Assembly (NCBI GenBank): GCA_026936335.1
Contig: JAPMXV010000075.1
Coordinates: 124,001 to 188,000, forward strand
Reading direction: 5' to 3'
Origin: Mantamonas sphyraenae STR306
Lineage: Eukaryota; Protista; CRuMs
Length of the DNA stretch: 64,000 nucleotides
In this document: piece after piece, positions 1 through 64,000 of the stretch
Layout of the letters: the number at the start of each line of letters is the position of its first letter
Numbering within the stretch: the first letter of the stretch is position 1
Notes under the pieces: model-generated
The model's database searches: none
What the model saw: only the letters and a program-made list of their open reading frames with translations
What the model was told of the DNA's origin: nothing
Program-made: the position numbers and the translations under genes

Positions 1-421
1 TTTCGGAGAGGGAGGCGCGAGCGGAGGCGTAAAAGTCGGGAGGCATGTTGGGGAAGATGTCTGCGAGGAGCGGGTGGACGGGGATGTCTCGGAGGGCAAT
101 AAACTCTGTGTGGGCCCAGGACTTGATTTCGGAGCGGTGGCGGGCGTGGAGATCGGAGGCGTAGATGGAGAGGGTCCAGGACGGGTGCCAGAAGTGAATG
201 GAGCCGACGAGCTGTCGGGTGGCCTTGATGGTGGAGCGGGAAACGAGGAGGACGACGTTGAGGACCTCTGTTTCGCCCGAACGGGTGTCCAGGGCAAAGT
301 GTTGACGCGTGTGGGGTTGGTTGCCCGAGGAGGCTTTGGAGATGGAGATAAAGATAAATAGGGAGCTGGAGAGGGAGAAGGTGAGGAGGGCGAGGAGGAC
401 GTGGCTGCGACGTAGGCGCAT
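1..421 (-). CDS. Type II membrane glycosyltransferase-like protein (DUF1647-like), 3' end outside window
   Basis: Not in the ORF track because it has no stop in the window. ATG at 421 gives MRLRRSHVLLALLTFSLSSSLFIFISIS (basic residues then a signal anchor), followed by VLNVVLLVS..TRQLVGSIHFWHPSWTLSIYASDL..EIKSW, which resembles the start of a GT-A fold. The frame is open to the window edge. Confidence 0.55.
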   Translation of the reverse strand, partial: MRLRRSHVLLALLTFSLSSSLFIFISISKASSGNQPHTRQHFALDTRSGETEVLNVVLLVSRSTIKATRQLVGSIHFWHPSWTLSIYASDLHARHRSEIKSWAHTEFIALRDIPVHPLLADIFPNMPPDFYASARASLSE

Positions 422-492
422 GGTGGATTGGGTTGGTTGCGCAGCGGTGTGTGTGAAGGCGGAGGCGGAGGCACCGATTTCCAGTTTCCACG

Positions 493-3400
493 ATGAGTGG
501 GCAACCGACACTTTTCAGCTTTTTTGCACGTCCGAACCAGGTCAAGGCGGAGCGAGACGCGGCAATGGATGTGGAGAGGAGCAGTGCAGAGGCGACGCCT
601 GTGGGCCGTACGGCGGTGGAGATGGAAGGGACGCCGTCAAGCAGCGCAGGGCCGATGCAAGCAGGTGGTTTGGGTGTGGGAGTGGGTGTGAGTGGAGGAG
701 GGACGAAGCGCAAGCTGGAGATTGAAGGGGCAGAGGCAGACGTGGACAGTGTGGGACGCAAGGTGAGTTTTCCTGTTTTTTTTGGCGGGAAGGCGATCGG
801 GAATCAGGAAAAGGCGGGTTTTGGCGGGAAACCGTGTCGGCTGACGCCTGGAGGTTCCAGGCACAGGGAGAGTCTGCAGCAGAGCACGCAGCACGCAAGG
901 CAGCGAATACGGGGATGCAGGGGATGGATGGGATGGACGATGGAAGCAGTAGCAGTGATGAAGACGGCCTGGATGATGTGCCGCTTGCGAAGCGGGCACG
1001 TGTGGGGAAGAAGCGGTTGATTGAGGATGAGGAGGAGGATGACCAAGACGGGTTGGATGATGTGCCTCTTGCACAAAAGGTGGGAGAAGGGGCTATGGAG
1101 GTCGAGGTGCCTACGACGCCGTCGAGGAACCCGCTGGATGCGTTTTCGTTTGGATCGCCTGCAGTGAGTGAGAGCGCGGGAGGAGGGTCTGCGGTAAAGG
1201 TGCGCGCCCTTGCGGGCAGAGCGGGAGGCAAGGCATCGTCGTCGTCGTCGTCGTCGAGCGGCAGCAACACCAACCGGGAAGAGACGCGGTACGAGTGGCT
1301 GGTGGACGTGCGGGATGCCGAAGGGAGGCGACGAGGAGAGGCCGAGTATGACCCAAGGACGCTGTATATTCCGGATGAGGCGTACGCAGAGTTTAGCAAC
1401 TTTGAGAAGCAGTTTTGGGACATCAAGCGGAAGCTGTTTGACACGGTGCTGTTTTTCCAGAAGGGCAAGTTTTACGAGCTGTACGAGAACGACGCGGACA
1501 TCGGACACCGGTACCTGGACCTGAAGCTGACGGACCGTGTGAACATGCGCATGGTGGGCGTGCCGGAAAAGAGCCTGAACATCTGGATGAGCAAGATCAT
1601 GGGCCTCGGGTACAAGGTTGCGCGGGTGGATCAGCAAGGCAACGCGACGCAGGCAAAGATGGCAGGAGTGGCAAGTGGCAAGGTGTTGACACGCAAGCTG
1701 ACAGCCATTCTGACGCGCGGGACGGTGATGGACGAGGAGCTGCTGAACGACCCTGCGGCCAACTATCTGCTGGCGATCAAGGAGGTGCCGGAGCGCAGGC
1801 AGTATGCAGTGTGTTTTGTGGACGCGACGACGGCCGAGGTGAACCTGGGGGTGTTTGAGGACGACGAGCGGCGGACACAGCTGGAAACGCTGATTCTGCA
1901 GATCCGGCCGCAGGAGCTGCTGCTGGAGAAGGGCGTGGGACGGGTGAGTGTGGAGACACGACGTGTCATCAAGGCGCACCTTGTGGCGCCGTTGATCAAC
2001 CACCTTGCGCCGGGGAGCGAGTTTTGGGACAGCGACACGACGGTGGACATGCTGCGCAGCGGGGGGTACTTTGGTGCAAACGGAGAGCTGCCCGAGGCGG
2101 TGCGGCAGGTGCGTGATGCAGATGCGGTGGGGCTGAGTGCGCTCGGGGCGACGGTGTGGTACCTGCAGCAGCTGCAGCTGGACGAGAAGCTGCTGAGCGC
2201 GGCGAATGTGCGCGTGTACGACGCGCTGACGGAGCCGCGGTACATGTCGCTGGACGGAGCGGCACTGAAGAACCTGGAGGTGCTGGACGACCACTCTGCG
2301 TCTGTGCTGTCGCTGCTGGACCACACGAGCAGTGCGTTTGGGCGACGGATGCTGAAGCGATGGGTGTGCCATCCGCTGCGTCGGCTGGAGGCGATCCGGG
2401 ACCGGTGTGCGGCTGTGGAGGACCTGCTGGAGGCACACGACCTGCGTCTGGAGGTGGAGGAGGCATTGCGTGGTGTGGTGGATCTGGAGCGAGCGATTGC
2501 GCGGATGCACGCAGGAACGATGGACGGCAAGGCTATGGTGGGTGTGCTGGAAGGGTTTACGCGCGTGGACGAGGTGATGAGACGTGTGCGTGGGGCCAAG
2601 GGAGGGTTCACGTCGGCCGGACTGGTGGAGATGGTGGAGAGTGTGCCGGAGCATCTCGGGGGGATGGTGAAGGACGTGAGCGGGATGTTTGACGTGCGGC
2701 TGGCGATGGACGGCAAAGGGGTGTTTCCTGTGGCCGGGAGCGACGCGGAGTTTGACGGATTGTGCGAACAGGTGAGCAGCCTGGAGCGTGCGCTGGAAGG
2801 GTATCTGCGGGAGCAAAAGACGCGGACGGGGATCAGCAAGCTGCGGTACAAGCACATCCAGAAGGAGCTGTACCAGATCGAGGTGCCGACGGCACAGTGC
2901 AGCGCGTTGCCAGACGACTACCGGCTGATGAGCAACACCAAGACAGTGCGGCGGTACTGGACGCCCGCGATCACGCGGTGGGTGGAAGAGCTGACGATTG
3001 CGCGGGAAAAGAAGAGCATGTTCCAGAGTGGATACGTGAGCAAGGTGCACGCAGCGTTTGACGCAGACTTTTCGGTGTGGCAGCGTGTGGTGCGTGCGAT
3101 GGGCCAGCTGGATGCGCTGTGCAGCATTGCGACGGCCAGCGAAAACATGAGCCATCCGCGGTGCAGGCCTGTGTTTGTGGAGGCGGAGAAGGAAGGAGGA
3201 GCAGTGCTGCGTGCGGACGAGCTGAGGCACCCGGGGGTGGCACGGACGCTGCGGCGGACGTCGTTCATCCCAAACAACGTGCGATTGGGAGGGCGCGGCG
3301 AGGCGCCTGTGGTGCTGTTGACGGGACCCAACATGGGTGGCAAGAGCACCATGCTGAGGCAGGTGTGTGTGGGAGTGATTATGGCGCAGCTGGGCTGCAG

Positions 3401-4019
3401 CGTGGCGGCGAGCCGGTTTGAATTGTCGCCCGTGGATCGGATCTTTACGCGGCTGGGAGCGAGCGACAACATCATGATGGGAGAGAGCACATTCATGGTG
3501 GAGCTGCAGGAGACGTCGACGATGCTGAAGGAGGCGACTGAGCATTCGCTGGTGATTCTGGACGAGCTGGGACGCGGGACAAGCACGTACGACGGGGTGT
3601 CGATTGCACACGCAGTGTTGTCGCACCTGGCGGACAAGCTGGCGTGCAGGAGCATGTTTAGCACACACTACCACATGCTGTGCAAGGATTTTGGGGAGCA
3701 CGAGCGTGTGGCATTGAAGCACATGGGATGTCTGACGCAGGAGGGGAGTGACGACGTGACGTTCTTGTACACGCTCACGGAGGGAGCGTGTCCCAAGTCG
3801 TACGGCCTGAACGTGGCCAAGATGGCCGGGGTGCCGGTGGAGGTGATTGAGGACGCGCGTGCGGCGGCAGAGATGTTTGAGGCCAACGGGGAGTTGAGTG
3901 GACGGGAGAGGAAAGTGTGGTCTGCAATGATGGGAGTGGACGGGGACGGGGACGGAGACGAGGATGGCCAAGGAGTGTTGGAGACGGTGAGGGAAGTGTG
4001 GAAGACGGGCAAGGAGTGA
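493..4019 (+). CDS. MSH6: DNA mismatch repair protein MSH6; join(493..762,861..4019), ~1142 aa
   Basis: N-terminal PIP box QPTLFSFF; mismatch-binding KGKFYELYENDA (Phe-X-Glu); Walker A GPNMGGKST; DELGRGTST; STHYH. Phase-0 intron 763..860 (GTGAGT..GCTGAC..CAG) joins the two ORFs in frame. Confidence 0.95.
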
Positions 4020-4073
4020 GGAGGAGGAAGAAGCATGGGGAACTGAAAACAATGAAGGGGAAAAGGGGACACT

Positions 4074-5267
4074 TTAGTCGGCGTGTGGGTGGTTCTGCTG
4101 CTGGTCGGACGGTGGGAGGGACGGGAGGTCGTCGTGGAACCAGCCGACGATGGGGAAGCGACCTGTGACGTAGGTGCGCCAGAGGCAAAACGGGAGGAGG
4201 GAGCCGATGGTGAAGAGGAGGCCGACAAAGAGTTGACCGCGGTAGACCGGGTCGCCGTTGGCAGTGGTGGTGGCGAGGAGAAAGAGAGAGGTGAGGGTGC
4301 CTGCGGCAAAGGAGGAGCCAAGGGAGAACATGACGAGGACGGCAACGAGGCCCGTTGTGTCACCAGCGGCGTAAAGGAGGAGGAGCTCATTGGCCATGGC
4401 AATGTCGACGGCCTGCCAAAGGAGAGAGGCCGAGGTGAAGGCGAGCACCAGCCAAAAGTCTGTACAGAGGGCGGTGCGGATGGCGGTGGCAGCGGTGGCC
4501 AGGTGTGGCACCAGGGCAAAGGCAAACATAAAGGCAGGGTCATGGTTGAGGGTACGGTTGGAAAAGATGATGGGCAGGGCGTTTTGGGTGCCAAACTCGG
4601 TGAACCTGTCGTAGAGCATGATGGAACGCGGGGCAGAGACAAGCCACATGGGCACGACGTGGGCGGCCATGAGGGTGCCTGTGTGCTTGGCATAGGGCAA
4701 CCATTGGGAAAGGCGCTTCCAGGGAAGCTGGCGGCCGGTGCCACACACGTGTCCGGGCAACTCGTGGAGGAGATAGTCCCAGGGATCATTGGGATCGATG
4801 GGCGGCGGGGAGAGGGACTTGTACTGCTTCTGCAGGCCCTGGATGTCCTTCCACAGGGCATCGACGTCGTCTTCATGGATGCCCAGCTGGCGCAGCTGCT
4901 CGCGTGTGAGGAGGAGGAGGTCGGAGCCGTCGAGGCCTGCGTTGCGCATGGTGAGGCGGTATGAAGGCCAGCCGGCGACATAGGTGATCCACTGTTGGAC
5001 GTCGCCGTTGTTCCACGACTGGACACTCTTTTTGGCGAGGCGACGGCGGACGGTGCGAGTGACAGAGTCTGTGGTGGAGGTGGAGGTGGAGGTGGAGGTG
5101 GTGGAGGACAGGTCCAGGGTCGTGCGGCCTTGTTCAAGGTCGAGTTGGCGCTTGCGCTTCATGTCGTCTTGCGCAGAGGCGTGTGTGGGTGGGAGGAGGG
5201 TGGCGAGGGTGAGGAGGAGGAGGAGGAGGGTGAGGAGGAGGACCGGGTGGGAGGGGGTCATGGTCAT
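4074..5267 (-). CDS. SAM-domain multipass membrane protein with N-terminal signal/anchor, BFAR-like (~397 aa)
   Basis: ATG 5267 is followed by a poly-Leu hydrophobic segment. SAM domain WNNGDVQQWITYV..GLDGSDLLLLTREQLRQLGI..LWKDIQGL. The downstream motifs PNDPWDY and SAPRSIMLY recall the BFAR post-SAM region. Several C-terminal TM helices. Confidence 0.7.
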   Translation of the reverse strand: MTMTPSHPVLLLTLLLLLLTLATLLPPTHASAQDDMKRKRQLDLEQGRTTLDLSSTTSTSTSTSTTDSVTRTVRRRLAKKSVQSWNNGDVQQWITYVAGWPSYRLTMRNAGLDGSDLLLLTREQLRQLGIHEDDVDALWKDIQGLQKQYKSLSPPPIDPNDPWDYLLHELPGHVCGTGRQLPWKRLSQWLPYAKHTGTLMAAHVVPMWLVSAPRSIMLYDRFTEFGTQNALPIIFSNRTLNHDPAFMFAFALVPHLATAATAIRTALCTDFWLVLAFTSASLLWQAVDIAMANELLLLYAAGDTTGLVAVLVMFSLGSSFAAGTLTSLFLLATTTANGDPVYRGQLFVGLLFTIGSLLPFCLWRTYVTGRFPIVGWFHDDLPSLPPSDQQQNHPHAD

Positions 5268-5364
5268 GGAGATGGGGGGGTTGGTTGGGCAGGGCAGGGG
5301 CGCAGGTGCATCCAAGGCACTGCATGAATCTTTGCTGAAACGATTGGGGTACTGTCTTGCAAGC

Positions 5365-6665
5365 ATGTCCTCGACAACGGAGTACTTTTGGGGGGCTGTG
5401 GATGCATCGGGTAGGTGGAGGGGTTGGAGCGTGGGTGGGATTTCCGAGGTGGGACGGGACGACGGCTCCGCGCACAGACCAGGGATGACAAGCAAAAGTT
5501 CGGTTCATATCTTAGTGTGGCACACGATGCACACACGGTGTCGAGAACCCTTTTTTAAATATTGATCTGAGGTTTTGGATGCGTGGAGGCGGAGCGAGAG
5601 GGTTTTCGGAGGGTGCCGGAAAAGCCCGGGGGGGGGGGGGAGGGGAAAGGTGGCGGCTGACACGTGGGCGGTGTGCGTGTGGCACTGTTGGACGGGCTTG
5701 CCTGCAGTGAACTGGTGTGAGGGAGACTATGGGGTGTCGCCGTACGTGGCGGAGTTTTGGAACACGGTAAGGGGCGGAAGATGGAAGGAGGTGCATGTGG
5801 GTGGGACGACTCTCTGGCGAGCGCAAAACGGACGCTGACACGGGGAGGCATGCGACAGGTGTCGTCGTTGTTTATGGCACTGCTGGGATTTGTGGGGCTG
5901 ATCAACTCGTTGGGGAGTGGATTGCCAGGAAGGTTCCATTGGGGCTATGTGTCGCTGATCACGGTGGGCGTGGGCAGTGCGATGTTCCACGGTTCGCTTC
6001 GACACGCGGGCCAGGCGGCTGACGAGCTGAGCATGGTGGTGGGCATTTGTATGTTTCTGTGGCAGACGCTGGACGAGCGGCATGTGGAGCGGGCCAAGCT
6101 GATGAGCAGCAACCAGCTGCTGGCTGTGTTTACCACGGTGTTTGTGGCGCTGGCCACGCTGTGGGCGTACACGTGGGAGAAGCCGATCTTGTTCCAGGCT
6201 TCGTTTGTGTCTATGGAACTGCTGGAGATATACTTGCTGACCAAGTGGTACAACCGTGCCAAGGAGCTGGGCACGTGGCCGGAGGCGCGGCGCGTGTTTC
6301 GCCTGTCGCAGTGGTGCGAGGGCATTGCGGTGGTGTGTTGGCTCACGGACCACGCGCTTTGTAGATTCAAGCTGGGCATCGAGTTTCACGCGCTGTGGCA
6401 CACGTTTATGGCGGTGTGGGCGTATGCGCGCATTGTGCTGCTGTCGATGATCAAGAGCACAGAGGCGTCGACCACGTCGGAGCTTGCGCTGGACGAGTCG
6501 TTGCTGCCCATGCGATGGTGGCACGGCGTGTTGCCCATCAACGCACGTGTGTCGCACAAGTACAAGCAAAAGGTGAAGCGGCAACAGGCACGCGACGCGC
6601 GCAGTGGAAACAACCCTGCCGCACGCAATGCCGAGCTGTTGCAAATGGAAACCAAGCGGGCGTAG
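5365..6665 (+). CDS. ACER3: Alkaline ceramidase (ACER3/YPC1-like); join(5365..5410,5708..5766,5859..6665), ~303 aa
   Basis: Spliced N-terminus reads YFWGAVDASVNWCEGDYGVSPYVAEFWNTVSS. CREST-family motifs GSAMFH, DELSM and FHALWH. Both introns are GT..GCTGAC..CAG and preserve frame. Confidence 0.9.
5477..5574 (+). ncRNA. Candidate intronic box C/D snoRNA in ceramidase intron 1
   Basis: Short terminal stem GACC/GGTT; C-like box GGGATGA (5482-5488); D box CTGA (5567-5570); internal GTTCGGTTCAT complementary to the LSU rRNA segment ATGAACCGAAC as I recall it. It forms an AT-rich island in the longest intron predicted in the window. Confidence 0.35.
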
Positions 6666-6822
6666 GGTGCAGGGTGCAGGGTGTTGGGTGCACCAAAGAT
6701 GGTGGGTTGGCGTTCACGCAGACTGGAGAAATACAGAGGGTGGGTGCGGTGAAGCCACAGCACACCGTTTCAACCTCGTCCACATCCAGGTGACAAGTGT
6801 CCATTTTGATTCATTTTGCTGT

Positions 6823-9481
6823 TTACAGGATGACACAACTGGATGAGGCGGCGCTCTCTGGCAACGTGCCGTCCCACTCGGGCAGGGGATAGTCGTCAAG
6901 TTCGACCAGGGCCCGCATGCGGTGTTTGGTGGCCCAGTAGGCGACATACTGTTCGTAGTCGGGCTCCCAGGCGACAGGGTTGCCGCGGAGGACGAGGCGC
7001 TGTAGGGATTTGAAGCGCTCGAGGCCGTCGAGAGAGGTGATGTTGTTGTCGCAGACGTTGAGTTCGATCAGGTTGGGCATGGTGGGCAGCTTGGCCAACG
7101 AGTCGAATGCGTTGCGGCCGAGAAAGACCTTTTCCACGCTGCGCAGCTTGATGGAGTGCAGGTCGGCGGCGAGCTCGTTGTCGTTGAGCAGCAACTCGGT
7201 GGCGGTGAGGTTGGAGAGGACGTTCGTGCGCAGGTGTTCCAGCTGATACGCCGTACCCAAGTCCTGGTAGCCCAGGTTGAGGGTGCTGGCCTCTTCCAGG
7301 CGCAGGGAGAAGTACGGACCCCGCGCAGCTTTGATTTCCTTCTTGGTCGGCTCCGGCAGTTCGATGCGCTTTTCCAGCGTAATCCGCTTGTCGTCGGGCT
7401 TGAGTTTGACCGTTTTCAGCAGGTCCGAGCTGGTCACATTGCCCTCGCCGTCCTCTTCGGCCTTCCACTTTGCCGCATCCATGTCTGTGCGCGTGGTGGG
7501 CAGCAGGAACCCACCCGTCTTTTCCTTCTTCTTCCCCTTCTTCTTCTTCTTCTTGTCCTTCTTCTTCCCCTTCTGCTTGTTCTTGGATCCCTTTCCTCCT
7601 TTGTCCTTGTCCCCGCCGTCCTGCTCCTCCTCATCCTCCTCCTCGCTGCTCGAATCGTTGTTGTTGCGTGCAAAGAGCATGCCCCAGAATCCCTGCTGCT
7701 CACGCAGGCGTCGCTTTCGCCGCCTGCGTTTCTCCCGTTCCTGTTCCCGTTCCCATTCGTCGTCTGCGTCGCGTTCATCCACCTGTTGCCTCGTCTCGTC
7801 GCCGTCCTGCCCCTGCCCCTGCCCGTCCCCGTTGCCTTTGCCGCCGCCCTCCGACACACTGTACACGTTGGCGGTAAACTCGATGGCATGCTTCTTGGGG
7901 TTGCGCTTTGCTGCACGCAGATTGCGACGTCCTCGCCGCCGGCACTCCTGGTACCAGGGCTGGTACACGAGCGGGAAATCGGTGGGCGGCCCCAACCGCA
8001 CACGCGGCGCACGCAACGGACGCTCCATCCACTCGCGATCCACACCGCGGTAGGCAAACGCACGCGCCTGCATAAAGGATGCGTCGTGGTCCCACAGCAT
8101 CCAACTTTCCTTTTCCTTCTCCTCCTCCACACGTGCGTTGAAGGCGGCCGCAGCCTCTTCGCGCCGCCGTTTCGCTTCGGCCCGTTTCGCCTCTTCCATC
8201 GCCTCCCGCTCGCTCTGGTCCACATTGGCCAGCCGTTCCGCCAGTTCCTCGTCCCCATCCGCGTCCATTTGTGCCTGCATGCGTCGCACAATGTCCGACT
8301 CGTCCGTCATCACCAGTGCAAAGAACTCTTCTTCCAGTTCGTTGGCATCCAGCACCTCTTCCTCCTCGTCTTCGGCCTCCGTTTCCGTATCGGTGCCATA
8401 GAACTGACAAAGTGGAGGGAAGCGTGGCAGAGAGGGGGGGAGGAGGGAAAGGGGGGGTGGGGGTGAAGGAGGGTGAGTGGGTGGCTGTGGAAGGGCAGGG
8501 ACGAGGTGGAAAAGGGGAGCCAGCGGGGGGACGAACGTACCTCGGGCTTTTCAATGCCGTCCTTGGTCAACGTGCCGAGAGACTTGGGCTTGGGGGCATC
8601 CTTGAGGCGCTTGGGCTTGGGGGCGCGTCCTGTGGAGCCACTGCTGCTCTTGTTGCTGGCCTTGTTGGCCTTCATGCGTGCGCGAGCCTTGGCTTTGGCT
8701 TTGGACTTGGAGCTGGCCGTTTTCGAGGCCACCAGCTTCTTGCTGGTGGTCTTGCGCTTGGCCGCCTTGGCTCCATTGTCACCCAGCACATCTTCCAACT
8801 TGGCCACCTTGGCACGTTTGACCTGTGTGTGGCAATGTTCGGGGTCGGGTGAGCACGCGGGGGCGTCGGGTGAGGCGGGCGCGGATTTGCACCGGTGGAG
8901 GAGGAGACGCTGAAACGCACCTTGGGTTTGCTGGCCTTTCCCTTGGCCTTGGCTTTGGCTTTGGCTTTGACCTTGGGTGTCTTGGGTGTCTTTGTCTTTG
9001 ACGATGATGTCTTGGCCTTGCTCTTGGGCGTCTTGGGCGTCTTGGTGCTCTTGGACGTGCTCTTGGAGCTGCTGCTTTTGCCTTTGCCCTTTTTGCTCCC
9101 CGTCGACTTGCTCGACTTTGCCGATTTCGCGCTTTTCACACTTCGCACCGACCCGGCAGTGCTGTATGCATCGTCATCGTCCGTGGTGGCCAGAAGCGAG
9201 GCAGCCGAGGCCACAGACGGCGGTGCTTTGATGGATTTGGACGATGATTTGGACGATGATTTGGACGATGATTTGGACTTGGACGACGACTTGGTCGATT
9301 TCGTCGACTTTGTGGACTTTGTCGACTTTGTGGACTTTGCTGTGCTGTAGCCCAGGTCATCGGTGTCCGATTCGGGCAGTTTGGAGAGTTTGACCTTGGA
9401 TTTGGGTTTGGCCTTGGCCTTGCCCTTGGGCTTGGCTTTGCCCTTGCTCGGCTTTTTGGGCTTTTTGGGCTTGGCCGGCAT
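6823..9481 (-). CDS. Lys/Ser-rich N-terminus, C-terminal SDS22-like LRRs with LRRcap, and CaaX box; complement(join(6823..8403,8541..8822,8921..9481)), ~807 aa
   Basis: Three ORFs joined by phase-0 introns (8920..8823 GTGCGT..CAG; 8540..8404 GTACGT..CAG). LRRs such as LIELNVCDNNITSLDGLERFKSLQRLVLRGNPV. Ends in CVIL-stop. Confidence 0.8.
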
Positions 9482-9542
9482 TTACAGTTGGGTGGCGCTT
9501 CGCGGCCCAAAACAAACGAAAAACCAATCAAAGGAACAAAAA

Positions 9543-11162
9543 ATGAGCAAGGCAACGACAACAAAGACGGGAGAAGGGGCAGGAAAGAGCGAAAGCGACA
9601 AGCAAAAGCTGTGGGGAGGGCGGTTTGTGGGAGGGATTGATCCGCTGATGGCCAAGTTCAACGCGTCGATTGGGTACGATAAGCGTATGTGGTCGCAGGA
9701 CATCCGTGGGTCTCAGGCATACGCAAATGCACTGCAGGGGGCAGGCATCATCACGGAGGAGGAAAACGCGACGCTGCAGGAGGGCCTGAAGGCGGTGGCT
9801 GCCGAGTGGGAAGCTGGGACGTTTGAGATTGGCGACGGGGACGAGGACATCCACACGGCGAACGAGAGGCGGTTGACAGAGCTGGTCGGGAGCGTGGGGG
9901 GCAAGCTTCATACGGGCAGAAGGTGAGGAGGGAGGGAGGGAGGGAAAAGGGGGGGGTTCCTGGTTTCCCAGGAGCCAGCCAGCCGGAAGATGATGGTGTG
10001 GACACGCTGACACAAACAGCCGCACAGCCGTAACGACCAGGTGGTGACGGACATGCGGTTGTGGCTGAGGGACGAGATTGACGCCTTGCTGCCTCTGTTG
10101 GGGGAGTTGATTGCGGTGGCAACAAAGAGGGCGCAGAAAGAGGTGGAGCTGCTGATGTGCGGGTACACTCACCTGCAAAAGGCGCAGCCGATCCGGTGGG
10201 GCCACTTTCTGCTGCGGCATGCGTGTGCATGGAAGCGAGACTATGAGCGACTGCAGCAGGTGCGCACAAACCTGAATGTGTGTCCCCTGGGCAGCGGCGC
10301 GTTGGCAGGAAACCCATTTGGGGTGGACAGGGATGCGTTGGCACAGGAGCTGGACTTTGACGGCGTCACATGGAACAGCATGGACGCTGTGAGCGACAGG
10401 GACTTTATCATGGAGATGCACTTTTGGGGCTCGATGATGGCGGTTCACCTGTCGGGCTTTGCCGAGGACCTGATTGTGTACTCGAGCAAGGAGTTTGGCT
10501 TTGTGACCATGGCCGATGCATACTCGACGGGCAGTTCGCTGATGCCGCAGAAGAAGAACGCCGATGCTGCGGAGCTGCTGCGCGGCATCGCTGGGAGGAT
10601 CTCAGGGAACCTCTCAGGCTCGCTGCTGTTCATGCACGGCCTGCCGTCGACATACAACAAGGACATGCAGTTTGATGTAAGTTGACAGATCTCAGGGTTG
10701 CAGGCGAGCGACTGCGTGGCTGACACCTCCTTCTTGCAGAAAGAGCCTCTGTTTGCGCTGTGCGACGACATGCGCATGATGCTGCCGATTGCGACGGGGA
10801 TGCTGTCGACCCTGACGGCCAACGCAGATGTGATGGAGGCGGCGTTGACATCGGAAATGCTTGCGACAGATGTGGCGGAGTATCTTGTGCGCAAGGGAAT
10901 GCCGTTCCGGCAGGCACACCATTGCGTCGGCGAGGTGGTGCGTCTGGCGGAGGAGAAGCAGTGTGAGATGAGTGCGCTGGAGCTGAAGGAGCTTCAGGAG
11001 ATCAGCGAGGTGTTTGACGTGGATGTGGCCGAAGTGTGGGACTTTGAGCGCAGCGTGGACTTGAAAAATGTGCAGGGAGGCACGAGCAAGGAGAGTGTGC
11101 TGCAGACGGCCGAACGTATGTTGGAGTGGTTGTTTGGGCATGATGAGCCAGCAGAGGAATGA
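9543..11162 (+). CDS. ASL: Argininosuccinate lyase; join(9543..9922,10028..10676,10740..11162), ~483 aa
   Basis: KLWGGRF; KLHTGRSRNDQV restored across intron 1; [10 protein letters not shown]; signature [10 protein letters not shown]; [11 protein letters not shown] restored across intron 2. Confidence 0.97.
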
Positions 11163-11194
11163 ATGAAAGAATGAAGCGCTGTTTGTTTCTGTCA

Positions 11195-14100
11195 TCACAG
11201 GCCCGCAAGGACGTCGCCGAGGGCGTCGACGTCGAAATCGGAGGAAACGGTGGAGGTTGTGGAGGAGGTGGTCGTGTTTGAGGAAGAAGAGGAAGAGGAG
11301 GAGGTTGTGTGGCGCTGGGGCTGCGGTGTGGAAAAGGCTGGTTGGGACGGGGTTGGCGAGCGAGCAAACTCGGGCTTGGGAGTGAACGAGTTGCTGCGTC
11401 GGTGGCGACGGTGATGCTGGCCAACCATGAGGAGGTTTGTGTTGAGGGAAGCGAGTTGGGTCTGCTCCTGCACCTGCTGGGTGATGGCATCGTACCATGC
11501 TTCCATCTGCTCAACCTGGCCCTCGGCAAAGGCGAGCTCGATGGCAGCTCCCTTGCTGGCGTCGTTGCGCGTGGCAAGGATGCGAGATGAGGAGTCGAGG
11601 ACGACCGATGCGCCAGTGAGCGGCACAAAGGCGTTCATCTTGTAGGTGCTGGTGCTCTTGCGAGTGAACCCACTGCTGGCTGTGCTGATCAGCAGCATGT
11701 CGTTGAAGAGAAAGGCGTACCGTGATTGGGCCTTGCCTCGTTTCCCCTTCTTGTTTGCCTTGCCTGCTTCACTCACATTGCCCTCTTTCACCAGCATCCG
11801 TCCTTCCTTTTGGATGGCCAGGTCCCCTCGGTGGTGGATGGCCTCTTCCAGGGCGCTGAGCTTGTCGCTGACCTGCTCCGCGGCTCGCTTCTCCTCGTTG
11901 ATGAACGTGTTGACCTTGATCATGTCCTCCACGGCTTGCTCGAGGCCTTCGTAGTCGGGATGCTGTGGCCATGTGTGCTTGAGCATCTCTTGCAGGAGCA
12001 GCTGGTAGCGTGGCATGCGTTGGACGAGGGTGATGAGAAGTGATTGCAGATTCTGTCCCTGGCAACGCGAGTCTTGGATGGCCTGGTTGCAAAAGAGGAC
12101 AAACTCACGGTTGACACCCTTTTGACACAGGTGTGTCCACAGACCCATGGCTGCGTCGTAATTGACAACGTATTCGGCGTACTCGGTGAACTGCTCCATC
12201 ATGTCCAGGAAGAGGTCGGAAACGATGGGGCGCGTCTCTCCGTCGAGGTTCCACACGCGATCGTAGAGACGCTTCTGGAACGGAGCATTGATCTCGTAGA
12301 TGCGCTCCAGGACGGGAGAGAACAGCGTGTCGATCTCGTCGTGTGTGAGGATGGGTGTCTCTGAGTCGGCCCACTGGCGTAGAGGGAGGAGGTACACGTT
12401 GATGAGGGCGTCGAGTTGTCGTACGTAGGTGCGTTCGGAGGTGAGGATCTCGCGTTCGGTCTTGCGGCGGACCTTGCGCCACTTGAGGATCTTTGCGTAG
12501 CGCTTGCGTGCCAGCTTGCCCTTGATGAGACGTTGGATGTGTGTGGCAGCGGTGTGGTCGTCCATGGGGGCGGAGAACTCGGAAAGGGTGCCTGCGAGGA
12601 GATCCACGTTGAAGGTGTCATCGTCGGCGGGAGAGGCATCATCTTCGTTGAGGGTGGAGAGGGTGGAGAGGGTGCCGGCGAGGGAGTCGACATCAAAGTT
12701 GAAGGAATCTTGGTGGGTAAAGGAGGGTGCAGGGGTGGTATGGGCGTGTTGGAGCGGTGTGGAGTCGGGGACGGGGTCCGAGTCCGTCACGTGTTCGGGT
12801 GTGGGGTGTGGATCTGGAGTGAAGGTTGTGGATTCCTCAGGCTGGTTCGTGGGATCTGGGGTCAGGGCAGCGGTGAGGGAGTCCACGTTGAACGAGTTGA
12901 ACGAGTCGTCGTCGTCTTTGGTGTATGTTTCCTCAGGCTGGTTCGTGGGATCTGGGGTCAGGGCAGCGGTGAGGGAGTCCACGTTGAACGAGCCGTCGTC
13001 CTCTTTGGTGTATGTTTCCTCAGGCTGGTTCGTGGGATCTGGGGTCAGGGCAGCGGTGAGGGAGTCCACGTTGAACGAGCCGTCGTCCTCTTTGGTGTAT
13101 GTTTCCTCAGGCTGGTTCGTGGGATCCGGGGTCAGGGCAGCGGTGAGGGAGTCCACGTTGAACGAGCCGTCGTCCTCTTTGGTGTATGTTTCCTCAGGCT
13201 GGTTCGTGGGATCCGGTGTCAGGGCAGCGGTGAGGGAGTCCACGTTGAACGAGTCGTCGTCCTCTTTGGTGTATGTTTCCTCAGGCTGGTTCGTGGGATC
13301 CGGGGTCAGGGCAGCGGTGAGGGAGTCCACGTTGAACGAGTCGTCGTTGTCCTTGGTGTATGTTTCCTCAGGCTGGTTCGTGGGATCCGGGGTCAGGGCA
13401 GCGGTGAGGGAGTCCACGTTGAACGAGTCGTCGTCCTCTTTGGTGTATGTCTCCTCAGGCTGGTTCGTGGGATCCGGGGTCAGGGCAGCGGTGAGGGAGT
13501 CCACGTTGAACGAGTCGTCGTCCTCTTTGGTGTATGTTTCCTCAGGCTGGTTCGTGGGATCTGGGGTCAGGGCAGCGGTGAGGGAGTCCACGTTGAACGA
13601 GTCGTCGTTGTCCTTGGTGTATGTTTCCTCAGGCTGGTTCGTGGGATCCGGGGTCAGGGCAGCGGTGAGGGAGTCCACGTTGAACGAGTCGTCGTTGTCC
13701 TTGGTATATGTCTCCTCAGGCTGGTTCGTGGGATCCGGGGTCAGGGCAGCGGTGAGGGAGTCCACGTTGAACGAGTCGTCGTCCTCTTTGGTGTATGTTT
13801 CCTCAGGCTGGTTCGTGGGATCCGGGGTCAGGGCAGCGGTGAGGGAGTCCACGTTGAATGAGTTGTCGTCGTCCTTGGTGTCGTTGATAGGATCCGGTGT
13901 CAGGGCGGCTGTGAGCGCATCCACGTTGAACGAATCGTCCACTCCTCCTTCATGCGTGTTTGCAGGGTCAGGAGTCAGTGCAGCGGTTAGGGCGTCCACG
14001 TTGAAACCATCATCGTCGTACGGAATCGTTGCGTCAGCGGGATTCTTGGCAGGGTCCGGTGTCAGCGCAGCGGTGAGCGCATCCACGTTGAACGAATCAT

Positions 14101-17100
14101 CGTCCGCTGTGGTCACTTGCTTTCGCTCGCTGGCTGGCTCAGGGGTGGCTGTCAATTCCATTGCTTGGGCGACGTCCTTCCGGCCTTGACCTTGCGGAGA
14201 TTCCCACAGTCCTGCAGGAGTCATCTCGCGAGAGCTAAAGCGAGCCACTTCGTTGTCCAGGCTGTCCACGCTCCCCGATGACGGGCTGGAGGCAAGGCCT
14301 GTATCTGGTTTCTTCCAGTGGGAGGGCTTTGGAGCCTCAACGGTGTCTTCCATCGTTGGCACTTCGTACTGTTTCGTCTTTGTGGCCAGATGGTAGTAGA
14401 AAACGCGGTTGTTGCCTCGTTGGACACGCTTCCACCCTGGTGGAAGGCGTTCGTTGTCCTCACTGACGTTTCGCTTTGCCAGTCGATCCTTGCGCTCCTG
14501 TTCCTTCCTCGCCATTTCTGCAGCTGCTTCGGCCTCTTCACGTTCAAGACGCTCTTTCTCCTTGCGTGCAAGCATTGCATCTTGTTCCTCGCGCTGCGCA
14601 CGCTCTTCGGCCACGCGCTCGGCATCACTCTGTTGAGAACGGGCCAGTCGCTGCTCCCATGCCAACTGCTTGAGACGGCGACGTTCGCGTCGTTCGTCTG
14701 CCTCCTTTGCCTTTGCAAGAGCAGCCGCCTCCTCTTCGTCATTCATGGGAGACTCTACAGTCGTGGTCGGTTTGTCCTCCACAGGCTGGGTCACCTCTGC
14801 TGCATCCACCTCCACGGTGTTGTCAGTGGTTGGTTCATCCACAGCCATGGTCGGTTTGTCGTCCACAGGCTGGGTCACCTCTGCTGCATCCACCTCCACG
14901 GTGTTGTCTGTGGTTGGTTCATCCACAGCCATGGTCGGTTTGTCGTCCACAGGCTGGGTCGCCTCTGCTGCATCCACCCCCGCGGCGTTGTCAGTGGTTG
15001 GTTCATCCACAGCCATGGTCGGTTTGTCCTCCACAGGCTGGGTCACCTCTGCTGCATCCACCTCCACGGTGTTGTCAGTGGTTGGTTCATCCACAGCCAT
15101 GGTCGGTTTGTCGTCCACAGGCTGGGTCACCTCTGCTGCATCCACCTCCACGGTGTTGTCAGTGGTTGGTTCATCCACAGCCATGGTCGGTTTGTCGTCC
15201 ACAGGCTGGGTCACCTCTGCTGCATCCACCTCCACGGTGTTGTCTGTGGTTGGTTCATCCACAGCCATGGTCGGTTTGTCGTCCACAGGCTGGGTCGCCT
15301 CTGCTGCATCCACCCCCGCGGCGTTGTCAGTGGTTGGTTCATCCACAGCCATGGTCGGTTTGTCCTCCACAGGCTGGGTCACCTCTGCTGCATCCACCTC
15401 CACGGTGTTGTCAGTGGTTGGTTCATCCACAGCCATGGTCGGTTTGTCCTCCACAGGCTGGGTCACCTCTGCTGCATCCACCTCCACGGTGTTGTCAGTG
15501 GTTGGTTCATCCACAGCCATGGTCGGTTTGTCGTCCACAGGCTGGGTCACCTCTGCTGCATCCACCTCCACGGTGTTGTCAGTGGTTGGTTCATCCACAG
15601 CCATGGTCGGTTTGTCGTCCACAGGCTGGGTCACCTCTGCTGCATCCACCTCCACGGTGTTGTCAGTGGTTGGTTCATCCACAGCCGTGGTCGGTTTGTC
15701 GTCCACAGGCTGGGTCGCCTCTGCTGCATCCACCTCCACGGTGTTGTCAGTGGTTGGTTCATCCACAGCCATGGTCGGTTTGTCGTCCACAGGCTGGGTC
15801 ACCTCTGCTGCATCCACCTCCACGGTGTTGTCAGTGGTTGGTTCATCCACAGCCATGGTCGGTTTGTCGTCCACAGGCTGGGTCACCTCTGCTGCATCCA
15901 CCTCCACGGTGTTGTCAGTGGTTGGCTCATCCACAGCCATGGTCGGTTTGTCCTCCACAGGCTGGGTCGCCTCTGCTGCATCCACCTCCACGGTGTTGTC
16001 AGTGGTTGGTTCATCCACAGCCATGGTCGGTTTGTCGTCCACAGGCTGGGTCACCTCTGCTGCATCCACCTCCACGGTGTTGTCAGTGGTTGGCTCATCC
16101 ACAGCCATGGTCGGTTTGTCGTCCACAACCACAGCGTGCTTGCCCTCTATGACCACCACCGGCAGGTCCTTTACAATCACCACGTCCCGTTGGTCTCGGA
16201 CAGCAGGTGCGTCACTCTGCTCCTTCTCAGAGCTCGAGCTCAACTCCTCGCTCTTCATCTGTGTCAGCTTGCTAGCCGTTGCGACGACCTGTTGACGCAA
16301 CTCTTCGGCTGAACTCACAAACCGTTGCTCTCGCTCGGCTTGTCGGTTCTCCCGTTGCTGTTTTGACAAGTCCATGAGATGCTGTGCAGATTCGACCACA
16401 TCTTTTACGTCCACAACGTCGTCGGTTGGTTCGACAATGATCGGTATTGGCATGCCTTCTGCCGTTGCAAGAGCTCTTTGAGCCTCCTGGATGCGAGCGG
16501 CTGTTTGCTGGGCATTGCGTTGAGCTTCTGCCTCTGCTTGTGCCTGTGCTCGGCGTCTCTCCTCAGCGCGCTTCTTGGCTCGCGCCTCAGCATCCGCTTT
16601 CTTCTTTGCGTCTGCCTCGGCTTTCCTCTGTGCCTCAGCCTCAGCCTCTGCCTTTCTCCTTGCCTCAGCTTCTGCCTTCCTGCGCGCTTTCGCTTCTGCT
16701 TTCGCCTTCCTCTTAGCTTCAGCTTCAGCTTCAGCTTCAGCTTTCCTCTTCGCCTCAGCCTCTGCCTCGGCCTTCCTCTTTGCCTCAGCTTCTGCCTTCC
16801 TGCGCGCTTTCGCTTCTGCATTCGCCTTCCTCCTTGCTTCTGCTTCAGCTTCAGCCATCCTCCTTGCCTCAGCCTCTGCCTCGGCCTTCCTCTTCGCCTC
16901 AGCCTCTGCCTCGGACTTTCTCTTTGCTTCTGCTTCAGCTTCAGCCTTCCTCTTCGCCTCAGCCTCTGCCTCGGCCTTCCTTTTTGCCTCAGCTTCTGCC
17001 TTCCTGCGCGCTTTCGCTTCTGCTTTCGCCTTCCTCCTTGCTTCTGCTTCAGCTTCAGCCTTTCTCCTTGCCTCAGCCTCTGCCTCGGCCTTCCTCTTCG

Positions 17101-19771
17101 CCTCAGCCTCAGCCTCAGCCTTCCTCTTTGCCTCAGCCTCAGCCTCAGCCTTCCTCTTTGCCTCAGCTTCTGCCTCAGCTCTCTTCTTTGCTTCAGCTTC
17201 AGCTTTCCTCTTCGCCTCTGCCTCGGCCTCGGCCTTCCTCTTTGCCTCAGCTTCTGCCTCAGCTCTCTTCTTTGCCTCAGCCTCTGCCTCGGCCTTCCTC
17301 TTTGCCTCAGCTTCTGCCTTCCTGCGCGCTTTCGCTTCTGCTTTCGCCTTCCTCCTTGCTTCTGCTTCAGCTTCAGCCATCCTCCTTGCCTCAGCCTCTG
17401 CCTCGGCCTTCCTCTTCGCCTCAGCCTCAGCCTCGGACTTTCTCTTTGCCTCAGCTTCTGCCTCAGCCTTCCTCTTTGCTTCAGCTTCAGCTTCTGCCTT
17501 TCTCCTTGCCTCAGCCTCAGCTTCTGCGTTCCTGCGCGCTTTCGCTTCTGCTTTCGCCTTTCTCCTTGCTTCAGCTTCAGCCTCAGCCTTCCTCTTTGCC
17601 TCAGCTTCTGCCTCAGCTCTCTTCTTTGCTTCAGCTTCAGCTTTCCTCTTTGCCTCAGCTTCAGCCTCAGCCTTCCTCTTTGCCTCAGCTTCTGCCTTCA
17701 TGCGCGCTTTCGCTTCTGCTTTCGCCTTCCTCCTTGCTTCTGCTTCAGCTTCAGCCATCCTCCTTGCCTCAGCCTCTGCCTCGGCCTTCCTCTTTGCCTC
17801 AGCTTCAGCCTCAGCCTTTCTCCTTGCCTCTGCTTCAGCTTCAGCCTTCCTCCTTGCCTCAGCCTCTGCCTCGGCCTTCCTCTTCGCCTCAGCCTCAGCC
17901 TCGGACTTTCTCTTTGCTTCAGCTTCTGCTTTTGCCTTCCTCCTTGCCTCAGCTTCTGCCTCAGCCTTCCTCTTTGCTTCAGCTTCAGCTTCAGCCTTCC
18001 TCCTTGCCTCAGCCTCTGCCTCGGCCTTCCTCTTCGCCTCAGCCTCAGCCTCGGACTTTCTCTTTGCTTCAGCTTCTGCTTTTGCCTTCCTCCTTGCCTC
18101 AGCTTCTGCCTCAGCCTTCCTCTTTGCTTCAGCTTCAGCTTCAGCCTTCCTCTTCGCCTCAGCTTCTGCCTCGGCCTTCCTCTTTGCCTCAGCTTCTGCC
18201 TCAGCCTTTCTCCTTGCCTCAGCCTCAGCTTCTGCCTTCCTGCGCGCTTTCGCTTCTGCTTTCGCCTTTCTCCTTGCTTCTGCTTCAGCCTCGGCCTTCC
18301 TCTTCGCCTCAGCCTCAGCCTCTGCTCTCTTCTTTGCCTCAGCTTCAGCCTCAGCCTTTCTCCTTGCCTCTGCTTCTGCCTCAGCTCTCTTCTTTGCCTC
18401 AGCTTCTGCCTCAGCCTTCCTCTTCGCCTCGGCGGCTTCAGCCTCTGCCTTCTTCTTTGCCTCAGCTTCAGCCTCGGCCTTCCTCCTTGCCTCAGCTTCT
18501 GCCTTCCTGCGCGCTTTCGCTTCTGCTTTCGCCTTTCTCCTTGCTTCTGCTTCAGCCTCGGCCTTCCTCTTCGCCTCAGCCTCAGCCTCTGCTCTCTTCT
18601 TTGCCTCGGCTTCTGCCTCAGCTCTGTTCTTTGCCTCTGCGTCGGCTGCAGCTTGTCGCTTCGCTTCTGCATCCGCCTTACGCTTTGCCCAAACTTCAGC
18701 TTCCGCTTGACGCTTAGTTTCAAGCTCGGCCAGCCGCGCTGCCTCGGCTTCTGCATTCCTCTTCACTTCTGCTTGCGCTTGTGCCTTCTCTTGTGCCGTT
18801 TCGGTCGTTTCCTTTGTTGTGGCTTCGCCCTCAGTGCTCTTTTGTGCGTTCGCCTGTGGCTCTGCATGTTTCCTGCCCTCTGCTTGCCTCTTGGCCTCTT
18901 CTCCTGCTTCCTTCCGCCTCTCCACTTCAGCGTTGGCCTCCAACTCTGTGTTGCTCATCGTCTCGTTTCTCTCGGCACGCGAATTCGCCGCGTTCTCCGT
19001 CGCCGGTGCCACATGGACATCTTGCATCTTGTCCACATGCTGCGTCGCTGCCCTATCTACACCTGACCTGCTCTTGTCCGCAGCCATGTCAATCATGATG
19101 TCCGATGTTTCCTCCACAGCCAGCTGGCTGGGCGCGTTTTCCTGCTGCGTTGTCATGTCGCCATTTACGCCGCTGTTGCCGCTATCTGCATCCCCGGCGA
19201 CGGCGTTCCCCTGGCCGACATGCTCGGCTGCCACTCTCGACGTGTGTTCACCGTTTGTAGCGTCCAGGGATTCCACGGTCTCTTGCACCTCCCCCAAAGT
19301 GGTTGTGTCGTCTGCTGCGGCATTCACTTCCGAGCGCAGCGACCGGCGTACGTCTTCCATCCTGTCCATCAGCAGCAGTGTGTCATCCAGCAGCTCCTTT
19401 TGCCTGAGTGCTGCTATTCTCGACTGCTCCTGCAGCCTGTCCACGCGTCCAGAGAGATTTGTCAACGTGTGGCGCGCGTCGTGCACCGTTTTCACAGCTT
19501 CGTCCAACGACTCGTCTGTGCTATCCACAGGAGTGCGCAACCCATCCGCGTCATCCCAGCCCAGATTCGAGCGCACAGACAACACCGAGCGGCCCGAGCT
19601 CCTCATCGACGCTACAGACGCTGTGTCTTGGCCGTCATCCAACGTTTCTTCGCGCCAATACATCCACGCCCCGGCCGCCACTCCCGCGGCCACCGCCGCT
19701 GCTCCAGCCACCGTCCATCCATTCCATACAGTGCTTGCATCGCTTTGCGCCTTTTGCTGCTCGCCACTCAT
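11195..19771 (-). CDS. Giant RhoGEF: N-terminal TM, charged Ala/Glu/Lys/Arg helix, acidic repeats, WW, IQ, DH-PH (~2858 aa)
   Basis: Likely ATG at 19771 (MSGEQQK). TM WTVAGAAAVAAGVAAGAWMYW. WW LPPGWKRVQ..VFYYHLATKTKQYEVP. IQ HIQRLIKGKLARKRY. DH REILTSERTYVRQL..LVQRMPRYQLLLQEMLKHT. PH RYAFLFNDMLLI. Confidence 0.9.
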   Translation of the reverse strand: MSGEQQKAQSDASTVWNGWTVAGAAAVAAGVAAGAWMYWREETLDDGQDTASVASMRSSGRSVLSVRSNLGWDDADGLRTPVDSTDESLDEAVKTVHDARHTLTNLSGRVDRLQEQSRIAALRQKELLDDTLLLMDRMEDVRRSLRSEVNAAADDTTTLGEVQETVESLDATNGEHTSRVAAEHVGQGNAVAGDADSGNSGVNGDMTTQQENAPSQLAVEETSDIMIDMAADKSRSGVDRAATQHVDKMQDVHVAPATENAANSRAERNETMSNTELEANAEVERRKEAGEEAKRQAEGRKHAEPQANAQKSTEGEATTKETTETAQEKAQAQAEVKRNAEAEAARLAELETKRQAEAEVWAKRKADAEAKRQAAADAEAKNRAEAEAEAKKRAEAEAEAKRKAEAEAEARRKAKAEAKARRKAEAEARRKAEAEAEAKKKAEAEAAEAKRKAEAEAEAKKRAEAEAEARRKAEAEAEAKKRAEAEAEAKRKAEAEAEARRKAKAEAKARRKAEAEAEARRKAEAEAEAKRKAEAEAEAKRKAEAEAEAKRKAEAEAEARRKAKAEAEAKRKSEAEAEAKRKAEAEAEARRKAEAEAEAKRKAEAEAEARRKAKAEAEAKRKSEAEAEAKRKAEAEAEARRKAEAEAEARRKAEAEAEAKRKAEAEAEARRMAEAEAEARRKAKAEAKARMKAEAEAKRKAEAEAEAKRKAEAEAKKRAEAEAEAKRKAEAEAEARRKAKAEAKARRNAEAEAEARRKAEAEAEAKRKAEAEAEAKRKSEAEAEAKRKAEAEAEARRMAEAEAEARRKAKAEAKARRKAEAEAKRKAEAEAEAKKRAEAEAEAKRKAEAEAEAKRKAEAEAKKRAEAEAEAKRKAEAEAEAKRKAEAEAEAKRKAEAEAEARRKAEAEAEARRKAKAEAKARRKAEAEAKRKAEAEAEAKRKAEAEAEAKRKSEAEAEAKRKAEAEAEARRMAEAEAEARRKANAEAKARRKAEAEAKRKAEAEAEAKRKAEAEAEAEAKRKAKAEAKARRKAEAEARRKAEAEAEAQRKAEADAKKKADAEARAKKRAEERRRAQAQAEAEAQRNAQQTAARIQEAQRALATAEGMPIPIIVEPTDDVVDVKDVVESAQHLMDLSKQQRENRQAEREQRFVSSAEELRQQVVATASKLTQMKSEELSSSSEKEQSDAPAVRDQRDVVIVKDLPVVVIEGKHAVVVDDKPTMAVDEPTTDNTVEVDAAEVTQPVDDKPTMAVDEPTTDNTVEVDAAEATQPVEDKPTMAVDEPTTDNTVEVDAAEVTQPVDDKPTMAVDEPTTDNTVEVDAAEVTQPVDDKPTMAVDEPTTDNTVEVDAAEATQPVDDKPTTAVDEPTTDNTVEVDAAEVTQPVDDKPTMAVDEPTTDNTVEVDAAEVTQPVDDKPTMAVDEPTTDNTVEVDAAEVTQPVEDKPTMAVDEPTTDNTVEVDAAEVTQPVEDKPTMAVDEPTTDNAAGVDAAEATQPVDDKPTMAVDEPTTDNTVEVDAAEVTQPVDDKPTMAVDEPTTDNTVEVDAAEVTQPVDDKPTMAVDEPTTDNTVEVDAAEVTQPVEDKPTMAVDEPTTDNAAGVDAAEATQPVDDKPTMAVDEPTTDNTVEVDAAEVTQPVDDKPTMAVDEPTTDNTVEVDAAEVTQPVEDKPTTTVESPMNDEEEAAALAKAKEADERRERRRLKQLAWEQRLARSQQSDAERVAEERAQREEQDAMLARKEKERLEREEAEAAAEMARKEQERKDRLAKRNVSEDNERLPPGWKRVQRGNNRVFYYHLATKTKQYEVPTMEDTVEAPKPSHWKKPDTGLASSPSSGSVDSLDNEVARFSSREMTPAGLWESPQGQGRKDVAQAMELTATPEPASERKQVTTADDDSFNVDALTAALTPDPAKNPADATIPYDDDGFNVDALTAALTPDPANTHEGGVDDSFNVDALTAALTPDPINDTKDDDNSFNVDSLTAALTPDPTNQPEETYTKEDDDSFNVDSLTAALTPDPTNQPEETYTKDNDDSFNVDSLTAALTPDPTNQPEETYTKDNDDSFNVDSLTAALTPDPTNQPEETYTKEDDDSFNVDSLTAALTPDPTNQPEETYTKEDDDSFNVDSLTAALTPDPTNQPEETYTKDNDDSFNVDSLTAALTPDPTNQPEETYTKEDDDSFNVDSLTAALTPDPTNQPEETYTKEDDGSFNVDSLTAALTPDPTNQPEETYTKEDDGSFNVDSLTAALTPDPTNQPEETYTKEDDGSFNVDSLTAALTPDPTNQPEETYTKDDDDSFNSFNVDSLTAALTPDPTNQPEESTTFTPDPHPTPEHVTDSDPVPDSTPLQHAHTTPAPSFTHQDSFNFDVDSLAGTLSTLSTLNEDDASPADDDTFNVDLLAGTLSEFSAPMDDHTAATHIQRLIKGKLARKRYAKILKWRKVRRKTEREILTSERTYVRQLDALINVYLLPLRQWADSETPILTHDEIDTLFSPVLERIYEINAPFQKRLYDRVWNLDGETRPIVSDLFLDMMEQFTEYAEYVVNYDAAMGLWTHLCQKGVNREFVLFCNQAIQDSRCQGQNLQSLLITLVQRMPRYQLLLQEMLKHTWPQHPDYEGLEQAVEDMIKVNTFINEEKRAAEQVSDKLSALEEAIHHRGDLAIQKEGRMLVKEGNVSEAGKANKKGKRGKAQSRYAFLFNDMLLISTASSGFTRKSTSTYKMNAFVPLTGASVVLDSSSRILATRNDASKGAAIELAFAEGQVEQMEAWYDAITQQVQEQTQLASLNTNLLMVGQHHRRHRRSNSFTPKPEFARSPTPSQPAFSTPQPQRHTTSSSSSSSSNTTTSSTTSTVSSDFDVDALGDVLAGL
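12832..13870 (-). repeat. Coding tandem repeat, 87-bp unit (29 aa, DDDSFNVDSLTAALTPDPTNQPEETYTKE), ~12 copies plus degenerate flanking copies
   Basis: Period read directly: ACGTTGAACGAG occurs at 12981 and 13068. Confidence 0.95.
14760..16130 (-). repeat. Coding tandem repeat, 84-bp unit (28 aa, VDDKPTMAVDEPTTDNTVEVDAAEVTQP), ~16 copies
   Basis: Near-identical units are visible in both DNA and translation. Confidence 0.95.
16560..18710 (-). repeat. Coding minisatellite of 24-30 bp units (AEAEAEAKRK / AKAEAKARRK variants), ~700 aa
   Basis: Direct reading; higher-order repetition of variant units (KSEAE, RMAEAE). Confidence 0.95.
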
Positions 19772-20005
19772 GCTCAAATGCACCGGCAGACCTGCGCTTT
19801 TTTCCTTTGCCTCTTTGTCCGCCGTCCTCTCACCGCCATCCGACTGTGGGTCACCTCGCCGTGTTGTTCTCAACACACACCACAATCCACCTGCTCCAAC
19901 AATCCAGTGGACCTGTGTCCCAACCATGACTTGTGCGCAGCATTGGGCACGACAAACAACATCGTCTCGGAGGCCACCACCCAGCGTCGTCCTCGCCTTG
20001 CCCTC

Positions 20006-20009
<4 letters not shown>

Positions 20010-20044
<35 letters not shown>
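20010..20044 (+). repeat. (CA)n microsatellite in the RhoGEF/GPCR divergent spacer
   Basis: About 17 consecutive CA units. Confidence 0.95.
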
Positions 20045-20045
<1 letters not shown>

Positions 20046-20079
20046 ACGTCACCGCGAACAGGAGCAATAGCGTGCAGCA

Positions 20080-20994
20080 ATGCCTGTTCCCGACGCAGTC
20101 CTCTTTGAAGAGAACGACACAAACACCCTGAAGCAGCTGACGCTCGTCTCGTCGGGCCTCTCGCTCGTCGGAGGTGTGGTGGTTCTCATCTCGGCTGCAC
20201 TGGTGCCACATCTGCGCCAGTTTCCAGGCAGGCTCGTGCTGTGCCTAACCATCGGAGACACGCTGGCAGCGGCCTCGTACCTGATTTCAGATTCCTCCCA
20301 AGACGACGGCGCGTTTTCCTGCCTTTTCTCCGCCTCGCTGATGTCTTTTTCACAGTCCCTCTCTGTGCTGTACACGGCGTGCATTGCACACAGCGTACTA
20401 CGCATGGCAGCCGCCGACTCGAATGACGACCGCTCCCTGGAGCCGCTGTACCACTTTGTGTGCACCACGCTCCCACTGATCAGCATCATAGTGCTCGCGT
20501 CCACACGTCAGTTTGGCCCCACTGCAGTGTGGTGCTGGATCCCGGTCAACCATACCCTGGCACGCATGGTCAGCTTTTACGGCCCGTTGTTTCTTGCGTT
20601 TCTGTATATCCTCGTCACATACGGGCGAGTGCTCAAACTGATCAACACCACCCTGAGGCAACTGCTAACAGAAGCACCCACGGCCGAGTCGCGCAGCCAC
20701 TACGAGCGCTCCAAGTTTGAAATCACTCGGCAGATCAGCGTGTACGTCGGCGTCTTCATCCTCTGCTGGCTCCCGGCCGTCATCAACCGAGTCCAGAACT
20801 GGATCGCGCCTGCAAGCCCCGTGTATGCCCTCTTTGCCTTGCAGGCCTCCATGTCTCCTGCCCAGGCCTTTGTCAATGCCCTGGCGTACGCCATGAACTC
20901 GCGGTTACGCGCAGAGTGGAGGGCCATCTTGCTCGGCGCCTGGAAAAGGCTCCGGCGCTTTGGGTCCACCTACGACCGCCTGGACACGATATGA
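20080..20994 (+). CDS. 7TM GPCR, cAMP-receptor/GCR1-like (304 aa)
   Basis: Seven hydrophobic segments; motifs RLVLCLTIGD, FGPTAVWCWI, FYGPL, YVGVFILCWLPAVINR, QAFVNALAYAMN. An in-frame TAG just upstream fixes the start. Confidence 0.88.
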   Translation: MPVPDAVLFEENDTNTLKQLTLVSSGLSLVGGVVVLISAALVPHLRQFPGRLVLCLTIGDTLAAASYLISDSSQDDGAFSCLFSASLMSFSQSLSVLYTACIAHSVLRMAAADSNDDRSLEPLYHFVCTTLPLISIIVLASTRQFGPTAVWCWIPVNHTLARMVSFYGPLFLAFLYILVTYGRVLKLINTTLRQLLTEAPTAESRSHYERSKFEITRQISVYVGVFILCWLPAVINRVQNWIAPASPVYALFALQASMSPAQAFVNALAYAMNSRLRAEWRAILLGAWKRLRRFGSTYDRLDTI

Positions 20995-21094
20995 GCTGGT
21001 GCACGACCAGACAGTGTGGCGAGGGGGCGCCCCGTCCGAACAAAACCAAACCCTTTTCAATTTCTTTTCTGCAATCCGTTCACGCACGAGGAAC

Positions 21095-24000
21095 ATGACC
21101 GTCTCTCGCGAACGGGCGATCGCAAAGTCCCCTCGTTGGATGCAGTTGGGCTTGCGAGCGGACGTCCGGCTGCACGCGTTGTTTTACAACCACGCACTGC
21201 GTGTGTTTGAAGCCCCGATGCTGGTCATGGTGATGTCGGTGGTCCTCGTGGCTGCCATCGCCTTGCCTGCACCGCCCATTGTCATGGACGACCGCGTGAG
21301 CCAGGTGCACACGCTGCGGGAAACCGGTTACATTCAGGACCAGCAGTCGTTTGGCTCCCGCGAGGTTTTCGACGTCATCATGACCTCCCGCACGAATGCA
21401 CCCATCTTTGTCGACGGTCACCCGGAAGCAGACACGGGCCATGACAACATTTTGAGCGCAGCCACGTTCACTGCTTTCCGCAAGCTGCGGGACGAAATAG
21501 AAGCCGCGTCCGCGACTGCTCCGAACGGCACGGTGATCGTCACATTCCGAGACGCCTGCTTGCCAGCACACCCTGCGTACGACATGGACGTCAATTCGTT
21601 CTCTGGCATGCACAAACTCACCTCAGACTCTCCGTGCTCGGTTCTTTCGCCCGGGTGGTCCATGGAAGCACTCCAGAACGAAACGGTGTCGAACGGCACC
21701 TACTACCTGGCAGGCATTCCCACGAACCAGGTGCTCGGTGGGGTCAAGCGCACAAACGGCACCATCAGCTCCATCCGCTCCCTGCGCGTCATCTGGGAGC
21801 TCGAGTCGGTGGGTTCGCACACGGAGCGAGATTCCTTCCAGAGAAAATGTGTACCCCTGCACTTCTTTGCGCTCACACGGCACTCCCTGCAGGTTACGGA
21901 CTTTGATGTGGATACACGTCGCGCTGCACTGCAGCAACTGCGGCTTGTGCTTCACGACAAGATTCAAAAGGCCCAGCTGGGTGATTACGTGGCGTTTTCT
22001 GGCTTTGAGGTGGGTTTGTTTTTTGCTGCCGATTTGTTCTCACCGTGTGCCCTCTGACTCTCTCCGTGTTTCCTGCGTCCGTTCAGACTCCCCTTGTGAT
22101 TCCGTGGGAAGGACCCGCTCTGTGGACGCTGGTGGCACTCGTGGCACTGATGCTGATCGCAGGATTCTCCACAAACGGACACAACGAGGTGATTCCGCTT
22201 CTGTGCGGCCTGGCGTCGGTCATCATGTCGATCATCGCCGTGACGTGCGTGATGGCGTGGCTGCAGGTGACTTTCCACTCGTTCATGGCCGTGTCGCTGA
22301 TGATCACGGTGGTGATTGGCGTCGACGACGTTTTCCTCATCACATTCACCTTGAAACGACGCCAACGCGACAACGACATCAAGCGCGAGTACGCACAGTC
22401 GCTGGGCGAGTCTGCAACGGCCATTTTCATGACCACGTTGACCGACGTGATTGTGTTTAGCTGCGGAATGATCGGAGCGTCGCCGGCGGCAGTCAAGTTT
22501 TGCAGCACGACATGCCTGTGCCTGATGATGGACTTTGCGCTGCAAATGACCTTTTTCATGGCTGCGATGGCACTTCATGCGCGATACATGGGCGGCTGCC
22601 GCAGGTGCTCGGTGTTGGACAAACACGCGGCGACAGAGACGGAGTACACATACAACGAGGCCGAGATGGACGACTACGACGCCACCGTCACCGACACCTT
22701 CATGGATCAGCCAGAGATGTCTGCCATGTACGAGCCGTCGTCCCGTCGTGGATCCAGCATGCCTGGAAGCGGCGCACAGACCGCAGGAAGTGCGACACCT
22801 GTGCGACGTGGAGACGACATTGAGATTCACGCGCTGCCGATGCACAAGTCATCGACTATCGGCGACGTCGCGTCGACAGTGCCAGTTTCACCACGCACAC
22901 AAACGACAGCAGCAGGTAATCAGGGCCTCAGCCTGCTGGGTATCGTGATGCGAGACTACTACGTGCCGCTGTTGGGCAAGCGCTGGTGCCAAGTGATCTG
23001 CGGCATCATTCTGGCGGGTCTCATAGGCATCTCTGTGGCTGGGTTTATTGGAGCCGACTTTTCGTATGTTGGATTCGACGAGGCGCACCTGCACACATCG
23101 ACGGACGCGCTGTTCATCGACATTCGGCTGCAGGACTTTCCAGAGGCGTTTACGGATCTGCACGTGGTGCTTCCGCGGAAAACCAATTACCACTCACCGA
23201 AAGTACAGAGTGCGGTGCTGGACATGTGCAGGCGCCTGGAGGGCATCCATGGAAAGTGGAGGGCGCCCGGGTTTCCGATCCGGTGCTGGCTGCGCGAGTT
23301 TGCGGCGTACAACAACGGGACATTGCCTTTGGGCCGCAAAGCATTCTACAACGCACTGCGACAGTTTACAGCAAGCGGTCCGGTGGGTGCGCAGGCACGC
23401 AGGGACCTGCTGTGGGACAAGGACGTGGTCGAGCAGTCGCGGCTGATGGTGCGTGTCAACAGGCCGTTGTTTGTGGACGAGGCTGTGGAAGTGAACAGCA
23501 CGATCAACACGGCGTTGCGTGGGGTAAACATGGCGTACGCTGTGGGGCTCAACACAATCGCCGACGCAGACAACCTGCCTGTGATCCTGGAGTCGCTGGT
23601 GACGGCGACGGGAACCGCAGTCGTACTCGTGGGCATCATCTGCGCCATCCTGCTCATCAACCCGTGGTCAAGCGTTGTGCTGATGGTTGTGATTGTGGCC
23701 ACGGTGGGCTGCGTGATTGCGGCACTGACATGGGGAGATGTCCATTTGTCCGTGCAGCTGCTGGTGGTCGGTGTGGCTGTCGTGGGCATGGGTGTGGACC
23801 TGACCGCACACATGATGCTGGCGTTCAACACACAGAGCGGGCCCAACCCGATCATCCGGCTGCGGCGCTCGCTTGTGGGCATCGGACCAGGAGTCTGGTA
23901 CTCGGGGCTGACGAACCTGGCGCTGCTCCCGTTTGTGTATGAGGGCTCTGTGTACCTTGTCTTTTCTGCTGTAATGCTGGTGGTGTCGAGCAGCTTTGGC

Positions 24001-24183
24001 ATGGTGTTTGCGTGGCTTGTGGTGCCCATGCTGGTCCAGGTGCTTCCGTTTCCTCCAGCGATTCGCGACGCGTCGATCATGCACGAGCTGAGTGATTTGA
24101 AGAATCACCCGTTTGACGCGTCTTCTCGATGGAAGCAGTCGTTTGCAGAGTACGAGGATGGGGAGAAGCCGAGGGACGGATGA
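21095..24183 (+). CDS. Patched/NPC1-like sterol-sensing RND transporter; join(21095..21808,21893..22009,22087..24183), ~975 aa
   Basis: Two TM bundles with VVIGVDDVFLI (TM4 GxDD) and GMGVDLTAH (TM10). Intron 22010..22086 is required to join frames. Intron 21809..21892 is in-frame and less certain. Confidence 0.82.
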
Positions 24184-24376
24184 GGGGTGGTGCAATGGAA
24201 TGTCAAGTGTTCAACGATACAGTACATATAGGATTACCTTCAGCAGCTCGTGCGGGACGTGCACATATGCGGTGGGAGGATGTGGGTGCCTGGACGCGCT
24301 GTGAGTCGCATCAAACAAGTCCGAGTCTTCTGCGTCGGCAGGACCACACGATTGGAAGGGGTGGTGAGGGGTGGAC

Positions 24377-25898
24377 ATGTTGAGCCATCGTGGCACGTTT
24401 GTCCTCACTGTGGTGATGATGGGTGCAGCCTTGACCTGTGCAGCGACAACGACAAGCTGCGGCAGGTTGGCTGTGCCGCTTGACGCGACCGAGTTTCGAC
24501 GTCCAGCTGCGTCGCCGCTTGAGCTGCCCGAATGGAAGCCCGGTTCAGCTCCAGCCACAGTTTTGTGCAACGTGTCTGCCGCAATGCCCGTTGATCTTGC
24601 ACCGCCAGCAACAGTGGGAAGTGCGCCGGTGCAGAAGGAGTGTCGGTGGAGCGTGGTCGGTGCGTTGTACGCTCTTTGCAACTCATCCTTGCCCTCTTCA
24701 CCGCTGCAGACCCAGGTGATACACATTCCGCATGCCGCTGTGCACGCACAGGTTGTGTGGGACACGGAGCAGCGATACTCGTTCGCGTCGCGGGGGACGA
24801 CGGGGCGAGGTGCGTTCAACGACACAAACCTGTAGGTGTGGGCGTATCCATTGGTTTTACTTGTGCACACGTGTCCTGTGCCATGAAACGGCGTCCGTTG
24901 ATGCTTCCGTAGCCGTGTCCTGCCTTGTGCACAGGACGCTGACCCCGTTGCACAGCGCGCAGACCATAGTGAACCCAACCAACTCGTTTCACCACTACAG
25001 CAATGTTCAGGGCCAACACGAGGTGCTTGTGGTGCCGCTGATGCAAGTGCCCCTGCACTTTTGGCACTATCTGGCCGAGTTTTGCACGCTTTTGGTGCCT
25101 GTGCTGGAAGCACTGCAGGCCCATCCGACGTGGAAGCTGCTTGTTCCGCAACACGTCGAAGCGTATCTTCCTGTGCAGGAGCTGGGTGTGCGAGACGAGC
25201 AAGTGGTCAAACACGACTGGCAGACCACCATGCACGCACGTCACATGCTCGTGGTCACGCAGAGACCCGTGCATCTGGTGGATCTGCCGGATGGCCAGCT
25301 GTTGAAGGCGCTGCGGCAAAGATGGTGGCAAGTCACGGGTAAGGAACGTTTTGCGGCACGGGAAAAAGAGATCCCGCGCCGGATTCTGATTGTGCAACAC
25401 TCGTGCATGCCCGATGGAGCACGTAATCTTCGCAATGCTGAGGCGCTTGTGGTGGCGTTGGAAGGAAAGCTGAGGAGCACACCTCTCGATGGAATGTTTA
25501 CGGTGGAGGTCGACTGCGTTGGCGAACGTCCGCGCGTGGAGCAACAAGAGGCTTTCCATGACGCAGCCATGGTCATCATGGCTGCAGGCTCTGCCACTGG
25601 GAATCTACTGTACAGCCGACCTCACACGCCCGTGATTGTCATCCACGCAGGTGACATCGGCTACTTGGGGTTCTACAACCTCGCCGCAGCGTGGGAAGTG
25701 GACTACATCATGGCAAAGGCGGGAGATTGGGGTTCGTTTGATGGTGTGTGGGAGCTGCCTGTCGATGTGGTGGAGGCCTTGGCAGCGAGAGGGGTCGACG
25801 AGCTGGCCAAGCGGTGGGGGGTGGTGGAGGATGCTTCATCTGCGATGAATCCCGTGGATAGCAAAGCAGCGCACACTGTTGGGTCAAGACCGGCATGA
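24377..25898 (+). CDS. Glycosyltransferase family 61-like (DUF563 type); join(24377..24831,24935..25898), ~472 aa
   Basis: Signal/anchor at the N-terminus; HFWHYLAEF and EQQEAFHDAAMVIMAAGSATGNLLYSRPHTPVIVI match GT61 patterns; GTAGGT..CAG intron restores frame. Confidence 0.75.
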
Positions 25899-26278
25899 AG
25901 GTGAACGAGAGAGGCTTCTTGGGACAATGTCCCGTTCCAACTCTGTCCGTGAATGAATCCTTTTCCCAGATCCGTCACCACGAGGCATCCCACCGGTGGT
26001 GAAGGGGAAATAATCCGCGTCCACAATGAGTTTTCAAGGACCTCTGGGATAGTGTGCAGGGTGCATCAGCTCGCTGACAAATCAGCGCGACTCAGCGCGG
26101 CTCGGGAGCGCTGCGCTGAATCTTTTTTCCCTTGCCAGCGATCGACCCACGGGCGGCTGCAACGTGACGCAGAACACTGCTGTAGGAAACTCACACAACA
26201 CAAGATCCTTCTCTCGTGTGCCATCGGAATGAAGATCTTGCCTTGCGCGCGACGGGCAATCGAAACGAGGTTTTTCCG

Positions 26279-29200
26279 ATGCGAGCCCTCCTTGTCGCCT
26301 TTCTTTCTTTCCTGGTGCTCCTTTCCCTGGCATCTCTGGGTGCTGGCCAGAGAGATGCAACTCTGTGCTTCATGCAAGCTCTCGGCGTGGCCCCTGCCGA
26401 TCCCCTCACCTGTCATTGCACCTGGCGAGGGGTGACGTGCGACGAGTGGAATGCTACGCAAACTTCCTGCCCGTCAACCACCTCTGTACACTCCATCAAG
26501 CTGGACTCTATCGCTCCAACACCTCCGTACACTCCCAAAATCGACGGGGATTGCCTTCAGAACCTGACTTCCCTGAAAACCCTCGAGCTGCGCAACATGA
26601 GCATCCATGGCGGCCTCTCGAAAATACCCACGTTCTTGAGAACGCTCTCCATGCCATTCAACGCCATCCAGAACATTTCCGCGTGGTACAAAGTTTTTTT
26701 TTATGAAAGTAACTACGTTGATCTTGGGAGCATCGAAACTTTAGACCTGAGCCACAACATCCTTGAGCTGGAATTTGGCGGGGATGCGGAGAAGATCCTC
26801 TTTGAAAAGCTTGTCAATCTCAAAGAGATTAACTTGTCTCACAACCGCCTGAAGGGGTCTCTTCGTCGCTTTGGATTGCCTTATTTCGAGGAAGAAATGC
26901 TCTCATATCTGAGGGTTGTGGACTTTTCGAGCAATCAGCTGGTTGGTCCGCTGCCGCCCCTGCGCTCGTTCGGCAAAGTCCGCGTTCTAAACGTCTCTCA
27001 CAACCAAATCGACGAGCCGATTACGCGCGACCATCTCTCCTCCACCCTTCGTACCCTGGACGCCTCCCACAACGCCATTCCCGGCGCGCTTCCGCAAGAC
27101 CCGTCCCTGTGGGCATCTATGCACATCGTGGACCTGAGCAACAACAAGCTGATTGGAAGCATACCCTCGCTCCTCCCAGCTTCGTCTCTGCAGTCACTCA
27201 AGTTGGCCAGCAACACACTGTCGGGCGCGCTGCCGCCGTCGCTTTGGCAGCAGCCACAACTGCTCGTCCTCGACCTCACTGACAACCTCATCTCTGGACG
27301 TATCGATGGCCATTCGTCGTCGCCAACGTGGAATAGCACTGCTCTGCAGTGGCTGTCTCTGGCACGCAATCAACTGAACGACACGCTGCCGCCGCAGCTC
27401 GGGAGTCTCACAAATCTCACCTATCTGGGCCTCTCTGAAAACCAGATAGAGGGCAAAATCATACCCGAGGTTGTTCAACTGATGCACATGCACCGTCTCA
27501 GCCACCTGGACGCCTTTGCCAACCTCTTGTCGGGCACGGTACCCAGGGCACTCTTTGCCGTCGCCCCCAGCGCAGATCCCCGGGCCAAGCGTATCATCAA
27601 CCTCTCTCGCAATGAGCTTTTGGACACCCAGATTCTGGAAACACTCCTGCATGGCGACGCTCTCAACGTGGAGTTGCATTTCAGCGGAAACAACAACGAG
27701 ACGACCCAGATTCCAGACACGCCCAAGTGGAGCCGCTTCGCCTGCTTGAATCTCCACCTGACTGCCATGTCGCTTGATGGACCGGTGCCGTCGTCGTTTG
27801 TGCGTGCAAACCTGAGCTACCTGAATCTCGCCTTCAACAAGCTTTCGGGTGACTTTCCCGCGGCGCAGCTGAAGGGACAGAACCCCGCCTGCCAACTAAA
27901 GGTGCTCTCATTGGGCAACCAGCAGGGCATCCGGGACCATCTCCGTCTGCCGCTCGGCGAGGCCTTGCATGCGTTGGCTCGTGTCGCACACCTGCGTGAG
28001 GTGTACTTGGACCACATGAATCTCACGTACGATGCTCCCTGCAGCAATAACAGCGCTGCAAGGTTCCTGCAAGAGCTGGAAGTGTTGTCACTTGCATATT
28101 CGACTGTGAACGACAATTGCCCATTCGACGTCGAACTGTTTGGTTTGCCGCGCATCCGCTCCATCGACCTGCAAGGAACCCTCTTTAGACTGCACATCAA
28201 CGAAAGCATAGCGTTTAGTCCTAGCCTGCGTGTCATCAACGTCGGCGGGAAACGAATGTCCGCAGTGATTCCGTGGCACAAGCTTCCGCCCCAGTTGGAA
28301 TATCTGGCCATTGAGGGCCCCGAAGACATCGCTGTGGACGCAAGCATCTCTGCGGAAGCGTCTCGCAACGTGACGTTGCGCTCGTTGCACACTGTGCTGC
28401 TTCCACGCACCCGATTTGGCCACACCTTGAGAAACTTGTGCCCGGTTCTCCCCGCGATCCAGCGGTTCAGCATTCAAGACTCGGTCGAGGTGGATTTCCT
28501 GCCAGATTGTCTGGTCAGCTGGCGCGGCCTCGTTCAGTTCATCGTACGCAACTGCGGCCTTGGGGGCGACGATCTCCCCGACTTTTCAACGATGTCCAAC
28601 TTGACTGAGTTGGACCTGAGCAACAACAGGATCAGTTCGTCCACGTGGACAGTTCAGCGATCGCTGGTGCGGTGGTATGGGCCGACCCCTGTTTCGCCGC
28701 CTCTCAAGGTGCTGAACCTGCAGAACAATCTCATCCGCGGAGCCGCTGCCAACCTGCTCGTGGCGCGGAACTGGGGTGACCTCGACCTGTCTTTCAATAG
28801 TCTCAATGGGGAAATCCAACCTTCCGCAGACCTGCGCATGTCGTCCTTTACCACGATCCGACTCGAGAACAACGAAAACGTGACAGGAGCGCTTTCCGAG
28901 GAGCTGCTCACCATCCCATCGTTATCGTACGTCAACGTGGCCAACACGAGCGCCACGCTGTCGGACTTTACTCAGTGCACGGTGGAGGCGTGGGAACCCA
29001 TTGTAACGCATGGCGAGCAAAAGCTGCGTTGCAAGGATCTCACCCTGTCCTGCAACCGCCGTGTGCAGATTCGAGGCTCCTGGCCAAACGCAAAGTTTTG
29101 CGAGTGCCTGGAAACCACAGGGTTTGGGAGCAATTTGACAACGTGCTTGGATTGTCCCACGTGGCATCCGGCCAGCCGGTGTTCCGGCGGCATGATCACC

Positions 29201-30739
29201 AGCAGCCGATACGACGACAGCACCGAGCGCATCCGAGTGTGTCCCGTGCCCTTTGCGTGTGAGTCTGTGTCACAGGTGGACGTTGTGGGCAACAACAGCG
29301 ATCCCCACTGCGCTCTGGAGTACACGGGCCGTTTGTGCTCCGAATGCCGGCTGAGTGTGCCTCACCACGGCAAACAAGTGCAGGTGTACCGCCACGGCAA
29401 GAAGTGCGAGCCGTGCCAAGATTCCGACGTGTGGCAACCCATCACCCTGCTGTGCGTGGCATTTGTCGCCCTGCTTGCGTTTACGTTTCACTCGCGCTTC
29501 CACCACTACGACAGCCAGAAGGGCACCAAAAAGATCCTCATCTTCTGGCTTCAAATTATGGCTGTACTCGACTCGTCCATTTTCTCCGTGGATGTCCAGT
29601 ATGAGGCCCTGCGCTCCCAGGCACATGGCGCAGGGGAAGCATTTGTGGAAGACTCGTTTAAGACCGACTCCATCAGGCGAGAGCTGTCGCAGTTGGTCAA
29701 ACTATCTTTCAGCAGTGTGCTGTGTGCGTTTGATCATCCGGAAACGCATGGGGTGCCGTGGAAGGAGCCGTGGATGTTTGAGTTTTGGCTGCGTTTGGGT
29801 CTGCCGCTGGGGATCATCACTCTGCTGTGCGTGGCCATCTTCAGCTTGGCGCATGTGGGCGGACAGCACCTTTTTGGCACGCGCAGGCACCTGCGGCGGA
29901 TGACCATGGGCATTGCCGTCTACTTTCTTGTGCAATTTGGGTACGCGGGCATGACGCTGGTCTCCCTCCAGGTGATGAACTGCACGAACCCAGATGGCTA
30001 CATGAACGCCCTACCGTTTGTAAAGTGCGATCTCGAGCCCGTCAAGGTGCTTGTCGGTGTCGCGTGGGTTGCCTTTCTGCTTGTGGGGCTTGGGCTGCCG
30101 GCCCTCGTGTTCTGGCGTGTGCGACGCATCCGCTGGCAAGAGGCGTCGCGTCCGGCCGATGAGCAGTTTGTCAAGGAGAATCTGATGGCGTGGGGCCATC
30201 TGTACTGCAGCTACCGCGACGAGGCGTGGTGGTACGAATCGGTTTTGATGCTGCGCCGACTGGTGGTGACCATGATTGTCTCGTTGACCCCGTACGACAA
30301 CCTGCCGCTGCTGTTTTCTCTGCTGATGTTGAGCATGCTTGCGTTTATTTCCATCCACGCGCATGTGCAGCCGTTCAAGCGGCGCCAGGACAACCTGCTC
30401 GAAGACGTTTCCCTCAACCTGCTGCTCGTCCTCACCGTGATTGGCACGCTTGTCACAGTGCTGCCGTACAGAGACTTTGGCGACGCTCTGTTGGCCCTGT
30501 TTGGCGTCGAGACCATCGGCTCCCTGCTCTTTGTGATCGTCGCCGCGATGAAGCTGCTGCGTGAAATTTCCCACTCGGTGGACTTTCGCGCGATGATGGC
30601 TTGGGCCAAAGGGATGTTGAGCAGGGGCGAGAGACAGCAGTCGTCACGCAAGTCGAAGAGCGGACGATCTCGTCTGGTGCCGCAGGGCCGGCGGAGGGGC
30701 GGCAAGGACAGGGAGATTCCGCTGCTGGAGGATTTTTGA
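26279..30739 (+). CDS. LRR-ectodomain multipass (about 7 TM) receptor-like protein (~1486 aa)
   Basis: Signal peptide MRALLVAFLSFLVLLSLA; plant-type LRRNT CTWRGVTC; many LxLSxNxLxGxIP repeats; Cys-rich juxtamembrane CALEYTGRLCSEC; TM domain with WGHLYCSYRDEAWWYESVLMLRRL. Confidence 0.88.
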   Translation: MRALLVAFLSFLVLLSLASLGAGQRDATLCFMQALGVAPADPLTCHCTWRGVTCDEWNATQTSCPSTTSVHSIKLDSIAPTPPYTPKIDGDCLQNLTSLKTLELRNMSIHGGLSKIPTFLRTLSMPFNAIQNISAWYKVFFYESNYVDLGSIETLDLSHNILELEFGGDAEKILFEKLVNLKEINLSHNRLKGSLRRFGLPYFEEEMLSYLRVVDFSSNQLVGPLPPLRSFGKVRVLNVSHNQIDEPITRDHLSSTLRTLDASHNAIPGALPQDPSLWASMHIVDLSNNKLIGSIPSLLPASSLQSLKLASNTLSGALPPSLWQQPQLLVLDLTDNLISGRIDGHSSSPTWNSTALQWLSLARNQLNDTLPPQLGSLTNLTYLGLSENQIEGKIIPEVVQLMHMHRLSHLDAFANLLSGTVPRALFAVAPSADPRAKRIINLSRNELLDTQILETLLHGDALNVELHFSGNNNETTQIPDTPKWSRFACLNLHLTAMSLDGPVPSSFVRANLSYLNLAFNKLSGDFPAAQLKGQNPACQLKVLSLGNQQGIRDHLRLPLGEALHALARVAHLREVYLDHMNLTYDAPCSNNSAARFLQELEVLSLAYSTVNDNCPFDVELFGLPRIRSIDLQGTLFRLHINESIAFSPSLRVINVGGKRMSAVIPWHKLPPQLEYLAIEGPEDIAVDASISAEASRNVTLRSLHTVLLPRTRFGHTLRNLCPVLPAIQRFSIQDSVEVDFLPDCLVSWRGLVQFIVRNCGLGGDDLPDFSTMSNLTELDLSNNRISSSTWTVQRSLVRWYGPTPVSPPLKVLNLQNNLIRGAAANLLVARNWGDLDLSFNSLNGEIQPSADLRMSSFTTIRLENNENVTGALSEELLTIPSLSYVNVANTSATLSDFTQCTVEAWEPIVTHGEQKLRCKDLTLSCNRRVQIRGSWPNAKFCECLETTGFGSNLTTCLDCPTWHPASRCSGGMITSSRYDDSTERIRVCPVPFACESVSQVDVVGNNSDPHCALEYTGRLCSECRLSVPHHGKQVQVYRHGKKCEPCQDSDVWQPITLLCVAFVALLAFTFHSRFHHYDSQKGTKKILIFWLQIMAVLDSSIFSVDVQYEALRSQAHGAGEAFVEDSFKTDSIRRELSQLVKLSFSSVLCAFDHPETHGVPWKEPWMFEFWLRLGLPLGIITLLCVAIFSLAHVGGQHLFGTRRHLRRMTMGIAVYFLVQFGYAGMTLVSLQVMNCTNPDGYMNALPFVKCDLEPVKVLVGVAWVAFLLVGLGLPALVFWRVRRIRWQEASRPADEQFVKENLMAWGHLYCSYRDEAWWYESVLMLRRLVVTMIVSLTPYDNLPLLFSLLMLSMLAFISIHAHVQPFKRRQDNLLEDVSLNLLLVLTVIGTLVTVLPYRDFGDALLALFGVETIGSLLFVIVAAMKLLREISHSVDFRAMMAWAKGMLSRGERQQSSRKSKSGRSRLVPQGRRRGGKDREIPLLEDF

Positions 30740-30899
30740 GCAGAGCAGGTCTTTGCGACCGACCGTGAACACAGCTGTGCTTTGCTGAAAAGCAATAAAA
30801 ATCCATCCTTTCGATGGTAGTCGGTCGCAAATCCCTGCCGTCAGCCGCCCGTCGCCCCGCCCACCTTTATTCCGTGTGTGTTGTGCGGAGCAGAGCGGC

Positions 30900-31480
30900 G
30901 GCGAACGTCCGAACGGAGGAATGGGAGGGCCACGGGGAGTGAGGATGGGTTGAGAGGGATTGAGAGGGGGTGGGGAGGGTGGGAATGAAGGTGGTTTGTT
31001 GGAGAGGGTGTTGGATGGGGGGGTGGACGGGGTGGAAGGGGTGAAAGTGGTTTCCCAAATTGTGAGTGTCAAGCTTGACCGCAGAAGAGACACTGCAGCG
31101 TTGTTTCGGTGTGGCCATTGGCTCTCTGCTGTTTGTGATCGTCGTCGCGATGAAGCAGCTGCGCGATGTGTCTCAGCTCGCCAGATCTTCGGGCTACGAC
31201 ACGCGATGATTTCTTGGGGGGCAGGGGAAGCTGAAAGTTGGCCGGAGCCGGGAAGGAAGGGACAGCTATCACGCATGGAGAGGAACGTACGATGTTGTCT
31301 GGGGTCGCATGGCCGGCGTAGGGGCGGAGAGGACGGGTGGGGTGAAGGGTGGCGAACGCCCGAACGGAGGAATGGGAGGGCCAGAGAGAATGAGGATGGG
31401 TTGAGAGGGGTTGAGAGGGGGTGGGGAGGGTGGGAAAGAAGGTGGTTTGTTGGAGAGGGTGTTGGATGGGGTGGTGGACA
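30900..31480 (+). repeat. Two ~130-bp G-rich direct repeats (30900-31029 and 31351-31480)
   Basis: GGCGAACG(T/C)CCGAACGGAGGAATGGGAGGGCCA..GGTGGTTTGTTGGAGAGGGTGTTGGATGGGG occurs twice. Confidence 0.9.
31090..31336 (+). pseudogene. Decayed copy of the 3' end (about 30485-30712) of the LRR multipass gene
   Basis: GGCTCTCTGCTGTTTGTGATCGTCGTCGCGATGAAGCAGCTGCG versus GGCTCCCTGCTCTTTGTGATCGTCGCCGCGATGAAGCTGCTGCG; similarity continues with indels. Confidence 0.85.
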
Positions 31481-31741
31481 ACGGGGAGAAGCTGGTACTT
31501 TGAGCATCGCTTTCCCGCACGGCGATTCAGGTCACAGAATGATCTTGCCGGTCTTCCATACGCTGTGTGTAGAGAAACGCCCTAGGGAAGGGTTTTGAGG
31601 TCGCCAGAGCATGCGATGCAGCGATGTAAAGGTGCCACACGCGCCCACTCCACCAACACCAGCAACCACTCATGGCAACACGGAAGCGGGGAACGAGCAT
31701 TGCCTCTGCCACATCATCTCCTTCTCCATCCGACACATGGG

Positions 31742-34281
31742 ATGCACTTTTGCCAGCCACATCCACGGTCGCAACAGGTTCGTGCTCGCGCATTCGCGTT
31801 CATCCTCTTTGCCCCACCCCCCTTTCAACAGCCACTGACACTCGCTGGCGTCAATTCAGAAGAGGAAAAGCTGCGCATCGGCGATCTACGCGTCATATTG
31901 TCCGTGCGCGTGACACGACGACGTACGTGCGCAACTACGACGGCACACGAAACGCACCCTTGCTGACACGTTTGCCCTGCCCCAGGCCTACTGCAGGATG
32001 CCTTTGTCTATCTTGCCTTCATGATCCTCTACATCATCCAGCTATCGCTCATTCGCAACGTCACCGCCACCCACCGGCTGGAGACCACGCTTGTAGCTGC
32101 AGGTGAGCAGGCGCCGTTTTTTTCTAGCGACGTCGATCCAGACGCTCACCCAACCCCTCCGCAGTGGTCGACGACGAGTTTCCGGACGTCTCTTTTGCAA
32201 AGTCGTACATGGACATCACCAAGATCTCCGAGTTTTGGGAGTGGACGCGAGGCGTGCTGGTGGGTGCGCTGACGGTGGACACGGGACCGGACGGGCAACC
32301 ATTGCCAGCCGCCAAGCAGCGGACCATCGCCGGGGTCAATCGTGTTGTGGGCGCCGTGCGCTTCCGGCAACTGCGTGTCAACACGACCAGATGCCCAAAC
32401 GAGTTCATGGACAAGGTCATGCCGACATGTGTGCCAGAATACGATCCTGGCGCGCACCAAGTTGCCAACGGGACACTGTTCAATGGCTATCGCTTTGTGG
32501 AGACGGTGCGTGGCAGTGACTCGCACATACCGACCGAGTTTTCGCGCATCTCCAGTCGGTACTATCCCGGCGACGGGTTTGTGTCGGATGTGCTCCTTCA
32601 AAAGGGCAGCGTCGCCACGGCCTGCGACAACGGCACACAGTCTGCGCAAGCGTTTGTCACCTGCCAAGTGGATGCAATGATACGCAACAATTTCTACGAC
32701 GAGCAGACGTCTGTGATGTTTGTGTCGTTCACCACGTACAACGGCCTGGACGATCTCTTCATGCTCTCCCAGCTGATGGTCGAGACAGACACGTCTGGGG
32801 GCCTGCACCCGTCGTGGAACATGCGTCCGTTCCGCACACGCGTGTACGTGCGCCCAAGCGACTGGGTGCGCCTCGTGGTGGAGCTGTTTGTGCTCGGGTT
32901 CATCGGGTACTTCATCTGGGCAGAGATTGACGAGGCACGGAAGCAGTGGAAGGAAGGCACTCTGAGTTTGTACTTCACCGTGTGGAATGTGCTGGACGTG
33001 ATCAACCTGCTCTTTTTCGTGGTGATCATTTTGTGGCAGATCTCGTACGTGGCCCGCCCCGTGCCGACGCAGGTCAACGACGCGGCCTACCAGCCCTACC
33101 CGGCATTGGATGGCTGGGCACGCGATTTCATTTCGATTGTCAACTTTACGTCATTCAATGTGTTTTTGTCGTTCATCAAGATCTTCAAGTTTTTGCAGGT
33201 CAGCGACCGCATGTCGCTGATCTGGCGCACGCTGAGCGTGGCGTCGGCAGACCTGCTGGCATTCATGACGTTCTTTGTCATTGTCTTTCTCGGCTTTGCC
33301 ATCATGGGCTACGTGCAGTTTGGCGGATCGATGGCGGAGTTTGACACGTTTGACAACGCCATCCTCACGTGCTTCAACATGGCCCTCGGTGAATTCAACT
33401 TGGAAGACATGACGCGTGCCAACCGCGTGCTGGGGCCTCTGTTCTACGTTCTGTTTGTCGTGCTCGTGTTTTTCATCCTCGTCAACATGTTCCTGGCCAT
33501 CATCAACGACGCGTATCAGGAGGCCCACAAGAACATGCAGCGCTTCGAACTGAGTGACCAGATGTCTCGTGCATGGCGCAAGCTTCGCCGTCGCTTTGCG
33601 CTGCAGCGCAAAGAGCTGCAGGAGGGCGACCAGCAGGAGGACGACAAGCTTCTGGATCGCTTCATCAAGGCCAAGAGCAAGGACGAGCGGGCAAACGAGG
33701 AGTACGAGTGGCTTGCAAGAGATGAGTTGGAGGATAGGCTGAGGGACGAGTATGGCGTGGACCAAAAGGGCACGCAGAGGCTGGTGAACTTGTTTGAAGA
33801 GCTGAGCGGTCGTGCAGGGTACCGAGAGAAGCTTACCAAGGCGCGCAAGCAGGCAGAGAGGCGTTCACAGAAACTCAAGATCAGAGTGACCGGCAGGGAG
33901 CCGTTTGACGAGGAATTGGAGGAACTGGAAGAGCTCGAGGACGAGCGCGGGGACTTGATGGCTTGGATGGAAACGGTCCAAGAATCGCAGGAGGAGCTGC
34001 GCAAAGAGACCGCTCAGGTGCGGGAACTTGTCCAGCAGTTGCTCGCTCAGACGCACGAGAAGGTTCAAGGCGGCGCAGAGGTGGGCCCGCGAGTGCAACC
34101 GGAGCCGAATGTGGACATCGTCAAGCCAAAGGTGCAAGCGAGCGCGGTGCACGCACGTGATAATGAGAGCCGTGGCGTGCAGAGTGAGCCGAGGTTGGTT
34201 GTTGCACGTGGGGTGGAGATGAGGGCGCTGGCGCCCGTTGAGAACGACGAGTGGACAAGTGACGAGGAGAGCGATGAATAG
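31742..34281 (+). CDS. PKD2: Polycystin-2/TRPP cation channel; join(31742..31777,31832..31922,31986..32102,32165..34281), ~786 aa (start may be 31616)
   Basis: TOP-domain motif NRVVGAVRFRQLRVN..C; six TMs; VWNVLDVIN; pore and S6 LGEFN..NRVLGPLFYVLFVVLVFFILVNMFLAIINDAYQE; coiled-coil tail. Three short GT-AG introns keep frame. Confidence 0.9.
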
Positions 34282-35103
34282 AGCTCTCACTGGGTACGTG
34301 TAGTTGTTCAATTGACATGAGGTTGCTATAGCATCGAGTGAGTCTGCACGGGTCAACAAGGCCGCGCAAGAGGCTGAAAAAGGCGTGGGCAACATTTTTG
34401 AAAAGGGGCCGCACTCTGAGAGCCCACCATCCACAGGGTGGCCAGACCGCGCGCACAGCCCAGAAAGGCCAGGTATCTACGTGCTGGACACGTAGGCGAG
34501 CCAGTAGGCGAGGTGTGTGGTTGTGGTTGTCGGTCGCCGCCGCCGACGCGTCCAAAATCGGTACAGTGTGCTTCACGAGGGCAGTCAGTCAGCTCGTGAC
34601 TGCCCACCAGCCCTCGATGATGCATGTTGGCTTGAGGTTCTCGTGATCCCGACTGCGCATTGGACGGGAGGGGATGGTCGGGATCTCCTTTGCCACATTC
34701 GACACAACCTGGTCCATTCCTCTCCCCTCTTTCCCCACTCGCTCACATGGCTTCGTTCAGTTCGACCATCCCTGTTTCATCCTTCTCCCACTCCTCCTTC
34801 CCCGATTGGGCGCGGTTCGCGGGGTGTGCCAACGAAATTTCTCGTGTCATCATGGGTGCTTTCAAGGCGACTCGACACGACGCACGAGTCCATGTAGGTT
34901 GGCATTTGGTGGGTGGAGTGGACTGTTGGGGTGGGGGGGTGGGTCGGGCTCGGATTCAAGGCGACAATTCGGCACGTGTCAACCATTTGCCGAATGTTCC
35001 GCAGATTCACTCGTCACCGCGACGCTTGACATCAGCGCGAGTATCTCGAGTGTGCGTGCCCAGAGTCGCTTCCATGTGGACTCGATGAGATGAACAGAGA
35101 TGC

Positions 35104-38100
35104 TTGGGACCATGCGATTTGAGGGCGACGTCCTTGGGAGAGGGCTTGTGCGAGAGGGAAAAATACGTGCACGAGCATGCAGCCCAGCTCACACACACAC
35201 CACACGTCGACTGTACATCAACACAGGACGCGGAGCTCGAGTGCATTCATACTTGGAAGTCACGGGGATGTATTCGCAAAGATGAAAAGTATCGCCGCAT
35301 CGAAAAGGAAGCGACGACGTCTGAAAGCTTCCGGAACCCGAGACGCACAAGGGTGTCAGAGTTTGGCGATCGTGAGTCACAGACTCAATATGCGGGGACA
35401 AGCGAGTGCGTGGAGAGACGCGCAGGTGCGAGACAACGTGTCACATCAACAAATCGATGGGATAGGCTTGGACGGGCGAGTTGGACAGGGCGGCTGGCGA
35501 TTGTGGCGCTTTTCGTGGTGCAGGTCGTCTGCTGGAGAGTGGATGCAGGCGCAGTGTGTCCCGCGAACACATACAACGTGACCATGGGCAACTCTTCGGT
35601 GTGCACGGCATGTCCGTCAGGCAAGTACAGCAGTGCCGGGTCGCCCGCGTGCTACGCGCCGTGGGTGACCCAGTTTGGTGGCACCGGTGAGGACGCCATG
35701 TACGGTGCTCTATTTGTGAAGGATGGTGTGGTGGCGTGGGGAAGGACCACAGGATCCATCAACGGGGTGGCGTGTCCAGAGCCTGGGGTTCATACCGGGT
35801 ACGTGACCAAGTTGGATTTCAGTGGTACCGTCCAGTGGACCACCATGATTAACCGTGGAACAGGGCCAGATGGCGTGCACGATGTGGACGTAGATGATGC
35901 TGGGAATCTGTATTTGGCTGCGTTTACATTTGGTGGAGCGTACCCGGGGTTTGCATACAAGGGCCACTACGACCTGGTGATGATGAAACTCTCCCCTCAG
36001 GGAACCCAGTTGTGGGTCGACCAGTTTGGTTCAACTGGCCATGACAATCCCTCTTCATCGTTGGTAACCGCGGATGGACGCGTGCATCTTTTTGGCTGGG
36101 TGTCAGGAGACGTGGACGGGCTCGCCAGTGCGGGCCAAGATTCTATCGTTCGCACCTACAATCAGACGGGCTCTGTGCTTTCCACCTATATGTGGGGTAC
36201 ATCTGCAACCGACTCTTTGGCAAACATTTTCAATGCTCGCGAGTCGTCGAACGGAAGTGTTTGCGCGGTCGGGGGCACTTCTGGTTCGTTTGACGGGTAC
36301 ACGCTGTCGGGTGCATCGGACGCCTTCTTTACGGTGTTTCAGGCCGATGGAAGCAACTACACAGTGCAGTTTGGATCGACGTCAACTGACACGGCCAGTG
36401 GGTGTACGTGGTCATCCGATGGGGAGAAGTTGTTCGTCTCCGGCACAACCGGGGGTTCAATTGGATCACAGGTGCACGTTTCTGGGAACGACATGTTTGT
36501 CGCAATGTTCTCGGGACAAAACATGGTGTGGGTCGCCCAGGCAGGTTCTCAAGGGGATGAATTTGGAAACGGCCTCGTGTTTTGGGACGACACCCTGCTG
36601 GCATGTGGACGAACGACTGGTTCCATGGAAGTGGGGCACGCGCTGGGAGGTCTAGACGTGTTTTGTACGTACATCCGCGCGTCAGATGGCTCCGTGTTGG
36701 AGACCATGCAATCTGGAAGCAGCGGTGACAACTACGCAGAAGCCATGGATATTGATGCAGGTGGCAACGTGCTTCTTTCATCATCCAGTGTGGGATCTGT
36801 GGATGGAAACTCAGCGTTGGGTAATTTTGATGCTGTGGTGTGGTGGAGGCCGTTCAAGTGTCCAGCGGGAAGATACGGGTTGTTCTGCACACTGTGTCCA
36901 ATGGGCACGTACAGCAGTGAAGAAGGCGCTATGCGGTGCACACAGGCGACGTGTACTACGGGTCAATTTCAGGGTGTTGCCACAGGCCGGACCTCTTTGG
37001 CAGATGTGTGCTTCCCTATGGTCAAAGGAGTCTGGACGTACACGACCGCACGCTCAGGGGAGGCTGAAAATGCCTACGCCGTCCACATTGACGCTGCAAG
37101 CAACACGCTCCTCACTGGGTACACAAACGGTGTAATCAAAGCAGGAAACTCCTCAGGGAACGCCCAGGGCATCCATGACGCTTGGGTACGCAAAGCCAAA
37201 CCAGACGGTACAGCGCTGTGGTCCCACCAATGGGGCACAACAGGACATGATGCAGGCCACGCTGTTTGCTCGGATGACGCCCTGGACGTGTACGTGGGAG
37301 GATACGTCTCCAACAACGTTGGTCACATCACAAAGCTTTCTGGCTCAACGGGAAGCCAGCTGTGGCAGGTTTCAGATCTTGAAGCGTCGTCGTTTGTCAC
37401 CGCGGTGGCAGAACACAAGGGTGTTCTCTTTGCTGGAGGTGATGCACACGCAAACCAGCACGGCTTCACCAACCCGATCCCTGGTCGCAGGTATGGCTGG
37501 GTAGGTGCGTTGAGCGCATCCAACGGCACATGGTTGTGGTTCAAGCCAATTCGCTCAGAGTTCGACGACGCTGTGACAGCGATCGCGGTAGACACTGTAG
37601 ACGGCACTGTCTTTGTTGGAGGCGTCACCGGTGGCATTATCGGGGTCACCAGCGGGACGACGGGGAAAGCAGCTGCTTTTGTCGGTCGCTACACTTCAAC
37701 GGGCACACTCGTGTATCTGGTGCAGACCGAAGCGACGATGACTGGGCGGGGTCTGGCGTACGATCGCGCCAGGGGGGCACTGTACCAGTCGGGGTACACC
37801 AACGCAGCCATCCCCGGGGCTGGCGGTCACTTTGGCGCAGATGACGTGTTTGTCACGCGCTATAGTGCGTCCACGGGAGTACGTGAGTGGACCATACAGT
37901 ACGGAGGCACCGGGAACGATCGGTCGTGGGGGTTGGCTGTGGATGTCGACGGCGCCCTGTACGTCGCAGGCGAAACATCTTCCAACTTTGACGGATACAC
38001 GAACCCGGTCCCAGGGGACGGACAGATGCTACTGAGCAAGGTTGCTCCGGACGGTGTGCGTTTGTGGACGAAGATTTGGGGCACCATTGCGTATGATGGA

Positions 38101-41100
38101 AACTATGCAGTACATGTGCGGAATGGGTATCTGTACACCGCCGGGTGGTTCAATGGGCCGGCAACGGATGGATGCATGACACTACTGGACCACCCTCCGT
38201 GTCCCGAGGGAACATATGAGCGGCTGGACGCGACACTCGACCAGCCATATAGGGCTGCTTGCCAACCATGCGACAACGATTTGTGCGTCTCGGGTTCCAA
38301 GGCATTGGTCGCCAGCGATCTCTATGGGGAATCCTTTACCATCCTACCCAGTGATGTCGGTGGATACGAGGTGTTCTTCAACAGTGCGGAGCGTTTTGTG
38401 ATAGGCCGAATCACATCTCAGAACGATGAGGTATTTGCGATCACAGGGAACGTGACGGGTCTGTCTGCTGACGTATTCGGCATCCTTGGATCTCTCGACG
38501 GTGACATGATTCTCCAGATTCACCGTGACGAACCCAGCAACAAACCCATTGCGCTGGTGCGCGTGGACAACAAAGGAAATGTGGTATGGGCTCGCGAGTA
38601 CTACTCTTTCCCCTACATTGCCAATGTCAGGGTACTCAGATTTCTGACGCTGCTGCAACTGGACAACAGCAACATGCTATTGTCCGGGCAAATCAAGTCC
38701 ACCTTCAATGGGGTCATTGCAGATTTCCTGCTGTGGCTGGACGGGTATGGAGTTCCAATTGAAGCAAGATTCGGTGGCACACAGAGTTTCTTCTCCGTCC
38801 GGCTGGTTGACAACTCGCTTGGGGCGCAGGGGTTCATGGAGAACCCGCCTCGTGTTTTTGTGGGAACTTTTGACTCATCCTTGGGGTACATTTCCCGACG
38901 GCTTTCGTTCTGTGACTTTGGTGCAGGAGGCTTCTCTGACGTTGCCTCGGCAAAGCGATCCAACGGCAACTATGTGTGGGTTTTCCGGCTCGCGGCGTCA
39001 CCTGCGCTCATCCAGATTGTGGAATTGTCGTCTGAGCAGCACAGATTTGTGCTGCGTCGGCAACTGGATCCAGTTGGGATTCTGTCGTCGGAGGTTCGAA
39101 CTTTGGTGGCCACAGCCGACGGGGGTGTCATCCTATACAGCAAAGTCGGCCTGACAACCCGCATTCTTCGTTTGTCACCGACCTGGCAAACGTACAACGA
39201 CACCTACTATGAGTGCGCGTGTGACATCAGTATGTTGCAGCCACTGGAGAACGGCGACATCATCCTCAGCTTCAAAGTCAGTGGTGCTACGAGCACAAAG
39301 CTCATGCGGGTTTCGTCCGCATTCGAAACTGGTACATCCTGTGAGAATCCTTTTGTTGTCAAGTCAGCCGGTTTTGTGTTGACCTCTTTCTCCCATTGCG
39401 GAACGCATTCTGTCGTGGGGGACTTTGGGTACACAAAAGAAGGGCATGGCACAGCTTCAGATTCAATGCTTGGTGCAACCAAAGCAATGGTGATGGATCA
39501 CACGGCCCTCGACATTCGGATCACGACACTAAACATCTCCCAAACCTGCGGCGGCTGCGACAACCACTGCTCCAACCGCGGTCCATGCATCAACAGCACC
39601 TGCCAGTGCAACCCGGGCTTCACCGACCGCCCCACCTGCACCGAAGGCGTCCTCTCTGGCGTGACATCGACCCTCAACCTTGTCTCCACCACCCCGCGCA
39701 ACGCCCTCCCTGCCATTGTGTCCGTCCAGATGACCTCGCGCGACGCATTTGGGGTCCTGAAAACCGTCGGTGGCTACACCTCGCGCTTCCTCAACGCCAC
39801 GGCCTTCCACGCAGCCACGCAGACCACGCTGCTATCATCATCCAACGCAACGGATCTGGGCACAGGTGCATACACATTCCCGTTCCTGTTGGATCCTCCT
39901 GGCGAGTGGACGATCACCGTCAACGTGGCGTCGGCATCCAACCCGCTCGCCGTTGACGGCTCCCCAACCACCAACCTCACCCTCTCGGCGTACGACTGCA
40001 CGGCAGAGCTGTCTCCCAACGCCACAAGCATCTCATCGACGTCTCCTGCCCGCGTGGTGCTGAACCGAGCCACCAACATGACGATACCCACCACTGCGTT
40101 CTGCCGTCTCTCGCTCATCCGATGGGTCCCTGTGAATGTCTCGTGTACCAACTCGTCCTACGCCTTGTTCGGTCTCCCCGTCAACGCACCACAGCCGACA
40201 GCGACGTTTCCACACCTGGGCACCTTTCAGTTGTGTTTCTCGACCGACTCTGGCACCACTTGGCACCGACAGACATCCACATCGACGCATGTCACTGTCA
40301 TTGAGCACCCTTACATCGCAGACATCCAACCCACACGACTGCAGCCTCGTGGAGTCCCATTGACCGTGACGATGACGGGGTCTGGCTTTGACACGGTCGA
40401 TCCAGCGCATGACCGAGTGTGCTTCTCGCCCAGCCACTGCGTGGCACCAACCATCCAGTCTTCTACGGGTCTCACGTGCACGCTGCCTGCCATACCGACA
40501 CCTGGAAACCTCACCGTGGCCCTGTCTCTACACAGCGCAGACAACACACCCATCCCTCGCCCCGTCTACACTCCTGTGGACTGGATGAGCATCTACGAGA
40601 CACCCACCATCACCTCGATCACCCCGCGTACCATCCCTGCACACGAGGGTGGCCGTGTGCGCATCGACGGCCTGCACTTCACCACACCCTCCATGGTGTT
40701 CAAACTGCACATGCTGCGTTCTCCCGGCGGTCCTGTCCTCGCCACAAACTGCACGACACCGTCACCGACCACCGTCACCTGCGACCTTCCACCCGTCGAC
40801 GCCCCTGCGCTCTCCTACGCCCAGATATCCCTCAACGACGGTGTGACATTCTCCGGTGGAGAGACCCAGCAGTTCCTGTTCATCTTTGATCGCGAAGCCA
40901 AGTGCGACAACACGGTGGAGCTGGAGATTTCGCGCCAGCTGCGCCAGGAGCTCTCTGTGGCGCACTACATGCCCAACGTGCTGCGTGGTGTGCAGCCCAT
41001 GTCCAATTCTACCTGGGAGGCGTACAACGTGACAACCATCACCGACGACGACTTTTGCTGCCGCTTCCGTCCGGAAGACTCCGAAACACGATGCGGCGCA

Positions 41101-44100
41101 TTCTCTGCCGCACGCACGCAAGACATGCAAGTGTCGTACGGCACCCATGCGCCTGTGGTGACGTCGGAAACCATCACGGCATGGAACCGCCCGTGCGACT
41201 TTCTGCCGCGCGCATACAAGGTGCAGCACCGCATGAACGCGAGTGTGCCGTGGCAGAGCATGCAAGGAAGTCGGCTGTGCTCGTCCGTGTCTGGCGAACG
41301 TGGCAGTGTGTCGATCTGCGTGGACATGTTTGCCCAGGTGCTTGCGTCCCAGTTCCGCATTGTGGTGGTCAACAACACCATCTCTGGCTCTGCGGTGGAT
41401 CTTGCGTCGACCCAGGGGTACTGGATCCAAGAGATACAGGTGCGTGGCGTGCTTGTCACCCAGCCTTACTCTCTGGTGGGTCGGTTTGTGACCTCTGGCA
41501 GCAACAGCACCAGCGTGCAGAGCGGCGCTGGGACGACGTGGACCGATGCCTTGCACGTGCAGCTGACCAATGTGCTCGGAGAGGACCTGGCCGTGGCAGG
41601 CGTGCGCGTGGTGTTGAACATCCCAGCATGGAACACCAGCGGAGTGGCCACAACGGTGGCCAATGGGAGTGCGGTGGTGCCTCGCATCAGCACGCCCAAG
41701 CCACAGCTGGTGGGCGAGGTGGCAGCACGCTTGTCGATCCACCCGCAGGATGCAATCCAGGCACCGGACCTGGATACGAGCCACGCCGTGCTGATGCGCA
41801 TTGTGCCTGGCGTGGCGCATCGGGTGGTGGCCACAGCAAAGAACACCAACGGAAGCGACGTGGCGTCGTTGATGTTCAACACGCAGCGTAGCGTGGTGCT
41901 GACAGGCACGTACACCATCGGCGTGAGTCTGAGGGACTTTGCAGGCAACACTGTGGGTGGGTATGACACACCCACACAGCGTGCATGCAACGCCACGTAC
42001 TACGGCACGGTGGTGTCGACAGCGACCATGTCATCTGGCACAGCCACTCTGAGTGCACTGTCCATGGAGGCACCCAATCCAGGAGACACAACACCGCTGC
42101 AGGTGGCGTGTGCAGGCGTGGCCCACGTCGACACTGTGCCGGTGGTCGTGTTGACGGGTCTTCCCACCAACCTGACCCTGACCAACGGCACCGACCTCGT
42201 GCAGCAGACGACCACAGAGGCGACCATGCAGCTGTCTCGTCTGGTGATCACGGTCGTGGATGACCTGGGCAATGCATCGCCAGCAGGCACAGCGCGCAAC
42301 GTGTCGATTGCGTTGATCCGGGGTGGCGTGACGATGCAGGTGTGGTGGCGTAGCATCGCAGGCACAAGCACACACGTGGACACAGGCACGCTCTCTCTGG
42401 GATCCCCATTGGCCTCGGGGTCGTATGCGCTGGAGATCGCAACCGATGGACTGCATGGCACGGCGGCGGTAGTGCAGGTGGACGTGGGAAGCGCCGTGGC
42501 CTTCCGCGTGGTGTCTGCTTCACAGACGCATCCGACACGTGCCACTGTGGCCCTGGACACAATCACACTGCAGCCGGTGGATGTGTTGGGACAAGACACG
42601 GTGCGTCCTCCTGCACAGTGGCAGGGATCGCTGACCGTGTCCAACAACAGAAACGGCGTCATCCTGCGCACAGGCGTCCCCTTCACCTCCCCACTGCATC
42701 TGGCAAATCTGTCGCTCAGCGCACCGGCACATGGAGTGCACACAGTCAACGTGAGCAGCACCGTGTATAATTCCGCCCTGAACGACACGCTTGTGACCCT
42801 GTCGATCACGGCTGGAAGCGTGACGCATGCGCAGTTGAACTGCACCGGTGCAGCTCTACCTTCGAGCCCAAGTGTGCAACTGAGCACCTGTGTGGTGTCC
42901 CTGCGTGATGCGGCTGGCCAAGTGCCTGCGTTGAACGGATCCAGCGCTGTGCAGGTGTCTCTCAGCGCCAACTCGTCCATGGACCCCAGCACGGTGCTGG
43001 CCACACTTGACAGTGCAGAGGTGGACTTGACCAGCGTCCGTTTGCTGTCTCCTTTGGCAGGCACAGTGTCCCTGTCAGCAACGGTGCGTGTGGATGGGCA
43101 GAGTGTGCCTGTGCTGCCTGCGTCTGTGGCCCAACGCGTGGACGCCGGACCCGCAGCCAATGTGACCATTGTGGCAGTGAACGGCAGTACGACCCTGGCC
43201 ACTCAGCCTGGAATGCGTGTGCCCAGCGTGACGTTGGATGTGCGAGACGTGGTTGGCAATCGGTTGGAGGTCGGCCAGGGCTCACGTGAGGCCATGGTCC
43301 GTCTGCTGCGTAGCCATGGAGCTGTGGTGCAGACGTGGAACGTGACCATCGATGGAGTGACCTCGACGGGGCCGCTTCCGCTCGACGAGGCTCTCCCAAG
43401 CGACTCATACACGCTTGCGGTGTCATCCCAGGGACTCTACGGCGCAAACGTGGCCATTGACGTGGTACCCGGGCCTGCGGTGGAGCTCCATGCTTTGTCC
43501 GAGTCGCTTGGTCAGCTGCGCACTGCCACGCAGGTGGCCTTGCCTCCCAGTGCATGGGTCAAACGCGACTCGCTGGGCCAGGTCACATCGATGGGAACCA
43601 TCCAAACACAGGTTTCCATTGTGTACGATGGGACGAATGCAGCAGCCGTGGCCCTCGCCGGATGGACGGCGGACAAGAACGACACGGTTCTGGTTGTGTC
43701 TGGTGTGCAGCTTGCCTCACCCGTGCGTGGCAAGCACACCCTTGTGCTCACCGACGCATTGTCGCACTTTGTGGCCAACGTCACCTTGGTCATCAACCCG
43801 GGCAATCCGGTGTCGTCGATGCTCACGTGCACCGAGGGATTCACCACGGTTGCCAGTGCTCTGCATGTGCCCATCGCATGCAACGTGAGTCTGTTGGACG
43901 CCTCCGAGTCTCTGGCGTACATTGAGGCAGGCAGGTGGGTGCGCATTGGCCTCACCATCCAGCCCACGTCGAGGGTGGCGCCTGCCTCACGCAACATCAG
44001 CCTCGTCGGAGGGCAGCACACGCTCGATTTGCACAGTCTGTTTGCACTGGAGGCGCCCATGGCCCGCACGAATCCCTATGTGATGTACGTGACGATCGCG

Positions 44101-47100
44101 TGGTTGGGTGACGGTGTGATGACACACGAGGAACAACACAACCGGACGGTGGCCATTGTGCCCGGGTCCGCGCACAACATCACAGCGCATGTAAACGCAA
44201 GTTCGTCGACAGTGTACACAGAGAGTGGCATGCGTGCACCCGCCGTCGCTCTGGCTGTGGTGGATGCTGTGGGAAACCTGGTGTGCTCGGGTGACGCCGT
44301 GCGCAATTACACACTGCGACTGGGCACCGAGACCGCCGCGCGGTGGTGGTTGACATGGCAACCGAGCAACAACCACTCAAACAGCTGCTGGCACACAGTG
44401 GACACCCTGGCTCTGGGTACGCCATTGCCGGTGGGTGGGTACAGCGTTGTCGTCGGCACGGATGGGTTGCATGACGCAGTGGTGCCCTTTGTTGTGAAAG
44501 AGGGCCCTGCGTCCGCCATCCAAGCCGTCCATGCGCATCTGGGCTTTGTCAAGAGTGCCACAACGACGCTGGTGCCACAGATGCGCTTCCAGGCTGTGGA
44601 TGTCCTTGGCCAAGGCACCGACGTCCCACCGCGCTCGTGGGCAGCTTCATCGCGGCTGCGGGTGGTTGCAGAGACCAGTGGACACGCCCTGCTGGCGGAT
44701 GTTGTGTTTGGCCAGTGGATCAACGTGACGGGTCTGACGTTGTCGTCGCCTGCGCATGGAGACCACTGTTTTGTGCTGCGCAATGCATCCTCATCCAGTG
44801 GCGCATTGTCGTCCAACACTGTGTGCATGACTGTGGTGTCGGGTGATGTGCACTCCTTTGTGATGAACCACACACAGGCTTTGCTGAGTCTTCGCAGTGG
44901 CACCTCTGTTCCGCTCACGCCGTTGCGGTTGTATGCACTGGATGCGTCGATGGCGTTGCCAGATGTGTCCGGTGGGATGAATGTGTCTGTCAACGTCACC
45001 GTGACGACACTGGGTGTCCATGGCATCCAGGAGGTGTTGCTGCCAGACAAGACATGGTTCGATCTGCACACGGTGCAATTGATCACCCCGCGTGCTGGAC
45101 AGTACATTGTACGCGCCGATGTGTTGTCGGACACTGCCCACACCCAGTCGCTGTCTGTGCCGCTGTCCATCCAGCCTGGAACCGCACACGCCATGGCTGT
45201 GGAGGACGCACCGTGGATGAAGGCAGTTGCGTCCTGGTGGCCGATGGCAGCGGTGCACGTGACGGTGCACGATGTGGCCATGAACACACTTGGATGTGAC
45301 CAACTGGCCATGGAAGGCAGCTGGACAGGCCAGTTGCAAGTGATGGGGACGGCGTCGGCGGCCGTGCCCGCAGATGTGCAGGTGACCAACGCGTGTCAGC
45401 TGCGAGTGAACAGCAGCCACAGCATGGACTTTGCATTCGAGAGCACATACACAGTGCGCGTGCGCGTGCAGTCGGCACAGCAGACCGTGGCCATGGACAC
45501 GCAGGTGCAAATGACGACAGAGTCGTGTGGCAAAGCAGGCAACGGGATGGTCAAGGGTGACACCGTGCGCGGACTGGCCACAAACCGCACCGGGTGTCGC
45601 TGTGATGGATCCAAGCGGTACGATCCCATGGCAGGGCGCTGTCTGGAGGACTATGCACTCACGTCGATGAGAGTCAACTTTGTGGAGGATGTGCCCGAGT
45701 TGACGGTGGAGGTGACATTGAAGGGAGCAGACGGGCAATCCTGTGCAGGCTTGAGTGTGGTGGCAGCGCGTGTGAGTGCAACAGGCACCGGCTCGGCGGC
45801 GTCGGACACACACAGCGTGGATGTGAACAACCCGGTGCTGTCTGGGTGCAGAGTGACGCTGGTGGCTCCGTCAGTGCCGTTGTGGTACGAAAGCACGTAT
45901 GCGGTGACGGCGGAGATGACGGTGTCGTCTGCGGCTGGGTTGACGATGATGAACGGTACCATGGCGCAAGGAGTGGTCACACGAAAGTGCAGGGACAAGG
46001 TCACGCACATGGTGTTCACCAACGACCCATCGGCTGGCGCTGCACGCGGATGTGCCTGCAGTGAGGGTTACATGATGCAGACGGCAGCTGGTCAGGCTCA
46101 GACCAGTTGCGTGGCGTGCGAAAAGGGCCAGTTCAAGGGCAAGGTGGGCAACGGCGCATGTTCTGTGTGTTCTGGCGGACGTACCACGGAAGCGGCAGGC
46201 GAGAACGACGCCAACAAGTGTCGATGCAAGCTGACAGAGTACTTTTCGGGTGTGGAGTGTTCCTCGTGCCCCAGCAACTTTGTGTGTTCCGGAAGCGACG
46301 TGGGTGAGATCCAGGTGCTGCCTGGATTTGTGGTGGATCCAAACAACCGCACACGTGCCATCACATGCCAACTGGCGGAAGCGTGCCAGGGTGGAAACAC
46401 ATGCACGACGGGCTACGACGGCCTGATGTGTTCCCAGTGCGCAGACGGGTGGGGCCGTGCGTCTGGCATGCGTTGCACAGAGTGTGCCGAGCCTTGGGTA
46501 AACTGGACCATGACCATTGTGGCCACGACTGCGTTTGTGGCCGTGGTGGCCTGGTTCATGCGACACTACATGAAAAAGGGAGCCAGCGGACCCGTGTCGT
46601 TGGCACAGTCGGTGGAAAGCGTGGAAGCCATCCCTCCCAAGCTGATCGCCAAACTGGTGCTGAACCACATGCAGATGGTGGGTCTGTTCTCGGTGGTGCG
46701 TGTGGAGTGGGGCGAACTGCTGCACGGGATGTTTGACACGGCGTCGACGGCGGGCATGGGTGTGGAGTTGGCACCCATCAGCTGCGCGTTGGATCACCCT
46801 CTGCATTACTATCGCTTCTACTGGTTTGCATCGTGGCCTTTGGTGGTGCTGGTGGTGTCGACGGTGATCCAGGTGGGTCTGTGGGTGCGTCGACGTGTGC
46901 AGAGCAACACGGGCAGCTGGAGGGAGCTGAAGCAGGCCATCCGGTACTACGCCCTTCCTCTGTCGCATGTGATGAACGCACTGTCCCACTTGATGATCCT
47001 GCGTGCGTTCATCGAGTATCTGGATTGCCAGCAGTTTGGGGACGAGTTGGTGATGCGTGCCGACACACGCATTGTGTGCACCTCGGACGAGTACCTGGCC

Positions 47101-47943
47101 AACATGGCGCCCATCCTGCTGTGGGGACTGTGGGAGGTGTTGGGCCATCCGTTGCTGGTGTTGCAGCGTCTGTGGGATCACAGTCGACATGGACGGCTGG
47201 AGGAGACTCACGTGTGGTCGTCGTACAACTTTTTCTACGCGTCGTACAGGCCCGATCGGTATCTGTACGAGTTTCTGATTCTGGGAAGGAAGGCCATGCT
47301 GGTGGTGGTGACGGTGGGATTCCGAGCAGAGCCGCTGCTGCAGCTGTACGCAGGATCGGTGGTGCTGCTGGTGGCCCTGGTGGTCCAGCAGTACCTGTCG
47401 CCGTATCGGTTCACGTGGCTGACGCGTTTGGAGTTTATCAGCTTGCTCGTGTCGCTGGGCACGCTGATGACAGGGATGCTGATGCTTGGGCGAAACGCAG
47501 GTTCGCAGACGGTGGAGAGCGCGACGGCGTTGTCAGTGGCGCCTTGGCTGGTGATGCTGGCCAACGTTGGGTTCATGGCTCTGTGTATATGGATGGGTGG
47601 CAAGGTGGGCGCGGAAAAGATGAAGGGGAAAGGCTCCAAGGTGATGGACGCATTGGGAAGCTTTCGGTCTGCCAGTAGGACGGGGAGGGCCAGTAGGGAG
47701 AGTGGAGGGGATACGAAGGACGATGTGGAGGATGAATGGGCGCTGGCGACGGTGGGATCGTCGGGTGTGAGCATGGCGCAGACGAGCATGATTGAGTTGA
47801 GCGAGCTGGGGGTGATGACGTTGTCGAGTGAGGGTGGGGAGGGTGTGGGTGAGGAGAGTGGGAGTGAGGAGGAGGAGGAGGACGGGGAAGAGGAGGAGGA
47901 GGAGAAGGAGGAGAAGGGAGAGACGACGGGAACAGCAGCTTGA
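35104..47943 (+). CDS. Giant (~4200 aa) surface protein: SBBP-like beta-propellers, Cys-rich TNFR/ephrin-like repeats, EGF, IPT/TIG, Ig-like stalk, ~7 TM domain, acidic tail; true start uncertain
   Basis: 12.8-kb open frame; signal-like LAIVALFVVQVVCW; propeller repeats WTIQYGGTGNDRSWGLAVDVDGALYVAGET; EGF CSNRGPCINSTCQCNPGFT; CTTGYDGLMCSQC; TM domain with FFYASYRPDRYLYEFLILGRK. Confidence 0.85.
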   Translation: MGPCDLRATSLGEGLCEREKYVHEHAAQLTHTPHVDCTSTQDAELECIHTWKSRGCIRKDEKYRRIEKEATTSESFRNPRRTRVSEFGDRESQTQYAGTSECVERRAGARQRVTSTNRWDRLGRASWTGRLAIVALFVVQVVCWRVDAGAVCPANTYNVTMGNSSVCTACPSGKYSSAGSPACYAPWVTQFGGTGEDAMYGALFVKDGVVAWGRTTGSINGVACPEPGVHTGYVTKLDFSGTVQWTTMINRGTGPDGVHDVDVDDAGNLYLAAFTFGGAYPGFAYKGHYDLVMMKLSPQGTQLWVDQFGSTGHDNPSSSLVTADGRVHLFGWVSGDVDGLASAGQDSIVRTYNQTGSVLSTYMWGTSATDSLANIFNARESSNGSVCAVGGTSGSFDGYTLSGASDAFFTVFQADGSNYTVQFGSTSTDTASGCTWSSDGEKLFVSGTTGGSIGSQVHVSGNDMFVAMFSGQNMVWVAQAGSQGDEFGNGLVFWDDTLLACGRTTGSMEVGHALGGLDVFCTYIRASDGSVLETMQSGSSGDNYAEAMDIDAGGNVLLSSSSVGSVDGNSALGNFDAVVWWRPFKCPAGRYGLFCTLCPMGTYSSEEGAMRCTQATCTTGQFQGVATGRTSLADVCFPMVKGVWTYTTARSGEAENAYAVHIDAASNTLLTGYTNGVIKAGNSSGNAQGIHDAWVRKAKPDGTALWSHQWGTTGHDAGHAVCSDDALDVYVGGYVSNNVGHITKLSGSTGSQLWQVSDLEASSFVTAVAEHKGVLFAGGDAHANQHGFTNPIPGRRYGWVGALSASNGTWLWFKPIRSEFDDAVTAIAVDTVDGTVFVGGVTGGIIGVTSGTTGKAAAFVGRYTSTGTLVYLVQTEATMTGRGLAYDRARGALYQSGYTNAAIPGAGGHFGADDVFVTRYSASTGVREWTIQYGGTGNDRSWGLAVDVDGALYVAGETSSNFDGYTNPVPGDGQMLLSKVAPDGVRLWTKIWGTIAYDGNYAVHVRNGYLYTAGWFNGPATDGCMTLLDHPPCPEGTYERLDATLDQPYRAACQPCDNDLCVSGSKALVASDLYGESFTILPSDVGGYEVFFNSAERFVIGRITSQNDEVFAITGNVTGLSADVFGILGSLDGDMILQIHRDEPSNKPIALVRVDNKGNVVWAREYYSFPYIANVRVLRFLTLLQLDNSNMLLSGQIKSTFNGVIADFLLWLDGYGVPIEARFGGTQSFFSVRLVDNSLGAQGFMENPPRVFVGTFDSSLGYISRRLSFCDFGAGGFSDVASAKRSNGNYVWVFRLAASPALIQIVELSSEQHRFVLRRQLDPVGILSSEVRTLVATADGGVILYSKVGLTTRILRLSPTWQTYNDTYYECACDISMLQPLENGDIILSFKVSGATSTKLMRVSSAFETGTSCENPFVVKSAGFVLTSFSHCGTHSVVGDFGYTKEGHGTASDSMLGATKAMVMDHTALDIRITTLNISQTCGGCDNHCSNRGPCINSTCQCNPGFTDRPTCTEGVLSGVTSTLNLVSTTPRNALPAIVSVQMTSRDAFGVLKTVGGYTSRFLNATAFHAATQTTLLSSSNATDLGTGAYTFPFLLDPPGEWTITVNVASASNPLAVDGSPTTNLTLSAYDCTAELSPNATSISSTSPARVVLNRATNMTIPTTAFCRLSLIRWVPVNVSCTNSSYALFGLPVNAPQPTATFPHLGTFQLCFSTDSGTTWHRQTSTSTHVTVIEHPYIADIQPTRLQPRGVPLTVTMTGSGFDTVDPAHDRVCFSPSHCVAPTIQSSTGLTCTLPAIPTPGNLTVALSLHSADNTPIPRPVYTPVDWMSIYETPTITSITPRTIPAHEGGRVRIDGLHFTTPSMVFKLHMLRSPGGPVLATNCTTPSPTTVTCDLPPVDAPALSYAQISLNDGVTFSGGETQQFLFIFDREAKCDNTVELEISRQLRQELSVAHYMPNVLRGVQPMSNSTWEAYNVTTITDDDFCCRFRPEDSETRCGAFSAARTQDMQVSYGTHAPVVTSETITAWNRPCDFLPRAYKVQHRMNASVPWQSMQGSRLCSSVSGERGSVSICVDMFAQVLASQFRIVVVNNTISGSAVDLASTQGYWIQEIQVRGVLVTQPYSLVGRFVTSGSNSTSVQSGAGTTWTDALHVQLTNVLGEDLAVAGVRVVLNIPAWNTSGVATTVANGSAVVPRISTPKPQLVGEVAARLSIHPQDAIQAPDLDTSHAVLMRIVPGVAHRVVATAKNTNGSDVASLMFNTQRSVVLTGTYTIGVSLRDFAGNTVGGYDTPTQRACNATYYGTVVSTATMSSGTATLSALSMEAPNPGDTTPLQVACAGVAHVDTVPVVVLTGLPTNLTLTNGTDLVQQTTTEATMQLSRLVITVVDDLGNASPAGTARNVSIALIRGGVTMQVWWRSIAGTSTHVDTGTLSLGSPLASGSYALEIATDGLHGTAAVVQVDVGSAVAFRVVSASQTHPTRATVALDTITLQPVDVLGQDTVRPPAQWQGSLTVSNNRNGVILRTGVPFTSPLHLANLSLSAPAHGVHTVNVSSTVYNSALNDTLVTLSITAGSVTHAQLNCTGAALPSSPSVQLSTCVVSLRDAAGQVPALNGSSAVQVSLSANSSMDPSTVLATLDSAEVDLTSVRLLSPLAGTVSLSATVRVDGQSVPVLPASVAQRVDAGPAANVTIVAVNGSTTLATQPGMRVPSVTLDVRDVVGNRLEVGQGSREAMVRLLRSHGAVVQTWNVTIDGVTSTGPLPLDEALPSDSYTLAVSSQGLYGANVAIDVVPGPAVELHALSESLGQLRTATQVALPPSAWVKRDSLGQVTSMGTIQTQVSIVYDGTNAAAVALAGWTADKNDTVLVVSGVQLASPVRGKHTLVLTDALSHFVANVTLVINPGNPVSSMLTCTEGFTTVASALHVPIACNVSLLDASESLAYIEAGRWVRIGLTIQPTSRVAPASRNISLVGGQHTLDLHSLFALEAPMARTNPYVMYVTIAWLGDGVMTHEEQHNRTVAIVPGSAHNITAHVNASSSTVYTESGMRAPAVALAVVDAVGNLVCSGDAVRNYTLRLGTETAARWWLTWQPSNNHSNSCWHTVDTLALGTPLPVGGYSVVVGTDGLHDAVVPFVVKEGPASAIQAVHAHLGFVKSATTTLVPQMRFQAVDVLGQGTDVPPRSWAASSRLRVVAETSGHALLADVVFGQWINVTGLTLSSPAHGDHCFVLRNASSSSGALSSNTVCMTVVSGDVHSFVMNHTQALLSLRSGTSVPLTPLRLYALDASMALPDVSGGMNVSVNVTVTTLGVHGIQEVLLPDKTWFDLHTVQLITPRAGQYIVRADVLSDTAHTQSLSVPLSIQPGTAHAMAVEDAPWMKAVASWWPMAAVHVTVHDVAMNTLGCDQLAMEGSWTGQLQVMGTASAAVPADVQVTNACQLRVNSSHSMDFAFESTYTVRVRVQSAQQTVAMDTQVQMTTESCGKAGNGMVKGDTVRGLATNRTGCRCDGSKRYDPMAGRCLEDYALTSMRVNFVEDVPELTVEVTLKGADGQSCAGLSVVAARVSATGTGSAASDTHSVDVNNPVLSGCRVTLVAPSVPLWYESTYAVTAEMTVSSAAGLTMMNGTMAQGVVTRKCRDKVTHMVFTNDPSAGAARGCACSEGYMMQTAAGQAQTSCVACEKGQFKGKVGNGACSVCSGGRTTEAAGENDANKCRCKLTEYFSGVECSSCPSNFVCSGSDVGEIQVLPGFVVDPNNRTRAITCQLAEACQGGNTCTTGYDGLMCSQCADGWGRASGMRCTECAEPWVNWTMTIVATTAFVAVVAWFMRHYMKKGASGPVSLAQSVESVEAIPPKLIAKLVLNHMQMVGLFSVVRVEWGELLHGMFDTASTAGMGVELAPISCALDHPLHYYRFYWFASWPLVVLVVSTVIQVGLWVRRRVQSNTGSWRELKQAIRYYALPLSHVMNALSHLMILRAFIEYLDCQQFGDELVMRADTRIVCTSDEYLANMAPILLWGLWEVLGHPLLVLQRLWDHSRHGRLEETHVWSSYNFFYASYRPDRYLYEFLILGRKAMLVVVTVGFRAEPLLQLYAGSVVLLVALVVQQYLSPYRFTWLTRLEFISLLVSLGTLMTGMLMLGRNAGSQTVESATALSVAPWLVMLANVGFMALCIWMGGKVGAEKMKGKGSKVMDALGSFRSASRTGRASRESGGDTKDDVEDEWALATVGSSGVSMAQTSMIELSELGVMTLSSEGGEGVGEESGSEEEEEDGEEEEEEKEEKGETTGTAA

Positions 47944-48489
47944 GGGCGTGGTGAAGTGGAGAGTACAAGTTCGTTGTCTCATCTCACAAGTGGATGCCAT
48001 GGATGCCCAGGATGATCTGACTTGCAAGGTTGTGGACGCATGATGGATAATTGCCATTGAGTGCTGTTATCAATTCCCTCGTCCAAGGATGTGGCCCATG
48101 TGGGCATGAAAGGCGGTTGTTGTCGAGTCTCCGCGTCCGTTGTCCACCGGGCCTGTCCCCGATACCGTCACACACCGCTCTCAAGATGGAGGGTTGTTGA
48201 TGAGATGTAGATGCAGCACGTGCAGCGTTGAGTGCATGAGTCGTCGAATGGAACTGGCTGCCGCCATGCACTGACATGGCATTTTGCTCGTTCAGCACGT
48301 GTCACCCCACCTCATACCTTCTGAAGTCCCCTCACATGGCACCGTCACTCCTCAACTCCCAGCATCATCCATATAGACATGCGGTGCTGGCACGTGGAGG
48401 AGAGCCGACGACGGGGTCTGGTGAACATGGCGACAATGTGCGTGATTCACCATCAGAGACATGTGATGGTACAGAGTCCGTTGACTGGA

Positions 48490-50513
48490 TCATGGTGTGG
48501 GCACAATGGTCATCTTGGAATTGTAGCAGCTGAACGCAGGGTACCACGTGCCGTCGTCAATGTTGTCGATGATGACGTCGACGTTGCCATTGCGGGAGAA
48601 GGTCAGCGTGTGAGCTGTGGTGTCCAGCTCCACCGTCACAATGTCGCCTTGGTTGTAGCGCGTGTTGATGTCGGTGGAACTTCCATTCTTGTACGTGTAC
48701 CCACCGGAGCTGAATGTGTACCAGCTGTGGCTTTCCTGCTTGGCCCCTGTGAGCCATGCGGTGTCAGTACTTTCCATGTGGTGTCTGTGAGATGTGATGA
48801 CTTACCAACAAAGGTGCTTCTGAGATCACTGCTGCTGTTGCAGATGCCGATCATAATCTGGGACAATCGGTCCACTCGCGCGCTCCATCGCTGTCCCGAG
48901 CGCAGCTTCTTCTTGCCAATCCATGTTGCCCAGGAGTTGCTACTGACATCCAGACTGTCCTCCGTGAATGTTCCCCGGCTTTGGTCGACCCGGTCCCAGT
49001 CCAGACCGATGGTTGCATTCTCTCGCTCCGTGTCGCAAACTGGTTCCTGACCCTTGCTTATGCGCAGGGCATCTACCAGACCATTCGTCAACACCTCCAA
49101 CTCCACATGCCGCGTGTCCCACTCTCCGTCCACCTTCATCCCTTCCAGACGTTCCGGACTCAGCAGCCCAAACCGCACACACCCATACATCCGCCTCTCC
49201 CACCCTTCCTCCTCCTCCTCCCCATCATGTTCCTCCACATACCTCTCCACAATCTCCAGCACGTCGTCCTCACTCTTCACCTTGATCCTATCGGCACTCA
49301 GAATCAGCTCCGCCACCCACACCGGCAGCCCGCTCATGTTCACACGCCCATCCTCCCGCAACACCTCCAGCTTCCCCGCAATCGTCACACACAATCCTTT
49401 CACCACTTCCTCACTCGCACCTGTTGCCAGTGCCACCTTCAGCAATCCCATCTCCTCGTCGTGCCTAACGCCCTCCAACAATCCACTCAGGTACTCCACA
49501 TCCTCTGCCTCCACCATCTCCTCCACATCCACACTGTCCAAATACCCACCCACCACCCGTGCCAGCTTTCTCTTGTCCACTCCCTCCTCCCCATGCTGCT
49601 CCAACGCCACCTTGACCATTGCCACAAACACACAGCCCCGCATAAACCCAAACGCCCCACCACCCACCGCATCTGCCACCTTGCCCCACTCCTTTGCCAC
49701 CCGCAACACACTTGCATGGTACACATTGGAGTGCACCACCTCGGCGACACCCATGGCCCCCACGAGACTGCCCCCACGACACATCCTCACCAGTGTCTCT
49801 GCATCATGCTCCTGTCCCACCCACTGCATCACATGCTCCGTCAGCATGGGCATCAGCCAGAACTGTGCCACGGCCAACAGACTGTAACACAGCTCCACGT
49901 TGGTCACAGGCAGGGTACCGCCGTAGCACCACCCCACCGCCACTTCCATTGCACGCAACACACCCACACTCTGTGTGCCCCGCTTCACCACCATTCGAAA
50001 CATCCCTCCCCCCTGTCCATCCTCCCTGCTGTGTTCCAACACCGCTGCCCCCGACGACGCTGCTGCCCCGTCCTCAACCTCCAGCAGATACCGCCACAGT
50101 CCGCTGTGCAGACACAGAAACGAACGGTGTGCACGAAGCACCACGTCCTTTCCTCCCAGATCGTCTCCATCTGGTGTCCCGTCATTGTCCATTCGCTGGT
50201 GTGAGCGTGGTTCAATCTCTTCCTTCCCCACTCCAAACTCACCCGCCCCATCCAGTCCTTCCAGCACAATCTCCACATCGGTACACAGACCACTCTTGTA
50301 CATGTCATGAAACAGCGTGCGCACTGCTGGTGACGTGTCGGGTCCTGCCTTGCCCTGCAGCGGCGAAAGAGGGCCGTACGCCTTTGTGCGCTCCGACTGC
50401 AGGTAATGGTCAGGTCCATCTGTGGACAGACCATGCACACTGCGCATCCCATGGTTGGTGTTGCTGCTGCTGTCTGCCTTGCCCTTGCCCTTGCCCCGTG
50501 CGATTGTGCTCAT
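48490..50513 (-). CDS. BTB/POZ-BACK-like-SPRY protein; complement(join(48490..48746,48806..50513)), ~654 aa
   Basis: BTB TDVEIVL..LRAHRSFLCLHSGLWR; BACK-like LSADRIKVKSEDDVLEIVERY..CVRFGLLS; SPRY YNQGDIVTVELDTTAHTLTFSRNG..WYPAFS. A 59-nt intron GTAAGT..ACTGAC..CAG joins the two ORFs. Confidence 0.85.
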
Positions 50514-51178
50514 TGTTCCCCCCACTGCGTGTGTGTTTCGTGTTGTTGTGTCACACCCGTCGCATTGCACACCCCATCCATCAACCACCACCAAGAACGC
50601 AGATCTGAAACGGGCAGTGGCGGTGTAGTTGCCTTTGTTCACTCGATTGGCAATGTGCAAGCAAAGGGGGGTCGACACCACTCCTTTCTTCCTCGGACGC
50701 ATCCGTTTCCTTCCCTGCTGGTGGCACTGATGGGCAAAGACAGGACGGTGTGTGTGTCACTCTGGATATTGGAACAACGTCATGGAGGTGTGCGTGGAGG
50801 GTTGTAAAGTGGGGAGGAAATGTGGCTCTTTCATGTGTGGTGGTGGTGGTGGATGGATGGAGGAAGAGGGTCAGAAGCAGGAGGCACGATGGAACGCCGT
50901 CCTACTGTAGGTTGTGGCGTAGTGGGGGGTGAATGTAGGTGGAAGATCGGGTGTGTGTGTTGTCGACGCGGAATGTGAAGGCGGCGAAGAAGAGGCTGAG
51001 CGCTCCTTGTCCTCTATGCGCGAGTGCAACAACGCATATTGCATACAGACAGTTTTGAACAGTCATCAGGTAGGGAGGGGCGGGGGTATCGGGGACTTGT
51101 GCCCGTGTATAGATGGGATAGAGAGAGAGTCACGGAGGAATCAGGAGAGGCTGACAATCATGGGATATCGCAGGAAAT

Positions 51179-53229
51179 ATGGGCTTAAACGTACATCAGT
51201 GGTTGGAATTGTTGCAGAGCGGGGACCATGGGCGGATTGTGGAAGCTTTGGAGGATCAGGGAACGGTGAGTAGGCGGAAAGAAATCGGGAGGGCGTTTTG
51301 GGTGAGCGTGACGTTGATCGTCGCACCAGAAGAAGGGAAGGAGGGATGGGAGTAGGGTGGATGTGATGGTGAGTACGCAGGGTGGAACGTGTGTTGACAC
51401 GGCACACACAGAAATTGGACCTTGCACGTGGGGACCTGGGAGACAAAGAAGCAGCGGCACTCGCGCGGGCACTGGCTCAGAACAGCAGCTTGCAGACCCT
51501 GGACCTCAACAACAACACCATCGGGGCAGAAGGCGCCGCAGCACTGGGGCAGGCACTAAGTGAGAACAGCGGCTTGCAGACACTGATTCTCTGGGACAAC
51601 GGCCTCGGGGACGAAGGAGCAGCAGCGCTTGGGCAGGGACTGATTGATAACACCGCCTTGCAGACGCTGGACCTTGAGAACAACAGCATCGGGGACAAAG
51701 GCGCAAGAGCAATGGGGCAGGCACTGAGTAGGAACAGCTGCTTGCAGACACTGAACCTGGGAATCAACTGCATCGGGCCAGAAGGCGCAGCAGCACTGAC
51801 GCAGGCACTGTGTGAGAACACCACCTTGCAGACGCTGGACCTCGGAAACAACAGCATTGGGGCAGAAGGCGCAGCAGCGCTGACGCCGGCACTGAGTGAG
51901 AACACCGGCTTGCAGACTCTGTACCTTAGTAGCAACAGCATCGGCGACAAAGGAGCAGCCGCACTGGCGCAGGGACTGAGGGAGAACCAGAACTTGCAGG
52001 CACTGAGCCTCTTCTACAACAGCGTCGGAGCAGAAGGAGCGGCAGCACTGGGGCAGGCTCTGAGTATGAACAGCAGCTTGCAGACACTGAACCTCGGCTG
52101 GAACAGTTTCGGGGCGGAAGGCGCAGCAGCACTGGCGCAGGCACTGAGGGAGAACCAGAGCTTGCACACACTCATCCTCAGCTCGTGCGGCACTGGTGCA
52201 GAGGGAGCAGCAGCACTGGGGCAGGCGCTGAGGGAGAACAACAGTTTGCAGACTCTGAATTTTGGAAACAACAGTATCGGTGACGAAGGGGCCGCAGCAC
52301 TGGGACAGGCTCTGAGTAGGAACAGCAGCTTGCGGACACTGTACCTCAGCCTTAACAGCATCGAGGACGAAGGAGCAGCAGCACTGGGACAGGCACTGAG
52401 TGAGAACAGCTGCTTGCAGAAAATAGACCTCGCAAACAACAGCATCGAGGCAGAAGGCGCAGTAGCACTGGCGCAGGGTCTGAGCAAGAACAGCAGCTTG
52501 CAGACACTGAACCTCAGTACCAACACCATCAGGGCAGAAGGAGCAAAAGCGCTGGCGCAGGCACTGGGTGAGAACAGCACCTTGCAGATGCTGAGTCTCA
52601 GCTTCAATCCTACCGGGGACGAAGGAGCAGTAGCACTGGCTCAGGCATTGAGTGAGAGCAACAGCTTGCAGACACTTGACCTCGGGAACACCAGCATCAG
52701 GACAGAAGGTGCAGCAGCGCTTGCTCAGGCGATGGAGGGCAATCGCTCCTGCTGGAAGATTGAAGGCGTTCGCAATGACGCGTTGCAGTCGCTGTTGGAG
52801 AGGAACATGGAGAATCACGTGGAGTTTGTGGAGTGTGGGGATGTGGAGACGATGAGAGAGTTGTGGGAATGGGGTGTGCCTGTGGACACGTTTGCAGGGG
52901 ATGAGGGGGAGGAGACTGCGCTGGAGAGGGCTGTGAAGGGTGGGGATGAGACGATTGTGGATGTGTTGCGGGCGTGGGGTGCGACGCCGAGGATGGAAAC
53001 GGTGGAGATTGTGAGGAAGGGAGGGTGGAGGAAGGCGTGGCATTGGATTGGATGGGGTGGGCAGGTGGATGAGGCGATGGAGGTGGCGCTGGTGATGAAT
53101 GGGGAGGAGAGGGAGGCGATGTTTGAATGTGGAGGGATGGAGGCGTATGAACCGACTGCACAGTGGATGACACTGCCGGATGAGGTGATGGAGAGGGTGA
53201 TTGGGTGGATGGGGAGGGGTGGGTGGTGA
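51179..53229 (+). CDS. LRR-ankyrin-F-box-like paralogue A, ~16 RI-type LRRs; join(51179..51265,51412..53229), ~634 aa
   Basis: Exon 1 MGLNVHQWLELLQSGDH; phase-0 intron; 28-aa LRRs; ankyrin-like ETALERAVKGGDETIVDVLRAWGA; ends WMTLPDEVMERVIGWMG. Confidence 0.88.
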
Positions 53230-55316
53230 TGGCGTCGCGGAATGAAGAAGTTGGTTGAGTGTGTGGTTGTGAGGGAAATGGGCAAGCAATGAAAACCAGC
53301 ATGAGGAGTAAAAGGCGGTGCTACACACCCGTGTTTGTTGTTCACCACCTGTACAGACAGGACCATCGGGGTCCCAGTAATTACGCTCCAAGCACAACCG
53401 GCGAGTCCTCTTGCTTGGTAGTGTCGTCACTGCACATGCGGAGAAGGTTCCTCATTTGGACACCCCACACACCATGCGCGTTCACTCGTGTTCCATAGCG
53501 GGATTGTCCTCTTCTGAGTCTGCCCTCCACCGTCCTCCGTCCCCGTTGTTGGGTGAGGGAGGGTCGTTGGGATGGGATGGGGGGTTCACCCACCCTCCAC
53601 CATACCCCTTCCACGTACCCAGTCCCATCTTCTTCGTTGTCATTGTCGTTGTGGTTGTGGTTGTGATTGCAACTTGGCGCGTTGCACGTCGACGTGGCCA
53701 CCTGCTTCCTGATGCTGCTACGGTTGTCCCCCTTTCATCCTCCAACCAGCGCCTCCATGCTGCGTCCGCTTCTGGCTTGCCAAAGCCCATGTCCGATGGA
53801 CACTGGAAGGGATCCCACAGAACATGTCCCGGGGGGGAGGGGGGGTTCCTGGAGACGCGCCCACACACTCGCACCCTCCTCACGTCCACCACGCAAACAC
53901 CCTGTGTTTCTCTTCATGGGTGGATGCACACGTTCTGCGGTTTGTCCATCCCTTTGTTCTCCCTCTGTGGCGACTTCTCTCTCCTTGGATCGGGGCGAGC
54001 AGCGCCGTTTTCACGCGCGTACTTTCCACGTGTCACATACACGCCTGTGCGTGCGTGGCTTCCCTTTGGCTTCGGACTGGGTTGACCTAGCCTTGTCCCA
54101 ACTGGTCAAGAGGTTGTTCTCGCGTGCGTGCGAGTTGTGGCTGCAGCCACAGAGGCGACTTGAGGGTGCGTCTGAACCGCGAGAACAAGCTGGAGCGCAC
54201 GGGCCGCCAAAAGCGTGACGTGTGCCACGGAGGACATCCGAGATACGGCTGGGGATGATGCCATGGGCCCCTCAGACGTGGAATTGGTGCATCTGTCCGG
54301 TTCCAAGGTGTGCTAAGGCGCCCATGGTGTTGAACGTGGCCTCGGTTGCCGGGCGTGTCGACGGGCGCCTTGGTCGCCGTCTGCCAGAATCCCATCACAG
54401 AGGCAGGGAGGACATTCGAACCGACTTTGACGACAGTACGCCACCGCACGTGTGTTTGTGCATGTGTTGGTGCAACGTCATTCTCACTACTGTTCCACGA
54501 TGTTGGAGGGGGGCGGGAACTCCGGTGGCTGAAAACGCGCACCTCGGCGGGTGGGTGTGTGCATGTGTCCCCAGGACCACAACTTCAGTGAGGGTACACA
54601 CACATACACGGGTCTCCCAATGGACGAAGCTGGTGATGTGTGTTCCCATCTGCGACCATTTCAAGTGCGATGTGAAACGCCTCGCTTTTCGGACCCACCA
54701 GTGGATGATTGAGAACGTGTGGGTGGCAGAGGCGCCACCAGTGCGGTCGCGACGGATGAACGGGTCATGCCAGGCGAAGCTTTGGTCTCTGTTGAGTCTC
54801 ACGTGCAGCTCCGGGATTTTCCTGACTCGAAGAGGTGGAGAAAAAAGAACGCCGTTCACATTTTGGGAACGGATGATGGACCCCGAACATTATGAGTCAA
54901 CCCGAAGGTAGCAGCCAAAAGCGCAACTCAACGGAGGAGGAGGACCAACGTGTCAGAGAAGAATTTTCCTGCCGAGTCTATCACGTGTGTCATGGGTGAC
55001 ATGGTGGACATGGATGCACAGGAGAGAATTCAAGATTCCCGGAGGAGTGGGAGTTGGGAGTGTGCAGCGTACGGGGAGAGGATACCGGGCGGGAGAAACG
55101 GAGCGTGGCGGTGAAGGCGCCGAACGACGCAACGCATCTTGGAATTGGTGACATCGAACAGGAATCTCAGGGTAAGTGAGGTGGCTGGGTGGAGAACACA
55201 CGGCTGGTGGGCTGTTGAGGGGAGGAATGGAAGGGGGCGGTCGCTGTGGGAGGGAGAGTGGGCGGGTGGTGCCCACGACGCTCACAACGGAGAGCAGACA
55301 CAGATTGGGTACACAG

Positions 55317-56376
55317 ATGAATACCGATTGGAATGATCTGCTGAAGAACGGGGACCATGCACAGATTTGTAGTGCACTGGAGGCAGCGGGAGAGGTAGGC
55401 TGGGACCGGAACACAAGGAAGAGCGGGAAAGAAGTGGGTGAAGGGCAACAGTGGAGTGTGTGCTGACACGACACGTGGGCCACAGCGGCTGCGCATTAAT
55501 TGCATGTATCTAGGGGACGACGAGGCAGTAGCGCTTGCCAAGGCGCTGGGGAAGAACACCAGATTGCGGACACTCGACCTGGGCTTCAACAACATTGAGG
55601 ACGAAGGAGCAACAGCGCTGGGACAGGCACTGAGTGAGAACAGCAGCTTGCAGAGACTGGACCTCAGGGCAAACAGCATCGGGGCAGCAGGAGCAGGAGC
55701 AGTGGCGCACGGACTGAGTGCGAACCGCAGCTTGCAGACGCTGTACCTCTTCAGGAATTCGATCGGGGCAGCAGGAGCAGCAGCACTGGGGCAGGGTCTG
55801 AGTGAGAACAGCAGCTTGCAGACACTGCACCTCGGCTGGAACAACATCGGGGACAAAGGTGCAGCAGCACTTGCTCAGGCGATAAAGGGCAATCGGTCGT
55901 GCTGGAAGATCACCGGCGTTCGCAATGACGCGTTACAGTCGCTGTTGGAGAGGAACATGGAGAATCACGTGGAGTTTGTGGGGTGTGGGGATGTGGAGAC
56001 GATGAGAGAGTTGTGGGAGTGGGGTGTGCCTGTGGACACATTTGCGGGAGAGGGGGGGACGGAGACTGCGCTGGAGAGAGGGGTGAAGGGAGGGGACGAG
56101 GGGTTGGTTGAGGTGTTGCGGGGATGGGGTGCGAAGCCGATGATGGAAACGGTGGAGTTGGTGAGGAAGGAGGGGTGGAGGAAGGCGTGGCATTGGATTG
56201 GGTGGGGTGGACAGGTGGATGAGGCGATGGAGGTGGGGTTGGTGATGAACGGGGAGGAGAGGGAGGTGATGTTTGAGTGTGGAGGGATGGAGGCGTATGA
56301 ACCGACTGCACAGTGGATGACACTGCCAGACGAGGTGATGGAGAGGGTGATTGGGTGGGTGGGGAGGGGATGGTGA
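55317..56376 (+). CDS. LRR-ankyrin-F-box-like paralogue B, ~5 LRRs; join(55317..55394,55486..56376), ~322 aa
   Basis: Exon 1 MNTDWNDLLKNGDH; same intron position; same C-terminal module. Confidence 0.86.
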
Positions 56377-56399
56377 GTGGGGAGGGGAGGTGCGGAGAG

Positions 56400-56990
56400 G
56401 CGAATGTAGGTGGACAGTTTTTGAACAGTGATATGTGTGTGTGTGTGAGGTGGACGCGGGATGTGAAGGCGGCGACGAAGAGGCTGAGCGCTCCTTGTCC
56501 TCTATGCGCGGGTACAACAACGCATATTGCATACAGACAGTTTTGAACAGTCATCAGGTAGGGAGGGGCGGGGGCATCGGGGACTTGTGCCCGTGTATAG
56601 ATGGGATAGAGAGATAGTAACGAGAGGAATCAGGAGAGGCTGACAATCATGGGATACAGGAAATATGGGCTTAAACGTACATCAGTGGTTGGAATTGTTG
56701 CAGAGCGGGGACCATGGGCGGATTGTAGAAGCTTTGGAGGATCAGGGAACGGTGAGTTGGCGGAAAGAAATCGGGAGGGAGTTTTGGGTGAGCGTGACGT
56801 TGATCGTCGCACAGGGAAGGAGGGATGGGTGTAGGGTGGATGTGATGGTGTATACGCAAGATGGAACGTGTGTTGACACGGCACACACAGAAATTGGACC
56901 TTGCACGTGGGGACCTGGGAGGCAAAGAAGCGGTGGCACTTGCGCGGGCACTAGCTCAGAACAGCAGCTTGCAGACCCTGGACCTCGCAG
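56400..56990 (+). repeat. Recent duplicate of 50930-51510 (upstream region, exon 1, intron and first LRRs of paralogues A and C)
   Basis: Near-identical non-coding sequence, e.g. GAAGAGGCTGAGCGCTCCTTGTCCTCTATGCGCG..CATATTGCATACAGACAGTTTTGAACAGTCATCAGG in both places. Confidence 0.92.
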
Positions 56991-58789
56991 ACAACCCCAT
57001 CGGGGTAAAAGGCGCAACAGCACTTGGGAAGGCACTGAGGGAGAACAGCGGCTTGCAGACACTGGACCTCAGCCACAACAGCATCGGGGCAAAAGGCGCA
57101 GCAGCATTGGGGCAAGCACTGTGTGAGAACATCAGCCTGCAGACGCTGGTCCTCAAAAACAACAGCATCGGGAAAGAAGGAGCAGCAGCACTGGGGCAAG
57201 GACTGAGTGAGAACAGTACCTTGCAGACACTGAACCTCGGAAAAAACAGCCTCGGGGCAGAAGGCGCAGCAGCACTGGCAAAGGTACTGGGTGAGAGCAG
57301 TAGCTTGGAGACACTGAATCTCGACAGCAACAGGATCGGGGCAGAAGGAGCAGCAGCCCTGGGGCAGGCACTGAGGGAGAACCAGAGCTTGCAGACACTG
57401 GGTCTCACCAAGAACAGCATCGGGGCAGAAGGCGCAGCCGCGCTGGGGCAGGCACTGAGGGAGAACCAGAGCTTGCAGACACTGGGTCTCACCAAGAACA
57501 GCATCGGGGCAGAAGGCGCAGCCGCGCTGGGGCAGGCATTGAGTGAGAACAGCAGCTTGCAGAAACTGGGTATCAGCGACAACAGCATCGGGGCAGAAGG
57601 TGCAGGCGCGCTGGGGCAGGCACTGAGTGAGAACAGCAGCGTGCAGAATCTGGATATCAGCCGCAACGGCATCGGTGGAGAAGGAGCAAAAGCTCTGGCG
57701 CGGGCACTGAGTGAGAAAAACAGCTTGCAGTTTCTGGAGCTCTCTAGCAACAGGATCGGGGCAGACGGAGCAGCAGCACTGGCGCAGGCACTGGCTGAGA
57801 GCCGCAGCTTGCAGATACTGGACCTCGGCTGGAACAGCATCGGGACAGAAGGTGCAACCGCACTTGGGCAGGCACTGAGTGAGAACAACAGCTTGCATAC
57901 ACTGATCCTCAGCCGCAACAGCATCGGGGCAGAAGGAGCCGCAGCACTGGCGCAGGCACTGAGTGAGAACAGCAGCTTGCAGACACTGAACCTCAGTACC
58001 AACACCATCAAGGCAGAAGGAGCAGCAGCACTGGGGCAGGCACTTTGTGAGAACCAGAGCTTGCAGAGACTGAACCTCGGAAACAACAGCATCTTGGCAG
58101 AAGGAGCCGCAGCACTGGCCCAGGGACTGGGGAAGAGCAGCAGCTTGCAGACCCTGAACCTTAGTACCAACAGCATCAAGGCAGAAGGAGCAGCAGCACT
58201 GGGGCAGGCACTTTGTGAGAACCAGAGCTTGCAGACACTTTACATCAACTTCAACAGCATCGCGGACAAAGGAACAGCAGCACTGGCCTTGGCGATGGAA
58301 GTCAATCGGTCGTGCTGGAGGATCGATGTCGTTGGCAATGGAGCTTTGCGGTCGCTGCTGGAAAGGAACATGGAGAATCACGTGGAGTTTGTGGAGTGTG
58401 GGGATGTGGAGAAGATGAGAGAGTTGAGGGAGTGGGGTGTGCCTGTGGACACATTTGCGGGAGAGGGGGGGACGGAGACTGCGCTGGAGAGAGCTGTGAA
58501 GGGTGGGGATGAGGAGATTGTGGAAGTGTTGCGGGCATGGGGAGCGAAGCCGAGGATGAAAACGGTGGAGATGGTGAGGAAGGAAGGGTGGAGGAAGGCG
58601 TGGCATTGGATTGGATGGGGTGGGCAGGTGGATGAGGCGATGGAGGTGGCGTTGGTGATGAATGGGGAGGAGAGGGAGGCGATGTTTGAATGTGGTGGGA
58701 TGGAGGCGTATGAACCGACTGCACAGTGGATGACACTGCCGGATGAGGTGATGGAGAGGGTGATTGGGTGGGTGGGGAAAGATGTGTGA
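56665..58789 (+). CDS. LRR-ankyrin-F-box-like paralogue C, ~17 LRRs; join(56665..56751,56891..58789), ~661 aa
   Basis: Exon 1 translation identical to paralogue A; same intron position; same C-terminal module. Confidence 0.88.
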
Positions 58790-60393
58790 ATTGTTCCGTT
58801 CATTCAAGGCGGTGGTGTTTGGAGGAGGAGGGCAAGGGATTGGAGAGGCGTTGAAGAGTGGAATGAATGGAAGGTGATGTGGGGTGATGCGGCCAATGAG
58901 GGTGTGCAGTGTCGTTGGGTTGGAGTTTGGGCAGTCAAGGGATCGTGTGGGAGAAGGGAGTGACGGCATGGGTGACAATGGCGCTGATGGTGGGTTGCAC
59001 CTGCCTGGAGATGAGGTTGTGGCATGGTGATGGGAACGAGGGAGGCCAACACACAGCCGCTAACAGAGCCTCTGGTCGCTTTGACAGTCGTCTCTGGGTG
59101 TTCCTTCTCTGTGAAGTGGATACCATGGGACTGTCGCTGATGATGCATTGGCCTTTGGTGACACCGTGGCTGTATGGATGACACCAGCGAAGTAGAAACT
59201 CCGCCTGTGGGAGGATCAACGCACACAAAACCTGCCCTGTGTCGGCGCACAGCCCTCGTTGGATCCTAAGACCAAGCTTGTAGACGAGTCCACGGGAAAC
59301 ACACGCACAGACGCAGTTTCGTGTTTGGGGTGATTTTGGTGGAGAGCGGCTGGTTGTTGGCCATGTCGACAATGGTCGGAAAGTGGCGAAAAGTGGAATG
59401 AGGGTCATTGGGGTGTGGTTGATGTGTGGAGGGCAGAGACCGAGGCTGAGGGCATGGGACGGCCTGTGGTGCGAGCAGGGGGGCGGCAAAGGTGCGGGTA
59501 CTCGGCCACCGCCTGAAACCAGCTGCGTGAGTTTCTGCGACACTGCTCACGAATGCACAGCCTGACTGTGGTAAAAGTGTGCTTGGGAAGTGTGTGGGTG
59601 ACTACACACAGGTGCAAGAGGTGGGCGTGGTGATCGAGGGGGTGTGTGGTCCGTGGGAGGGCGGTTTGTGGCGCAGGAAGGCGGCGAGGTGCGGCTGGGC
59701 TGGCAAGGCGACAAGCAAAAACGACGCCACGACCACCACCAGGCACATTTTTCATCGAATTTGGGGAACTTGGCGCAGAGGTGGAATGGGAGGATGAGGC
59801 CTGTTGCGTGTGTGGGAGGAGGATGTGTCTGCGACAAAATCACCTCCGGGTGGCAAGGGGAGAGGTCATGGGGCCGCAGTGCAGCAAGGTGGGCGATGAC
59901 GCAGACTCAAGAGAAGGAAGCAGGTGGAGAGTCAGCAGTGTCATACGCAGCAGATGCCAGTGGGGTGGGAGAGCGTGCGCTTGTCAAAGCACAACAAACA
60001 CAACTGACAAAAGGAGATGGACGAACAAGGTGAGTTGACGACGTAGTGGGGTCGATGTGTTGTTTGCCATTGGTTGGTGGGTGTGTGTTGGGACAGCGTG
60101 CAACCAGCTCTTCCGTTTTGGCGTGAGGAAGGAGGCCGGTTGGCGCGTGAGAACCTGGTGGCGAGGATCGTCGTGCTGCCCCCCAACGCACCATAGCAGG
60201 CAACGCTTGGGGTGCACAGAGTACTTGGCCAGTGCAGCAGCAACATGCGCCGCAGCTAACAACCGGCACATGCTCACAGATTCAGACTCTGAAGGTATGG
60301 AGACCATGCAGAGGAGAAAGGGAGCTGGGCAGAGGGAAAGTTGGTGCACACACGCTCACAACGGGCAAAGCAGGCGAAGTGAACATCCTGAAA

Positions 60394-62138
60394 ATGGATG
60401 ATGATGACTGGGCGGCGTTGCTGCGGAGTGGGGATCATGAACGGATTTGTCGGGCACTGGAGGCAGAGGGAGAGGTGGGTTGTGACTGGGACGCGTGGCC
60501 GTGTTGCACGTCAAGAAGCGGATAAAGGGAAACTATGGAGTGTGTGTACTGACACGTGGAACACAGTGTTTGTGTATTCGTAGCCAGTTTCTGGGTGACA
60601 ATGAGGCAGCCGCACTGGCGCAGGCACTGTGTGGGAAGTGCAGCTTGCAGACACTGGACCTCAGTGACAACAGTATTGGGGACGAAGGAGCAGCAGCACT
60701 GGCGCAGGCACTGAGTGAGAACACCAGCTTGCAGACACTGAAGCTTGGTTCCGGCAGCATCGGGAACTTAGGAACAACGGCACTTGCGCAGGCACTGATT
60801 GAGAACAGCAGCTTGAAGACTCTGCAAATCAGCACCAACAGCATCGAGGACGAAGGAGCATCCGCACTGGGTCAGGCATTGTGTGAGAACAACAGCTTGC
60901 AGACTCTGGATCTCAGCCACAGCAGCATCGGTGGCAAAGGAGCGGCAGCAGTGTTCCAGGCCCTGAGTTTGAACAGCAGCTTGCAGACGCTGATCATCAG
61001 CTGGGATGGCATCGAGGCAGAAGGAGACGCAGCACTGGGGCAGGCTCTGAGTGAGAACAGCAGCTTGCTGACATTGGACCTCATCGACGACAGCATTGGG
61101 GACGATGGAGCAGCAGCACTGGCTCAGGGACTGAGTGCGAACAGCAGCTTGCAAACTCTATACGTCGGCCACAACTGCATCGGGGACGGAGGAGCAGCAG
61201 CACTGGCTCAGGGACTGAGTGAGAACACCAGCTTGCAGACACTGGACCTCATCAACAACTGCATCGGGGACGATGGAGCAGCAGCACTTGCTCGAGCATT
61301 GAGTACGAGCAGCAGCTTGCAAACACTATACCTCTGGAAAAACAGCATCGGGGACGATGGAGCAGCAGCACTGGGGCAGGCACTGAGTGAGAACAGCAGC
61401 TTGCAGGCTCTGGACCTCAACAGCAACAGTATCGGGGCAGAAGGAGCAGTAGCACTGGGGCAGGCACTGAGTGAGAACAGTAGCTTGCAGACTGTGGAAC
61501 TCAGCTACAACAAAATCGGGGTCGGAGGAGCAATAGCACTGGCGCAGGCACTCAGTGAGAACAGGAGCTTGCAGAAACTGCACCTCAGAGACAACAGCAT
61601 TGGTGGAGAAGGAGCAGCGGCACTGGCGGAGGCGATGCGTGGCAATCGGTCGTGCTGGAGCATCGTTTATGACCACGATCGGGCTTATCAGTCGTTGTTG
61701 GAGAGAAATAGGAAACATCACGCAGAGTTTGTGGAGTGTGGGGATGCGGTGAGGATGGCTGAATTGAGGAAGTGGGGTGTGCCTGTGGACACCTTTGCAG
61801 GGGAGAGTGGGAAGGAAACTGCGCTGGAGCGAGCAGTGAAGCGAGGGGACGAGAGGATTGTGGAGGTGTTGCGAGCATGGGGTGCGACGCCGAGGACGAA
61901 AACGGTGGAGATGGTGAGGGAGGAAGGGTGGAGGAAGGCGTGGCATTGGATTGGGTGGAGAGGACAGGTGGATGAGGCGATGGAGGTGGCATTGGTGATG
62001 AATGCGGAGGAGAGGGAGGTGATGTTTGAGTGTGGAGGGATGGAGGAGTATGTGGAGGAAGGAGGGTGGGAAGGGTGGGTGACACTGCCAGATGAGGTGA
62101 TGGAGAGGGTGATTGGGTGGGTCGTGGTGGCTGGGTGA
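60394..62138 (+). CDS. LRR-ankyrin-F-box-like paralogue D, ~13 LRRs; join(60394..60474,60567..62138), ~550 aa
   Basis: Exon 1 MDDDDWAALLRSGDH; same intron position; ends WVTLPDEVMERVIGWVV. Confidence 0.86.
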
Positions 62139-62213
62139 GGTGGGGAATGAACACCACTGGTTTGTGTCTGCGCAAAGTCTTCCCAGCATCCTTGCGCACC
62201 CAAACCAACCACC

Positions 62214-63570
62214 ATGGACTGGAATCACCTGCTGGATTCCCCCTCCGACCCATTGTCTATTGAAGAGGCACTGGCACACGCTGGGAAAGTACGCTGAATC
62301 GCATTCCCCCGTTGCTGCTGCGCAAGGACCTTGCCTTACTCGCCTCCACCCCACCCCCGCTCTCAAGTCGCTCTCACTGCGGCAATGGCAGCTCACAGAC
62401 ACCCAAATCGCCTCTTTGGCATCATTTGGCATTGCCGGAAACACCACCCTCCAAGTCCTGGACCTCACACGGAGTGGAGTAGGCCCTCACGGCGCAACCG
62501 CCCTTGCCAAGGCCCTCACCGCCAACACAACCGTCCACACGCTAAAGTTGAACAGCAATGTCATCGAAAGCAAAGGGTGCATTGCAATCATCGAGTCGTT
62601 GAACCACAACAACTCTCTGCTCTCCCTCAGTCTCCTGAAAACCAACCTCGATGACGAGTCGTTCCGTCTGGATGCAAACAACACGCTGAACGAGCTGAAC
62701 GTCGCCTTCAACACCGTTGGCGACGCCTTTGCCGCCTCGTTGGCCAGTTGACTTTCTGAAAACACTTCTCTGTGCATCTTGACCCTCACCCACAACCAAA
62801 TCAGCTGCCAAGGCGCAGAGGCCCTCGCTGCAGCGCTCACACACAACGTCAGGCTGACAGACCTTTCACTTGCCCACAACCACATCGAACGCAAAGGCGC
62901 TGTTGCCTTGGCCACTGCTCTGTTGGCAAATAGCACCCTGCAGTCTCTGAATCTCTACCACAACAGCATCGATGACGACGGAGCCATCGCCATCGCCACA
63001 GCCCTGCATTCAAACAGCACTCTGCAGATTCTTGATTTGGCCAAGAATCCCATCAACGACTTGGGGCAAACGGAATTGACGACTGCTTTGACCAACAACA
63101 CGACTTGCTTGCGCATCGACTGCTGCAAGAGGGTGTTCAACTTGACACAAGCGAGGAAGTTCACAACAGCTGCACAGCGTGGCGATATTGCCACCATGGG
63201 CGAGTTGAGAGAGTGGGGTGTCGCTGTGGACGCTCGGGCAGGCGAGCACGGGCAAACCGCCTTGCAGCTGGCCATGGAAGCCAGACAGGATGCTGTGGTT
63301 GCACAACTGAGGCGTTGGGGGGCACAGGCGACGTATTCATTCACAAAGTCGATCGGGGGTTCAAACTGGGAATGGCGGGAACCGTGGCATTGGGTGTTGG
63401 GCACCGTGGTGCAAGACACCGCATTGGAAGTCGTCCTGGCCATGAACGCTGAGGAGCGGGATGTGATGTTTGAAGCAGGAGGGATGGAAGGGTATGTTCC
63501 CACGGCCCTGTGGAGCACCCTTCCAGACGAGGTGATGGAACGTGTGGCAACGTGGATCGGCCATCTGTGA
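62214..63570 (+). pseudogene. Divergent LRR-ankyrin-F-box-like paralogue E, ~9 LRRs, with in-frame TGA at 62749-62751; join(62214..62288,62368..63570)
   Basis: Exon 1 MDWNHLLDS; the two ORFs are in the same frame, separated only by TGA (ASLAS*LSENTSL); clear ankyrin GQTALQLAMEARQDAVVAQLRRWGA; ends WSTLPDEVMERVATWIG. Confidence 0.7.
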
Positions 63571-64000
63571 CACCACACCATGCTGAAGTGCACAGGTCCA
63601 CGCGTGGCGATACGTGCATCCAATGCGATTCAGTCTAATGTTGGAATTGCTTTGGTGGGTTTGGGGGAAGAAGACAACACTGACGCCGGCGCGCAGGGCA
63701 GCCAAACAATGATCAAACGAGGGAAATCTTCTCGTCTCTTTGCACTGGCCTTGAACTGCATGTTTGGCATGTGTGGCCACGCGTCGGAGGGAGCCAGGAC
63801 ATGGACAGAGCCCGACGAGGGGCTCTGAGGAGAAACGTAGCTGGGCTTCGGGATGCCAGCAACGTGGACACGCCTATGGTCCAGTGACGGGCTTCCCTTT
63901 CCAGGGACGGGCACCAACCAACATCTTGCTTCCGCTGGATGCCGAAAGGGACGAGAGGGTGGACCCCCAACAGTGGGGTTGGATCGACAGGTTTGCATCT

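Follow-up and report, generated by a model that had tools for sequence, protein, structure and literature searches.

How single-celled eukaryotes recognize viruses and intracellular bacteria is largely an open question. Within the window (the whole stretch of DNA analysed here, 64,000 nucleotides long), a tandem array of LRR genes with a constant tail had been predicted to form, together with an adjacent BTB-SPRY gene, a diversifying ubiquitin-ligase locus. This raises the question of whether the repeats present a binding surface that is under diversification, and whether the tail could couple a bound target to a ligase.

Results

Organization of the array

The five co-oriented paralogues (genes A to E) named by the original prediction are present, all on the + strand (Table 1), and they do share exon 1, an intron at the same position and a constant C-terminal module. 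Eight residues of exon 1 are invariant among the five genes, and the common intron is phase-0 and GT..AG, with sizes of 146, 91, 139, 92 and 79 nt in A to E; in A–D, a CTGAC or TTGAC branch point lies 14–19 nt 5' of the CAG acceptor. The repeats are 28 aa long and of the NLRC3/RI type in all paralogues, and the expected counts of 16, 5, 17, 13 and 9 were recovered when the first capping repeat was included. Gene E exon 1 begins 75 bp past the stop of gene D. No hidden genes were found in the A/B and C/D intervals, and beyond the array the 64 kb window showed no LRR unit that could serve as a VLR-like donor cassette. Searches and alignments were performed per exon, with the two pieces of gene E handled apart, and both structure models were built without exon 1. 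The contig is not human; MSH6, used for placement, reached at most 44–46% identity with any other sequence and fell on a long branch of an incomplete tree, and the host is taken to be a deep-branching protist.

The array proteins carry no signal peptide, membrane segment or other hydrophobic segment. Within the window they thus lack the marks of VLR-type somatically assembled receptors, namely a signal peptide or GPI anchor and free donor LRR cassettes close to an incomplete gene. The view that they are not NLRs holds, as Pfam detected no NACHT, NB-ARC or ROC domain in any exon-2 product, exon 1 contributing only 25–29 codons per gene.

Gene E differs in having an in-frame TGA (62749-62751), a fourth repeat shortened to 23 aa, and an ambiguous acceptor (AAG at 62367 or CAG at 62391). 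Stop-codon reassignment was rejected, since TGA is used 0 times for an amino acid in the window's long ORFs, which formed the codon training set; an intron excising the TGA was also rejected, as it would need a non-consensus donor and would delete a beta-strand. Gene E is probably a pseudogene, or else reflects a sequencing error, and its TGA and shortened repeat indicate that probably only four genes are intact.

Table 1. Features of the array and of the neighbouring gene, in window coordinates.
Feature	Position	Strand	Basis
BTB-BACK-SPRY exon 2, C-terminal SPRY part and stop	48490..48746	-	Pfam SPRY, phase-1 junction
BTB-BACK-SPRY intron, 59 nt, GTAAGT..CAG, CTGAC branch point	48747..48805	-	inferred from frame
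BTB-BACK-SPRY exon 1: BTB with insertions, BACK, SPRY start	48806..50513	-	Pfam, positive codon score
Upstream segment of A, duplicated upstream of C (56439-56664)	50951..51178	+	blastn
Gene A exon 1, putative N-cap helices	51179..51265	+	
Gene A intron, phase 0	51266..51411	+	
Gene A LRR solenoid, 16 repeats	51412..52749	+	
Gene A tail: LRR C-cap, two ankyrin repeats, helical linker, F-box-helix-1-like motif, stop	52750..53229	+	
Gene A F-box-helix-1-like motif	about 53164-53208	+	
Gene B exon 1	55317..55394	+	
Gene B exon 2: 5 LRRs and tail	55486..56376	+	
Upstream segment of C, copy of that of A	56439..56664	+	
Gene C exon 1, protein identical to exon 1 of A	56665..56751	+	
Gene C exon 2: 17 LRRs with recent internal duplications, tail	56891..58789	+	
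Gene D exon 1	60394..60474	+	
Gene D exon 2: 13 LRRs and tail	60567..62138	+	
Gene E exon 1	62214..62288	+	
Gene E exon 2: 9 LRRs (one of 23 aa), in-frame TGA, divergent tail	62368..63570	+	

Duplication and recombination among the paralogues

Genes A and C are 92–99% identical over the upstream segment, exon 1 and intron (93.8% over 551 nt by blastn) and 88–98% identical in the tail, and their LRR blocks are 70–82% identical over most of their length. Within gene C, recent internal LRR duplications left exact tracts of 96 nt and 62 nt. Over the array, the two halves of a repeat had the same nearest neighbour in only 3 of 47 cases, indicating that recombination is pervasive and that tree-based tests are biased. 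Judging from the sequences, the unit duplications and mosaic paralogues are the product of ongoing recombination.

Variation on the concave face of the LRRs

Entropy along the repeat is maximal at positions 5, 7 and 8 (2.8–3.4 bits), and this concave-face triplet takes 41 distinct forms among 47 repeats. In a codon model with shared dS, these positions displayed omega values of 2.1–4.9, which recombination can inflate, versus 0.2–0.3 for the core (LRT p<1e-5 in 4/4 settings); exposed convex positions gave 0.6–0.9. When positions 5, 7 and 8 were given their own synonymous rate, their dN/dS was 1.0 or 0.5. We also compared the 15 closest independent repeat pairs, in which amino acids differed at 36 of 45 variable codons versus 73 of 375 codons elsewhere, and all of the changes at the variable codons alter the amino acid. 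Codons 4, 6 and 9, which lie between the variable ones, have the synonymous diversity of the background, which argues against a regional mutation hotspot.

The tails of the other paralogues are 43–87% identical to that of A and evolve under purifying selection (dN/dS about 0.35, with values of 0.30–0.37). Thus, the anticipated combination of a variable recognition surface with a constant tail is supported, with amino-acid change concentrated at three concave positions per repeat, and the candidate target-binding surface is diversifying fast while the tail stays constant. The best sequence matches of the LRRs are of the NLRC3/NOD2 type, with about 45–52% identity, and fold searches placed them nearest to NOD2, NLRP1 and ribonuclease inhibitor.

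The constant tail and its terminal motif

Two ankyrin repeats in the tail are supported by both HMM and fold searches, while the C-terminal half has no detected homologue. A word-based search, covering targets within 0.55–1.75 times the query length, returned no tail homologue, and none was present among the best 150 HMMER matches from 1.84 billion representatives; these are multi-ankyrin proteins that align chiefly to the ankyrin part, and weaker matches to the last 70 tail residues could lie beneath them. No relatives were found in viral, metagenome, prokaryotic-genome or phage collections, and the LRR-only relatives that were found do not bear the tail. One Logan protein (P0245) carries LRRs followed twice by a pair of helices, R-N and then I-P-x-E-V, resembling a tail without ankyrins; the hhalign comparison with the tail was not significant (E=0.14), and we regard it as a lead only.

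The tail ends in the helix motif W-x-T-L-P-D-E-V-M-E-R-V, with the stop 3–5 residues past the last Trp. Ten consecutive or near-consecutive residues are invariant in all five genes, and dN/dS within the tail is lowest here, the 55 preceding residues being almost as conserved (dN/dS 0.37). Gap-free alignments match the motif with helix 1 of three real F-boxes, those of a giant virus, a Wolbachia-phage PRANC and Ralstonia GALA1, and the helix-1 signature (hydrophobic-x-x-L-P-x-E-hydrophobic, amphipathic) is present and invariant; Pfam misses it, and the pattern is not F-box-specific. Of the three-helix domain of 40–50 residues (PF00646/PF12937), only helix 1 was found. Searches of Pfam, NCBIfam and PDB matched the tail to no F-box, PRANC or SOCS profile, and fold search yielded no F-box either. 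As a control, three true F-boxes were cut to 22 aa: Pfam weakly detected two (E=0.003 and 0.09) and missed the third, a GALA helix. The tail does not match PRANC (PF09372) in Pfam, and hhalign against a real PRANC gave E=0.34; the BC-box consensus that in ankyrin-SOCS/BC-box adaptors precedes a C-terminal cullin box was not seen by eye, though inspection can easily overlook motifs this short. The L-P-x-E motif is absent from exon 1, so that the array proteins lack the N-terminal F-box of FBXL/GALA proteins.

A set of unrelated proteins totalling 403,000 residues contained the terminal pattern 0 times. Of the three protein families in viral contigs that have W..LPDE, only one had it within an F-box; acetyltransferases and a small phage protein, which are not F-box proteins, carry the pattern too. 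The C-terminal region of the predicted tail is of low confidence (pLDDT<50). The order of ankyrin repeats, linker and C-terminal motif, as well as the position of the latter, matches that of ANK/F-box proteins, with the motif as a putative truncated F-box. Of the 'F-box-like' label, the resemblance to helix 1 stands by eye; assignment to the full three-helix domain does not, there being a single helix and no profile match. It is plausible from the sequence that the motif is a one-helix F-box that couples to Skp1. As summarised in PMC4353913 and PMC8695901, poxviral truncated F-boxes are described as binding Skp1, and cowpox CP77 as binding Skp1/Cul1 through a 13-residue motif that is essentially helix 1 alone. 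C-terminal truncated F-boxes have been described as very rare in eukaryotes (PMC9414399).

The BTB-BACK-SPRY neighbour

The divergent BTB-SPRY gene is real and starts at 50513, 665 bp from the gene A ATG at 51179; its SPRY domain is complete only if one intron (48747-48805) is removed. Pfam matched BTB partially (E=0.017, divergent), BACK (E=5e-5) and SPRY (E=2.4e-8), the layout of BTB, BACK and substrate-binding domain seen in Cullin-3 adaptors, and binding to Cullin-3 is putative. BTB proteins work with Cullin-3, a different cullin from that of F-box proteins (Skp1/Cullin-1). The proposal of a joint locus is not supported: the gap is ordinary for this gene-dense genome, the cullins differ, and the A/C duplication took the 228 bp upstream of A but not the BTB gene. 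As nothing beyond adjacency connects the gene to the array, we rejected a functional link.

Discussion

A surface that changes fast, joined to a constant tail with a possible one-helix F-box, may serve to catch varying targets for degradation. The N-terminal LRR horseshoe would bind the target with its concave beta-sheet, to which each repeat contributes three variable residues, the two ankyrin repeats and helical linker would act as a constant spacer, and the C-terminal helix would dock on Skp1 of an SCF (Skp1–Cullin-1) ligase, so that the bound target could be ubiquitinated. This would be a reversed domain order, as in poxviral ANK/F-box proteins. Germ-line gain and loss of repeats, sequence exchange among the paralogues and point changes under selection would generate new specificities, in a family shaped by gene birth and death in which E may have decayed. 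Likely targets would be fast-changing proteins, such as those of viruses or intracellular bacteria, and by analogy we infer a possible role in immunity. That the array is a lineage-specific family of diversifying cytosolic SCF-type substrate adaptors seems to us an evenly balanced proposition. The fuller reading is tentative and less likely than not: an anti-pathogen ubiquitin-ligase repertoire of a deep-branching protist, with a previously undescribed LRR–ankyrin–single-helix-F-box architecture. It would be the host-encoded counterpart of the C-terminal F-box adaptors of poxviruses, would owe its diversity to shuffled repeats and to selection acting on the LRR binding face, and would tag giant-virus or intracellular-bacterial proteins for degradation.

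The binders could be diversifying and cytosolic while their tail is something other than an F-box: a module for another partner (a different cullin adaptor, or an autophagy or signalling protein), a dimerisation element or a fold cap, the proteins then acting as sensors or as stoichiometric inhibitors in the manner of ribonuclease inhibitor. The negative F-box profile tests, the occurrence of the motif in acetyltransferases and a phage protein, the conservation of the preceding 55 residues without homologue, and an LRR fold closest to NOD2, NLRP1 and ribonuclease inhibitor are all consistent with this. However, PRANC proteins are known for just this series of ankyrins, linker and terminal L-P-x-E helix, no part of the tail is more constrained than the motif, and Pfam overlooks a true GALA helix as well, so that we consider this alternative doubtful, if one to be taken seriously. 

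The variation could, on the other hand, reflect near-neutral turnover, through unequal crossing-over and gene conversion, of an LRR family that is redundant or under weak constraint, with unconstrained exposed positions and no arms race. The drop in dN/dS at positions 5, 7 and 8 under their own synonymous rate, the bias that pervasive recombination brings to tree-based tests and the one broken copy would fit; the excess is, however, codon-specific, with the exposed convex positions remaining below 1, the intervening codons are normal in synonymous diversity, and 80% of the variable codons differ in the closest pairs, always with amino-acid change. We judge such turnover to be quite unlikely. 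Use of diversifying adaptors in endogenous conflict or offence, against transposon or selfish-element proteins, in self/non-self or mating recognition, or as effectors into prey or host, is about as unlikely in our estimate: the closest functional precedents for this domain logic are indeed pathogen effectors, Ralstonia GALA and poxviral ANK/F-box proteins (PMC4209131), but the array proteins have no signal peptide or membrane segment, their genes have spliceosomal introns and host-like codon usage, and the tail is without relatives in viral, bacterial and metagenome contigs.

For the adaptor reading, the array offers four small cytosolic candidates that are probably intact and whose variable surface is mapped. 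Should the last helix bind Skp1, the C-terminal truncated F-box would extend to a protist host gene family, and 'immunity by adaptor diversification' would have a protist case beside those from nematodes and plants; otherwise the tail would be a conserved but uncharacterised module for which no homologue was detected.

Comparison with known systems

Poxviral and rickettsial ANK/F-box proteins (PRANC, PF09372), above all cowpox CP77, likewise place the repeat solenoid first, followed by ankyrins, a helical linker and a truncated F-box at the extreme C-terminus, which in the array is putative. The array genes differ in being host-encoded and intron-containing, with LRRs as the variable binder, only two ankyrins and no PRANC sequence match. 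Nematode and plant F-box and MATH-BTB families share with the array birth-and-death clusters, a fast-changing substrate binder and a conserved cullin-coupling part (putative in the array); as summarised in PMC4334554, this pairing in nematodes underlies a proposed defence by degradation. In these families the F-box is complete and N-terminal and members number in the hundreds, whereas the array has a C-terminal single helix and five copies in the window.

Ralstonia GALA/RipG, Neochlamydia NEX1 and Protochlamydia PEX1 combine GAxALA-type LRRs with a ligase-recruiting motif (in the array, putative) and are tandemly expanded (PMC4209131). Unlike the array proteins they are bacterial and secreted, with an N-terminal F-box or BTB and no ankyrin, and their repeats are about 33% identical to those of the array. 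Ectocarpus LRR-ROCO and Tetrahymena group II/III genes, proposed to be immune receptors, resemble the array in LRR expansion, variable repeat number and concave-face selection (PMC3341825, PMC6564038); there every repeat occupies an exon of its own and is shuffled as that unit, whereas here all repeats lie in one exon, and in place of the ROC-COR of LRR-ROCO proteins there is an ankyrin/F-box-like tail. NLRs of the NLRC3/NOD2 type have the same 28-residue RI-type repeats, but the array proteins are without NACHT or death-fold domain and their LRRs are N-terminal. Finally, an LRR scaffold that is invariant save for three positions per repeat amounts to a naturally occurring repeat-protein binder library.

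An array of five LRR-ankyrin genes

Five paralogues (genes A–E) share a short exon 1 with the common pattern W-x-x-L-L...D...I...A-L...G, a phase 0 intron at an identical position and one large second exon. Spliced models were inspected exon by exon, the two pieces of gene E being handled separately, and genes A, B, C, D and E were found to carry 16, 5, 17, 13 and 9 LRRs, respectively, of 28 residues each (first capping repeat included); these recounted numbers, as well as the common exon 1 and intron position, agree with the original prediction. These are RI/NLRC3-type repeats; their best sequence matches are coral NACHT-LRR proteins, mammalian NLRC3 and Mortierellaceae LRR proteins, with NOD2, NLRP1 and ribonuclease inhibitor among the fold matches. 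A Pfam scan of the exon-2 products of the array genes found no NTPase domain, bearing out the earlier view that they are not NLRs. Neither a signal peptide nor a membrane segment was detected in the array proteins, which should be cytosolic.

Gene E starts only 75 bp beyond the stop of D and has an atypical splice acceptor and a fourth repeat of 23 residues; it is broken by an in-frame TGA, which is not used as a sense codon in this genome. Since its tail still shows purifying selection (dN ~0.5, dS ~2 against the other tails), this represents either a recent loss or a sequencing error.

Variability of the LRR face and recombination among paralogues

Positions 5, 7 and 8 of the repeat are exposed x residues in the LxxLxLxxN strand, which in established LRR structures usually forms the ligand-binding face. 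Among the 47 full repeats of A–D, they display entropies of 2.8–3.4 bits and 41 different triplets, and the helix core is nearly fixed. By counting methods, dN at these codons is 2.3 times dS elsewhere (bootstrap 1.9–2.8), and a codon model in which the synonymous rate is shared yielded omega values of 2.1–4.9 at codons 5, 7 and 8, 0.2–0.3 in the core and 0.6–0.9 at other positions (likelihood ratio test, p<1e-5), with per-site estimates singling out codons 5, 7 and 8 only. The selection result is model-dependent, the ratio being 1.0 or 0.5 when the three codons are given their own synonymous rate, and tree-based selection tests are biased by recombination. In the 15 closest independent repeat pairs, picked without use of the variable codons, an amino-acid difference is seen at 36 of the 45 variable codons and a silent-only difference at none; among the 375 other codons, the respective numbers are 73 and 49. 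These counts, together with background-level synonymous diversity at codons 4, 6 and 9, between or beside the variable ones, favour selection over a mutation hotspot. Diversification of the array is well supported, and diversifying selection on the LRR face is likely but not proven.

Identity between genes A and C is 92% in the upstream segment, 99% in exon 1, 95% in the intron and 92% in the tail, falling to ~70–82% over most of the LRR block; their coding repeats diverge more than the neutral intron. The tail of B is as close to that of A (91%) as is C's, and the distance of its exon 1 equals that of D (71% vs 69%), indicating that the paralogues are mosaic. Gene C carries exact tracts of 96 and 62 nt, left by recent duplications of one and two units. 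Recombination thus shapes the array, and germ-line unequal crossing-over and conversion suffice to explain its architecture; the 64-kb window holds no free LRR cassettes outside the array genes, and hence no sign of VLR-like somatic assembly.

The tail and its terminal helix

The last LRR is followed by a C-cap, two ankyrin repeats (backed by PDB and library HMM matches and by fold search), ~55 residues predicted to be helical and, closing the protein, the helix W-x-T-L-P-D-E-V-M-E-R-V-x-x-W. The three tail parts have dN/dS values of 0.34, 0.37 and 0.30, in order; a variable face joined to a constrained tail had been anticipated. For the post-ankyrin part, no homologue was detected by word-based or HMMER searches or in viral, metagenome, prokaryotic-genome and phage collections.

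The final helix aligns gaplessly with helix 1 of three real F-boxes: those of Ralstonia GALA1, of an F-box/ankyrin protein from a giant virus and of a PRANC protein from a Wolbachia phage. The tail lacks helices 2 and 3, and Pfam does not recognise the motif, although it weakly recognises two of the three control F-boxes cut to 22 residues; the F-box initially proposed amounts to a C-terminal likeness to helix 1. Poxviral ANK/F-box proteins bind Skp1 through truncated C-terminal F-boxes in which helix 1 gives most contacts (PMC4353913, PMC8695901), and cowpox CP77 is reported to bind through a 13-residue motif. The chances that the final helix works as an F-box are a little better than even, and whether it docks on Skp1 is a directly testable question.

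A degenerate pattern search of viral contigs matched one F-box family and two unrelated families. Several viral contigs (L014-L019, ~35% GC) encode a near-identical 196-aa hexapeptide-repeat acetyltransferase, an off-target match of the pattern. P0245, a Logan protein (run DRR438522, L001:487-2832), consists of two blocks of LRRs, both of which close with an R-N helix followed by an I-P-x-E-V helix. It is no more than a lead, since its profile did not match the tail of the array proteins significantly (hhalign), but it possibly represents a broader group of protist LRR proteins that lack ankyrins and end in an F-box-like helix.

The BTB-SPRY neighbour

The divergent gene lies 665 bp from A, as predicted, and encodes a BTB-BACK-SPRY protein, with one inferred intron and a single copy in the window. 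BTB-BACK proteins are Cullin-3 adaptors, a plausible role for this product. Its proposed union with the array in one ubiquitin-ligase locus finds no support, since adjacency is the sole tie: gaps of a few hundred bases are ordinary in this genome, the segment copied from A to C, which lies 438 bp away from the start of the BTB gene, does not include that gene, and an F-box and a BTB adaptor would use different cullins.

Possible function of the array proteins

The analysis shows the architecture, variable face, constrained tail, recombination and cytosolic character of the array. In the most likely reading, to which about an even chance is given, the proteins are SCF-type substrate adaptors with reversed domain order. 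The variable LRR domain would bind a target, the ankyrin/helical part would act as a constant spacer and the terminal helix would dock on Skp1, leading to ubiquitination of presumably foreign proteins. Such targets, and an immune role, are suggested by the analogous F-box and MATH-BTB families of nematodes (PMC4334554) and by LRR expansions of Ectocarpus (PMC3341825) and Tetrahymena (PMC6564038).

The putative ligase link derives from one short motif, and the analysis covers five copies in one window. Variable binders whose tail is no F-box are a less probable alternative; near-neutral turnover and endogenous conflict or offensive use are both improbable. As SCF-type adaptors, the proteins would work like ANK/F-box or FBXL adaptors, but on the features tested they fall outside canonical F-box families (helices 2 and 3 missing), PRANC (tail not alignable by hhalign), FBXL/GALA (no F-box ahead of the LRRs), NLR and ROCO (NTPase domain missing) and VLR (no free cassettes in the window, no signal peptide). 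The ingredients and evolutionary pattern are each already known; the order of RI-type LRR, two ankyrins and terminal F-box-like helix was not found in any database protein or in the part of the literature covered.

Genomic setting

Features of the window and their coordinates
Feature	Position	Strand	Observations
MSH6	834-4019	+	no database protein more than 44–46% identical; unusual composition
RhoGEF with WW domain	11195-20122	-	2,975 aa; extreme purine bias ~16000-19000
Patched/NPC1-like sterol-sensing protein and polycystin-2-like channel	22045-24183 and 32164-34281	+	
LRR/TRP-like protein	26216-30739	+	1,507 aa; many LRRs of another type, TRP-like multi-pass membrane region
Single-exon ORF	35104-47943	+	~4,200 aa; propeller-like repeats, IPT/TIG, ephrin-receptor-like cysteine-rich domains, multi-pass membrane C-terminus
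BTB-SPRY gene	48490-50513	-	
Inverted repeat, BTB-SPRY/gene A gap	50574-50593 / 50841-50860		20 nt, 95% complementary, 247 nt apart; low-complexity, may be chance
Genes A–E	51179-63570	+	
ORF between A and B	53485-53892	-	136 aa; codon score borderline, no Pfam match; possibly a small or decayed gene
In-frame TGA, gene E	62749-62751	+	

The window (~58% GC) is densely packed with genes that have few introns, including those for MSH6, a RhoGEF, a polycystin channel and a sterol-sensing protein. Because MSH6 is so divergent and forms a long branch whose position could not be placed in a quick, unfinished version of the tree, the host appears to be a protist of an unsampled deep-branching eukaryotic lineage; it is not human. 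The ~4,200-aa ORF, two genes away from the array, has the predicted features of a giant surface receptor, and the LRR/TRP-like protein is a possible second LRR receptor, with repeats unrelated to those of the array.

Follow-up and report, generated by a model that had tools for sequence, protein, structure and literature searches.

A tandem cluster of LRR genes

The locus, which lies towards the end of the 64,000-nucleotide stretch of DNA analysed (the window), is a tandem cluster of five neighbouring genes, four with open reading frames (paralogues A to D) and one (E) that is probably a pseudogene (Table 1). All gene models were predicted from the DNA sequence, and on these models and the predicted fold the cluster genes appear to encode cytosolic ribonuclease-inhibitor (RI)-type LRR proteins. 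Their plan would be one of constant ends, an N-terminal peptide and a C-terminal module, around 5-17 units of 28 residues. The host eukaryote is intron-poor.

Table 1. Features of the LRR gene cluster (positions within the window).
Feature	Position	Strand	Remarks
5' flank of A	50951..51405	+	93.6% identical to C 5' flank (56439-56884)
A, putative 5' mini-exon	51179..51265	+	29 codons; GTGAGT donor at end; inferred exon model
A, main ORF	51382..53229	+	units A0-A15 51406-52749; C-terminal module 52750-53229
B, putative 5' mini-exon	55317..55394	+	26 codons; GT donor at 55395
B, exon 2	55435..56376	+	units B0-B4 55480-55899; C-terminal module 55900-56376; phase-0 acceptor at 55435
C, putative 5' mini-exon	56665..56751	+	29 codons
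C, exon 2	56861..58789	+	units C0-C16 56885-58312; C-terminal module 58313-58789
One-unit tandem copy in C	57359..57538	+	57359-57454 = 57443-57538, 96-nt identical run; recent
Non-adjacent unit copy in C	58006..58235	+	58006-58067 = 58174-58235, identical
D, putative 5' mini-exon	60394..60474	+	27 codons
D, exon 2	60519..62138	+	units D0-D12 60561-61652; C-terminal module 61653-62138
E, diverged, probably pseudogene	62214..63570	+	exon-1-like peptide near 62214; LRR units from 62365; C-terminal module to 63570

The conserved N-terminal peptide of 26-29 residues apparently sits on a separate mini-exon and is kept in all four paralogues A-D, with W, LL, GDH, I, ALE and G invariant; the A and C mini-exon peptides are 100% identical. 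The 5' end of paralogue A may be defective, since GTG replaces the ATG of C and no phase-0 AG acceptor was found at A, seemingly leaving the gene with neither a usable start nor a usable acceptor. The A and C 5' flanks differ by 6%, and the upstream space before these two genes is only 0.3-0.7 kb. Paralogue E carries an in-frame TGA at 62749-62751, and one of its units is 23 aa long.

Pfam LRR_6 matches A-D with E-values between 1e-24 and 1e-77, scoring 84-249 bits where the curated cut-off is 23.4, and also matches both pieces of E. This match to a family of 28-29-residue repeats, together with the predicted horseshoe fold described below, places the arrays in the RI-type LRR class. The NLR (NOD-LRR) receptor class was rejected, as the Pfam search of A-D returned only LRR families, with neither NACHT nor NB-ARC, and the spacer ORFs between the cluster genes carry no Pfam domain. 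Searches for a related locus elsewhere found none.

Unit register, ancestry and turnover

TRF detects four 84-bp arrays (51446-52730, 55553-55871, 56936-58286 and 60606-61633; scores 328-1307), which in frame resolve into 51 units, 16 in A, 5 in B, 17 in C and 13 in D, each of exactly 28 aa and with zero indels. The original prediction of about 50 units in an 84-bp framework is therefore borne out as to number and register, but not in its description of that framework as close to constant at the DNA level: the 25 framework codons are 0.79 identical between pairs of units and 0.85 identical to their consensus, and whole A-D units have a mean pairwise identity of 0.71 in DNA and 62% in protein. 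The 24-mer quoted for the constant framework occurs without mismatch in 2 units and with at most 2 mismatches in 19; the accompanying 33-mer has no exact occurrence and is found with at most 3 mismatches in 20 units.

Judged by their position-specific synonymous codons and by the contrast with the diverged units of E, the A-D units share a recent DNA ancestor, beyond a mere protein motif. Leu1 is TTG in 41 of 42 cases, Leu4 is CTG in 36 and Leu6 is CTC in 31; Glu14 is GAA (28/29) whereas Glu25 is GAG (33/33), Ser24 is AGT (25/26) whereas Ser28 is AGC (32/33), and Gly12 is GGG whereas Gly15 is GGA; the general codon bias, by contrast, is weak. The units of E, which served as a non-homogenised control, share only 48% identity among themselves in DNA and 38% in protein, and show mixed codon use.

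Unit turnover is supported: unit numbers differ among the paralogues, collinearity between the arrays of A and C has been lost despite 93-94% identity of the flanks, and two recent copy tracts lie within C (Table 1). The matrix of A units against C units has no diagonal outside units 0-1 and 13, and along the best collinear A-C path framework pS is 0.27 compared to 0.15 in the C-terminal module. Within C, units 6 and 7 are 94% identical, and units 13 and 15 are 96% identical to each other while C14 between them stands at 76-77%. The concerted evolution that had been proposed for the arrays is thus upheld as recent common DNA ancestry and reshuffling relative to the flanks, but ongoing homogenisation is weak, as only three in-register identical runs of at least 45 nt are present and unit identity within arrays is no higher than between arrays. 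Within this genome the units form no clusters by paralogue or by position, and their tree is star-like, with internal branches making up 20% of its length.

Three variable columns

Columns 5, 7 and 8 of the unit have an amino-acid entropy of 2.7-3.4 bits, whereas most of the others do not exceed about 1 bit. The 4-mers that had been quoted as evidence of hypervariability (DLNN, ILWD, DLEN, NLGI, YLSS, SLFY, NLGW, VLKN, GLTK, YLWK and HLRD) were all found, at columns 5-8. Among the x positions of LxxLxLxxN it is x5, x7 and x8 that vary, while x2 and x3 are conserved (Q in 36/43 and T in 33/43). The claim that aromatic and charged residues are frequent there is overstated: small polar residues dominate with 48%, next to 13% aromatic (8% background) and 26% charged residues (19% background). 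Columns 5 and 7, each with an entropy of 2.7 bits, hold mainly D/N/Y and S/G, far from free variation. At the variable columns the consensus reads GAC, AGC and AAC, and C is retained at the third position in most variants.

Variability spread evenly over the unit would have contradicted the original prediction; it is uneven, since a model with separate rates for codons 5, 7 and 8 fits better than one with a single omega (lnL -2163.1 versus -2210.8; 2dlnL = 95, 2 df). Across units, how alike the variable codons are shows no correlation with framework identity (r=0.05). Recent unit copies (C6/C7, C13/C15 and A13/C13) share their residues at 5, 7 and 8. Such decoupling of the variable codons from the framework is also explained by a star tree and saturation, without selection.

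Tests of selection on the variable codons

The fold-building residues of the unit are under purifying selection; omega is 0.39 in the framework and 0.24-0.51 in the C-terminal module. Divergence at codons 5, 7 and 8 has run at about twice the synonymous background found elsewhere in the unit. At their positions 1-2 these codons have a nucleotide diversity of 0.58, whereas the 4-fold sites in the framework have one of 0.325 (Mann-Whitney p=0.002); the 4-fold sites are well short of saturation, and background codon bias is weak.

The codon tests, made on data from one genome, all assume a single tree, an assumption that recombination among units violates. With a shared alpha, that is, a unit-wide synonymous rate, codons 5, 7 and 8 give an omega of 1.88 (p=1.2e-6), or 1.96-2.81 on two alternative trees, one a star and the other built from the framework alone, and column 8 alone gives a beta of 2.6 (p=1.5e-6). 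With their own synonymous rate the same codons give an omega of 0.79, and 0.44-0.46 on the alternative trees; synonymous change is also raised there (alpha 2.3-9.7 versus 0.9-2.3, p=0.011 to 7e-7), and a FEL-type test with site-specific alpha found no unit codon at which beta is significantly above alpha. For the diversifying selection originally proposed at the x positions, omega exceeds 1 with shared dS (1.9-2.8) but not with local dS (0.44-0.8), and by the dN/dS condition that the original prediction set for its own refutation the answer is ambiguous, because the local-dS omega is below 1 and no site passes the FEL-type test. The pattern is real, though less strong than claimed and widespread among repeats of this class; positive selection in the sense of dN above local dS is not proven.

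Predicted structure and the C-terminal module

An AF2 model of the LRR part of C has a pLDDT above 90 across the array and places a strand at columns 3-5(7) and a helix at columns 12-25 of each unit; its top Foldseek matches are RI-RNase complexes (TM 0.80-0.85). In this confidently predicted RI-like horseshoe, codons 5, 7 and 8 would map to the concave face, within its beta-strand and ascending loop. The strand/ascending-loop side is the one that RI uses for RNase contact.

The conserved C-terminal module spans about 160 residues, with LPDEVMERV as its invariant tail. Pfam Ank_2, Ank_4 and Ank_3 match it at E 0.09-0.25, below the cut-off, and a profile search with the module matched multi-repeat proteins at profile positions ~30-87 (best E = 6.5e-28), which we read as ANK-repeat proteins. 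The module may hold ankyrin-like repeats; its structure models are poor (pLDDT 44). Assignment as an F-box protein was rejected: an F-box has about 45 residues beginning with LPxE, whereas LPDEVMERV lies 8-12 residues before the stop codon, and there is no Pfam F-box match even at E up to 10.

Comparison with known systems

RI and RNI-like (LRR_6) proteins share with A-D the 28-residue repeat, the LxxLxLxxN strand followed by a helix, and a superposable predicted horseshoe. They differ in that the units of A-D are far more alike and lack the alternating 28/29 A/B types of RI, and in that A-D add the conserved N-terminal peptide and the ankyrin-like C-terminal module and have no evident link to RNases. 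The LRR array finds its best sequence matches, at ~50% identity, among NLRC3-like NACHT-LRR proteins (of corals such as Montipora and Acropora, vertebrate NLRC3, and many unannotated ENA contigs), many of which have 28-aa units with a homogeneous framework and variable columns 5, 7 and 8 (also 10 and 13). In one of these, L002, checked at the DNA level, unit identity is 82%, and pN is 0.49 at the variable codons compared to a pS of 0.16 elsewhere. Unlike these proteins, the cluster genes and their neighbourhood contain no NACHT or other NOD domain, and the best 280-aa self-identity at a 28-residue shift is 0.61-0.70 here compared to up to 0.90 there. A bacterial RI-type LRR protein (L001; ENA ERZ21869517 contig_22) likewise has near-identical 28-aa units, which vary at columns 3, 5, 7, 8 and 25, but it differs in its bacterial context (IF-2, NusA, a DDE transposase and a U-box+LRR neighbour), in its N-terminal region and in having no ankyrin-like tail.

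The fungal HNWD/NLR repeats (WD40, ANK and TPR) resemble the cluster in the proposed regime, in which units are exchanged within and between paralogues, differ in number and vary on the ligand face (PMC1805685, PMC4986451); the cluster shares the variation in repeat number, among the paralogues of one genome. High internal conservation in such fungal repeats is defined as >85% aa identity over at least 100 residues (PMC4986451); unit identity in them ranges from about 85% to 100% (PMC1805685, PMC4986451), and four of their codons are positively selected according to FEL, against 0 in the FEL-type test here. The analogy drawn in the original prediction fails on degree, with 62% aa identity here, and on architecture, with no NACHT or other NOD domain. 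LRR repeats were not found in a survey of fungal NLRs (PMC4986451). For plant LRRs, intergenic exchange among tandem paralogues has been described (PMC6771003, PMC8226289), and plant NLR and receptor-like LRRs also vary at solvent-exposed residues around the LxL core on a conserved scaffold; they are of the 23-24-residue type, however, are not internally homogenised, and are joined to NB-ARC or to transmembrane and kinase modules.

Interpretation

We lean, with modest confidence, towards explaining the locus as a tandem RI-type LRR cluster with shuffled units and a diversified concave face on a constant scaffold. The units of A-D stem from one ancestral 84-bp unit, amplified not much before gene duplication, and later gain, loss, copying and exchange of units have left the arrays non-collinear. 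The most likely meaning of the pattern is that codons 5, 7 and 8 diversify as a putative protein-binding surface while the scaffold stays constant, and unit turnover may supply new residue combinations.

It is possible, though we think it on balance doubtful, that this is instead an ordinary LRR pattern: a single burst of unit amplification followed by independent divergence (birth-and-death), with the scaffold kept by purifying selection, the solvent-exposed codons 5, 7 and 8 relaxed, no positive selection or ongoing concerted evolution, and the A and C flanks alone gene-converted later. The star-like tree, the absence of higher identity within arrays, the small number of long identical runs, the local-dS omega at or below 1 and the limited choice of residues in columns 5 and 7 all agree with such a history, as does the variation of the same columns in unrelated RI-type arrays, as if they were unconstrained positions of the fold. 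Yet under neutrality replacement diversity at these codons would not be expected to surpass that of 4-fold sites, as it does here, and the 4-fold sites are far from saturated despite weak codon bias; the shared-dS omega also argues against relaxation alone, and the C13/C15 copy and the C6/C7 duplication show that unit-level events are still under way. An assembly artefact, with mis-ordered or collapsed units creating the apparent non-collinearity, is very unlikely: 84-bp unit arrays are difficult for short-read assembly, but the units differ by 15-30%, enough for read anchoring, none of the four reading frames is interrupted over its 0.9-1.9 kb, all in perfect register, and the caps and flanks agree from one paralogue to the next. 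Least credible of all is a targeted mutational process (repeat-induced point mutation, RIP, of the fungal type, or retroelement mutagenesis directed at adenines), which the GAC, AGC and AAC consensus with its kept third-position C resembles superficially as AAC-centred mutagenesis, whereas kappa is 1.35-1.47 with no RIP-type transition excess, the host is a eukaryote, the changes are not limited to adenines, and the cluster contains no reverse transcriptase or template repeat, its inter-gene ORFs being without Pfam domains.

If the diversification of a concave face is the correct reading, the combination of homogenised scaffold, shuffled units and fast ligand-face codons, documented for the WD40, ANK and TPR repeats of fungal NLRs, extends to RI-type LRRs, to a NOD-less protein and to another lineage. 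A stronger version seems to us unlikely: the cluster genes would form a germline-encoded family of recognition proteins lacking a NOD domain, in an opisthokont-like protist, with constant N- and C-terminal modules around an LRR array, units shuffled among paralogues and concave-face codons driven apart by selection. Such a family would be an independent LRR counterpart of fungal HNWD repeats and of lamprey VLR cassette logic outside animals, plants and Dikarya. In the literature searched we found no description of shared variable columns in this RI-type 28-residue repeat class. The evidence from this locus alone is moderate, and its pattern is a weaker copy of one seen elsewhere: many NACHT-LRR proteins and at least one bacterial LRR protein combine homogeneous 28-residue units with variation at these three columns.

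Variability and proposed selection within the LRR unit

Across the 28-residue (84-bp) units of the tandem LRR paralogues A-D, variability is clearly concentrated at codons 5, 7 and 8 (x5, x7 and x8 of LxxLxLxxN) rather than spread evenly, with entropies of 2.7, 2.8 and 3.4 bits at the respective columns and a gain in lnL of 47.7 units when these codons are given separate rates. The original prediction that the x positions are hypervariable holds for these three but not for x2 and x3, which are conserved as Q and T. Residues at 5, 7 and 8 are mostly D/N/Y and S/G, and their enrichment for aromatic and acidic residues is modest.

A GY94+F3X4 tree of the units was fitted with IQ-TREE (omega 0.62, kappa about 1.4) and a FEL-type test was run on it with our own GY94 implementation; tree-based codon tests on units are all compromised by recombination among units. 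With a shared synonymous rate, beta is 2.6 at column 8 (p=1.5e-6), 1.65 at column 7 (p=0.026) and 1.45 at column 5 (p=0.08), and the three codons jointly give an omega of 1.88 (p=1.2e-6), or 1.96-2.81 when the tree is a star or is inferred with these codons excluded. A model-free check agrees, diversity being 0.58 at positions 1-2 of codons 5, 7 and 8 compared with 0.325 at 4-fold framework sites (p=0.002). However, the synonymous rate of these codons is itself 2.5-6 times that elsewhere (p=0.011 to 7e-7). When they are given this rate of their own, omega is 0.44-0.79, and no unit codon is individually significant in the FEL-type test with a site-own synonymous rate. The proposal that the x positions are under DIVERSIFYING selection is thus supported with a unit-wide synonymous rate (omega 1.88-2.81) but not with their own. 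Because the synonymous rate is raised as well, codons 5, 7 and 8 are set apart by their deeper divergence as whole codons.

Two explanations fit these data. Selection may keep codons 5, 7 and 8 diverse while the framework is homogenised or constrained, as originally proposed, with the addition that linked synonymous sites at these codons hitch-hike; the second is that something else keeps synonymous change in the framework low. RIP-like mutation is rejected on the kappa of about 1.4.

The AF2 model of paralogue C, with pLDDT above 90 in its LRR part, predicts for each unit one strand at columns 3-5, sometimes reaching 7, and one helix at columns 12-25, and it superposes on ribonuclease inhibitor (RI)-RNase complexes. 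With L4 and L6 directed into the core of the model, columns 5 and 7 would lie on the concave surface, and column 8 would start the ascending loop. In RI and other LRR complexes the concave face is generally the ligand-binding side, and by analogy it may be so here.

Ancestry and turnover of the units

Mean pairwise identity of the units is 0.71 for nucleotides and 0.62 for amino acids, with 0.79 in the 25 framework codons and 0.45 in the three variable ones. A framework homogenised to near-constant DNA, as had been claimed, is therefore too strong a description at 0.79 identity, and of two sequences quoted for it the 24-mer is exact in 2 units only and the 33-mer in 0; the part that stands is a shared DNA ancestry of the units, visible in position-specific synonymous codons. 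The same amino acid has different near-fixed codons in different columns (Leu1 TTG, Leu4 CTG, Leu6 CTC), and codons are likewise column-specific for Glu (Glu14 GAA vs Glu25 GAG), Ser (Ser24 AGT vs Ser28 AGC) and Gly (Gly12 GGG vs Gly15 GGA). The codon bias of the window background is weak and, in contrast to A-D, the units of the diverged paralogue E share only 48% identity and have mixed codons. From these observations we conclude that the A-D units share DNA ancestry despite their divergence; codon bias as the source of framework identity is ruled out. Their pS of 0.315 is comparable to that of D against the other paralogues in the C-terminal module (0.28-0.33) and about twice that of A against C there (0.15).

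Units do turn over within the arrays, and little of this turnover is recent. A and C are 94% identical in the 5' flank and unit 0 and 92-93% identical in the C-terminal module; their interior arrays show no diagonal, and along the best collinear path identity is 76% and framework pS 0.27. Unit identity within an array equals that between arrays, the unit tree is star-like, and there are only three identical in-register runs of at least 45 nt, namely 96 nt from the tandem duplication of one unit in C, 62 nt from a copy of unit C13 at the non-adjacent C15, and 45 nt at the A12/13-C12/13 junction. In recent unit copies the residues at 5, 7 and 8 are unchanged. Two histories of A and C fit, one in which the arrays swapped units after gene duplication and another in which the flanks were converted later, and some gene conversion is required under either.

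Architecture of the paralogues

TRF finds four 84-bp arrays in the window. Translation of A-D yields 51 LRR units in perfect 28-residue register with zero indels; all four are strong matches to Pfam LRR_6 and match PDB LRR domains of ribonuclease inhibitor and NLR. Paralogue E, whose pieces were searched separately, contains a TGA in frame (62749-62751) and a unit shortened to 23 residues (62617-62685), and is probably a pseudogene or carries a sequence error. Two minus-strand ORFs run antisense through the arrays (51556-53430, 624 codons; 56951-58978, 675 codons); rather than genes, they most likely reflect the low stop-codon content of the repeats.

Positions of the LRR paralogues, their upstream peptides and other genes in the window
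Feature	Position	Strand	Remarks
Paralogue A	51382-53229	+	translation; 16 LRR units
Paralogue B	55438-56376	+	translation; 5 LRR units
Paralogue C	56861-58789	+	translation; 17 LRR units
Paralogue D	60495-62138	+	translation; 13 LRR units
Paralogue E	about 62214-63570	+	diverged; layout as A-D
Upstream peptide, A	51179-51265		
Upstream peptide, B	55317-55394		
Upstream peptide, C	56665-56751		
Upstream peptide, D	60394-60474		
Upstream peptide, E	about 62214		
TIG/ephrin-receptor-like protein	within window		4279 aa; uninterrupted long ORF
RhoGEF (DH-PH, WW, IQ)	11198-20122	-	2975 aa; uninterrupted long ORF
Polycystin channel	within window		uninterrupted long ORF
Patched/SSD protein	within window		uninterrupted long ORF
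MSH6	within window		uninterrupted long ORF

All five paralogues have, 40-116 nt upstream of the main ORF, a conserved peptide of 26-29 codons with invariant residues W, LL, GDH, I, ALE and G that ends exactly at GT. In an otherwise intron-poor genome, such a peptide implies a two-exon model for A-E, in which a putative 5' mini-exon would be joined to the main ORF across a very short GT-AG intron (40-116 nt). AG acceptors of compatible phase are present for B, C and D. Paralogue A, which may be 5'-defective, has no phase-compatible acceptor, its AG lying one base early, and has GTG where C has ATG (51373-51384); its frame is open over 615 codons. The putative exons were searched one by one.

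C-terminal to each array lies a module of ~160 residues, 73-90% identical between the paralogues A-D, with an invariant LPDEVMERV tail at its end. An F-box reading of this LPDEV tail is ruled out because it lies too close to the stop codon. Structure models of the module are poor (pLDDT below 50 in the full model, 44 alone), and a word search with region 480-642 of C gave zero matches. A profile of the five modules, searched against 1.84 billion representatives, found no full-length relative and only multi-repeat matches to its central part; we read these as generic ankyrin-repeat proteins, and the central part appears to behave as ankyrin repeats. Two metagenome scans, one using protein patterns and the other an exact LRR framework DNA pattern, returned no match. 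Pfam searches revealed no NOD domain in the A-D LRR genes or spacers, and the idea that the spacers conceal a NACHT domain is rejected, as the spacer ORFs have no Pfam domain. The family is an orphan combination of an LRR_6 array, an ankyrin-like module and a unique tail.

Comparison with known systems

The nearest LRR sequences (~50% identity) belong to 'NLRC3-like' NACHT-LRR proteins, which occur in corals, in vertebrates and on many unannotated contigs. Many NLRC3-like proteins have 28-residue units that are more homogeneous than those of A-D (self-identity up to 0.90) with the same variable columns. At the DNA level, a single-exon NACHT-LRR gene has 82% unit identity and a replacement diversity of 0.49 at columns 5, 7 and 8 compared with a synonymous diversity of 0.16 elsewhere. 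An RI-type bacterial LRR protein (ENA ERZ21869517 contig_22) has near-identical 28-residue units varying at columns 3, 5, 7, 8 and 25. The pattern thus recurs within this repeat class, and the A-D locus is a moderate example of it.

The analogy drawn with fungal HNWD repeats fails in degree and in architecture. High internal conservation in the fungal sense requires identity above 85% (PMC4986451), and the A-D units fall short of it; A-D lack a NOD domain and, with site-own synonymous rates, do not show a FEL signal of the strength published for HNWD repeats (PMC1805685). A study of zebrafish NLRs considered their LRRs not especially variable (PMC4852459). The evolutionary regime of A-D is of a known kind; the observation behind the original prediction is partly confirmed and its interpretation partly supported.

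The bacterial RI-type LRR gene region (3001-6102 and 8504-9102) lies on a contig that is bacterial by its neighbours IF-2 and NusA. It adjoins a DDE transposase and a U-box+LRR_6 gene, and looks like part of a eukaryote-like effector pair.

Gene neighbourhood

The window is not human DNA, and its GC content is ~58%. Its long uninterrupted ORFs, together with an MSH6 at best 40-46% identical to database matches (from early-diverging fungi and unicellular opisthokonts), point to an intron-poor eukaryote whose annotated relatives in the databases searched are all distant. A trypanosomatid source, at first suggested by the long ORFs free of introns, is rejected on these MSH6 matches and on the small GT-AG introns that seem to exist here. 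The RhoGEF ORF also includes three long tandem arrays, of which two (87 bp x 11, 96% matches; 84 bp x 16, 97%) are near-perfect and much more uniform than the LRR units of A-D; the third (30 bp x 65, 75%) is looser. Two more LRR proteins, of other LRR types, lie at 26216-30736 and 6826-8355; one is LRR_4/LRR_8 fused to a TRP-like channel region and the other a 510-aa ORF on the minus strand. Strong positive GC skew (0.3-0.38) at 1-6000 and 56000-62000 coincides with plus-strand coding.
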